Source: Paragordius varius (taxonomy: Eukaryota; Animalia; Nematomorpha). From it: a DNA stretch of 64,000 bases. Position 1 is the stretch's first letter, and every line of letters starts with the position of its first letter. The notes under the pieces were generated by a model. The model worked only from the letters and a program-made list of their open reading frames with translations, had not been told where the DNA came from and searched no databases. A program made the translations under genes and the position numbers. Positions 1 to 64,000 of the stretch are shown here, in pieces. Where the stretch lies: contig OZ176053.1 of the NCBI GenBank assembly GCA_964247055.1, positions 13,144,001 to 13,208,000 of the forward strand, given 5' to 3'.

Positions 1-3000
1 ATTATTTTGTTCACCGGGGACCAATATCCGATTTTTAAGGATAAGTTTAACTTGAGTATCGATGCGACTTATTGATACGACTAGTTTTATACATTAATTT
101 ATAAAGTATCGTTGTAAAAATCGGATATGAAAGAGTTTGTCAAACTATCTCTATTATTTGATGTAGTCTTACTAAGAGAATGTATAAAAAATAATTTTGT
201 TCACCGGTGACCAATATCCGATTTTTAAGGACAAAGTTTAACTTGAGTATTGATGCGACTAGTTTAATACATTAATTTTTAAAGTATCGTTGTAAAAATC
301 GGATATGAAACAGTTTGTCAAACTATCTCTATATTTTGATGTAGTCTTACTAAGAGAATGTATAAAAAATTATTTGGTTCACCGGGGACCAATATCCGAT
401 TTTTAAGGACAAAGTTTAACTTGAGTAATCTAGCGACTAGTTTAATACATTAATTTTTAAAGTATCGTTGTAAAAATCGGATATGGAAAGAGTTTGTCAA
501 ACTATCTCTATATTTTGATGTAGTCTTACTAAGAGAATGTATAAAAAATTATTTTGTTCACCGGTGACCAATATCCGATTTTTAAGGACAAAGTTTAACT
601 TGAATATTGATGCGACTAGTTTAATACATTAATTTTTAAAGTATCGTTGTACAATCCGGATAGGAAAGAGTTTGCCAAACTATCTCTATATTTTGATGTA
701 GTCCTACTAAGAGAATGTATAAAAAATAATTTTGTTCACCGGTGACCAATATCCGATTTTTAAGGACAAAGTTTAACTTGAGTATTGATACGATTTATTG
801 ATACGACTAGTTTTATACATTAATTTTTAAAGTATAGTTGTAAAAATTGGATATGAAAGAGTTTGTCAAACTATCTCTATATTTTGATGTAGTCTTACTA
901 AGAGAATGTATAAAAAATAATTTTGTTCACCGGTGACCAATATCCGATTTTTAAGGACAAAGTTTAACTTGAGTATTGATGCGACTAGTTTAACACATTA
1001 ATTTTTAAAGTATCGTTGTAAAAATCGGATATGGAAAGAGTTTGTCAAACTATCTCTATATTTTGATGTAGTCTTACTAAGAGAATGTATAAAAAATTAT
1101 TTTGTTCACCGGTGACCAATATCCGATTTTTAAGGACAAAGTTTAACTTGAGTATTAATGCGACTAGTTTAACACATTAATTTTAAAGTATCGTTGTAAA
1201 AATCGGATATGAAAGAGTTTGTCAAAATATCTCTATATTTTGATGTAGTCTTAGTAAAAGAATGTATAAAAAATAATTTTGTTCACCGGTGACCAATATC
1301 CGATTTTTAAGGACAAAGTTTAACTTGAGTATTCATGCGACTAGTTTAATACATTAATTTTTAAAGTATCGTTGTAAAAATCGGATATGAAAGAGTTTGT
1401 CAAACAATCTCTATATTTTGATGTAGTCTTACTAAGAGAATGTATAAAAAATTATTTTGTTCACCGGGGACCAATATCCGATTTTTAAGGATAAGTTTAT
1501 CTTGAGTATTGATGCGACTTATTGATACGACTAGTTTTATACATTAATTTATAAAGTATCGTTGTAAAAATCGGATATAAAAGAGTTTGTCAAACTATCT
1601 CTATTATTTGATGTAGTCTTACTAAGAGAATGTATAAAAAATAATTTTGTTCACCGGTGACCAATATCCGATTTTTAAGGACAAAGTTTAACTTGAGTAT
1701 TGATGCGACTGGTTTAATACCATAATTTTTAAAGTATCGTTGTACAATCCGGATATGAAAGAGTTTGTCAAACTATCTTTATATTTTGATGTAGTCTTAC
1801 TAAGAGAATGTATAAAATATTATTTTGTTCACCGGTGACCAATATCCGATTTTTAAGGACAAAGTTTAACTTGAGTATTGATGCGACTTATTGATACGAT
1901 TAGTTTTATACATTAATTTATAAAGTATTGTTGTAATAATCGGATATGAAAGAGTTTGTCAAACTATCGCTATTATTTGATGTAGTCTTGCTAAGAGAAT
2001 GTATAAAAAATTATTTTGTTCACCGGTGACCAATATCCGATTTTTAAGGACAAAGTTTAACTTGAGTATTGATGCGACTAGTTTAATACATTAATTTTTA
2101 AAGTATCGTTGTAAAAATCGGATATGGAAAGAGTTTGTCAAACTATCTCTATATTTTGATGTAGTCTTACTAAGAGAATGTATAAAAAATTATTTTGTTC
2201 ACCGGTGACCAATATCCGATTTTTAAGGACAAAGTTTAACTTGAGTATTGATGCGACTTATTGATACGATTAGTTTTATACATTAATTTATAAAGTATTG
2301 TTGTAATAATCGGATATGAAAGAGGTTGTCAAACTATCTCTATATTTTGATGTAATCTTGCTAAGAGAAAGTATAAAAAATAATTTTGTTCACCGGTGAC
2401 CAATATCCGATTTTTAAGGACAAAGTTTAACTTGAGTATTGATGCGACTAGTTTAACACATTAATTTTTAAAGTATCGTTGTAAAAATCGGATATGAAAG
2501 AGTTTGTCAAACTATCTCTATATTTTGATGTAGTCTTACTAAGAGAATGTATAAAAAATAATTTTGTTCACCGGTGACCAATATCCGATTTTTAAGGACA
2601 AAGTTTAACTTGAGTATTGATGCGACTAGTTTAATACATTAATTTTTAAAGTATCGTTGTAAAAATCGGATAAGAAAGAGTTTGTCAAACTATCTCTATA
2701 TTTTGATGTAGTCTTACTAAGAGAATGTATAAAAAATAATTTTGTTCACCGGTGACCAATATCCGATTTTTAAGGACAAAGTTTAACGTGAGTATTGATA
2801 CGATTTATTGATACGACTAGTTTTATACATTAATTTTTAAAGTATCGTTGTAAAAATCGGATATGAAAGAGTTTGTCAAACTATCTCTATATTTTGATGT
2901 AGTCTTACTAAGAGAATGTATAAAAAATAATTTTGTTCACCGGTGACCAATATCCGATTTTTAAGGACAAAGTTTAACTTGAGTATTCATGCGACTAGTT

Positions 3001-3105
3001 TAACACATTAATTTTTAAAGTATCGTTGTAAAAATCGGATATGAAAGAGTTTGTCAAACTATCTCTATATTTTGATGTAGTCTTACTAAGAGAATGTATA
3101 AAAAT

Positions 3106-6100
3106 AATTTTGTTCACCGGTGACCAATATCCGATTTTTAAGGACAAAGTTTAACTTGAGTATTGATGCGACTAGTTTAATACATTAATTTTTAAAGTAT
3201 CGTTGTAAAAATCGGATATGAAAGAGTTTGTCAAACTATCTCTATATTTTGATGTAGTCTTACTAAGAGAATGTATAAAAAATTATTTTGTTCACCGGGG
3301 ACCAATATCCGATTTTTAAGGACAAAGTTTAACTTGAGTAATCATGCGACTAGTTTTATACATTAATTTTTAAAGTATTGTTGTAAAAATCGGATATGAA
3401 AGAGTTTGCCAAACTATCTCTATATTTATATGTAGTCCTACTAAGAGAATGTATAAAAAAAATTTTGCTCACCGGTGACCAATATCCGATTTTTAAGGAC
3501 AAAGTTTAACTTGAGTATTGATGCGACTTATTGATACGATTAGTTTTATACATTAATTTATAAAGTATTGTTGTAATAATCGGATATGAAAGAGTTTGTC
3601 AAACTATCTCTATAATTTGATGTAGTCATACTAAGAGAATGTATAAAAGATTATTTTGTTCACCGGTGACCAATATCCGATTTTTAAGGACAAAGTTTAA
3701 CTTGAGTATTGATGCGACTTATTGATACGACTAGTTTTATACATTAATTTATAAAGTATCGTTGTAAAAATCGGATATGAAAGAGTTTGTCAAACTATCT
3801 CTATTATTTGATGTAGTCTTGCTAAGAGAATGTATAAAAATTATTTTGTTCACCGGTGACCAATATCCGATTTTTAAGCACAAAGTTTAACTTGAGTATT
3901 GATGCGACTAGTTTAATACATTAATTTTTAAAGTATCGCTGTAAAAATCGGATATGAAAGAGTTTGTCAAACTATCTCTATATTTTGATGTAGTCTTACT
4001 AAGAGAATGTATAAAAAATTATTTTGTTCACCGGTGACCAATATCCGATTTTTAAGGACAAAGTTTAACTTGAGTATTAATGCGACTAGTTTAACACATT
4101 AATTTTTAAAGTATCGTTGTAAAAATCGGATATGAAAGAGTTTGTCAAAATATCTCTATATTTTGATGTAGTCTTAGTAAGAGAATGTATAAAAAATAAT
4201 TTTGTTCACCGGTGACCAATATCCGATTTTTAAGGACAAAGTTTAACTTGAGTATTCATGCGACTAGTTTAATACATTAATTTTTAAAGTATCGTTGTAA
4301 AAATCGGATATGAAAGAGTTTGTCAAACAATCTCTATATTTTGATGTAGTCTTACTAAGAGAATGTATAAAAAATTATTTTGTTCACCGGGGACCAATAT
4401 CCGATTTTTAAGGATAAGTTTATCTTGAGTATTGATGCGACTTATTGATACGACTAGTTTTATACATTAATTTATAAAGTATCGTTGTAAAAATCGGATA
4501 TAAAAGAGTTTGTCAAACTATCTCTATTATTTGATGTAGTCTTACTAAGAGAATGTATAAAAAATAATTTTGTTCACCGGTGACCAATATCCGATTTTTA
4601 AGGACAAAGTTTAACTTGAGTATTGATGCGACTGGTTTAATACCATAATTTTTAAAGTATCGTTGTACAATCCGGATATGAAAGAGTTTGTCAAACTATC
4701 TTTATATTTTGATGTAGTCTTACTAAGAGAATGTATAAAATATTATTTTGTTCACCGGTGACCAATATCCGATTTTTAAGGACAAAGTTTAACTTGAGTA
4801 TTGATGCGACTTATTGATACGATTAGTTTTATACATTAATTTATAAAGTATTGTTGTAATAATCGGATATGAAAGAGTTTGTCAAACTATCGCTATTATT
4901 TGATGTAGTCTTGCTAAGAGAATGTATAAAAAATTATTTTGTTCACCGGTGACCAATATCCGATTTTTAAGGACAAAGTTTAACTTGAGTATTGATGCGA
5001 CTAGTTTAATACATTAATTTTTAAAGTATCGTTGTAAAAATCGGATATGAAAGAGTTTGTCAAACTATCTCTATATTTTGATGTAGTCTTACTAAGAGAA
5101 TGTATAAAAAATAATTTTGTTCACCGGTGACCAATATCCGATTTTTAAGGACAAAGTTTAACTTGAGTATTGATGCGACTAGTTTAATACATTAATTTTT
5201 AAAGTATCGTTGTAAAAATCGGATATGAAAGAGTTTGTCAAACTATCTCTATATTTTGATGTAGTCTTACTAAGAGAATGTATAAAAAATTATTTTGTTC
5301 ACCGGGGACCAATATCCGATTTTTAAGGACAAAGTTTAACTTGAGTAATCATGCGACTAGTTTTATACATTAATTTTTAAAGTATTGTTGTAAAAATCGG
5401 ATATGAAAGAGTTTGCCAAACTATCTCTATATTTATATGTAGTCCTACTAAGAGAATGTATAAAAAAAATTTTGCTCACCGGTGACCAATATCCGATTTT
5501 TAAGGACAAAGTTTAACTTGAGTATTGATGCGACTTATTGATACGATTAGTTTTATACATTAATTTATAAAGTATTGTTGTAATAATCGGATATGAAAGA
5601 GTTTGTCAAACTATCTCTATAATTTGATGTAGTCATACTAAGAGAATGTATAAAAGATTATTTTGTTCACCGGTGACCAATATCCGATTTTTAAGGACAA
5701 AGTTTAACTTGAGTATTGATGCGACTTATTGATACGACTAGTTTTATACATTAATTTATAAAGTATCGTTGTAAAAATCGGATATGAAAGAGTTTGTCAA
5801 ACTATCTCTATTATTTGATGTAGTCTTGCTAAGAGAATGTATAAAAATTATTTTGTTCACCGGTGACCAATATCCGATTTTTAAGCACAAAGTTTAACTT
5901 GAGTATTGATGCGACTAGTTTAATACATTAATTTTTAAAGTATCGCTGTAAAAATCGGATATGAAAGAGTTTGTCAAACTATCTCTATATTTTGATGTAG
6001 TCTTACTAAGAGAATGTATAAAAAATTATTTTGTTCACCGGTGACCAATATCCGATTTTTAAGGACAAAGTTTAACTTGAGTATTAATGCGACTAGTTTA

Positions 6101-7054
6101 ACACATTAATTTTTAAAGTATCGTTGTAAAAATCGGATATGAAAGAGTTTGTCAAAATATCTCTATATTTTGATGTAGTCTTAGTAAGAGAATGTATAAA
6201 AAATAATTTTGTTCACCGGTGACCAATATCCGATTTTTAAGGACAAAGTTTAACTTGAGTATTCATGCGACTAGTTTAATACATTAATTTTTAAAGTATC
6301 GTTGTAAAAATCGGATATGAAAGAGTTTGTCAAACAATCTCTATATTTTGATGTAGTCTTACTAAGAGAATGTATAAAAAATTATTTTGTTCACCGGGGA
6401 CCAATATCCGATTTTTAAGGATAAGTTTATCTTGAGTATTGATGCGACTTATTGATACGACTAGTTTTATACATTAATTTATAAAGTATCGTTGTAAAAA
6501 TCGGATATAAAAGAGTTTGTCAAACTATCTCTATTATTTGATGTAGTCTTACTAAGAGAATGTATAAAAAATAATTTTGTTCACCGGTGACCAATATCCG
6601 ATTTTTAAGGACAAAGTTTAACTTGAGTATTGATGCGACTGGTTTAATACCATAATTTTTAAAGTATCGTTGTACAATCCGGATATGAAAGAGTTTGTCA
6701 AACTATCTTTATATTTTGATGTAGTCTTACTAAGAGAATGTATAAAATATTATTTTGTTCACCGGTGACCAATATCCGATTTTTAAGGACAAAGTTTAAC
6801 TTGAGTATTGATGCGACTTATTGATACGATTAGTTTTATACATTAATTTATAAAGTATTGTTGTAATAATCGGATATGAAAGAGTTTGTCAAACTATCGC
6901 TATTATTTGATGTAGTCTTGCTAAGAGAATGTATAAAAAATTATTTTGTTCACCGGTGACCAATATCCGATTTTTAAGGACAAAGTTTAACTTGAGTATT
7001 GATGCGACTAGTTTAATACATTAATTTTTAAAGTATCGTTGTAAAAATCGGATA
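3106..7054 (+). repeat. Tandem higher-order repeat, 11 monomers, period 2007 bp, about 2 copies
   Basis: The private variants AAGCAC (3876/5883) and TATCGCT (GCT at 3938/5945) recur at offset 2007. Eleven CACCGG anchors were counted between 3851 and 5858. Confidence 0.9.
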
Positions 7055-10000
7055 TGGAAAGAGTTTGTCAAACTATCTCTATATTTTGATGTAGTCTTAC
7101 TAAGAGAATGTATCAAAAATTATTTTGTTCACCGGTGACCAATATCCGATTTTTAAGGACAAAGTTTAACTTGAGTATTGATGCGACTTATTGATACGAT
7201 TAGTTTTATACATTAATTTATAAAGTATTGTTGTAATAATCGGATATGAAAGAGGTTGTCAAACTATCTCTATATTTTGATGTAATCTTGCTAAGAGAAT
7301 GTATAAAAAATAATTTTGTTCACCGGTGACCAATATCCGATTTTTAAGGACAAAGTTTAACTTGAATATTGATGCGACTAGTTTAATACATTAATTTTTA
7401 AAGTATAGTTGTAAAAATCGGATATGAAAGAGTTTGTCAAACTATCTCTATATTTTGATGTAGTCTTACTAAGAGAATGTATAAAAAATAATTTTGTTCA
7501 CCGGTGACCAATATCCGATTTTTAAGGACAAAGTTTAACTTGAGTATTGATGCGACTAGTTTAATACATTAATATTTAAAGTATCGTTGTAAAAATCGGA
7601 TATGAAAGAGTTTGTCAAACTATCTCTATATTTTGATGTAGTCTTACTAAGAGAATGTATAAAAAATTATTTTGTTCACCGGGGACCAATATCCGATTTT
7701 TAAGGACAAAGTTTAACTTGAGTAATCATGCGACTAGTTTTATACATTAATTTTTAAAGTATTGTTGTAAAAATCTGATATGAAAGAGTTTGCCAAACTA
7801 TCTCTATATTTATATGTAGTCCTACTAAGAGAATGTATAAAAAAAATTTTGCTCACCGGTGACCAATATCCGATTTTTAAGGACAAAGTTTAACTTGAGT
7901 ATTGATGCGACTTATTGATACGACTAGTTTATACATTAATTTATAAAGTATCGTTGTAAAAATCGGATATGAAAGAGTTTGTCAAACTATCTCTATAATT
8001 TGATGTAGTCATACTAAGAGAATGTATAAAAGATTATTTTGTTCACCGGTGACCAATATCCGATTTTTAAGGACAAAGTTTAACTTGAGTATTGATGCGA
8101 CTTATTGATACGACTAGTTTTATACATTAATTTATAAAGTATCGTTGTAAAAATCGGATATGAAAGAGTTTGTCAAACTATCTCTATTATTTGATGTAGT
8201 CTTGCTAAGAGAATGTATAAAAAATTATTTTGTTCACCGGTGACCAATATCCGATTTTTAAGGACAAAGTTTAACTTGAGTATTGATGCGACTTATTGAT
8301 ACGATTAGTTTTATACATTAATTTATAAAGTATTGTTGTAATAATCGGATATGAAAGAGTTTGTCAAACTATCGCTATTATTTGATGTAGTCTTGCTAAG
8401 AGAATGTATAAAAAATTATTTTGTTCACCGGTGACCAATATCCGATTTTTAAGGACAAAGTTTAACTTGAGTATTGATGCGACTAGTTTAATACATTAAT
8501 TTTTAAAGTATCGTTGTAAAAATCGGATATGGAAAGAGTTTGTCAAACTATCTCTATATTTTGATGTAGTCTTACTAAGAGAATGTATAAAAAATTATTT
8601 TGTTCACCGGTGACCAATATCCGATTTTTAAGGACAAAGTTTAACTTGAGTATTGATGCGACTTATTGATACGATTAGTTTTATACATTAATTTATAAAG
8701 TATAGTTGTAATAATCGGATATGAAAGAGGTTGTCAAACTATCTCTATATTTTGATGTAATCTTGCTAAGAGAATGTATAAAAAATAATTTTGTTCACCG
8801 GTGACCAATATCCGATTTTTAAGGACAAAGTTTAACTTGAATATTGATGCGACTAGTTTAATACATTAATTTTTAAAGTATAGTTGTAAAAATCGGATAT
8901 GAAAGAGTTTGTCAAACTATCTCTATATTTTGATGTAGTCTTACTAAGAGAATGTATAAAAAATAATTTTGTTCACCGTTGACCAATATCCGATTTTTAA
9001 GGACAAAGTTTAACGTGAGTATTGATACGACTTATTGATACGACTAGTTTTATACATTAATTTTTAAAGTATCGTTGTAAAAATCGGATATGAAAGAGTT
9101 TGTCAAACTATCTCTATATTTTGATGTAGTCTTACTAAGAGAATGTATAAAAAATAATTTTGTTCACCGGTGACCAATATCCGATTTTTAAGGACAAAGT
9201 TTAACTTGAGTATTGATGCGACTAGTTTAATACATTAATTTTTAAAGTATCGTTGTAAAAATCGGATATGAAAGAGTTTGTCAAACTATCTCTATATTTT
9301 GATGTAGTCTTACTAAGAGAATGTATAAAAAATTATTTTGTTCACCGGGGACCAATATCCGATTTTTAAGGACAAAGTTTAACTTGAGTAATCATGCGAC
9401 TAGTTTTATACATTAATTTTTAAAGTATTGTTGTAAAAATCGGATATGAAAGAGTTTGCCAAACTATCTCTATATTTATATGTAGTCCTACTAAGAGAAT
9501 GTATAAAAAAAATTTTGCTCACCGGTGACCAATATCCGATTTTTAAGGACAAAGTTTAACTTGAGTATTGATGCGACTTATTGATACGACTAGTTTATAC
9601 ATTAATTTATAAAGTATCGTTGTAAAAATCGGATATGAAAGAGTTTGTCAAACTATCTCTATAATTTGATGTAGTCATACTAAGAGAATGTATAAAAGAT
9701 TATTTTGTTCACCGGTGACCAATATCCGATATTTAAGGACAAAGTTTAACTTGAGTATTGATGCGACTTATTGATACGACTAGTTTTATACATTAATTTA
9801 TAAAGTATCGTTGTAAAAATCGGATATGAAAGAGTTTGTCAAACTATCTCTATTATTTGATGTAGTCTTGCTAAGAGAATGTATAAAAAATTATTTTGTT
9901 CACCGGTGACCAATATCCGATTTTTAAGGACAAAGTTTAACTTGAGTATTGATGCGACTAGTTTAATACATTAATTTTTAAAGTATCGTTGTAAAAATCG

Positions 10001-13000
10001 GATATGAAAGAGTTTGTCAAACTATCTCTATATTTTGATGTAGTCTTACTAAGAGAATGTATAAAAAATTATTTTGTTCACCGGGGACCAATATCCGATT
10101 TTTAAGGATAAGTTTAACTTGAGTATTGATGCGTTATTGATACGACTAGTTTTATACATTAATTTATAAAGTATCGTTGTAAAAATCGGATATGAAAGAG
10201 TTTGTCAAAATATCTCTATTATTTGATGTAGTCTTACTAAGAGAATGTATAAAAAATAATTTTGTTCACCGGTGACCAATATCCGATTTTTAAGGACAAA
10301 GTTTAACTTGACTTTTGATGCGACTGGTTTAATACCATAATTTTTAAAGTATCGTTGTACAATCCGGATATGAAAGAGTTTGTCAAACTATCTTTATATT
10401 TTGATGTAGTCTTACTAAGAAAATGTATAAAAAATTATTTTGTTCACCGGTGACCAATATCCGATTTTTAAGGACAAAGTTTAACTTGAGTATTGATGCG
10501 ACTAGTTTAATACATTAATTTTTAAAGTATCGTTGTAAAAATCGGATATGGAAAGAGTTTGTCAAACTATCTCTATATTTTGATGTAGTCTTACTAAGAA
10601 AATGTATAAAAAATTATTTTGTTCACCGGTGACCAATATTCGATTTTTAAGGACAAAGTTTAACTTGAGTATTGATGCGACTAGTTTAATATATTAATTT
10701 TTAAAGTATCGTTGTAAAAATCGGATATGGAAAGAGTTTGTCAAACTATCTCTATATTTTGATGTAGTCTTACTAAGAAAATGTATAAAAAATTATTTTG
10801 TTCACCGGTGACCAATATCCGATTTTTAAGGACAAAGTTTAACTTGAGTATTGATGCGACTAGTTTAATACATTAATTTTTAACGTATCGTTGTAAAAAT
10901 CGGATATGGAAAGAGTTTGTCAAACTATCTCTATATTTTGATGTAGTCTTACTAAGAGAATGTATAAAAAATTATTTTGTTCACCGGGGACCAATATCCG
11001 ATTTTTAAGGACAAAGTTTAACTTGAGTATTGATGCGACTTATTGATACGATTAGTTTTATACATTAATTTATAAAGTATTGTTGTAATAATCGGATATG
11101 AAAGAGTTCGTCAAACTATCTCTATATTTTAATGTAGTCTTGCTAAGAGAATGTATAAAAAATAACTTTGTTCACCGGTGACCAATATCCGATTTTTAAG
11201 GACAAAGTTTAACTTGAATATTGATGCGACTAGTTTAATACATTAATTTTTAAAGTATAGTTGTAAAAATCGGATATGAAAGAGTTTGTCAAACTATCTC
11301 TATATTTTGATGTAGTCTTACTAAGAGAATGTATAAAAAATAATTTTGTTCACCGGTGACCAATATCCGATTTTTAAGCACAAAGTTTAACTTGAGTATT
11401 GATACGATTAATTGATACGACTAGTTTTATACATTAATTTTTAAAGTATCGTTGTAAAAATCCGATATGAAAGAGTTTGTCAAACTATCTCTATATTTTG
11501 ATGTAGTCTTACTAAGAGAATGTATAAAAAATAATTTTGTTCACCGGGGACCAGTATCCGATTTTTAAGGACAAAGTTTAACTTGAGTATTGATGCGACT
11601 TATTGATACGACTAGTTTTATACATAAATTTATAAAGTATCGTTGTAAAAATCGGATATGAAAGAGTTTGTCAAACTATCTCTATTATTTGATGTAGTCC
11701 TACTAAGAGAATGTATAAAAAATAATTTTGTTCACCGGTGACCAATATCCGATTTTTAAGGACAAAGTTTAACTTGAGTATTGATGCGACTTATTGATAC
11801 GACTAGTTTTATACATAAATTTATAAAGTATCGTTGTAAAAATCGGATATGAAAGAGTTTGTCAAACTATCTCTATTATTTGATGTAGTCCTACTAAGAG
11901 AATGTATAAAAAATAATTTTGTTCACCGGTGACCAATATCCGATTTTTAAGGACAAAGTTTAACTTGAGTATTGATGCGACTAGTTTAACACATTAATTT
12001 TTAAAGTATCGTTGTAAAAATCGGATATGAAAGAGTTTGTCAAACTATCTCTATATTTTGATGTAGTCTTACTAAGAGAATGTATAAAAAATAATTTTGT
12101 TCACCGGTGACCAATATCCGATTTTTAAGGACAAAGTTTAACTTGAGTATTGATGCGACTAGTTTAATACATTAATTTTTAAAGTATCGTTGTAAAAATC
12201 GGATATGAAAGAGTTTGTCAAACTATCTCTATATTTTGATGTAGTCTTACTAAGAGAATGTATAAAAAATTATTTTGTTCACCGGGGACCAATATCCGAT
12301 TTTTAAGGACAAAGTTTAACTTGAGTAATCATGCGACTAGTTTTATACATTAATTTTTAAAGTATTGTTGTAAAAATCGGATATGAAAGAGTTTGCCAAA
12401 CTATCTCTATATTTATATGTAGTCCTACTAAGAGAATGTATAAAAAATAATTTTGTTCACCGGTGACCAATATCCGATTTTTAAGGACAAAGTTTAACTT
12501 GAGTATTGATGCGACTTATTGATACGACTAGTTTTATACATTAATTTATAAAGTATCGTTGTAAAAATCGGATATGAAAGAGTTTGTCAAACTATCTCTA
12601 TTATTTGATGTAGTCCTACTAAGAGAATGTATAAAAAATAATTCTGTTCACCAGTGACCAATATCCGATTTTTAAGGACAAAGTTTAACTTGAGTATTGA
12701 TGCGACTTATTGATACGACTAGTTTAACACATTAATTTTTAAAGTATCGTTTTAAAAATCGGATATGAAAGAGTTTGTCAAAATATCTCTATATTTTGAT
12801 GTAGTCTTGCTAAGAGAATGTATAAAAAATAATTTTGTTCACCGGTGACCAATATCCGATTTTTAAGGACAAAGTTTAACTTGAGTATTGATGCGACTTA
12901 TTGATACGACTAGTTTTATACATTAATTTATAAAGTATCGTTGTAAAAATCGGATATGAAAGAGTTTGTCAAACTATCTCTATATTTTGATGTAGTCTTG

Positions 13001-14814
13001 CTAAGAGAATGTATAAAAAATAATTTTGTTCACCGGTGACCAATATCCGATTTTTAAGGACAAAGTTTAACTTGAGTATTGATGCGACTAGTTTAACACA
13101 TTAATTTTTAAAGTATCGTTGTAAAAATCGGATATGAAAGAGTTTGTCAAACTATCTCTATTATTTGATGTAGTCTTGCTAAGAGAATGTATAAAAAATT
13201 ATTTTGTTCACCGGTGACCAATATCCGATTTTTAAGGAGAAAGTTTAACTTGAGTGTTGATGCGATTGGTTTAATACCATAATTTTTAAAGTATCGTTGT
13301 ACAATCCGGATATGAAAGAGTTTGTCAAACTATCTCTATATTTTGATGTAGTCTTACTAAGAGAATGTATAAAAAATTATTTTGTTCACCGGGGACCAGT
13401 ATACGATTTTTAAGGACAAAGTTTAACTTGAGTATTGAAGCGACTTATTGATACGACTAGTTTTATACATAAATTTATAAAGTATCGTTGTAAAAATCGG
13501 ATATGAAAGAGTTTGTCAAACTATCTCTATTATTTGATGTAGTCCTACTAAGAGAATGTATAAAAAATAATTTTGTTCACCGGTGACCAATATCCGAATT
13601 TTAAGGACAAAGTTTAACTTGAGTATATGCGACTTATTGATACGACTAGTTTAACACATTAATTTTTAAAGTATCCTTGTAAAAATCGGATATGAAAAAG
13701 TTTGTCAAAATATCTCTATATTTTGATGTAGTCTTACTAAGAGAATGTATAAAAAATAATTTTGTTCACCGGTGACCAATATCCGATTTTTAAGGACAAA
13801 GTTTAACTTGAGTATTGATGCGACTTATTGATACGACTAGTTTTATACATTAATTTATAAAGTATCGTTGTGAAAATCGGATATGAAAGAGTTTATCAAA
13901 CTATCTCTATATTTTGATGTAGTCTTACTAAGAGAATGTATAAAAAATAATTTTGTTCACCGGTGACCAATATCCGATTTTTAAGGACAAAGTTTAACTT
14001 GAGTATTGATGCGACTTATTGATACGACTAGTTTTATACATTAATTTATAAAGTATTGTAGTAAAAATCGGATATGAAAGAGTTTGTCAAACTATCTCTA
14101 TATTTTGATGTAGTCTTGCTAAGAGAATGTATAAAAAATAATTTTGTTCACCGGTGACCAATATCCGATTTTTAAGGACAAAGTTTAACTTGAGTATTGA
14201 TGCGACTTATTGATACGACTAGTTTTATACATTAATTTATAAAGTATCGTTGTGAAAATCGGATATGAAAGAGTTTGTCAAACTATCTCTATATTTTGAT
14301 GTAGTCTTACTAAGAGAATGTATAAAAAATAATTTTGTTCACCGGTGACCAATATCCGATTTTTAAGGACAAAGTTTAACTTGAGTATTGATGCGACTAG
14401 TTTAATACATTAATTTTTAAAGTATCGTTGTGAAAATCGGATATGAAAGAGTTTGTCAAACTATCTCTATATTTTGATGTAGTCTTACTAAGAGAATGTA
14501 TAAAAAATAATTTTGTTCACCGGTGACCAATATCCGATTTTTAAGGACAAAGTTTAACTTGAGTATTGATGCGACTAGTTTAATACATTAATTTTTAAAG
14601 TATCGTTGTAAAAATCGGATATGAAAGAGTTTGCCAAACTATCTCTATATTTTGATGTAGTCCTACTAAGAGAATGTATAAAAAATAATTTTGTTCACCG
14701 GTGACCAATATCCGATTTTTAAGGACAAAGTTTAACTTGAGTATTGATGCGACTTATTGATACGACTAGTTTAACACATTAATTTTTAAAGTATCGTTGT
14801 AAAAATCGGATATG

Positions 14815-17800
14815 AAAGAGTTTGTCAAAATATCTCTATATTTTGATGTAGTCTTGCTAAGAGAATGTATAAAAAATAATTTTGTTCACCGGTGACCAAT
14901 ATCCGATTTTTAAGGACAAAGTTTAACTTGAGTATTGATGCGACTTATTGATACGACTAGTTTTATACATTAATTTATAAAGTATCGTTGTAAAAATCGG
15001 ATATGAAAGAGTTTGTCAAACTATCTCTATTATTTGATGTAGTCTTGCTAAGAGAATGTATAAAAAATTATTTTGTTCACCGGTGACCAATATCCGATTT
15101 TTAAGGACAAAGTTTAACTTGAGTGTTGATGCGACTGGTTTAATACCATAATTTTTAAAGTATCGTTGTACAATCCGGATATGAAAGAGTTTGTCAAACT
15201 ATCTCTATATTTTGATGTAGTCTTACTAAGAGAATGTATAAAAAATTATTTTGTTCACCGGGGACCAGTATCCGATTTTTAAGGACAAAGTTTAACTTGA
15301 GTATTGATGCGACTTATTGATACGACTAGTTTTATACATAAATTTATAAAGTATCGTTGTAAAAATCGGATATGAAAGAGTTTGTCAAACTATCTCTATT
15401 ATTTGATGTAGTCCTACTAAGAGAATGTATAAAAAATAATTTTGTTCACCGGTGACCAATATCCGATTTTTAAGGACAAAGTTTAACTTGAGTATATGCG
15501 ACTTATTGATACGACTAGTTTAACACATTAATTTTTAAAGTATCGTTGTAAAAATCGGATATGAAAAAGTTTGTCAAAATATCTCTATATTTTGATGTAG
15601 TCTTACTAAGAGAATGTATAAAAAATAATTTTGTTCACCGGTGACCAATATCCGATTTTTAAGGACAAAGTTTAACTTGAGTATTGATGCGACTTATTGA
15701 TACGACTAGTTTTATACATTAATTTATAAAGTATCGTTGTGAAAATCGGATATGAAAGAGTTTATCAAACTATCTCTATATTTTGATGTAGTCTTACTAA
15801 GAGAATGTATAAAAAATAATTTTGTTCACCGGTGACCAATATCCGATTTTTAAGGACAAAGTTTAACTTGAGTATTGATGCGACATATTGATACGACTAG
15901 TTTTATACATTAATTTATAAAGTATTGTAGTAAAAATCGGATATGAAAGAGTTTGTCAAACTATCTCTATATTTTGATGTAGTCTTGCTAAGAGAATGTA
16001 TAAAAAATAATTTTGTTCACCGGTGACCAATATCCGATTTTTAAGGACAAAGTTTAACCTGAGTATTGATGCGACTTATTGATACGACTAGTTTTATACA
16101 TTAATTTATAAAGTATCGTTGTGAAAATCGGATATGAAAGAGTTTGTCAAACTATCTCTATATTTTGATGTAGTCTTACTAAGAGAATGTATAAAAAATA
16201 ATTTTGTTCACCGGTGACCAATATCCGATTTTTAAGGACAAAGTTTAACTTGAGTATTGATGCGACTAGTTTAATACATTAATTTTTAAAGTATCGTTGT
16301 AAAAATCGGATATGAAAGAGTTTGCCAAACTATCTCTATATTTTGATGTAGTCCTACTAAGAGAATGTATAAAAAATAATTTTGTTCACCGGTGACCAAT
16401 ATCCGATTTTTAAGGACAAAGTTTAACTTGAGTATATGCGACTTATTGATACGACTAGTTTAACACATTAATTTTTAAAGTATCGTTGTAAAAATCGGAT
16501 ATGAAAAAGTTTGTCAAAATATCTCTATATTTTGATGTAGTCTTACTAAGAGAATGTATAAAAAATAATTTTGTTCACCGGTGACCAATATCCGATTTTT
16601 AAGGACAAAGTTTAACTTGAGTATTGATGCGACTTATTGATACGACTAGTTTTATACATTAATTTATAAAGTATCGTTGTGAAAATCGGATATGAAAGAG
16701 TTTATCAAACTATCTCTATATTTTGATGTAGTCTTACTAAGAGAATGTATAAAAAATAATTTTGTTCACCGGTGACCAATATCCGATTTTTAAGGACAAA
16801 GTTTAAGTTGAGTATTGATGCGACTTATTGATACGACTAGTTTTATACATTAATTTATAAAGTATTGTAGTAAAAATCGGATATGAAAGAGTTTGTCAAA
16901 CTATCTCTATATTTTGATGTAGTCTTGCTAAGAGAATGTATAAAAAATAATTTTGTTCACCGGTGACCAATATCCGATTTTTAAGGACAAAGTTTAACTT
17001 GAGTATTGATGCGACTTATTGATACGACTAGTTTTATACATTAATTTATAAAGTATCGTTGTGAAAATCGGATATGAAAGAGTTTGTCAAACTATCTCTA
17101 TATTTTGATGTAGTCTTACTAAGAGAATGTATAAAATATAATTTTGTTCACCGGTGACCAATATCCGATTTTTAAGGACAAAGTTTAACTTGAGTATTGA
17201 TGCGACTAGTTTAATACATTAATTTTTAAAGTATCGTTGTAAAAATCGGATATGAAAGAGTTTGCCAAACTATCTCTATATTTTGATGTAGTCTTGCTAA
17301 GAGAATGTATAAAAAATAATTTTGTTCACCGGTGACCAATATCCGATTTTTAAGGACAAAGTTTAACTTGAGTATTGATGCGACTTATTGATACGACTAG
17401 TTTTATACATTAATTTATAAAGTATCGTTGTGAAAATCGGATATGAAAGAGTTTGTCAAAATATCTCTATATTTTGATGTAGTCTTGCTAAGAGAATGTA
17501 TAAAAAATAATTTTGTTCACCGGTGACCAATATCCGATTTTTAAGGACAAAGTTTAACTTGAGTATTGATGCGACTTATTGATACGACTAGTTTTATACA
17601 TTAATTTATAAAGTATCGTTGTAAAAATCGGATATGAAAGAGTTTGTCAAACTATCTCTATTATTTGATGTAGTCTTGCTAAGAGAATGTATAAAAAATT
17701 ATTTTGTTCACCGGTGACCAATATCCGATTTTTAAGGACAAAGTTTAACTTGAGTGTTGATGCGACTGGTTTAATACCATAATTTTTAAAGTATCGTTGT

Positions 17801-19656
17801 ACAATCCGGATATGAAAGAGTTTGTCAAACTATCTCTATATTTTGATGTAGTCTTACTAAGAGAATGTATAAAAAATTATTTTGTTCACCGGGGACCAGT
17901 ATCCGATTTTTAAGGACAAAGTTTAACTTGAGTATTGATGCGACTTATTGATACGACTAGTTTTATACATAAATTTATAAAGTATCGTTGTAAAAATCGG
18001 ATATGAAAGAGTTTGTCAAACTATCTCTATTATTTGATGTAGTCCTACTAAGAGAATGTATAAAAAATAATTTTGTTCACCGGTGACCAATATCCGATTT
18101 TTAAGGACAAAGTTTAACTTGAGTATATGCGACTTATTGATACGACTAGTTTAACACATTAATTTTTAAAGTATCGTTGTAAAAATCGGATATGAAAAAG
18201 TTTGTCAAAATATCTCTATATTTTGATGTAGTCTTACTAAGAGAATGTATAAAAAATAATTTTGTTCACCGGTGACCAATATCCGATTTTTAAGGACAAA
18301 GTTTAACTTGAGTATTGATGCGACTTATTGATACGACTAGTTTTATACATTAATTTATAAAGTATCGTTGTGAAAATCGGATATGAAAGAGTTTATCAAA
18401 CTATCTCTATATTTTGATGTAGTCTTACTAAGAGAATGTATAAAAAATAATTTTGTTCACCGGTGACCAATATCCGATTTTTAAGGACAAAGTTTAACTT
18501 GAGTATTGATGCGACTTATTGATACGACTAGTTTTATACATTAATTTATAAAGTATTGTAGTAAAAATCGGATATGAAAGAGTTTGTCAAACTATCTCTA
18601 TATTTTGATGTAGTCTTGCTAAGAGAATGTATAAAAAATAATTTTGTTCACCGGTGACCAATATCCGATTTTTAAGGACAAAGTTTAACCTGAGTATTGA
18701 TGCGACTTATTGATACGACTAGTTTTATACATTAATTTATAAAGTATCGTTGTGAAAATCGGATATGAAAGAGTTTGTCAAACTATCTCTATATTTTGAT
18801 GTAGTCTTACTAAGAGAATGTATAAAAAATAATTTTGTTCACCGGTGACCAATATCCGATTTTTAAGGACAAAGTTTAACTTGAGTATTGATGCGACTAG
18901 TTTAATACATTAATTTTTAAAGTATCGTTGTAAAAATCGGATATGAAAGAGTTTGCCAAACTATCTCTATATTTTGATGTAGTCCTACTAAGAGAATGTA
19001 TAAAAAATAATTTTGTTCACCGGTGACCAATATCCGATTTTTAAGGACAAAGTTTAACTTGAGTATATGCGACTTATTGATACGACTAGTTTAACACATT
19101 AATTTTTAAAGTATCGTTGTAAAAATCGGATATGAAAAAGTTTGTCAAAATATCTCTATATTTTGATGTAGTCTTACTAAGAGAATGTATAAAAAATAAT
19201 TTTGTTCACCGGTGACCAATATCCGATTTTTAAGGACAAAGTTTAACTTGAGTATTGATGCGACTTATTGATACGACTAGTTTTATACATTAATTTATAA
19301 AGTATCGTTGTGAAAATCGGATATGAAAGAGTTTATCAAACTATCTCTATATTTTGATGTAGTCTTACTAAGAGAATGTATAAAAAATAATTTTGTTCAC
19401 CGGTGACCAATATCCGATTTTTAAGGACAAAGTTTAAGTTGAGTATTGATGCGACTTATTGATACGACTAGTTTTATACATTAATTTATAAAGTATTGTA
19501 GTAAAAATCGGATATGAAAGAGTTTGTCAAACTATCTCTATATTTTGATGTAGTCTTGCTAAGAGAATGTATAAAAAATAATTTTGTTCACCGGTGACCA
19601 ATATCCGATTTTTAAGGACAAAGTTTAACTTGAGTATTGATGCGACTTATTGATAC
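14815..19656 (+). repeat. Tandem higher-order repeat, 14 monomers, period 2631 bp, with an internal 940-bp 5-mer
   Basis: GAGTGTTG at 15121/17752 and AACCT at 16056/18687. 11 long plus 3 short monomers minus 4 bp equals 2631. Confidence 0.9.
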
Positions 19657-22600
19657 GATTAGTTTTATACATTAATTTATAAACTATTGTTGTAATAATC
19701 GGATATGAAAGAGTTTGTCAAACTATCACTATATTTTGATGTAGTCTTATTAAGAGAATGTATAAAAAATAATTTTGTTCACCGGTGACCAATATCCGAT
19801 TTTTAAGGACAAAGTTTAACTTGAGTATTGATGCGACTAGTTTAATACATTAATTTTTAAAGTATCGTTGTAAAAATCGGATATGAAAGAGTTTGCCAAA
19901 CTATCACTATATTTTGATGTAGTCTTATTAAGAGAATGTATAAAAAATAATTTTGTTCACCGGTGACCAATATCCGATTTTTAAGGACAAAGTTTAACTT
20001 GAGTATTGATGCGACTAGTTTAACACATTAATTTTTAAAGTATCGGTGTAAAAATCGGATATGAAAGAGTTTGTCAAACTATCTCTATATTTTGATGTAG
20101 TCTTACTAAGAGAATGTATAAAAAATAATTTTGTTCACTGGTGACCAATATCCGATTTTTAAGGACAAAGTTTAACTTGAGTATTGATGCGACTGGTTAT
20201 ACCATAATTTTTAAAGTATCGTTGTAAAAATCGGATATGAAAGAGTTTGCCAAACTATCTCTATATTTTGATGTAGTCCTACTAAGAGAATGTATAAAAA
20301 ATAATTTTGTTCACCGGTGACCAATATCCGATTTTTAAGGACAAAGTTTAACTTGAGTATTGATGCGACTAGTTTAATACATTAATTTTTAAAGTATCGT
20401 TGTAAAAATCGGATATGAAAGAGTTTGCCAAACTATCTCTATATTTTGATGTAGTCCTACTAAGAGAATGTATAAAAAATAATTTTGTTCACCGGTGACC
20501 AATATCCGATTTTTAAGGACAAAGTTTAACTTGAGTATTGATGCGATTTATTGATACGACTAGTTTTATACATTAATTTTTAAAGTATCATTGTAAAAAT
20601 CGGATATGAAAGAGTTTGTCAAACTATCTCTATATTTTGATGTAGTCTTACTAAGAGAATGTATAAAAAATAATTTTGTTCACTGGTGACCAATATCCGA
20701 TTTTTAAGGACAAAGTTTAACTTGAGTATTGATGCGACTAGTTTAATACATTAATTTTTAAAGTATCGTTGTAAAAATCGGATATGAAAGAGTTTGCCAA
20801 ACTATCTCTATATTTTGATGTAGTCCTACTAAGAGAATGTATAAAAAATAATTTTGTTCACCGGTGACCAATATCCGATTTTTAAGGACAAAGTTTAACT
20901 TGAGTATTGATGCGATTTATTGATACGACTAGTTTTATACATTAATTTTTAAAGTATCATTGTAAAAATCGGATATGAAAGAGTTTGTCAAACTATCACT
21001 ATATTTTGATGTAGTCTTATTAAGAGAATGTATAAAAAATAATTTTGTTCACCGGTGACCAATATCCGATTTTTAAGGACAAAGTTTAACTTGAGTATTG
21101 ATGCGACTTATTGATACGACTAGTTTTATACATTAATTTATAAAGTATCGTTGTGAAAATCGGATATGAAAGAGTTGGTCAAACTATCTCTATATTTTGA
21201 TATAGTCTTACTAAGAGAATGTATAAAAAATAATTTTGTTCACCGGTGACCAATATCCGATTTTTAAGGACAAAGTTTAACTTGAGTATTGATGCGACTT
21301 ATTGATACGACTAGTTTTATACATTAATTTATAAAGTATCGTTGTGAAAATCGGATATGAAAGAGTTTGTCAAACTATCTCTATATTTTGATGTAGTCTT
21401 ACTAAGAGAATGTATAAAAAATAATTTTGTTCACCGGTGACCAATATCCGATTTTTAAGGACAAAGTTTAACTTGAGTATTGATGCGACTAGTTTAATAC
21501 ATTAATTTTTAAAGTATCGTTGTAAAAATCGGATATGAAAGAGTTTGCCAAACTATCTCTATATTTTGATGTAGTCCTACTAAGAGAATGTATAAAAAAT
21601 AATTTTGTTCACCGGTGACCAATATCCGATTTTTAAGGACAAAGTTTAATATGAGTATTGATGCGATTTATTGATACGACTAGTTTTATACATTAATTTT
21701 TAAAGTATCATTGTAAAAATCGGATATGAAAGAGTTTGTCAAACTATCACTATATTTTGATGTAGTCTTACTAAGAGAATGTATGAAAAATAATTTTGTT
21801 CACCGGTGACCAATATCCGATTTTTAAGGACAAAGTTTAACTTGAGTATTGATGCGACTTATTGATACGACTAGTTTTATACATTAATTTATAAAGTATC
21901 GTTGTGAAAATCGGATATGAAAGAGTTTGTCAAACTATTACTATATTTTGATGTAGTCTTACTAAGAGAATGTATAAAAAATTATTTTGTTCACCGGTGA
22001 CCAATATCCGATTTTTAAGGGCAAAGTTTAACTTGAGTAATCATGCGACTAGTTTAACACATTAATTTTTAAAGTATCGTTGTAAAAATCGGATATGAAA
22101 GAGTTTGTCAAACATCTCTATATTTTGATGTAGTCTTACTAAGAGAATGTATAAAAAATAATTTTGTTCACCGGTGACCAATATCCGATTTTTAAGGACA
22201 AAGTTTAACTTGAGTATTGATGCGACTAGTTTAACACATTAATTTTTAAAGTATCGGTGTAAAAATCGGATATGAAAGAGTTTGTCAAACTATCTCTATA
22301 TTTTGATGTAGTCTTACTAAGAGAATGTATAAAAAATAATTTTGTTCACTGGTGACCAATATCCGATTTTTAAGGACAAAGTTTAACTTGAGTATTGATG
22401 CGACTGGTTATACCATAATTTTTAAAGTATCGTTGTAAAAATCGGATATGAAAGAGTTTGTCAAACTATTTCTATATTTTGATGTAGTCTTACTAAGAGA
22501 ATGTATAAAAGATTATTTTGTTCACCGGTGACCAATATCCGATTTTTAAGGACAAAGTTTAACTTGAGTATTGATGCGACTTATTGATACGACTAGTTTT

Positions 22601-25600
22601 ATACATTAATTTATAAAGTATCGTTGTAAAAATCGGATATGAAAGAGTTTGTCAAACTATCTCTATTATTTGATGTAGTCTTGCTAAGAGAATGTATAAA
22701 AAATTATTTTGTGCACCGGTGACCAATATCCGATTTTTAAGGACAAAGTTTAACTTGAGTATTGATGCGACTAGTTTAATACATTAATTTTTAAAGTATC
22801 GTTGTAAAAATCGGATATGAAAGAGTTTGTCAAACTATCTCTATATTTTGATGTAGTCTTACTAAGAGAATGTATAAAAAATTATTTTGTTCACCGGGGA
22901 CCAATATCCGATTTTTAAGGATAAGTTTAACTTGAGTATTGATGCGACTTATTGATACGACTAGTTTTATACATTAATTTATAAAGTATCGTTGTAAAAA
23001 TCGGATATGAAAGAGTTTGTCAAACTATCTCTATTATTTGATGTAGTCTTACTAAGAGAATGTATAAAAAATAATTTTGTTCACCGGTGACCAATATCCG
23101 ATTTTTAAGGACAAAGTTTAACTTGAGTATTGATGCGACTAGTTTAATACATTAATTTTTAAAGTATCGTTGTAAAAATCGGATATGGAAAGAGTTTGTC
23201 AAACTATCTCTATATTTTGATGTAGTCTTACTAAGAGAATGTATAAAAAATTATTTTGTTCACCGGTGACCAATATCCGATTTTTAAGGACAAAGTTTAA
23301 CTTCAGTATTGATGCGACTTATTGATACGATTAGTTTTATACATTAATTTATAAAGTATTGTTGTAATAATCGGATATGAAAGAGTTTGTCAAACTATCT
23401 CTATTATTTGATGTAGTCTTGCTAAGAGAATGTATAAAAAATTATTTTGTTCACCGGTGACCAATATCCGATTTTTAAGGACAAAGTTTAACTTGAGTAT
23501 TGATGCGACTAGTTTAATACATTAATTTTTAAAGTATCGTTGTAAAAATCGGATATGGAAAGAGTTTGTCAAACTATCTCTATATTTTGATGTAGTCTTA
23601 CTAAGAGAATGTATAAAAAATTATTTTGTTCACCGGTGACCAATATCCGATTTTTAAGGACAAAGTTTAACTTGAGTATTGATGCGACTAGTTTAACACA
23701 TTAATTTTTAAAGTATCGTTGTAAAAATCGGATATGAAAGAGTTTGTCAAACTATCTCTATATTTTGATGTAGTCTTACTAAGAGAATGTATAAAAAATA
23801 ATTTTTTTCACCGGTGACCAATATCCGATTTTTAAGGACAAAGTTTAACTTGAGTATTGATACGATTTATTGATACGACTAGTTTTATACATTAATTTTT
23901 AAAGTATCGTTGTAAAAATCGGATATGAAAGAGTTTGTCAAACTATCTCTATATTTTGATGTAGTCTTACTAAGAGAATGTATAAAAAATAATTTTGTTC
24001 ACCGGTGACCAATATCCGATTTTTAAGGACAAAGTTTAACTTGAGTATTGATGCGACTAGTTTAACACATTAATTTTTAAAGTATCGTTGTAAAAATCGG
24101 ATATGAAAGAGTTTGTCAAACTATCTCTATATTTTGATGTAGTCTTACTAAGAGAATGTATAAAAAATTATTTTGTTCACCGGGGACCAATATCCGATTT
24201 TTAAGGACAAAGTTTAACTTGAGTATTGATGCGACTAGTTTAACACATTAATTTTTAAAGTATCGTTGTAAAAATCGGATATGAAAGAGTTTGTCAAACT
24301 ATCTCTATATTTTGATGTAGTCTTTCTAAGAGAATGTATAAAAAATAATTTTGTTCACCGGTGACCAATATCCGATTTTTAAGGACAAAGTTTAACTTGA
24401 GTATTGATACGATTTATTGATACGACTAGTTTTATACATAATTTTTAAAGTATCGTTGTAAAAATCGGATATGAAAGAGTTTGTCAAACTATCTCTATAT
24501 TTTGATGTAGTCTTACTAAGAGAATGTATAAAAAATAATTTTTTTTACCGGTGACCAATATCCGATTTTTAAGGACAAAGTTTAACTTGAGTATTGATGC
24601 GACTAGTTTAACACATTAATTTTTAAAGTATCGTTGTAAAAATCGGATATGAAAGAGTTTGTCAAACTATCTCTATATTTTGATGTAGTCTTACTAAGAG
24701 AATGTATAAAAAATTATTTTGTTCACCGGGGACCAATATCCGATTTTTAAGGACAAAGTTTAACTTGAGTAATCATGCGACTAATTTTATACATTAATTT
24801 TTAAAGTATTGTTGTAAAAATCGGACATGAAAGAGTTTGCCAAACTATCTCTATATATATATGTAGTCCTACTAAGAGAATGTATAAAAAAAATTTTGTT
24901 CACCGGTGACCAATATCCGATTTTTAAGGACAATTTAACTTGAGTATTGATGCGACTTATTGATACGACTAGTTTTATACATTAATACATAAAGTATCGT
25001 TGTAAAAATCGGATATGAAAGAGTTTGTCAAACTATCTCTATTATTTGATGTAGTCTTGCTAAGAAAATGTATAAAAAATTATTTTGTTCACCGGTGACC
25101 AATATCCGATTTTTAAGGACAAAGTTTAACTTGATAATTGATGCGACTAGTTTAATACCATAATTTTTAAAGTATCGTTGTACAATCCGGATATGAAAGA
25201 GTTTGTCAAACTATCTCTATATTTTGATGTAGTCTTACTAAGAGAATGTATAAAAAATTATTTTTTTCACCGGTGACCAATATCCGATTTATAAGGACAA
25301 AGTTTAACTTCAGTATTGATGCGACTTATTGATACGATTAGTTTTATACATTAATTTATAAAGTATTGTTGTAATAATCGGATATGAAAGAGTTTGTCAA
25401 ACTATCTCTATTATTTGATGTAGTCTTGCTAAGAGAATGTATAAAAAATTATTTTGTTCACCGGTGACCAATATCCGATTTTTAAGGACAAAGTTTAACT
25501 TGAGTATTGATGCGACTAGTTTAACACATTAATTTTTAAAGTATCGTTGTAAAAATCGGATATGAAAGAGTTTGTCAAACTATCTCTATATTTTGATGTA

Positions 25601-25636
25601 GTCTTACTAAGAGAATGTATAAAAAATTATTTTGTT

Positions 25637-28570
25637 CACCGGGGACCAAAATCCGATTTTTAAGGACAAAGTTTAACTTGAGTATTGATGCGACTTATTG
25701 ATACGACTAGTTTTATACATAAATTTATAAAGTATCGTTTTTAAAAATCGGATATGAAAGAGTTTGTCAAACTATCTCTATTATTTGATGTAGTCTTGCT
25801 AAGAGAATGTATAAAAAATAATTTTGTTCACCGGTGACCAATATCCGATTTTTAAGGACAAAGTTTAACTTGAGTATTGATGCGACTTATTGAGACTAGT
25901 TTTATACATTAATTTTTAAAGTATCGTTGTAAAAATCGGATATGAAAGAGTTTGTCAAACTATCTCTATATTTTGATGTAGTCTTACTAAGAGAATGTAT
26001 AAAAAATAATTTTGTTCACCGGTGACCAATATCCGATTTTTAAGGACAAAGTTTAACTTGAGTATTGATGCGACTAGTTTAACACATTAATTTTTAAAGT
26101 ATCGTTGTAAAAATCGGATATGAAAGAGTTTGTCAAACTATCTCTATATTTTGATGTAGTCTTACTAAGAGAATGTATAAAAAATTATTTTGTTCACCGG
26201 GGACCAAAATCCGATTTTTAAGGACAAAGTTTAACTTGAGTATTGATGCGACTTATTGATACGACTAGTTTTATACATAAATTTATAAAGTATCGTTTTT
26301 AAAAATCGGATATGAAAGAGTTTGTCAAACTATCTCTATTATTTGATGTAGTCTTGCTAAGAGAATGTATAAAAAATAATTTTGTTCACCGGTGACCAAT
26401 ATCCGATTTTTAAGGACAAAGTTTAACTTGAGTATTGATGCGACTTATTGAGACTAGTTTTATACATTAATTTTTAAAGTATCGTTGTAAAAATCGGATA
26501 TGAAAGAGTTTGTCAAACTATCTCTATATTTTGATGTAGTCTTACTAAGAGAATGTATAAAAAATAATTTTGTTCACCGGTGACCAATATCCGATTTTTA
26601 AGGACAAAGTTTAACTTGAGTATTGATGCGACTAGTTTAACACATTAATTTTTAAAGTATCGTTGTAAAAATCGGATATGAAAGAGTTTGTCAAACTATC
26701 TCTATATTTTGATGTAGTCTTACTAAGAGAATGTATAAAAAATTATTTTGTTCACCGGGGACCAATATCCGATTTTTAAGGACAAAGTTTAACTTGAGTA
26801 ATCATGCGACTAATTTTATACATTAATTTTTAAAGTATTGTTGTAAAAATCGGATATGAAAGAGTTTGCCAAACTATCTCTATATATATATGTAGTCCTA
26901 CTAAGAGAATGTATAAAAAAAATTTTGTTCACCGGTGACCAATATCCGATTTTTAAGGACAAAGTTTAACTTGAGTATTGATGCGACTTATTGATACGAC
27001 TAGTTTTATACATTAATACATAAAGTATCGTTGTAAAAATCGGATATGAAAGAGTTCGTCAAACTATCTCTATTATTTGATGTAGTCTTGCTAAGAGAAT
27101 GTATAAAAAATAATTTTGTTCACCGGTGACCAATATCCGATTTTTAAGGACAAAGTTTAACTTGAGTATTGATGCGACTAGTTTAAGACATTAATTTTTA
27201 AAGTATCGTTGTAAAAATCGGATATGAAAGAGTTTGTCAAACTATCTCTATATTTTGATGTAGTCTTACTAAGAGAATGTATAAAAAATTATTTTGTTCA
27301 CCGGGGACCAATATCCGATTTTTAAGGACAAAGTTTAACTTGAGTAATCATGCGACTAATTTTATACATTAATTTTTAAAGTATTGTTGTAAAAATCGGA
27401 TATGAAAGAGTTTGCCAAACTATCTCTATATATATATGTAGTCCTACTAAGAGAATGTATAAAAAAAATTTTGTTCACCGGTGACCAATATCCGATTTTT
27501 AAGGACAAAGTTTAACTTGAGTATTGATGCGACTTATTGATACGACTAGTTTTATACATTAATACATAAAGTATCGTTGTAAAAATCGGATATGAAAGAG
27601 TTTGTCAAACTATCTCTATTATTTGATGTAGTCTTGCTAAGAGAATGTATAAAAAATTATTTTGTTCACCGGGGACCAATATCCGATTTTTAAGGACAAA
27701 GTTTAACTTGAGTATTGATGCGACTAGTTTAACACATTAATTTTTAAAGTATCGTTGTAAAAATCGGATATGAAAGAGTTTGTCAAACTATCTCTATATT
27801 TTGATGTAGTCTTACTAAGAGAATGTATAAAAAATTATTTTGTTCACCGGGGACCAATATCCGATTTTTAAGGACAAAGTTTAACTTGAGTAATCATGCG
27901 ACTAATTTAATACATTAATTTTTAAAGTATTGTTGTAAAAATCGGATATGAAAGAGTTTGCCAAACTATCTCTATATATATATGTAGTCCTACTAAGAGA
28001 ATGTATAAAAAAAATTTTGTTCACCGGTGACCAATATCCGATTTTTAAGGACAAAGTTTAACTTGAGTATTGATGCGACTTATTGATACGACTAGTTTTA
28101 TACATTAATACATAAAGTATCGTTGTAAAAATCGGATATGAAAGAGTTTGTCAAACTATCTCTATTATTTGATGTAGTCTTGCTAAGAGAATGTATAAAA
28201 AATAATTTTGTTCACCGGTGACCAATATCCGATTTTTAAGGACAAAGTTTAACTTGAGTATTGATGCGACTAGTTTAACACATTAATTTTTAAAGTATCG
28301 TTGTAAAAATCGGATATGAAAGAGTTTGTCAAACTATCTCTATATTTTGATGTAGTCTTACTAAGAGAATGTATAAAAAATTATTTTGTTCACCGGGGAC
28401 CAATATCCGATTTTTAAGGACAAAGTTTAACTTGAGTAATCATGCGACTAATTTTATACATTAATTTTTAAAGTATTGTTGTAAAAATCGGATATGAAAG
28501 AGTTTGCCAAACTATCTCTATATTTTGATGTAGTCTTACTAAGAGAATGTATAAAAAAAATTTTGTTCAC
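25637..28570 (+). repeat. Short trimeric HORs: 558 bp x2 followed by 546 bp x3
   Basis: Anchors at 25637/26195/26753, then 26753/27299/27845/28391, each with matching private variants. Confidence 0.88.
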
Positions 28571-29172
28571 CGGTGACCAATATCCGATTTTTAAGGACAA
28601 AGTTTAACTTGAGTATTGATGCGACTTATTGATACGACTAGTTTTATACATTAATTTATAAGGTATCGTTGTAAAAATCGGATATGAAAGAGTTTGTCAA
28701 ACTATCTCTATTATTTGATGTAGTCTTGCTAAGAGAATGTATAAAAAATTATTTTGTTCACCGGTGACCAATATCCGATTTTTAAGGACAAAGTTTAACT
28801 TGAGTATTGATGCGACTAGTTTAATACATTAATTTTTAAAGTATCGTTGTAAAAATCGGATATGAAAGAGTTTGTCAAACTATCTCTATATTTTGATGTA
28901 GTCTTACTAAGAGAATGTATAAAAAATTATTTTGTTCACCGGGGACCAGTATCCGATTTTTAAGGACAAAGTTTAACTTGAGTATTGATGCGACTTATTG
29001 ATACGACTAGTTTTATACATAAATTTATAAAGTATCGTTTTTAAAAATCGGATATGAAAGAGTTTGTCAAACTATCTCTATTATTTGATGTAGTCTTGCT
29101 AAGAGAATGTATAAAAGATAATTTTGTTCACCGGTGACCAATATCCGATTTTTAAGGACAAAGTTTAACTTG

Positions 29173-29177
29173 AGTAT
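29173..29177 (+). other. Target-site duplication, left copy (AGTAT)
   Basis: AGTAT flanks both LTRs. Removing the element and one copy restores the satellite consensus CTTGAGTATTGATGCGAC. Confidence 0.93.
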
Positions 29178-29272
29178 TGATATGATGTTATATTATAGAA
29201 CACATAAATATATTTGATTTATTACTTTGCTACTCAATGCATACTTATAATACTTTTCTGTTATTAATATTT

Positions 29273-29318
29273 TACGTGACATGTTATATACTACGTGACA
29301 AGTTTTAGACTACGTGAC
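29273..29318 (+). promoter_or_regulatory. Three TACGTGAC motifs at exact 19-bp spacing in U3 (second copy 33471-33516); candidate enhancer array
   Basis: Motifs start at 29273, 29292 and 29311, and the intervening bases are degenerate copies of a 19-bp unit. The function is inferred. Confidence 0.6.
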
Positions 29319-29406
29319 TGTTTTATATATGCACACTCATCATTCGCAGAAATTTGTATATGTTAATTCACGATAAAAAATATATAATAACATCCGTTAA
29401 AAAAAC

Positions 29407-29414
29407 TATATAAA
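29407..29414 (+). promoter_or_regulatory. Candidate TATA box TATATAAA in the LTR (second copy 33605-33612)
   Basis: Consensus match downstream of the motif array and upstream of AATAAA. The AT-rich context weakens the call. Confidence 0.45.
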
Positions 29415-29492
29415 CAACAACTTCTTTAAGTGCATTGCATTACTGTGTTTTTTCCCTTATTGTTTTATAATAAATTATACATAAACTAATAT

Positions 29493-29502
29493 TGGCGACG
29501 AG
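29493..29502 (+). promoter_or_regulatory. Primer-binding site TGGCGACGAG, complementary to the 3' end of tRNA-Ser(GCU) (...CUCGUCGCCA)
   Basis: Starts 1 nt after the 5' LTR with TGG, the complement of CCA. The tRNA assignment is from recalled eukaryotic tRNA-Ser(GCU) 3' ends and was not searched. Confidence 0.82.
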
Positions 29503-29526
29503 AAAAAAAAAGATTTATTCTGCCTA

Positions 29527-32500
29527 ATGGAAAATCCCGGAGATACATCATTTAGTAATGCACAAAATCCTCTAAATCGTATAATTCTTGAACCATTTGA
29601 CGAATGTTACAATTTCAAAAATTATGTCAAGCACATAGAAAGGGTACTCGCGGCCAGGGATATTCCTATCACGGATTCCAATATAAAAAAATTATTTTTA
29701 GCTTTCGGTGGTATTAAAATTTTGAACAAAATTGAAAATATTCTATATCCTGATACCATCGAAGATTTGGAATGGCCGGAAATCTATAAAATTGCAGTTC
29801 AAATCTATGCTCCAGACAAAAGTCTATGGGTGAATAGATGTGCATTTTATCGTATTCGTCGTGGTGATAATGAATCTATTCTTTCGTATTTAGAACGTTT
29901 GAAAATTTTGGCCGACAATTCTGGATTTGATTCGGACATTTCTAACAAAATCAGGGATATATTTTTGATTGGATTAAATCAACCCAGATTAGAAAGAGAA
30001 CTCCACATAAAATATCCGCTCGGTAAGTTAGATGACAAACCACTGACACTACAAATGTTGGTCGATATGGCTTTAAGTTTTGAGGAGGCCGATAATCTTC
30101 CCTCGCAAATCAATAAGCTTAAAGTGGATAGATCCAGAAATGTAAAACCTCATGGGAGTTTTAACAAGGGCCATTTTAACAATAATAATTATAAAAACAA
30201 TAAGAATAATGATGTCCGGGATAATAATGATACTAAAGTAAATTGCCGAAATTGTGGATCAGTACATGTGAGAAACAAGTGTCCGGCTTGGGGCAAAACG
30301 TGCTACAATTGCAACAAAAATAACCACTTTAGTTCAATGTGCAAAACAAAGTTGGTGAGAAATTTAGATCAAATTAGATCTATAAAAGCGGGCACTACCC
30401 CTAAAATAAAAGTGAAGATCAACAATAATATGATAGATATGATTTTCGATACCGGTGCTGACTGCTGTCTCATAAGTCAACAAATATGGAAGCAGATCGG
30501 TAGCCCTAAGTTAACGTGGTCCGATCAAATAACCACGTATGATAATAATAAGATAACAATCTTAGGGAAAACTATGGTCACTGTGACGTTGTACAATGAA
30601 AAGAAAACGTTACCATGTATCGTAACTAAAAGCAATTTTGATCCAATTTTTGGATTACCTTGGATAAAAGCGTACAAGCTACCTTTTCCAAAAGGTGTAA
30701 TCAATAATATAAATTCTAATGAGAAGATGGAGCTGACCAAAATATTTCCAAAACTATTCTCAAAGGAACTTGGTTGTTACAACGGCAATCCGATCAAAAT
30801 TTTTTTGACACCGGATGCTAAACCAAAAGCTTTTCCATGCCGTAGAGTTCCTCTACCATTGCAACCATTGGTAGAAAAAGAATTGAATAGATTGTTAGAT
30901 TTGGGGATTATAGAACCAATAGACCCAACAACAACGGAGATATCTTGGGCAACCCCAACGGTCAACGTGTTAAAATCCAATGGGGAGGCTCGTATCTGCG
31001 CCGATTTTCGTGTCACAATCAATCCTTATCTATCAAAAGATTCTCATATCATTCCGACATTTGACCAATTATTGGGTAAAATCGGAAATGGACATTCATT
31101 TTCAGTTTTGGATCTTAAGGATGCCTACTTACAACTACCGGTTGATAAAGAATGCTCTAATATTCTGACAATTACAACACACAGAGGTTACTTTACGTAT
31201 AAACGATTACCTTTCGGGCTCACAAATGCTCCAATGATATTTCAACGAGTTATGGATCAAATTCTGGATGATTGCACAGGCGTTTGTGCTTATCTGGATG
31301 ATGTTCTGGTAACCGGCAATACAGACGCCCAACACAAAGCAAATCTTGAGCATGTGTTGAAGAAACTTGAACAGGCCGGATTCCGTTTGCAACCAGATAA
31401 AATGAAATTCTTCCAGGAAAAAGTAATCTACATGGGATACGAAATATCTAAAAGAGGTATTAAGCCAACGGATGAAAAAATCAAGGCTATTTTGAAATGT
31501 CCTGTTCCAAAGGACAAAACAACATTACGGTCCTTTTTAGGACTATTAAACTTTCATGAAAAATTTATTCCAAGATTACATTCAGCCATAAGTGATCTGC
31601 ACACGTTAACTGGAAACAAAATGCCATGGAAATGGGAGAATATTCATGATAAACAATTTGCACTGTCAAAACAACTAATAGCAAATTTTGTGGAACTGAT
31701 TCCGTACAATCCGCAATTGCCATTATTGATTGAGACCGATGCTTCAAACGAAGGTTTGGGTGCCATCCTTTTCCATATAACCGAAGATGGCAAGCGGCCA
31801 ATCTCTTTCGCATCCAGGAAATGTTTAAATTCTGAAAAACATTATTCGACTATCGAAAGAGAGGCCAAGGCGATTTTGTTCGCGGTAAACAAATTTCACC
31901 CTTTCATATATGGGAGATCTTTTAAAATATTGACTGATCATAAACCACTGATTAAATTATTTGGGGAAGACCGGAACTTAACCGGAGTCAATAATATAAA
32001 ATTATTACGTTGGATTTATAAAATATCGGGGTATGATTATACCATTCATTTCAATAAAGGGGTTCAAAATTTAGCTGATCCTCTATCAAGATTAGCAATT
32101 GACGATCCTGAAATGGATGATGATCATGCTGTAGCTGAAAAAATTCGGTTCTTATCGATGAACAATTTAAACATTAATAAAAAAAATGTATTAGTTCAGT
32201 CCAATAAGGACCCGGTGATAAAAAAATTAAAAATGGCATTAAATTCCAACAATTGGGATGACCCAGATTTAAAAAATTATCAATCACATCGCAACGCTAT
32301 CCAAGCATCGTATGGTTTAGTGTATTTGGAGGATAGGCTCATTGTTCCTAGATCCATGCAAAATGAAGTCCTAAACTACTTTCACACTGGACACCCAGGG
32401 GTAAGTACCATGAAGTCCCTGGCGCGCCACAGTGTATATTGGCCAGGCTTGGACCAAAGTATTGAATTGCTTGCGAAGACATGTGACGCATGTCAAAGAT

Positions 32501-33363
32501 ACAAGCCCAATGTCCAGGAAAATCCAACATACAAATGGAATTTCAACACCGCCGTCTGGGAAAGAATACACATAGATATTGCTGGTCCCATTGATAATTT
32601 CTACTGGCTGGTAACAATTGACAGCTCGTCCAGATGGCTGGAAGTTAATTTATTGAAACAAGTTACGAGCAGGTCTGTTTTAAATTGCTTAGAACAATTG
32701 TTTGCGAGATATGGTTTTCCTAAAATGATAGTAAGTGATAATGCATCGTATTTTGTATCGCACGATTTTGATGAAAGGCTTAAACACTTAAACATCAAAC
32801 ATGTTACGTCGAGTCCGTATCACCCACGAACGAATGGGTTGGTAGAAAGATCTATTTACACATTGAAAACTAAATATAAAGCTACGAAGAGGGCTGACAT
32901 CTCTCCGCAAGAAGCAATGAATACCATTTTGTGGAGCTATCGGCAAACAATTCATAGTGCAACGAGAGCAACACCGTGCTCATTATTCCTAAAAAGAGAA
33001 TTGTTAGGTCCCTTGTCATGGTTAAAGACAATACCATCAGATTTTACGGATAATACTAGAGCCCCCTTACGAGAATTTGACGTTGATGATGCTATTCTGA
33101 TTAAAAATGAAACAGCAGAGGGGTGGCGGAAAGGAAAAGTAATTGAAAGAACAGGATTATTATCTTACAAGACTGATGACGGTAGCAAAATTCAGCGAAA
33201 ACACGCCGATCAGCTACAGAAGTCTGTTATGGCACAACCCGCCCTTGACATTGTACCAGAGATCCCAGTTACGGAAGCTGTGGAGTCGGAGTGTAACTTG
33301 ACAGAAGTACAAAGCCGTTATCCTCGCCGGGAACGAAAAGCTCCAGATCGTCTTTCTTATTAA
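29527..33363 (+). CDS. gag-pol: Single-ORF Gag-Pol polyprotein, 1278 aa, uninterrupted
   Basis: Two zinc knuckles, CRNCGSVHVRNKC and CYNCNKNNHFSSMC (30244-30342). Aspartic protease FDTGAD (D at 30448). RT motifs LDLKDAYLQL, RLPFGL and YLDD (31291-31302). RNase H motifs ETDAS (D at 31738), IERE, TDHKPL and ADPLSRL. Integrase HTGH...CDAC (from 32383), HID, SDN and D-X35-E (E at 32845). Confidence 0.98.
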   Translation: MENPGDTSFSNAQNPLNRIILEPFDECYNFKNYVKHIERVLAARDIPITDSNIKKLFLAFGGIKILNKIENILYPDTIEDLEWPEIYKIAVQIYAPDKSLWVNRCAFYRIRRGDNESILSYLERLKILADNSGFDSDISNKIRDIFLIGLNQPRLERELHIKYPLGKLDDKPLTLQMLVDMALSFEEADNLPSQINKLKVDRSRNVKPHGSFNKGHFNNNNYKNNKNNDVRDNNDTKVNCRNCGSVHVRNKCPAWGKTCYNCNKNNHFSSMCKTKLVRNLDQIRSIKAGTTPKIKVKINNNMIDMIFDTGADCCLISQQIWKQIGSPKLTWSDQITTYDNNKITILGKTMVTVTLYNEKKTLPCIVTKSNFDPIFGLPWIKAYKLPFPKGVINNINSNEKMELTKIFPKLFSKELGCYNGNPIKIFLTPDAKPKAFPCRRVPLPLQPLVEKELNRLLDLGIIEPIDPTTTEISWATPTVNVLKSNGEARICADFRVTINPYLSKDSHIIPTFDQLLGKIGNGHSFSVLDLKDAYLQLPVDKECSNILTITTHRGYFTYKRLPFGLTNAPMIFQRVMDQILDDCTGVCAYLDDVLVTGNTDAQHKANLEHVLKKLEQAGFRLQPDKMKFFQEKVIYMGYEISKRGIKPTDEKIKAILKCPVPKDKTTLRSFLGLLNFHEKFIPRLHSAISDLHTLTGNKMPWKWENIHDKQFALSKQLIANFVELIPYNPQLPLLIETDASNEGLGAILFHITEDGKRPISFASRKCLNSEKHYSTIEREAKAILFAVNKFHPFIYGRSFKILTDHKPLIKLFGEDRNLTGVNNIKLLRWIYKISGYDYTIHFNKGVQNLADPLSRLAIDDPEMDDDHAVAEKIRFLSMNNLNINKKNVLVQSNKDPVIKKLKMALNSNNWDDPDLKNYQSHRNAIQASYGLVYLEDRLIVPRSMQNEVLNYFHTGHPGVSTMKSLARHSVYWPGLDQSIELLAKTCDACQRYKPNVQENPTYKWNFNTAVWERIHIDIAGPIDNFYWLVTIDSSSRWLEVNLLKQVTSRSVLNCLEQLFARYGFPKMIVSDNASYFVSHDFDERLKHLNIKHVTSSPYHPRTNGLVERSIYTLKTKYKATKRADISPQEAMNTILWSYRQTIHSATRATPCSLFLKRELLGPLSWLKTIPSDFTDNTRAPLREFDVDDAILIKNETAEGWRKGKVIERTGLLSYKTDDGSKIQRKHADQLQKSVMAQPALDIVPEIPVTEAVESECNLTEVQSRYPRRERKAPDRLSY

Positions 33364-33375
33364 AGGTGGGAGATA
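33362..33375 (+). promoter_or_regulatory. Polypurine tract AAAGGTGGGAGATA (plus-strand primer), overlapping the ORF stop codon
   Basis: Purine-rich run directly upstream of the 3' LTR. The TAA stop at 33361-33363 overlaps it, so there is no 3' UTR or env space. Confidence 0.85.
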
Positions 33376-33689
33376 TGATATGATGTTATATTATAGAACA
33401 CATAAATATATTTGATTTATTACTTTGCTACTCAATGCATACTTATAATACTTTTCTGTTATTAATATTTTACGTGACATGTTATATACTACGTGACAAG
33501 TTTTAGACTACGTGACTGTTTTATATATGCACACTCATCATTCGCAGAAATTTGTATATGTTAATTCACGATAAAAAATATATAATAACATCCGTTAAAA
33601 AAACTATATAAACAACAACTTCTTTAAGTGCATTGCATTACTGTGTTTTTTCCCTTATTGTTTTATAATAAATTATACATAAACTAATA
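33376..33689 (+). repeat. 3' LTR (314 bp)
   Basis: No mismatch with the 5' LTR found in a by-eye comparison, including the homopolymer runs. Preceded by the PPT and followed by the TSD. Confidence 0.97.
33667..33672 (+). terminator. Candidate polyadenylation signal AATAAA in the 3' LTR (5' copy 29469-29474)
   Basis: Canonical hexamer 17 nt from the LTR end, in the expected R/U5 position. Confidence 0.55.
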
Positions 33690-33694
33690 AGTAT
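33690..33694 (+). other. Target-site duplication, right copy (AGTAT)
   Basis: Lies immediately after the 3' LTR end and matches 29173-29177. Confidence 0.93.
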
Positions 33695-36600
33695 TGATGC
33701 GACTTATTGAGACTAGTTTTATACATTAATTTATAAAGTATCGTTGTGAAAATCGGATATGAATGAGTTTGTCAAACTATCTCTATATTTTGATGTATTC
33801 TTACTAAGAGAATGTATAAAAAATAATTTTGTTCACTGGGGACCAATATCCGATTTTTAAGGACGAAGTTTAACTTGAGTATTGATGCGACTTATTGATA
33901 CGACTAGTTTTATACATTAATTTATAAAGTATCGTAGTAAAAATCGGATATGAAAGAGTTTGTCAAACTATCTCTATATTTTGATGTAGTCTTGCTAAGA
34001 GAATGTATAAAAAATAATTTTGTTCACCGGTGACCAATATCCGATTTTTAAGGACAAAGTTTAACTTGAGTATTGATGCGATTTATTGATACGACTAGTT
34101 TTATACATTAATTTTTAAAGTATCATTGTAAAAATCGGATATGAAATAGTTTGTCAAACTATCACTATATTTTGATGTAGTCTTACTAAGAGAATGTATA
34201 AAAAATAATTTTGTTCACCGGTGACCAATATCCGATTTTTAAGGACAAAGTTTAACTTGAGTATTGATGCGATTTATTGATACGACTAGTTTTATACATT
34301 AATTTTTAAAGTATCATTGTAAAAATCGGATATGAAATAGTTTGTCAAACTATCACTATATTTTGATGTAGTCTTACTAAGAGAATGTATAAAAAATAAT
34401 TTTGTTCACCGGTGACCAATATCCGATTTTTAAGGACAAAGTTTAACTTGAGTATTGATGCGACTTATTGATACGACTAGTTTTATACATTAATTTATAA
34501 AGTATCGTTGTGAAAATCGGATATGAAAGAGTTGGTCAAACTATCTCTATATTTTGATGTAGTCTTGCTAAGAGAATGTATAAAAAATAATTTTGTTCAC
34601 CGGTGACCAATATCCGATTTTTAAGGACAAAGTTTAACTTGAGTATTGATGCGACTAGTTTAACACATTAATTTTTAAAGTATCGTTGTAAAATCGGATA
34701 TGAAAGAGTTTGTCAAACTATCTCTATATTTTGATGTAGTCTTACTAAGAGAATGTATAAAAAATTATTTTGTTCACCGGAGACCAATATCCGATTTTTA
34801 AGGACAAAGTTTAACTTGAGTAATCATGCGACTAATTTTATACATTAATTTTTAAAGTATTGTTGTAAAAATCGGATATGAAAGAGTTTGCCAAACTATC
34901 TCTATATTTATATGTAGTCCTACTAAGAGAATTCAAAAATAAATTTTGTTCACCGGTGACCAATATCCGATTTTTAAGGACAAAGTTTAACTTGAGTATT
35001 GATGCGACTTATTGATACGACTAGTTTTATACATTAATTTATAAAGTATCGTTGTAAAAATCGGATATGAAAGAGTTTGTCAAACTATCTCTATTATTTG
35101 ATGTAGTCTTGCTAAGAGAATGTATAAAAAATTATTTTGTTCACCGGTGACCAATATCCGATTTTTAAGGACAAAGTTTAACTTGAGTATTGATGCGACT
35201 AGTTTAATACATTAATTTTTAAAGTATCGTTGTAAAAATCGGATATGAAAGAGTTTGTCAAACTATCTCTATATTTTGATGTAGTCTTACTAAGAGAATG
35301 TATAAAAAATTATTTTGTTCACCGGGGACCAATATCCGATTTTTAAGGATAAGTTTAACTTGAGTATTGATGCAACTTATTGATACGACTAGTTTTATAC
35401 ATTAATTTATAAAGTATCGTTGTAAAAATCGGATATGAAAGAGTTTGTCAAACTATCTCTATTATTTGATGTAGTCTTACTAAGAGAATGTATAAAAAAT
35501 TATTTGGTTCACCGGGGACCAATATCCGATTTTTAAGGACAAAGTTTAACTTGAGTATTGATGGGACTTATTGATACGACTAGTTTAATACATTAATTTT
35601 TAAAGTATCGTTGTAAAAATCGGATATGAAAGAGTTTGTCAAACTATCTCTATATTTTGATGTAGTCTTACTAAGAGAATATATAAAAAATTATTTGGTT
35701 CACCGGGGACCAATATCCGATTTTTAAGGACAAAGTTTAACTTGAGTAATCATGCGACTAGTTAAATACATTAATTTTTAAAGTATCGTTGTAAAAATCG
35801 GATATGGAAAGAGTTTGTCAAACTATCTCTATATTTTGATGTAGTCTTACTAAGAGAATGTATAAAAAATTATTTTGTTCACCGGTGACCAATATCCGAT
35901 TTTTAAGGACAAAGTTTAACTTGAATATTGATGCGACTAGTTTAATACATTAATTTTTAAAGTATCGTTGAACAATCCGGATAGGAAAGAGTTTGCCAAA
36001 CTATCTCTATATTTTGATGTAGTCCTACTAAGAGAATGTATAAAAAATAATTTTGTTCACCGGTGACCAATATCCGATTTTTAAGGACAAAGTTTAACTT
36101 GAGTATTGATACGATTTATTGATACGACTAGTTTTATACATTAATTTTTAAAGTATCGTTGTAAAAATCGGATATGAAAGAGTTTGTCAAACTATCTCTA
36201 TATTTTGATGTAGTCTTACTAAGAGAATGTATAAAAAATAATTTTGTTCACCGGTGACCAATATCCGATTTTTAAGGACAAAGTTTAACTTGAGTATTGA
36301 TGCGACTAGTTTAACACATTAATTTTAAAGTATCGTTGTAAAAATCGGATATGGAAAGAGTTTGTCAAACTATCTCTATATTTTGATGTAGTCTTACTAA
36401 GAGAATGTATAAAAAATTATTTTGTTCACCGGTGACCAATATCCGATTTTTAAGGAAAAAGTTTAACTTGAGTATTAATGCGACTAGTTTAACACATTAA
36501 TTTTTAAAGTATCGTTGTAAAAATCGGATATGAAAGAGTTTGTCAAAATATCTCTATATTTTGATGTAGTCTTACTAAGAGAATGTATAAAAAATAATTT

Positions 36601-36974
36601 TGTTCACCGGTATATCCGATTTTTAAGGACAAAGTTTAACTTGAGTATTGATGCGACTGGTTATAGCATAATTTTTAAAGTATCGTTGTAAAAATCGGAT
36701 ATGAAAGAGTTTGTCAAACTATCTCTATAATTTGATGTAGTCTTACTAAGAGAATGTATAAAAAATAATTTTGTTCACCGGTGACCAATATCCGATTTTT
36801 AAGGACAAAGTTTAACTTGAGTATTGATGCGATTTATTGATACGACTAGTTTTATACATTAATTTTTAAAGTATCATTGTAAAAATCGGATATGAAATAG
36901 TTTGTCAAACTATCACTATATTTTGATGTAGTCTTACTAAGAGAATGTATAAAAAATAATTTTGTTCATCGGTG

Positions 36975-39900
36975 ACCAATATCCGATTTTTAAGGACAAA
37001 GTTTAACTTGAGTATTGATGCGACTTATTGATACGACTAGTTTTATACATTAATTTTTAAAGTATCGTTGTGAAAATCGGATATGAAAGAGTTGGTCAAA
37101 CTATCTCTATATTTTGATGTAGTCTTGCTAAGAGAATGTATAAAAAATAATTTTGTTCACCGGTGACCAATATCCGATTTTTAAGGACAAAGTTTAACTT
37201 GAGTATTGATGCGACTAGTTTAACACATTAATTTTTAAAGTATCGTTGTAAAAATCGGATATGAAAGAGTTTGCCAAACTATCTCTATATTTATATGTAG
37301 TCCTACTAAGAGAATTTAAAAATAAATTTTGTTCACCGGTGACCAATATCCGATTTTTAAGGACAAAGTTTAACTTGAGTATTGATGCGACTTATTGATA
37401 CGACTAGTTTTATACATTAATTTATAAAGTATCGTTGTAAAAATCGGATATGAAAGAGTTTGTCAAACTATCTCTATTATTTGATGTAGTCTTGCTAAGA
37501 GAATGTATAAAAAATTATTTTGTTCACCGGTGACCAATATCCGATTTTTAAGGACAAAGTTTAACTTGAGTATTAATGCGACTAGTTTAACACATTAATT
37601 TTTAAAGTATCGTTGTAAAAATCGGATATGAAAGAGTTTGTCAAACTATCTCTATAATTTGATGTAGTCTTACTAAGAGAATGTATAAAAGATTATTTTG
37701 TTTACCGGTGACCAATATCCGATTTTTAAGGACAAAGTTTAACTTGAGTATTGATGCGACTTATTGATACGACTAGTTTTATACATTAATTTATAAAGTA
37801 TCGTTGTAAAAATCGGATATGAAAGAGGTCAAACTATCTCTATTATTTGATGTAGTCTTGCTAAGAGAATGTATAAAAAATTATTTTGTTCACCGGTGAC
37901 CAATATACGATTTTTAAGGACAAAGTTAAACTTGAGTATTCATGCGACTAGTTTAATACATTAATTTTTAAAGTATCGTTGTAAAAATCGGATATGAAAG
38001 AGTTTGTCAAACTATCTCTATATTTTGATGTAGTCTTACTAAGAGAATGTATAAAAAATTATTTTGTTCACCGGGGACCAATATCCGATTTTTAAGGACA
38101 AAGTTTAACTTGAGTATTAATGCGACTAGTTTAACACATTAATTTTTAAAGTATCGTTGTAAAAATCGGATATGAAAGAGTTTGTCAAAATATCTCTATA
38201 TTTTGATGTAGTCTTACTAAAATGTATAAAAAATAATTTTGTTCACCGGTGACCAATATCCGATTTTTAAGGACAAAGTGTAACTTGAGTATTGATGCGA
38301 CTGGTTATACCATAATTTTTAAAGTATCGTTGTAAAAATCGGATATGAAAGAGTTTGTCAAACTATCTCTATAATTTGATGTAGTCTTACTAAGAGAATG
38401 TATAAAAGATTATTTTGTTCACCGGTGACAATATCCGATTTTTAAGGACAAAGTTTAACTTGAGTATTGATGCGACTTATTGATACGACTAGTTTTATAC
38501 ATTAATTTATAAAGTATCGTTGTAAAAATCGGATATGAAAGAGTTTGTCAAACTATCTCTATTATTTGATGTAGTCTTGCTAAGAGAATGTATAAAAAAT
38601 TATTTTGTTCACCGGTGACCAATATCCGATTTTTAAGGACAAAGTTTAACTTGAGTATTGATGCGACTAGTTTAATACATTAATTTTTAAAGTATCGTTG
38701 TAAAAATCGGATATGAAAGAGTTTGTCAAACTATCTCTATATTTTGATGTAGTCTTACTAAGAGAATGTATAAAAAATTATTTTGTTCACCGGAGACCAA
38801 TATCCGATTTTTAAGGATAAGTTTAACTTGAGTATCGATGCGACTTATTGATACGACTAGTTTTATACATTAATTTATAAAGTATCGTTGTAAAAATCGG
38901 ATATGAAAGAGTTTGTCAAACTATCTCTATTATTTGATGTAGTCTTACTAAGAGAATGTATAAAAAATAATTTTGTTCACCGGTGACCAATATCCGATTT
39001 TTAAGGACAAAGTTTAACTTGAGTATTGATGCGACTAGTTTAATACATTAATTTTTAAAGTATCGTTGTAAAAATCGGATATGAAACAGTTTGTCAAACT
39101 ATCTCTATATTTTGATGTAGTCTTACTAAGAGAATGTATAAAAAATTATTTGGTTCACCGGGGACCAATATCCGATTTTTAAGGACAAAGTTTAACTTGA
39201 GTAATCTAGCGACTAGTTTAATACATTAATTTTTAAAGTATCGTTGTAAAAATCGGATATGGAAAGAGTTTGTCAAACTATCTCTATATTTTGATGTAGT
39301 CTTACTAAGAGAATGTATAAAAAATTATTTTGTTCACCGGTGACCAATATCCGATTTTTAAGGACAAAGTTTAACTTGAGTATTAATGCGACTAGTTTAA
39401 CACATTAATTTTTAAAGTATCGTTGTAAAAATCGGATATGAAAGAGTTTGTCAAAATATCTCTATATTTTGATGTAGTCTTACTAAGAGAATGTATAAAA
39501 AATAATTTTGTTCACCGGTGACCAATATCCGATTTTTAAGGACAAAGTTTAACTTGAGTATTGATGCGACTGGTTATACCATAATTTTTAAAGTATCGTT
39601 GTAAAAATCGGATATGAAAGAGTTTGTCAAACTATCTCTATAATTTGATGTAGTCTTACTAAGAGAATGTATAAAAGATTATTTTGTTCACCGGTGACCA
39701 ATATCCGATTTTTAAGGACAAAGTTTTACTTGAGTATTGATGCGACTTATTGATACGACTAGTTTTATACATTAATTTATAAAGTATCGTTGTAAAAATC
39801 GGATATGAAAGAGTTTGTCAAACTATCTCTATTATTTGATGTAGTCTTGCTAAGAGAATGTATAAAAAATTATTTTGTTCACTGGTGACCAATATCCGAT

Positions 39901-42900
39901 TTTTAAGGACAAAGTTTAACTTGAGTATTGATGCGACTAGTTTAATACATTAATTTTTAAAGTATCGTTGTAAAAATCGGATATGAAAGAGTTTGTCAAA
40001 CTATCTCTATTATTTGATGTAGTCTTGCTAAGAGAATGTATAAAAAATTATTTTGTTCACCGGTGACCAATATCCGATTTTTAAGGACAAAGTTTAACTT
40101 GAGTATTGATGCGACTAGTTTAATACATTAATTTTTAAAGTATCGTTGTAAAAATCAGATATGGAAAGAGTTTGTCAAACTATCTCTATATTTTGATGTA
40201 GTCTTACTAAGAAAATGTATAAAAAATTATTTTGTTCACCGGTGACCAATATCCGATTTTTAAGGACAAAGTTTAACTTGAGTATTGATGCGACTTATTG
40301 ATACGACTAGTTTTATACATTAATTTATAAAGTATCGTTGTAAAAATCGGATATGAAAGTATTTGTCAAACTATCTCTATAATTTGATGTAGTCTTACTA
40401 AGAGAATGTATAAAAGATTATTTTGTTCACCGGTGACCAATATCCGATTTTTAAGGACAAAGTTTAACTTGAGTATTGATGCGACTTATTGATACGACTA
40501 GTTTTATACATTAATTTTTAAAGTATCGTTGTGAAAATCGGATATGAAAGAGTTGGTCAAACTATCTCTATATTTTGATGTAGTCTTGCTAAGAGAATGT
40601 ATAAAAAATAATTTTGTTCACCGGTGACCAATATCCGATTTTTAAGGACAAAGTTTAACTTGAGTATTGATGCGACTAGTTTAACACATTAATTTTTAAA
40701 GTATCGTTGTAAAAATCGGATATGAAAGAGTTTGCCAAACTATCTCTATATTTATATGTAGTCCTACTAAGAGAATTTAAAAATAAATTTTGTTCACCGG
40801 TGACCAATATCCGATTTTTAAGGACAAAGTTTAACTTGAGTATTGATGCGACTTATTGATACGACTAGTTTTATACATTAATTTATAAAGTATCGTTGTA
40901 AAAATCGGATATGAAAGAGTTTGTCAAACTATCTCTATTATTTGATGTAGTCTTGCTAAGAGAATGTATAAAAAATTATTTTGTTCACCGGTGACCAATA
41001 TCCGATTTTTAAGGACAAAGTTTAACTTGAGTATTAATGCGACTAGTTTAACACATTAATTTTTAAAGTATCGTTGTAAAAATCGGATATGAAAGAGTTT
41101 GTCAAACTATCTCTATAATTTGATGTAGTCTTACTAAGAGAATGTATAAAAGATTATTTTGTTTACCGGTGACCAATATCCGATTTTTAAGGACAAAGTT
41201 TAACTTGAGTATTGATGCGACTTATTGATACGACTAGTTTTATACATTAATTTATAAAGTATCGTTGTAAAAATCGGATATGAAAGAGGTCAAACTATCT
41301 CTATTATTTGATGTAGTCTTGCTAAGAGAATGTATAAAAAATTATTTTGTTCACCGGTGACCAATATACGATTTTTAAGGACAAAGTTAAACTTGAGTAT
41401 TCATGCGACTAGTTTAATACATTAATTTTTAAAGTATCGTTGTAAAAATCGGATATGAAAGAGTTTGTCAAACTATCTCTATATTTTGATGTAGTCTTAC
41501 TAAGAGAATGTATAAAAAATTATTTTGTTCACCGGGGACCAATATCCGATTTTTAAGGACAAAGTTTAACTTGAGTATTAATGCGACTAGTTTAACACAT
41601 TAATTTTTAAAGTATCGTTGTAAAAATCGGATATGAAAGAGTTTGTCAAAATATCTCTATATTTTGATGTAGTCTTACTAAAATGTATAAAAAATAATTT
41701 TGTTCACCGGTGACCAATATCCGATTTTTAAGGACAAAGTGTAACTTGAGTATTGATGCGACTGGTTATACCATAATTTTTAAAGTATCGTTGTAAAAAT
41801 CGGATATGAAAGAGTTTGTCAAACTATCTCTATAATTTGATGTAGTCTTACTAAGAGAATGTATAAAAGATTATTTTGTTCACCGGTGACAATATCCGAT
41901 TTTTAAGGACAAAGTTTAACTTGAGTATTGATGCGACTTATTGATACGACTAGTTTTATACATTAATTTATAAAGTATCGTTGTAAAAATCGGATATGAA
42001 AGAGTTTGTCAAACTATCTCTATTATTTGATGTAGTCTTGCTAAGAGAATGTATAAAAAATTATTTTGTTCACCGGTGACCAATATCCGATTTTTAAGGA
42101 CAAAGTTTAACTTGAGTATTGATGCGACTAGTTTAATACATTAATTTTTAAAGTATCGTTGTAAAAATCGGATATGAAAGAGTTTGTCAAACTATCTCTA
42201 TATTTTGATGTAGTCTTACTAAGAGAATGTATAAAAAATTATTTTGTTCACCGGAGACCAATATCCGATTTTTAAGGATAAGTTTAACTTGAGTATCGAT
42301 GCGACTTATTGATACGACTAGTTTTATACATTAATTTATAAAGTATCGTTGTAAAAATCGGATATGAAAGAGTTTGTCAAACTATCTCTATTATTTGATG
42401 TAGTCTTACTAAGAGAATGTATAAAAAATAATTTTGTTCACCGGTGACCAATATCCGATTTTTAAGGACAAAGTTTAACTTGAGTATTGATGCGACTAGT
42501 TTAATACATTAATTTTTAAAGTATCGTTGTAAAAATCGGATATGAAACAGTTTGTCAAACTATCTCTATATTTTGATGTAGTCTTACTAAGAGAATGTAT
42601 AAAAAATTATTTGGTTCACCGGGGACCAATATCCGATTTTTAAGGACAAAGTTTAACTTGAGTAATCTAGCGACTAGTTTAATACATTAATTTTTAAAGT
42701 ATCGTTGTAAAAATCGGATATGGAAAGAGTTTGTCAAACTATCTCTATATTTTGATGTAGTCTTACTAAGAGAATGTATAAAAAATTATTTTGTTCACCG
42801 GTGACCAATATCCGATTTTTAAGGACAAAGTTTAACTTGAGTATTAATGCGACTAGTTTAACACATTAATTTTTAAAGTATCGTTGTAAAAATCGGATAT

Positions 42901-43976
42901 GAAAGAGTTTGTCAAAATATCTCTATATTTTGATGTAGTCTTACTAAGAGAATGTATAAAAAATAATTTTGTTCACCGGTGACCAATATCCGATTTTTAA
43001 GGACAAAGTTTAACTTGAGTATTGATGCGACTGGTTATACCATAATTTTTAAAGTATCGTTGTAAAAATCGGATATGAAAGAGTTTGTCAAACTATCTCT
43101 ATAATTTGATGTAGTCTTACTAAGAGAATGTATAAAAGATTATTTTGTTCACCGGTGACCAATATCCGATTTTTAAGGACAAAGTTTTACTTGAGTATTG
43201 ATGCGACTTATTGATACGACTAGTTTTATACATTAATTTATAAAGTATCGTTGTAAAAATCGGATATGAAAGAGTTTGTCAAACTATCTCTATTATTTGA
43301 TGTAGTCTTGCTAAGAGAATGTATAAAAAATTATTTTGTTCACTGGTGACCAATATCCGATTTTTAAGGACAAAGTTTAACTTGAGTATTGATGCGACTA
43401 GTTTAATACATTAATTTTTAAAGTATCGTTGTAAAAATCGGATATGAAAGAGTTTGTCAAACTATCTCTATTATTTGATGTAGTCTTGCTAAGAGAATGT
43501 ATAAAAAATTATTTTGTTCACCGGTGACCAATATCCGATTTTTAAGGACAAAGTTTAACTTGAGTATTGATGCGACTAGTTTAATACATTAATTTTTAAA
43601 GTATCGTTGTAAAAATCAGATATGGAAAGAGTTTGTCAAACTATCTCTATATTTTGATGTAGTCTTACTAAGAAAATGTATAAAAAATTATTTTGTTCAC
43701 CGGTGACCAATATCCGATTTTTAAGGACAAAGTTTAACTTGAGTATTGATGCGACTTATTGATACGACTAGTTTTATACATTAATTTATAAAGTATCGTT
43801 GTAAAAATCGGATATGAAAGTATTTGTCAAACTATCTCTATAATTTGATGTAGTCTTACTAAGAGAATGTATAAAAGATTATTTTGTTCACCGGTGACCA
43901 ATATCCGATTTTTAAGGACAAAGTTTAACTTGAGTATTGATGCGACTTATTGATACGACTAGTTTTATACATTAAT
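36975..43976 (+). repeat. Tandem higher-order repeat, 19 monomers, period 3461 bp, 2 near-identical copies
   Basis: The rare indels GAAAGAGGTC (37821/41282), TTACTAAAATGT, GGTGACAATAT, TTTTACT and GAAAGTATT all recur at 3461. Confidence 0.92.
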
Positions 43977-46900
43977 TTATAAAGTATCGTTGTAAAAATC
44001 GGATATGAAAGAGTTTGTCAAACTATCTCTATTATTTGATGTAGTCTTGCTAAGAGAATGTATAAAAAATTATTTTGTTCACCGGTGACCAATATCCGAT
44101 TTTTAAGGACAAAGTTTAACTTGAGTATTGATGCGACTAGTTTAATACATTAATTTTTAAAGTATCGTTGTAAAAATCGGATATGAAAGAGTTTGTCAAA
44201 CTATCTCTATATTTTGATGTAGTCTTACTAAGAGAATGTATAAAAAATTATTTTGTTCACCGGGGACCAATATCCGATTTTTAAGGATAAGTTTAACTTG
44301 AGTATTGATGCGACTTATTGATACGACTAGTTTTATACATTAATTTATAAAGTATCGTTGTAAAAATCGGATATGAAAGAGTTTGTCAAAATATCTCTAT
44401 TATTTGATGTAGTCTTACTAAGAGAATGTATAAAAAATAATTTTGTTCACCGGTGACCAATATCCGATTTTTAAGGACAAAGTTTAACTTGAGTTTTGAT
44501 GCGACTAGTTTTATACATTAATTTTTAAAGTATCGTTGTAAAAATCGGATATGAAAGAGTTTGTCAAACTATCTCTATATTTTGATGTAGTCTTACTAAG
44601 AGAATGTATAAAATATAATTTTGTTCACCGGTGACCAATATCCGATTTTTAAGGACAAAGTTTAACTTGAGTATTGATGCGACTAGTTTAACACATTAAT
44701 TTTTAAAGTATCGTTGTAAAAATCGGATATGGAAAGAGTTTGTCAAACTATCTCTATATTTTGATGTAGTCTTACTAAGAGAATGTATAAAAAATTATTT
44801 TGTTCACCGGTGACCAATATCCGATTTTTAAGGACAAAGTTTAACTTGAGTATTAATGCGACTAGTTTAACACATTAATTTTTAAAGTATCGTTGTAAAA
44901 ATCGGATATGAAAGAGTTTGTCAAAATATCTCTATATTTTGATGTAGTCTTACTAAGAGAATGTATAAAAAATAATTTTGTTCACCGGTGACCAATATCC
45001 GATTTTTAAGGACAAAGTTTAACTTGAGTATTGATGCGACTGGTTATACCATAATTTTTAAAGTATCGTTGTAAAAATCGGATATGAAAGAGTTTGTCAA
45101 ACTATCTCTATAATTTGATGTAGTCTTACTAAGAGAATGTAAAAAAGATTATTTTGTTCACCGGTGACCAATATCCGATTTTTAAGGACAAAGTTTAACT
45201 TGAGTATTGATGCGACTTATTGATACGACTAGTTTTATACATTAATTTATAAAGTATCGTTGTAAAAATCGGATATGAAAGAGTTTGTCAAACTATCTCT
45301 ATTATTTGATGTAGTCTTGCTAAGAGAATGTATAAAAAATTATTTTGTTCACCGGTGACCAATATCCGATTTTTAAGGACAAAGTTTAACTTGAGTATTG
45401 ATGCGACTAGTTTAATACATTAATTTTTAAAGTATCGTTGTAAAAATCGGATATGAAAGAGTTTGTCAAACTATCTCTATTATTTGATGTAGTCTTGCTA
45501 AGAGAATGTATAAAAAATTATTTTGTTCACCGGTGACCAATATCCGATTTTTAAGGACAAAGTTTAACTTGAGTATTGATGCGACTAGTTTAATACATTA
45601 ATTTTTAAAGTATCGTTGTAAAAATCAGATATGGAAAGAGTTTGTCAAACTATCTCTATATTTTGATGTAGTCTTACTAAGAAAATGTATAAAAAATTAT
45701 TTTGTTCACCGGTGACCAATATCCGATTTTTAAGGACAAAGTTTAACTTGAGTATTGATGCGACTTATTGATACGACTAGTTTTATACATTAATTTATAA
45801 AGTATCGTTGTAAAAATCGGATATGAAAGAGTTTGTCAAACTATCTCTATAATTTGATGTAGTCTTACTAAGAGAATGTATAAAAGATTATTTTGTTCAT
45901 CGGTGACCAATATCCGATTTTTAAGGACAAAGTTTAACTTGAGTATTGATGCGACTAGTTTAATACATTAATTTTTAAAGTATCGTTGTAAAAATCGGAT
46001 ATGAAAGAGTTTGTCAAACTATCTCTATTATTTGATGTAGTCTTGCTAAGAGAATGTATAAAAAATTATTTTGTTCACCGGTGACCAATATCCGATTTTT
46101 AAGGACAAAGTTTAACTTGAGTATTGATGCGACTAGTTTAATACATTAATTTTTAAAGTATCGTTGTAAAAATCAGATATGGAAAGAGTTTTTCAAACTA
46201 TCTCTATATTTTGATGTAGTCTTACTAAGAAAATGTATAAAAAATTATTTTGTTCACCGGTGACCAATATCCGATTTTTAAGGACAAAGTTTAACTTGAG
46301 TATTGATGCGACTTATTGATACGACTAGTTTTATACATTAATTTATAAAGTATCGTTGTAAAAATCGGATATGAAAGAGTTTGTCAAACTATCTCTATAA
46401 TTTGATGTAGTCTTACTAAGAGAATGTATAAAAGATTATTTTGTTCACCGGTGACCAATATCCGATTTTTAAGGACAAAGTTTAACTTGAGTATTGATGC
46501 GACTTATTGATACGACTAGTTTTATACATTAATTTATAAAGTATCGTTGTAAAAATCGGATATGAAAGAGTTTGTCAAACTATCTCTATTATTTGATGTA
46601 GTCTTGCTAAGAGAATGTATAAAAAATTATTTTGTTCACCGGTGACCAATATCCGATTTTTAAGGACAAAGTTTAACTTGAGTATTGATGCGACTAGTTT
46701 AATACATTAATTTTTAAAGTATCGTTGTAAAAATCGGATATGAAAGAGTTTGTCAAACTATCTCTATATTTTGATGTAGTCTTACTAAGAGAATGTATAA
46801 AAAATTATTTTGTTCACCGGGGACCAATATCCGATTTTTAAGGATAAGTTTAACTTGAGTATTGATGCGACTTATTGATACGACTAGTTTTATACATTAA

Positions 46901-48837
46901 TTTATAAAGTATCGTTGTAAAAATCGGATATGAAAGAGTTTGTCAAAATATCTCTATTATTTGATGTAGTCTTACTAAGAGAATGTATAAAAAATAATTT
47001 TGTTCACCGGTGACCAATATCCGATTTTTAAGGACAAAGTTTAACTTGAGTTTTGATGCGACTGGTTTAATACCATAATTTTTAAAGTATCGTTGTACAA
47101 TCCGGATATGAAAGAGTTTGTCAAACTATCTTTATATTTTGATGTAGTCTTACTAAGAAAATGTATAAAAAACTATTTTGTTCACCGGTGACCAATATCC
47201 GATTTTTAAGGACAAAGTTTAACTTGAGTATTGATGCGACTAGTTTAATACATTAATTTTTAAAGTATCGTTGTAAAAATCGGATATGGAAAGAGTTTGT
47301 CAAACTATCTCTATATTTTGATGTAGTCCTACTAAGAGAATGTATAAAAAATAATTTTGTTCACCGGTGACCAATATCCGATTTTTAAGGACAAAGTTTA
47401 ACTTGAGTAATCATGCGACTAGTTTTATACATTAATTTTTAAAGTATCGTTGTAAAAATCGGATATGGAAAGAGTTTGTCAAACTATCTCTATATTTTGA
47501 TGTAGTCTTACTAAGAGAATGTATAAAAAAATATTTTGTTCACCGGGGACCAATATCCGATTTTTAAGGACAAAGTTTAACTTGAGTATTGATGCGACTT
47601 ATTGATACGATTAGTTTTATACATTAATTTATAAAGTATTGTTGTAATAATCGGATATGAAAGAGTTCGTCAAACTATCTCTATATTTTGATGTAGTCTT
47701 ACTAAGAGAATGTATAAAAAATTATTTTGTTCACCGGTGACCAATATCCGATTTTTAAGGACAAAGTTTAACTTGAGTATTGATACGATTAATTGATACG
47801 ACTAGTTTTATACATTAATTTTTAAAGTATCGTTGTAAAAATCGGATATTAAAGAGTTTGTCAAACTATCTCTATATTTTGATGTAGTCTTACTAAGAGA
47901 ATGTATAAAAAATAATTTTGTTCACCAGTGACCAATATCCTATTTTTAAGGACAAAGTTTAACTTGAGTATTGATGCGACTAGTTTAACACATTAATTTT
48001 TAAAGTATCGTTGTAAAAATCGGATATGAAAGAGTTTGTCAAACTATCTCTATATTTTGATGTAGTCTTACTAAGAGAATATATAAAAAATAATTTTGTT
48101 CACCGGTGACCAATATCCGATTTTTAAGGACAAAGTTTAACTTGAGTATTGATGCGACTAGTTTAATACATTAATTTTTAAAGTATCGTTGTAAAAATCG
48201 GATATGAAAGAGTTTGTCAAACTATCTCTATATTTTGATGTAGTCTTACTAAGAGAATGTATAAAAAATTATTTTGTTCACCGGGGACCAATATCCGATT
48301 TTTAAGGACAAAGTTTAACTTGAGTAATCATGCGACTAGTTTTAGACATTAATTTTTAAAGTATTGTTGTAAAAATCGCATATGAAAGAGTTTGCCAAAC
48401 TATCTCTATATTTATATGTAGTCCTACTAAGAGAATGTATAAAAAAATTTTGTTCACCAGTGACCAATATCCGATTTTTAAGGACAAAGTTTAACTTGAG
48501 GTATGATGCGACTTATTGATACGATTAGTTTTATACATTAATTTATAAAGTATTGTTGTAATAATCGGATATGGAAAGAGTTTGTCAAACTATCTCTATA
48601 TTTTGATGTAGTCTTACTAAGAGAATGTATAAAAAATTATTTTGTTCACCGGTGACCAATATCCGATTTATAAGGATTAAGTTTAACTTGAGTATTGATG
48701 CGACTTATTGATACGATTAGTTTTATACATTAATTTATAAAGTATTGTTGTAATAATCGGATATGAAAGAGTTTGTCAAACTATCTCTATATTTTGATGT
48801 AATCTTGCTAAGAGAATGTATAAAAAATAATTTTGTT

Positions 48838-51800
48838 CACCGGTGACCAATATCCGATTTTTCAGGACAAAGTTTAACTTGAATATTGATGCGACTAGTT
48901 TAATACATTAATTTTTAAAGTATAGTTGTAAAAATCGGATATGAAAGAGTTTGTCAAACTATCTCTATATCTTGATGTAGTCTTACTAAGAGAATGTATA
49001 AAAAATAATTTTGTTCACCGGTGACCAATATCCGATTTTTAAGGACAAAGTTTAACGTGAGTATTGATACGATTTATTGATACGACTAGTTTTATACATT
49101 AATTTTTAAAGTATCGTTGTAAAAATCGAATATGAAAGAGTTTGTCAAACTATCTCTATATTTTGATGTAGTCTTACTAAGAGAATGTATAAAAAATAAT
49201 TTTGTTCACCGGTGACCAATATCCGATTTTTAAGGACAAAGTTTAACTTGAGTATTGATGCGACTAGTTTAACACATTAATTTTTAAAGTATCGTTGTAA
49301 AATCGGATATGAAAGAGTTTGTCAAACTATCTCTAATATTTGATGTAGTCTTACTAAGAGAATGTATAAAAAATAATTTTGTTCACCGGTGACCAATATC
49401 CGATTTTTAAGGACAAAGTTTAACTTGAGTATTGATGCGACTAGTTTAATACATTAATTTTTAAAGTATCGTTGTACAATCGGATATGAAAGAGTTTGTC
49501 AAACTATCTCTATATTTTGATGTAGTCTTACTAAGAGAATGTATAAAAAATTATTTTGTTCACCGGGGACCAATATCCGATTTTTAAGGACAAAGTTTAA
49601 CTTGAGTAATCATGCGACTAGTTTTATACATTAATTTTTAAAGTATTGTTGTAAAAATCGGATATGAAAGAGTTTGCCAAACTATCTCTATATTTATATG
49701 TAGTCCTACTAAGAGAATGTATAAAAAAAATTTTGCTCACCGGTGACCAATATCCGATTTTTAAGGACAAAGTTTAACTTGAGTATTGATGCGACTTATT
49801 GATACGACTAGTTTATACATTAATTTATAAAGTATCGTTGTAAAAATCGGATATGAAAGAGTTTGTCAAACTATCTCTATTATTTGATGTAGTCTTGCTA
49901 AGAGAATGTATAAAAAATTATTTTGTTCACCGGTGACCAATATCCGATTTTTAAGGACAAAGTTTAACTTGAGTATTGATGCGACTAGTTTAATACATTA
50001 ATTTTTAAAGTATCGTTGTAAAAATCGGATATGAAAGAGTTTGTCAAACTATCTCTATATTTTGATGTAGTCTTACTAAGAGAATGTATAAAAAATTATT
50101 TTGTTCACCGGGGACCAATATCCGATTTTTAAGGATAAGTTTAACTTGAGTATTGATGCGACTTATTGATACGACTAGTTTTATACATTAATTTATAAAG
50201 TATCGTTGTAAAAATCGGATATGAAAGAGTTTGTCAAAATATCTCTATTATTTGATGTAGTCTTACTAAGAGAATGTATAAAAAATAATTTTGTTCACCG
50301 GTGACCAATATCCGATTTTTAAGGACAAAGTTTAACTTGAGTTTTGATGCGACTGGTTTAATACCATAATTTTTAAAGTATCGTTGTACAATCCGGATAT
50401 GAAAAGAGTTTGTCAAACTATCTTTATATTTTGATGTAGTCTTACTAAGAAAATGTATAAAAAACTATTTTGTTCACCGGTGACCAATATCCGATTTTTA
50501 AGGACAAAGTTTAACTTGAGTATTGATGCGACTAGTTTAATACATTAATTTTTAAAGTATCGTTGTAAAAATCGGATATGGAAAGAGTTTGTCAAACTAT
50601 CTCTATATTTTGATGTAGTCTTACTAAGAAAATTTATAAAAAATTATTTTGTTCACCGGTGACCAATATCCGATTTTTAAGGACAAAGTTTAACTTGAGT
50701 ATTGATGCGACTAGTTTAATACATTAATTTTTAAAGTATCGTTGTAAAAATCAGATATGGAAAGAGTTTGTCAAACTATCTCTATATTTTGATGTAGTCT
50801 TACTAAGAAAATGTATAAAAAATTATTTTGTTCACCGGTGACCAATATCCGATTTTTAAGGACAAAGTTTAACTTGAGTATTGATGCGACTAGTTTAATA
50901 CATTAATTTTTAAAGTATCGTTGTAAAAATCGGATATGGAAAGAGTTTGTCAAACTATCTCTATATTTTGATGTAGTCTTACTAAGAGAATGTATAAAAA
51001 AATATTTTGTTCACCGGGGACCAATATCCGATTTTTAAGGACAAAGTTTAACTTGAGTATTGATGCGACTTATTGATACGATTAGTTTTATACATTAATT
51101 TATAAAGTATTGTTGTAATAATCGGATATGAAAGAGTTTGTCAAACTATCTCTATATTTTGATGTAATCTTGCTAAGAGAATGTATAAAAAATAATTTTG
51201 TTCACCGGTGACCAATATCCGATTTTTCAGGACAAAGTTTAACTTGAATATTGATGCGACTAGTTTAATACATTAATTTTTAAAGTATAGTTGTAAAAAT
51301 CGGATATGAAAGAGTTTGTCAAACTATCTCTATATTTTGATGTAGTCTTACTAAGAGAATGTATAAAAAATAATTTTTTTCACCGGTGACCAATATCCGA
51401 TTTTTAAGGACAAAGTTTAACGTGAGTATTGATACGATTTATTGATACGACTAGTTTTATACATTAATTTTTAAAGTATCGTTGTAAAAATCGAATATGA
51501 AAGAGTTTGTCAAACTATCTCTATATTTTGATGTAGTCTTACTAAGAGAATGTATAAAAAATAATTTTGTTCACCGGTGACCAATATCCGATTTTTAAGG
51601 ACAAAGTTTAACTTGAGTATTGATGCGACTAGTTTAACACATTAATTTTTAAAGTATCGTTGTAAAATCGGATATGAAAGAGTTTGTCAAACTATCTCTA
51701 ATATTTGATGTAGTCTTACTAAGAGAATGTATAAAAAATAATTTTGTTCACCGGGGACCAATATCCGATTTTTAAGGACAAAGTTTAACTTGAGTAATCA

Positions 51801-54800
51801 TACGACTAGTTTTATACATTAATTTTTAAAGTATTGTTGTAAAAATCGGATATGAAAGAGTTTGCCAAACTATCTCTATATTTATATGTAGTCCTACTAA
51901 GAGAATGTATAAAAAATAATTTTGTTCACCGGTGACCAATATCCGATTTTTAAGGACAAAGTTTAACTTGAGTATTGATGCGACTTATTGATACGACTAG
52001 TTTATACATTAATTTTTAAAGTATCGTTGTAAAAATCGGATATGAAAGAGTTTGTCAAACTATCTCTATATTTTGATGTAGTCTTACTAAGAGAATGTAT
52101 AAAAAATAATTTTGTTCACCAGTGACCAATATCCGATTTTTAGGACAAAGTTTAACTTGAGTATTGATGCGACTAGTTTAATACATTAATTTTTAAAGTA
52201 TCGTTGTAAAAATCGGATATGAAAGAGTTTGTCAAACTATCTCTATATTTTGATGTAGTCTTACTAAGAGAATGTATAAAAAAATATTTTGTTCACCGGG
52301 GACCAATATCCGATTTTTAAGGACAAAGTTTAACTTGAGTATTGATGCGACTTATTGATACGATTAGTTTTATACATTAATTTATAAAGTATTGTTGTAA
52401 TAATCGGATATGAAAGAGTTCGTCAAACTATCTCTATATTTTAATGTAGTCTTGCTAAGAGAATGTATAAAAAATAACTTTGTTCACCGGTGACCAATAT
52501 CCGATTTTTAAGGACAAAGTTTAACTTGAATATTGATGCGACTAGTTTAATACATTAATTTTTAAAGTATAGTTGTAAAAATCGGATATGAAAGAGTTTG
52601 TCAAACTATCTCTATATTTTGATGTAGTCTTACTAAGAGAATGTATAAAAAATAATTTTGTTCACCGGTGACCAATATCCGATTTTTAAGGACAAAGTTT
52701 AACTTGAGTATTGATACGATTAATTGATACGACTAGTTTTATACATTAATTTTTAAAGTATCGTTGTAAAAATCGGATATTAAAGAGTTTGTCAAACTAT
52801 CTCTATATTTTGATGTAGTCTTACTAAGAGAATGTATAAAAAATAATTTTGTTCACCAGTGACCAATATCCTATTTTTAAGGACAAAGTTTAACTTGAGT
52901 ATTGATGCGACTAGTTTAACACATTAATTTTTAAAGTATCGTTGTAAAAATCGGATATGAAAGAGTTTGTCAAACTATCTCTATATTTTGATGTAGTCTT
53001 ACTAAGAGAATATATAAAAAATAATTTTGTTCACCGGTGACCAATATCCGATTTTTAAGGACAAAGTTTAACTTGAGTATTGATGCGACTTATTGATACG
53101 ACTAGTTTATACATTAATTTTTAAAGTATCGTTGTAAAAATCGGATATGAAAGAGTTTGTCAAACTATCTCTATATTTTGATGTAGTCTTACTAAGAGAA
53201 TGTATAAAAAATTATTTTGTTCACCGGGGACCAATATCCGATTTTTAAGGACAAAGTTTAACTTGAGTAATCATGCGACTAGTTTTAGACATTAATTTTT
53301 AAAGTATTGTTGTAAAAATCGCATATGAAAGAGTTTGCCAAACTATCTCTATATTTATATGTAGTCCTACTAAGAGAATGTATAAAAAAATTTTGTTCAC
53401 CAGTGACCAATATCCGATTTTTAAGGACAAAGTTTAACTTGAGTATTGATGCGACTTATTGATACGACTAGTTTAATACATTAATTTTTAAAGTATAGTT
53501 GTAAAAATCGGATATGAAAGAGTTTGTCAAACTATCTCTATATCTTGATGTAGTCTTACTAAGAGAATGTATAAAAAATAATTTTGTTCACCGGTGACCA
53601 ATATCCGATTTTTAAGGACAAAGTTTAACGTGAGTATTGATACGATTTATTGATACGACTAGTTTTATACATTAATTTTTAAAGTATCGTTGTAAAAATC
53701 GAATATGAAAGAGTTTGTCAAACTATCTCTATATTTTGATGTAGTCTTACTAAGAGAATGTATAAAAAATAATTTTGTTCACCGGTGACCAATATCCGAT
53801 TTTTAAGGACAAAGTTTAACTTGAGTATTGATGCGACTAGTTTAACACATTAATTTTTAAAGTATCGTTGTAAAAATCGAATATGAAAGAGTTTGTCAAA
53901 CTATCTCTATATTTTGATGTAGTCTTACTAAGAGAATGTATAAAAAATAATTTTGTTCACCGGTGACCAATATCCGATTTTTAAGGACAAAGTTTAACTT
54001 GAGTATTGATGCGACTAGTTTAACACATTAATTTTTAAAGTATCGTTGTAAAATCGGATATGAAAGAGTTTGTCAAACTATCTCTAATATTTGATGTAGT
54101 CTTACTAAGAGAATGTATAAAAAATAATTTTGTTCACCGGTGACCAATATCCGATTTTTAAGGACAAAGTTTAACTTGAGTATTGATGCGACTAGTTTAA
54201 TACATTAATTTTTAAAGTATCGTTGTACAATCGGATATGAAAGAGTTTGTCAAACTATCTCTATATTTTGATGTAGTCTTACTAAGAGAATGTATAAAAA
54301 ATTATTTTGTTCACCGGGGACCAATATCCGATTTTTAAGGACAAAGTTTAACTTGAGTAATCATGCGACTAGTTTTATACATTAATTTTTAAAGTATTGT
54401 TGTAAAAATCGGATATGAAAGAGTTTGCCAAACTATCTCTATATTTATATGTAGTCCTACTAAGAGAATGTATAAAAAAAATTTTGCTCACCGGTGACCA
54501 ATATCCGATTTTTAAGGACAAAGTTTAACTTGAGTATTGATGCGACTTATTGATACGACTAGTTTATACATTAATTTATAAAGTATCGTTGTAAAAATCG
54601 GATATGAAAGAGTTTGTCAAACTATCTCTATTATTTGATGTAGTCTTGCTAAGAGAATGTATAAAAAATTATTTTGTTCACCGGTGACCAATATCCGATT
54701 TTTAAGGACAAAGTTTAACTTGAGTATTGATGCGACTAGTTTAATACATTAATTTTTAAAGTATCGTTGTAAAAATCGGATATGAAAGAGTTTGTCAAAC

Positions 54801-57800
54801 TATCTCTATATTTTGATGTAGTCTTACTAAGAGAATGTATAAAAAATTATTTTGTTCACCGGGGACCAATATCCGATTTTTAAGGATAAGTTTAACTTGA
54901 GTATTGATGCGACTTATTGATACGACTAGTTTTATACATTAATTTATAAAGTATCGTTGTAAAAATCGGATATGAAAGAGTTTGTCAAAATATCTCTATT
55001 ATTTGATGTAGTCTTACTAAGAGAATGTATAAAAAATAATTTTGTTCACCGGTGACCAATATCCGATTTTTAAGGACAAAGTTTAACTTGAGTTTTGATG
55101 CGACTGGTTTAATACCATAATTTTTAAAGTATCGTTGTACAATCCGGATATGAAAAGAGTTTGTCAAACTATCTTTATATTTTGATGTAGTCTTACTAAG
55201 AAAATGTATAAAAAACTATTTTGTTCACCGGTGACCAATATCCGATTTTTAAGGACAAAGTTTAACTTGAGTATTGATGCGACTAGTTTAATACATTAAT
55301 TTTTAAAGTATCGTTGTAAAAATCGGATATGGAAAGAGTTTGTCAAACTATCTCTATATTTTGATGTAGTCTTACTAAGAAAATTTATAAAAAATTATTT
55401 TGTTCACCGGTGACCAATATCCGATTTTTAAGGACAAAGTTTAACTTGAGTATTGATGCGACTAGTTTAATACATTAATTTTTAAAGTATCGTTGTAAAA
55501 ATCAGATATGGAAAGAGTTTGTCAAACTATCTCTATATTTTGATGTAGTCTTACTAAGAAAATGTATAAAAAATTATTTTGTTCACCGGTGACCAATATC
55601 CGATTTTTAAGGACAAAGTTTAACTTGAGTATTGATGCGACTAGTTTAATACATTAATTTTTAAGTATCGTTGTAAAAATCGGATATGGAAAGAGTTTGT
55701 CAAACTATCTCTATATTTTGATGTAGTCTTACTAAGAGAATGTATAAAAAAATATTTTGTTCACCGGGGACCAATATCCGATTTTTAAGGACAAAGTTTA
55801 ACTTGAGTATTGATGCGACTTATTGATACGATTAGTTTTATACATTAATTTATAAAGTATTGTTGTAATAATCGGATATGAAAGAGTTTGTCAAACTATC
55901 TCTATATTTTGATGTAATCTTGCTAAGAGAATGTATAAAAAATAATTTTGTTCACCGGTGACCAATATCCGATTTTTCAGGACAAAGTTTAACTTGAATA
56001 TTGATGCGACTAGTTTAATACATTAATTTTTAAAGTATAGTTGTAAAAATCGGATATGAAAGAGTTTGTCAAACTATCTCTATATTTTGATGTAGTCTTA
56101 CTAAGAGAATGTATAAAAAATAATTTTGTTCACCGGTGACCAATATCCGATTTTTAAGGACAAAGTTTAACGTGAGTATTGATACGATTTATTGATACGA
56201 CTAGTTTTATACATTAATTTTTAAAGTATCGTTGTAAAAATCGAATATGAAAGAGTTTGTCAAACTATCTCTATATTTTGATGTAGTCTTACTAAGAGAA
56301 TGTATAAAAAATAATTTTGTTCACCGGTGACCAATATCCGATTTTTAAGGACAAAGTTTAACTTGAGTATTGATGCGACTAGTTTAACACATTAATTTTT
56401 AAAGTATCGTTGTAAAATCGGATATGAAAGAGTTTGTCAAACTATCTCTAATATTTGATGTAGTCTTACTAAGAGAATGTATAAAAAATAATTTTGTTCA
56501 CCGGTGACCAATATCCGATTTTTAAGGACAAAGTTTAACTTGAGTATTGATGCGACTAGTTTAATACATTAATTTTTAAAGTATCGTTGTACAATCGGAT
56601 ATGAAAGAGTTTGTCAAACTATCTCTATATTTTGATGTAGTCTTACTAAGAAAATTTATAAAAAATTATTTTGTTCACCGGTGACCAATATCCGATTTTT
56701 AAGGACAAAGTTTAACTTGAGTATTGATGCGACTAGTTTAATACATTAATTTTTAAAGTATCGTTGTAAAAATCAGATATGGAAAGAGTTTGTCAAACTA
56801 TCTCTATATTTTGATGTAGTCTTACTAAGAAAATGTATAAAAAATTATTTTGTTCACCGGTGACCAATATCCGATTTTTAAGGACAAAGTTTAACTTGAG
56901 TATTGATGCGACTAGTTTAATACATTAATTTTTAAAGTATCGTTGTAAAAATCGGATATGGAAAGAGTTTGTCAAACTATCTCTATATTTTGATGTAGTC
57001 TTACTAAGAAAATTTATAAAAAATTATTTTGTTCACCGGTGACCAATATCCGATTTTTAAGGACAAAGTTTAACTTGAGTATTGATGCGACTAGTTTAAT
57101 ACATTAATTTTTAAAGTATCGTTGTAAAAATCAGATATGGAAAGAGTTTGTCAAACTATCTCTATATTTTGATGTAGTCTTACTAAGAAAATGTATAAAA
57201 AATTATTTTGTTCACCGGTGACCAATATCCGATTTTTAAGGACAAAGTTTAACTTGAGTATTGATGCGACTAGTTTAATACATTAATTTTTAAAGTATCG
57301 TTGTAAAAATCGGATATGGAAAGAGTTTGTCAAACTATCTCTATATTTTGATGTAGTCTTACTAAGAGAATGTATAAAAAAATATTTTGTTCACCGGGGA
57401 CCAATATCCGATTTTTAAGGACAAAGTTTAACTTGAGTATTGATGCGACTTATTGATACGATTAGTTTTATACATTAATTTATAAAGTATTGTTGTAATA
57501 ATCGGATATGAAAGAGTTTGTCAAACTATCTCTATATTTTGATGTAATCTTGCTAAGAGAATGTATAAAAAATAATTTTGTTCACCGGTGACCAATATCC
57601 GATTTTTCAGGACAAAGTTTAACTTGAATATTGATGCGACTAGTTTAATACATTAATTTTTAAAGTATAGTTGTAAAAATCGGATATGAAAGAGTTTGTC
57701 AAACTATCTCTATATTTTGATGTAGTCTTACTAAGAGAATGTATAAAAAATAATTTTGTTCACCGGTGACCAATATCCGATTTTTAAGGACAAAGTTTAA

Positions 57801-60800
57801 CGTGAGTATTGATACGATTTATTGATACGACTAGTTTTATACATTAATTTTTAAAGTATCGTTGTAAAAATCGAATATGAAAGAGTTTGTCAAACTATCT
57901 CTATATTTTGATGTAGTCTTACTAAGAGAATGTATAAAAAATAATTTTGTTCACCGGTGACCAATATCCGATTTTTAAGGACAAAGTTTAACTTGAGTAT
58001 TGATGCGACTAGTTTAACACATTAATTTTTAAAGTATCGTTGTAAAATCGGATATGAAAGAGTTTGTCAAACTATCTCTAATATTTGATGTAGTCTTACT
58101 AAGAGAATGTATAAAAAATAATTTTGTTCACCGGTGACCAATATCCGATTTTTAAGGACAAAGTTTAACTTGAGTATTGATGCGACTAGTTTAATACATT
58201 AATTTTTAAAGTATCGTTGTACAATCGGATATGAAAGAGTTTGTCAAACTATCTCTATATTTTGATGTAGTCTTACTAAGAGAATGTATAAAAAAGTATT
58301 TTGTTCACCGGGGACCAATATCCGATTTTTAAGGACAAAGTTTAACTTGAGTAATCATACGACTAGTTTTATACATTAATTTTTAAAGTATTGTTGTAAA
58401 AATCGGATATGAAAGAGTTTGCCAAACTATCTCTATATTTATATGTAGTCCTACTAAGAGAATGTATAAAAAAAATTTTGCTCACCGGTGACCAATATCC
58501 GATTTTTAAGGACAAAGTTTAACTTGAGTATTGATGCGACTTATTGATACGACTAGTTTATACATTAATTTATAAAGTATCGTTGTAAAAATCGGATATG
58601 AAAGAGTTTGTCAAACTATCTCTATTATTTGATGTAGTCTTGCTAAGAGAATGTATAAAAAATTATTTTGTTCACCGGTGACCAATATCCGATTTTTAAG
58701 GACAAAGTTTAACTTGAGTATTGATGCGACTAGTTTAATACATTAATTTTTAAAGTATCGTTGTAAAAATCGGATATGAAAGAGTTTGTCAAACTATCTC
58801 TATATTTTGATGTAGTCTTACTAAGAGAATGTATAAAAAAATATTTTGTTCACCGGGGACCAATATCCGATTTTTAAGGACAAAGTTTAACTTGAGTATT
58901 GATGCGACTTATTGATACGATTAGTTTTATACATTAATTTATAAAGTATTGTTGTAATAATCGGATATGAAAGAGTTCGTCAAACTATCTCTATATTTTA
59001 ATGTAGTCTTGCTAAGAGAATGTATAAAAAATAACTTTGTTCACCGGTGACCAATATCCGATTTTTAAGGACAAAGTTTAACTTGAATATTGATGCGACT
59101 AGTTTAATACATTAATTTTTAAAGTATAGTTGTAAAAATCGGATATGAAAGAGTTTGTCAAACTATCTCTATATTTTGATGTAGTCTTACTAAGAGAATG
59201 TATAAAAAATAATTTTGTTCACCGGTGACCAATATCCGATTTTTAAGGACAAAGTTTAACTTGAGTATTGATACGATTAATTGATACGACTAGTTTTATA
59301 CATTAATTTTTAAAGTATCGTTGTAAAAATCGGATATTAAAGAGTTTGTCAAACTATCTCTATATTTTGATGTAGTCTTACTAAGAGAATGTATAAAAAA
59401 TAATTTTGTTCACCAGTGACCAATATCCTATTTTTAAGGACAAAGTTTAACTTGAGTATTGATGCGACTAGTTTAACACATTAATTTTTAAAGTATCGTT
59501 GTAAAAATCGGATATGAAAGAGTTTGTCAAACTATCTCTATATTTTGATGTAGTCTTACTAAGAGAATATATAAAAAATAATTTTGTTCACCGGTGACCA
59601 ATATCCGATTTTTAAGGACAAAGTTTAACTTGAGTATTGATGCGACTAGTTTAATACATTAATTTTTAAAGTATCGTTGTAAAAATCGGATATGAAAGAG
59701 TTTGTCAAACTATCTCTATATTTTGATGTAGTCTTACTAAGAGAATGTATAAAAAATTATTTTGTTCACCGGGGACCAATATCCGATTTTTAAGGACAAA
59801 GTTTAACTTGAGTAATCATGCGACTAGTTTTAGACATTAATTTTTAAAGTATTGTTGTAAAAATCGCATATGAAAGAGTTTGCCAAACTATCTCTATATT
59901 TATATGTAGTCCTACTAAGAGAATGTATAAAAAAATTTTGTTCACCAGTGACCAATATCCGATTTTTAAGGACAAAGTTTAACTTGAGTATTGATGCGAC
60001 TTATTGATACGATTAGTTTTATACATTAATTTATAAAGTATTGTTGTAATAATCGGATATGGAAAGAGTTTGTCAAACTATCTCTATATTTTGATGTAGT
60101 CTTACTAAGAGAATGTATAAAAAATTATTTTGTTCACCGGTGACCAATATCCGATTTATAAGGATTAAGTTTAACTTGAGTATTGATGCGACTTATTGAT
60201 ACGATTAGTTTTATACATTAATTTATAAAGTATTGTTGTAATAATCGGATATGAAAGAGTTTGTCAAACTATCTCTATATTTTGATGTAATCTTGCTAAG
60301 AGAATGTATAAAAAATAATTTTGTTCACCGGTGACCAATATCCGATTTTTCAGGACAAAGTTTAACTTGAATATTGATGCGACTAGTTTAATACATTAAT
60401 TTTTAAAGTATAGTTGTAAAAATCGGATATGAAAGAGTTTGTCAAACTATCTCTATATCTTGATGTAGTCTTACTAAGAGAATGTATAAAAAATAATTTT
60501 GTTCACCGGTGACCAATATCCGATTTTTAAGGACAAAGTTTAACGTGAGTATTGATACGATTTATTGATACGACTAGTTTTATACATTAATTTTTAAAGT
60601 ATCGTTGTAAAAATCGAATATGAAAGAGTTTGTCAAACTATCTCTATATTTTGATGTAGTCTTACTAAGAGAATGTATAAAAAATAATTTTGTTCACCGG
60701 TGACCAATATCCGATTTTTAAGGACAAAGTTTAACTTGAGTATTGATGCGACTAGTTTAACACATTAATTTTTAAAGTATCGTTGTAAAATCGGATATGA

Positions 60801-63800
60801 AAGAGTTTGTCAAACTATCTCTAATATTTGATGTAGTCTTACTAAGAGAATGTATAAAAAATAATTTTGTTCACCGGTGACCAATATCCGATTTTTAAGG
60901 ACAAAGTTTAACTTGAGTATTGATGCGACTAGTTTAATACATTAATTTTTAAAGTATCGTTGTACAATCGGATATGAAAGAGTTTGTCAAACTATCTCTA
61001 TATTTTGATGTAGTCTTACTAAGAGAATGTATAAAAAATTATTTTGTTCACCGGGGACCAATATCCGATTTTTAAGGACAAAGTTTAACTTGAGTAATCA
61101 TGCGACTAGTTTTATACATTAATTTTTAAAGTATTGTTGTAAAAATCGGATATGAAAGAGTTTGCCAAACTATCTCTATATTTATATGTAGTCCTACTAA
61201 GAGAATGTATAAAAAAAATTTTGCTCACCGGTGACCAATATCCGATTTTTAAGGACAAAGTTTAACTTGAGTATTGATGCGACTTATTGATACGACTAGT
61301 TTATACATTAATTTATAAAGTATCGTTGTAAAAATCGGATATGAAAGAGTTTGTCAAACTATCTCTATTATTTGATGTAGTCTTGCTAAGAGAATGTATA
61401 AAAAATTATTTTGTTCACCGGTGACCAATATCCGATTTTTAAGGACAAAGTTTAACTTGAGTATTGATGCGACTAGTTTAATACATTAATTTTTAAAGTA
61501 TCGTTGTAAAAATCGGATATGAAAGAGTTTGTCAAACTATCTCTATATTTTAATGTAGTCTTACTAAGAGAATGTATAAAAAATTATTTTGTTCACCGGG
61601 GACCAATATCCGATTTTTAAGGATAAGTTTAACTTGAGTATTGATGCGACTTATTGATACGACTAGTTTTATACATTAATTTATAAAGTATCGTTGTAAA
61701 AATCGGATATGAAAGAGTTTGTCAAAATATCTCTATTATTTGATGTAGTCTTACTAAGAGAATGTATAAAAAATAATTTTGTTCACCGGTGACCAATATC
61801 CGATTTTTAAGGACAAAGTTTAACTTGAGTTTTGATGCGACTGGTTTAATACCATAATTTTTAAAGTATCGTTGTACAATCCGGATATGAAAAGAGTTTG
61901 TCAAACTATCTTTATATTTTGATGTAGTCTTACTAAGAAAATGTATAAAAAACTATTTTGTTCACCGGTGACCAATATCCGATTTATAAGGACAAAGTTT
62001 AACTTGAGTATTGATGCGACTAGTTTAATACATTAATTTTTAAAGTATCGTTGTAAAAATCGGATATGGAAAGAGTTTGTCAAACTATCTCTATATTTTG
62101 ATGTAGTCTTACTAAGAAAATTTATAAAAAATTATTTTGTTCACCGGTGACCAATATCCGATTTTTAAGGACAAAGTTTAACTTGAGTATTGATGCGACT
62201 AGTTTAATACATTAATTTTTAAAGTATCGTTGTAAAAATCAGATATGGAAAGAGTTTGTCAAACTATCTCTATATTTTGATGTAGTCTTACTAAGAAAAT
62301 GTATAAAAAATTATTTTGTTCACCGGTGACCAATATCCGATTTTTAAGGACAAAGTTTAACTTGAGTATTGATGCGACTAGTTTAATACATTAATTTTTA
62401 AAGTATCGTTGTAAAAATCGGATATGGAAAGAGTTTGTCAAACTATCTCTATATTTTGATGTAGTCTTACTAAGAGAATGTATAAAAAAATATTTTGTTC
62501 ACCGGGGACCAATATCCGATTTTTAAGGACAAAGTTTAACTTGAGTATTGATGCGACTTATTGATACGATTAGTTTTATACATTAATTTATAAAGTATTG
62601 TTGTAATAATCGGATATGAAAGAGTTTGTCAAACTATCTCTATATTTTGATGTAATCTTGCTAAGAGAATGTATAAAAAATAATTTTGTTCACCGGTGAC
62701 CAATATCCGATTTTTCAGGACAAAGTTTAACTTGAATATTGATGCGACTAGTTTAATACATTAATTTTTAAAGTATAGTTGTAAAAATCGGATATGAAAG
62801 AGTTTGTCAAACTATCTCTATATTTTGATGTAGTCTTACTAAGAGAATGTATAAAAAATAATTTTGTTCACCGGTGACCAATATCCGATTTTTAAGGACA
62901 AAGTTTAACGTGAGTATTGATACGATTTATTGATACGACTAGTTTTATACATTAATTTTTAAAGTATCGTTGTAAAAATCGAATATGAAAGAGTTTGTCA
63001 AACTATCTCTATATTTTGATGTAGTCTTACTAAGAGAATGTATAAAAAATAATTTTGTTCACCGGTGACCAATATCCGATTTTTAAGGACAAAGTTTAAC
63101 TTGAGTATTGATGCGACTAGTTTAACACATTAATTTTTAAAGTATCGTTGTAAAATCGGATATGAAAGAGTTTGTCAAACTATCTCTAATATTTGATGTA
63201 GTCTTACTAAGAGAATGTATAAAAAATAATTTTGTTCACCGGTGACCAATATCCGATTTTTAAGGACAAAGTTTAACTTGAGTATTGATGCGACTAGTTT
63301 AATACATTAATTTTTAAAGTATCGTTGTACAATCGGATATGAAAGAGTTTGTCAAACTATCTCTATATTTTGATGTAGTCTTACTAAGAGAATGTATAAA
63401 AAAGTATTTTGTTCACCGGGGACCAATATCCGATTTTTAAGGACAAAGTTTAACTTGAGTAATCATACGACTAGTTTTATACATTAATTTTTAAAGTATT
63501 GTTGTAAAAATCGGATATGAAAGAGTTTGCCAAACTATCTCTATATTTATATGTAGTCCTACTAAGAGAATGTATAAAAAAAATTTTGCTCACCGGTGAC
63601 CAATATCCGATTTTTAAGGACAAAGTTTAACTTGAGTATTGATGCGACTTATTGATACGACTAGTTTATACATTAATTTATAAAGTATCGTTGTAAAAAT
63701 CGGATATGAAAGAGTTTGTCAAACTATCTCTATTATTTGATGTAGTCTTGCTAAGAGAATGTATAAAAAATTATTTTGTTCACCGGTGACCAATATCCGA

Positions 63801-64000
63801 TTTTTAAGGACAAAGTTTAACTTGAGCATTGATGCGACTAGTTTAATACATTAATTTTTAAAGTATCGTTGTAAAAATCGGATATGAAAGAGTTTGTCAA
63901 ACTATCTCTATATTTTGATGTAGTCTTACTAAGAGAATGTATAAAAAATTATTTTGTTCACCGGGGACCAATATCCGATTTTTAAGGACAAAGTTTAAGT
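48838..64000 (+). repeat. Domain built from a 13-monomer HOR (2365 bp), with full, truncated and rearranged copies
   Basis: Full copies at 48838-51203 and 60326-62691 (13 anchors counted). The markers TTTTTCAGG, TCGAATATG, CTCTAATATTTG and TACAATCGG recur. Confidence 0.88.

Follow-up and report, generated by a model that had tools for sequence, protein, structure and literature searches.

An apparently recent, structurally complete Ty3/gypsy retrotransposon of a dispersed, low-copy family within a large satellite array

The window, that is, the whole 64,000-nucleotide stretch of Paragordius varius DNA analysed here, consists of a satellite array interrupted at positions 29178-33689 by a 4,512-bp Ty3/gypsy LTR retrotransposon (Table 1). 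Paired LTRs flanked by a target-site duplication (TSD), the order protease, reverse transcriptase, RNase H and integrase (PR-RT-RNase H-IN), and a primer-binding site (PBS) together with a polypurine tract (PPT) identify the element as a member of Ty3/gypsy (Metaviridae). The 5' and 3' LTRs agree at 314/314 bases, without a mismatch. Deletion of the element and one AGTAT copy in silico restored a satellite monomer that matches the neighbouring monomers at 97.9% and contains no gaps. Both the identity of the LTRs and the clean duplication on either side, which an earlier note on this DNA had claimed, were thus recovered.

Table 1. Features of the retrotransposon and of the satellite array that surrounds it, in window coordinates.
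Feature	Position	Strand	Details
Satellite array left of insertion	4..29177	+	TRF, monomer spacing, BLAST
TSD AGTAT (5 bp), left copy	29173..29177	+	
5' LTR	29178..29491	+	314 bp; TG start, TA end
19-bp tandem repeat, 2.9 copies, presumed U3 region	29273..29327	+	TRF
TATA-like box TATATAAA	29407..29414	+	Conserved across family LTRs; putative role
AATAAA signal	29469-29474	+	Conserved across family LTRs; putative role
PBS TGGCGACGAG, 10 nt	29493..29502	+	Complements host tRNA-Ser(GCU) 3' end including CCA
Single gag-pol ORF, 1,278 aa plus stop	29527..33363	+	Stop-free
Nucleocapsid, two CCHC zinc knuckles (aa 240-252, 259-272)	30244..30342	+	Pfam zf-CCHC
Aspartyl protease, aa 291-378	30397..30660	+	FDTGAD at aa 307; Pfam
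Reverse transcriptase, aa 501-640	31027..31446	+	RVT_1 E = 5e-28; YLDD at aa 589
RNase H, aa 703-836	31633..32034	+	RT_RNaseH E = 7e-27; D738, E778, D804
Integrase: H2C2 zinc domain aa 940-995, core aa 1018-1129, rve match aa 1018-1100	32344..32913	+	Pfam
PPT AAAGGTGGGAGA	33362..33373	+	Adjoins stop codon; 2-nt gap to 3' LTR
3' LTR	33376..33689	+	314 bp
TSD AGTAT (5 bp), right copy	33690..33694	+	
Satellite array right of insertion	33690..63998	+	Phase and strand unchanged; TRF start 33711

Several short motifs suggest how the element would be expressed and copied. The 19-bp tandem repeat contains the motif ACGTGAC three times (at 29274, 29293 and 29312). Kept in the main type of LTR in the family, the repeat is a candidate enhancer-like element. 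For the primer-binding site, a host counterpart exists: one tRNA-Ser(gct) gene (G000:C5:6882418) has the terminal sequence CTCGTCG that matches the site. At the corresponding position in another family copy (C1:8.46M), the complement of this tRNA-Ser(GCU) extends over 19 nt. The polypurine tract is kept in nearly all family copies, with one base altered in two.

Pfam matches in the open reading frame comprise zf-CCHC, aspartyl protease, RVT_1, RT_RNaseH, Integrase_H2C2 and rve. In the integrase, H953 and H956 form the zinc motif together with a downstream C-X2-C pair. The catalytic triad consists of D1017, D1071 and E1107, and the spacer between D1071 and E1107 is exactly 35 residues long. The earlier reading of an unbroken 1,278-aa frame with its catalytic residues in place is therefore accurate, as the DTG, YLDD, RNase H, zinc and D-D-35-E signatures are all present. 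Within the integrase tail (aa 1130-1278), two residues differ from the main-type copies; Pfam matched no chromodomain or other targeting domain there at E <= 0.01, a search that a short peptide motif could escape.

The surrounding array is built from monomers of 178 and 191 bp that alternate to form a 369-bp dimer unit. BLAST with the satellite dimer covered the entire window, on one strand, except for 29192-33689, and this search and TRF agree with the earlier statement that the element is the sole non-satellite DNA present. The same note had called the array homogeneous; this holds for the regularity of the 369-bp units but not for a high degree of homogeneity, as the units are about 91-93% identical. 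The array hosting the element extends over at least 780 kb, and a non-satellite stretch was located at C4:13.50 Mb. Genome-wide satellite content was estimated from two independent 22-mers, with 17,675 and 17,584 occurrences, multiplied by 192.5 bp per occurrence (the rate in the window). The result, ~3.4 Mb or 3.1% of the 110.6-Mb assembly, is a lower bound because satellite is often under-assembled. The sequence context of the insertion site is found in ~300 of the ~320 monomers of the window, and ~17,600 monomers are present genome-wide. Derivation of the satellite from the element or its LTR was considered and rejected, the sole match being 15 nt long and at chance level.

The nearest database proteins are unnamed or 'K02A2.6-like' animal gag-pol proteins with 28-38% amino-acid identity. 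On account of this low identity, the element represents a new gypsy family, albeit of an ordinary, known kind, and provides a clean, fully annotated example of such a family (at most 38% identical to proteins in databases) from an animal whose genome has been little studied. The Mag lineage includes Mag of Bombyx mori, SURL of sea urchins, Jule of Xiphophorus and the Mag-like Cer elements of C. elegans, and its integrase C-terminus is not known to carry a chromodomain. The window element shares with this lineage an animal host, the PR-RT-RH-IN order, two CCHC arrays and the lack of a chromodomain. The Mag nucleocapsid usually carries two CCHC arrays (Llorens et al., 2008, PMC2577118); in the first array of the window element, three residues precede the His, in contrast to the canonical four. 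With its K02A2.6-like nearest relatives, the element has in common a single gag-pol polyprotein of ~1,300 aa, and the neighbours retrieved by atlas and word search are K02A2.6-like as well and come from arthropods, echinoderms and nematodes. The literature covered on K02A2.6 and on Cer/Mag did not place K02A2.6 in any named clade. As judged only from architecture and database neighbours, assignment to Mag is plausible.

Copies of the family were sought throughout the 110.6-Mb assembly. An LTR search returned 40 matches, an exhaustive 35-mer pattern search found 38 sites that all lie within those 40, and a search with the internal region recovered the same elements. These 40 LTRs belong to 24 loci, found on C1-C8, C10 and C11: 16 are elements with paired LTRs, seven are solo LTRs and one is a truncated copy; the count describes one assembly, and copies within unassembled satellite would escape it. 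All 12 legible target-site duplications are 5 bp long and have no common motif. One family copy is separated from a urocanase exon by ~300 bp and also has a carboxylesterase exon nearby.

The earlier note had put the element forward as a candidate for satellite targeting (centrophilic). As a check it had named an LTR search of the assembly with classification of the flanks, and as a refuting outcome that most family copies lie outside satellites in proportion to genome composition. When all family flanks were compared with the satellite by BLAST, satellite was found beside the window copy only, and the 23 other loci are non-satellite. The observed 1/24 (4.2%) is in line with the ~3% genomic share (expected number, 0.74; P of at least one, 0.53). 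With one copy in satellite and 23 elsewhere, the family therefore lands in satellite about as frequently as chance would have it. Neither recurrent satellite insertion nor reuse of a monomer position was found, the insertion being single in the assembly. The proposal of targeting is not supported: the window element very probably does not home to satellites.

The window copy stands apart from its relatives in its state of preservation. Among the other paired-LTR copies, 13 were examined. Twelve of them have LTR pairs that are 91.7-99.1% identical; the thirteenth (C7:7.92M) was compared over 181 bp only, because one of its LTRs is truncated. Reading frames are broken in all 13, with a longest open frame of at most 922 aa versus 1,292 aa in the window copy. 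Among 39 coding changes specific to the window lineage, 21 are synonymous and 18 non-synonymous, whereas random change is expected to be 21% synonymous (P = 6e-6; with 30% assumed, P = 0.002). This proportion points to purifying selection on the window lineage. A total of 26 sites are private to the window copy. The earlier note had read the insertion as recent and probably mobile, and had held that LTR mismatches or disabling substitutions would speak against this; the window copy has none. Identical LTRs, an intact ORF, a primer match to a host tRNA and purifying selection, all at the level of sequence, support a very recent insertion. The element is structurally complete and appears autonomous, and the copy is possibly still competent at present.

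The locus is very probably explained by the recent integration of a complete Ty3/gypsy element, probably from the Mag / K02A2.6-like lineage and belonging to a low-copy dispersed family of 24 loci, that came to lie in satellite by chance. The LTR would start transcription by means of the TATA-like box and the three ACGTGAC repeats, and one gag-pol polyprotein would be translated. tRNA-Ser(GCU) would prime reverse transcription at the 10-nt primer site, and the polypurine tract would initiate plus-strand synthesis. The D,D35E integrase would then insert the new copy with a 5-bp target duplication and no clear sequence preference. The family itself is dispersed over the chromosome arms. Because satellite makes up ~3% of the genome, about one insertion in thirty would fall into it by chance, and such an insertion may persist intact because no gene is harmed. 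Presumably, the family underwent an older burst, from which the 13 other examined paired-LTR copies are now dead, and the window copy would be its only observed lineage still under purifying selection.

The LTRs of the window copy are of a short type found in two copies. The other, its closest sister (C3:9244029-9248515), sits inside an older family member (C3:9.243-9.252 Mb). A search with a pattern diagnostic of the short type found no extra copies above chance, control counts being equal. The window LTR is 86% identical to the main type; a foreign origin was rejected, as the difference consists of 5- and 16-bp indels and substitutions clustered at both ends. The two short-LTR copies have four amino-acid changes in common, of which those at aa 1141 and aa 1236 fall within the integrase tail.

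These shared changes bear on the view that the integrase of this sub-lineage steers insertion to the satellite or its chromatin, as in plant CRM, ATHILA and Tal1. They would fit such steering, as would the placement of both short-LTR copies in repeated DNA and the fact that the sole intact copy with identical LTRs sits far inside an array that spans 780 kb or more. Nevertheless, this view is quite improbable, given that the sister copy lies outside satellite, that a single locus of 24 matches the ~3% share, and that no monomer site was reused even though ~300 monomers in the window offer the target context. The lack of a targeting domain in Pfam and of sequence preference among the target duplications also weighs against it.

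A broader version holds that the young sub-lineage favours silent, repeat-rich chromatin in general, as a 'safe-haven', with no specificity for satellite. One short-LTR copy in satellite and the other nested in an older family copy accord with this idea, and a self-nested insertion is unlikely by chance because family DNA is estimated at <0.1% of the genome. However, there are only two such copies, and older copies with 97-98% identical coding DNA occupy varied contexts, including positions beside genes; old copies mirror retention as well as insertion preference, and the informative young class is n = 2. It would be surprising if a general preference of this kind were at work, and the chance that the short-LTR sub-lineage has turned toward silent repeats, namely satellite and nests of transposons, is slim. 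If true, such a shift would be the first case of an animal Mag-type element caught entering a satellite or heterochromatin niche.

Scarcely credible is the last alternative, in which the insertion is old and its LTRs were made identical by LTR-LTR gene conversion, or the apparent junction arose through faulty assembly of a repeat that resists assembly. General knowledge favours it, with no result from the window: satellite regions are easily misassembled, and such conversion is known in principle. Against it, the flanks rejoin in phase as a single monomer, the 5-bp duplication is perfect, the 3.8-kb ORF is stop-free where the 13 other examined copies are broken, conversion would leave that intactness unexplained, and the lineage-specific changes bear the mark of purifying selection.

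Chance integration by a member of a dispersed family can also be set against known systems. Centrophilic plant LTR elements (CRM, ATHILA, Tal1/ALE) show many-fold, recurrent enrichment in centromeric arrays. The window copy resembles them in being an intact, young LTR element that breaks a long satellite array, but its family has 23 of 24 loci outside satellite and no targeting module in Pfam. Satellite-homing, if true, would have given animals an equivalent of the centromeric retrotransposons of plants; the census shows an ordinary dispersed family instead. A survey of 325 eukaryote genomes found that Gypsy elements are the commonest interruption of satellite arrays and that LTR elements within arrays are intact more often than those outside (bioRxiv 10.64898/2026.09.17.752431). 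The window copy, an intact Gypsy element inside an array, shows the pattern of this centromere atlas, although the atlas covers annotated centromeres (bioRxiv 10.64898/2026.09.17.752431). The locus thereby offers a worked case in which an intact LTR element in satellite needs no targeting. Within the large array, the element also serves as a dated marker, a 4.5-kb insertion that has so far not been homogenised away.

The retrotransposon at 29178-33689 is young and complete, and the Ty3/gypsy family to which it belongs is new and of low copy number. The earlier note had described an intact element standing alone in satellite, and every detail of that description held. The LTRs are 314 bp with 0 differences between the pair, AGTAT stands on either side as a target site duplication (TSD), and the unbroken ORF has the catalytic motifs. 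The window (C4:13144001-13208000) sits on a 14.2-Mb contig of an assembly of 110.6 Mb in 44 contigs, and its GC content is 27-28% throughout, but 37% at 29-34 kb. Its satellite forms, by TRF, a single tandem array in two parts, in which 178- and 191-bp monomers alternate to give a 369-bp unit, with units about 91% identical. A BLAST search with the satellite dimer covered the whole window on one strand, except 29192-33689. When the element and one AGTAT are removed, a 240-bp stretch results that aligns to adjacent monomers at 97.9% without a gap. On account of this gapless empty site, the copy is a clean integrase-type insertion rather than an assembly join.

Coordinates of the element, its satellite and related loci (window positions, or positions on contigs C1-C5 of the host assembly)
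Feature	Sequence	Coordinates	Remark
Satellite array, two parts	window	4-29177; 33711-63998	TRF
5' LTR	window	29178-29491	direct repeat, 314 bp
19-bp tandem repeat with three evenly spaced ACGTGAC	window	29273-29327; 33471-33525	in LTR; TRF for repeat
Primer-binding site TGGCGACGAG	window	29493-29502	1 nt past 5' LTR
gag-pol ORF	window	29527-33363	1,278 aa, no stop
Polypurine tract AAAGGTGGGAGA	window	33362-33373	adjoins stop codon
3' LTR	window	33376-33689	direct repeat, 314 bp
Nested pair, C3 sister and older same-family copy	C3	9243116-9252131	
Satellite array	C1	1.06-1.41 Mb	
Satellite array	C2	0.53-0.64 Mb	
Satellite array	C4	13.00-13.78 Mb	both orientations; samples every 50 kb
Satellite array	C5	0.59-0.73 Mb	

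The ORF carries two CCHC arrays, DTG, YLDD and D1017/D1071/E1107 with D-35-E spacing, and its Pfam domains follow the order zinc knuckle, aspartyl protease, RVT_1, RNase H, integrase zinc domain and integrase core. A single tRNA gene in the genome ends in CTCGTCG; ARAGORN calls it tRNA-Ser(gct), and its 3' end plus CCA is the exact complement of the primer site. In a damaged family copy (C1:8457019-8460935, minus strand), this site is lengthened to a 19-nt complement of tRNA-Ser(GCU), followed by an inverted 153-bp piece of the copy's own interior (1152-1304) and then by the interior from position 793 on; the TSD, TTAAT, has the normal 5 bp. This copy looks like a template-switch accident of reverse transcription that integrated nonetheless and preserved the imprint of its primer, thus supporting priming by tRNA-Ser(GCU). 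Because the ACGTGAC motifs are kept across both LTR types of the family, they are a likely transcription-factor site; the LTR also contains a TATA-like box and AATAAA, and we infer the roles of all three.

The closest neighbors in a protein atlas were animal 'K02A2.6-like' RT/integrase clusters, and the best matches in a word-based protein search were gag-pol proteins, comparable in length and domain content, from a moth (38% identity), a sea cucumber (32%) and an ant (31%). Two CCHC arrays, as found here, are usual in Mag nucleocapsids (Llorens et al. 2008, PMC2577118), and Mag is described as the most widespread gypsy lineage in invertebrates (PMC6238403, PMC8220671). From these sequence features, 'Mag-type' is plausible as a putative label. 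In a survey of 325 eukaryote genomes, Gypsy was the superfamily commonest within satellite arrays, and LTR elements within arrays were intact more often than those outside (bioRxiv 10.64898/2026.09.17.752431), a pattern that the window copy fits. Other gypsy families, with several copies each, show 64-74% DNA identity to this family (e.g., C5:8801871-8805485, C4:5786023-5788069 and about a dozen loci at 64-70%); the genome holds several lineages of such elements.

In most family copies the LTR is 337 bp (main type). A short type, differing by a 5-bp indel, a 16-bp indel and clustered substitutions at both LTR ends, is common to the window copy and a sister at C3:9244029-9248515 (plus strand, TSD GTGTT). 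The sister, whose LTR pair is 98.1% identical and whose frame is broken, is nested in an older family copy on the minus strand, within the latter's integrase region. All copies have interiors 97-98% identical to that of the window copy, and pairwise distances among them are star-like (1.5-2.1%). LTR pairs of the other copies are 91.7-99.1% identical (at C7:7.92M one LTR is truncated, leaving 181 bp comparable). Frames are broken in all 13 other paired-LTR copies examined, where the longest open stretch is at most 922 aa, versus 1,292 aa in the window copy. Since 0 differences in 314 bp give a 95% upper bound of about 1% on its LTR divergence, 'very recent' describes the window copy relative to the family and is no absolute date.

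At 16 sites common to the C3 sister and 26 private ones, the window copy departs from 6 or more of 7 main-type copies. As its LTRs are identical, these changes predate insertion and arose in a replicating lineage. Among 39 ORF changes, 21 are synonymous, above the 21% expected under random change (P = 6e-6; P = 0.002 with 30% assumed). Therefore, the polyprotein of this lineage was under purifying selection, as expected for an element that went on transposing as its relatives decayed. Non-synonymous changes are dispersed, with only two in the integrase tail, where no Pfam match to an extra domain was found.

The assembly contains 17,675 and 17,584 occurrences of two independent conserved monomer 22-mers (up to 1 mismatch; none for reversed controls). 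At the density of the first in the window, one per 192.5 bp of satellite, these counts correspond to about 3.4 Mb, or 3.1% of the assembly. On at least four large contigs, the satellite has large arrays 0.4-1.4 Mb in from one end, a placement that fits a near-terminal centromere or subterminal heterochromatin alike. The C4 array, in which only the sample at 13.50 Mb was non-satellite, switches orientation several times; genome-wide, strand bias is 15,000 versus 2,600 matches. The best-conserved stretch of each monomer contains a perfect 10-bp palindrome, TCACCGGTGA (window 29128-29137), which could be a protein-binding site.

The element had also been proposed as a candidate satellite-targeting (centrophilic) one, a claim that by its own terms turned on where its relatives lie. 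An LTR search of the entire assembly gave 40 matches. A conserved 35-mer, searched for exhaustively (up to 3 mismatches; 0 for the reversed control), hit 38 sites, every one of them already in that set, and an internal-region search returned the same elements. The 24 loci of the family (16 with both LTRs, 1 truncated, 7 solo LTRs) are spread over contigs C1-C8, C10 and C11. Comparison of 1.5-2.5 kb per side with the satellite found it beside the window copy only and at none of the other 23 loci; one copy has a urocanase exon at a distance of about 300 bp and a carboxylesterase exon nearby. All 12 legible target duplications are 5 bp, with no common motif found among them. At a 3.1% target, 0.74 of 24 insertions would be expected in satellite (P(≥1) = 0.53), for one assembly with satellite possibly under-assembled and two copies of the young sub-lineage. 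The junction context is present in about 300 monomers within the window, where it was used once. Because one insertion stands against 0.74 expected and the site is not reused, the distribution lends targeting no support, and the idea fails the check that the earlier note had set for it.

Contig C7 (9.56 Mb, 8.6% of the assembly) holds 8 of the 24 loci. Two of them, C7:8800091-8805745 and 8818854-8824500, have the same 3' flank and are interrupted internally at one common position, with about 1.1 kb of added sequence; on this basis they are a segmental duplication whose two copies are separated by about 18.8 kb. In addition, C7:8.52-8.74 Mb has five occurrences of a chance pattern, a hint that a block there is duplicated.
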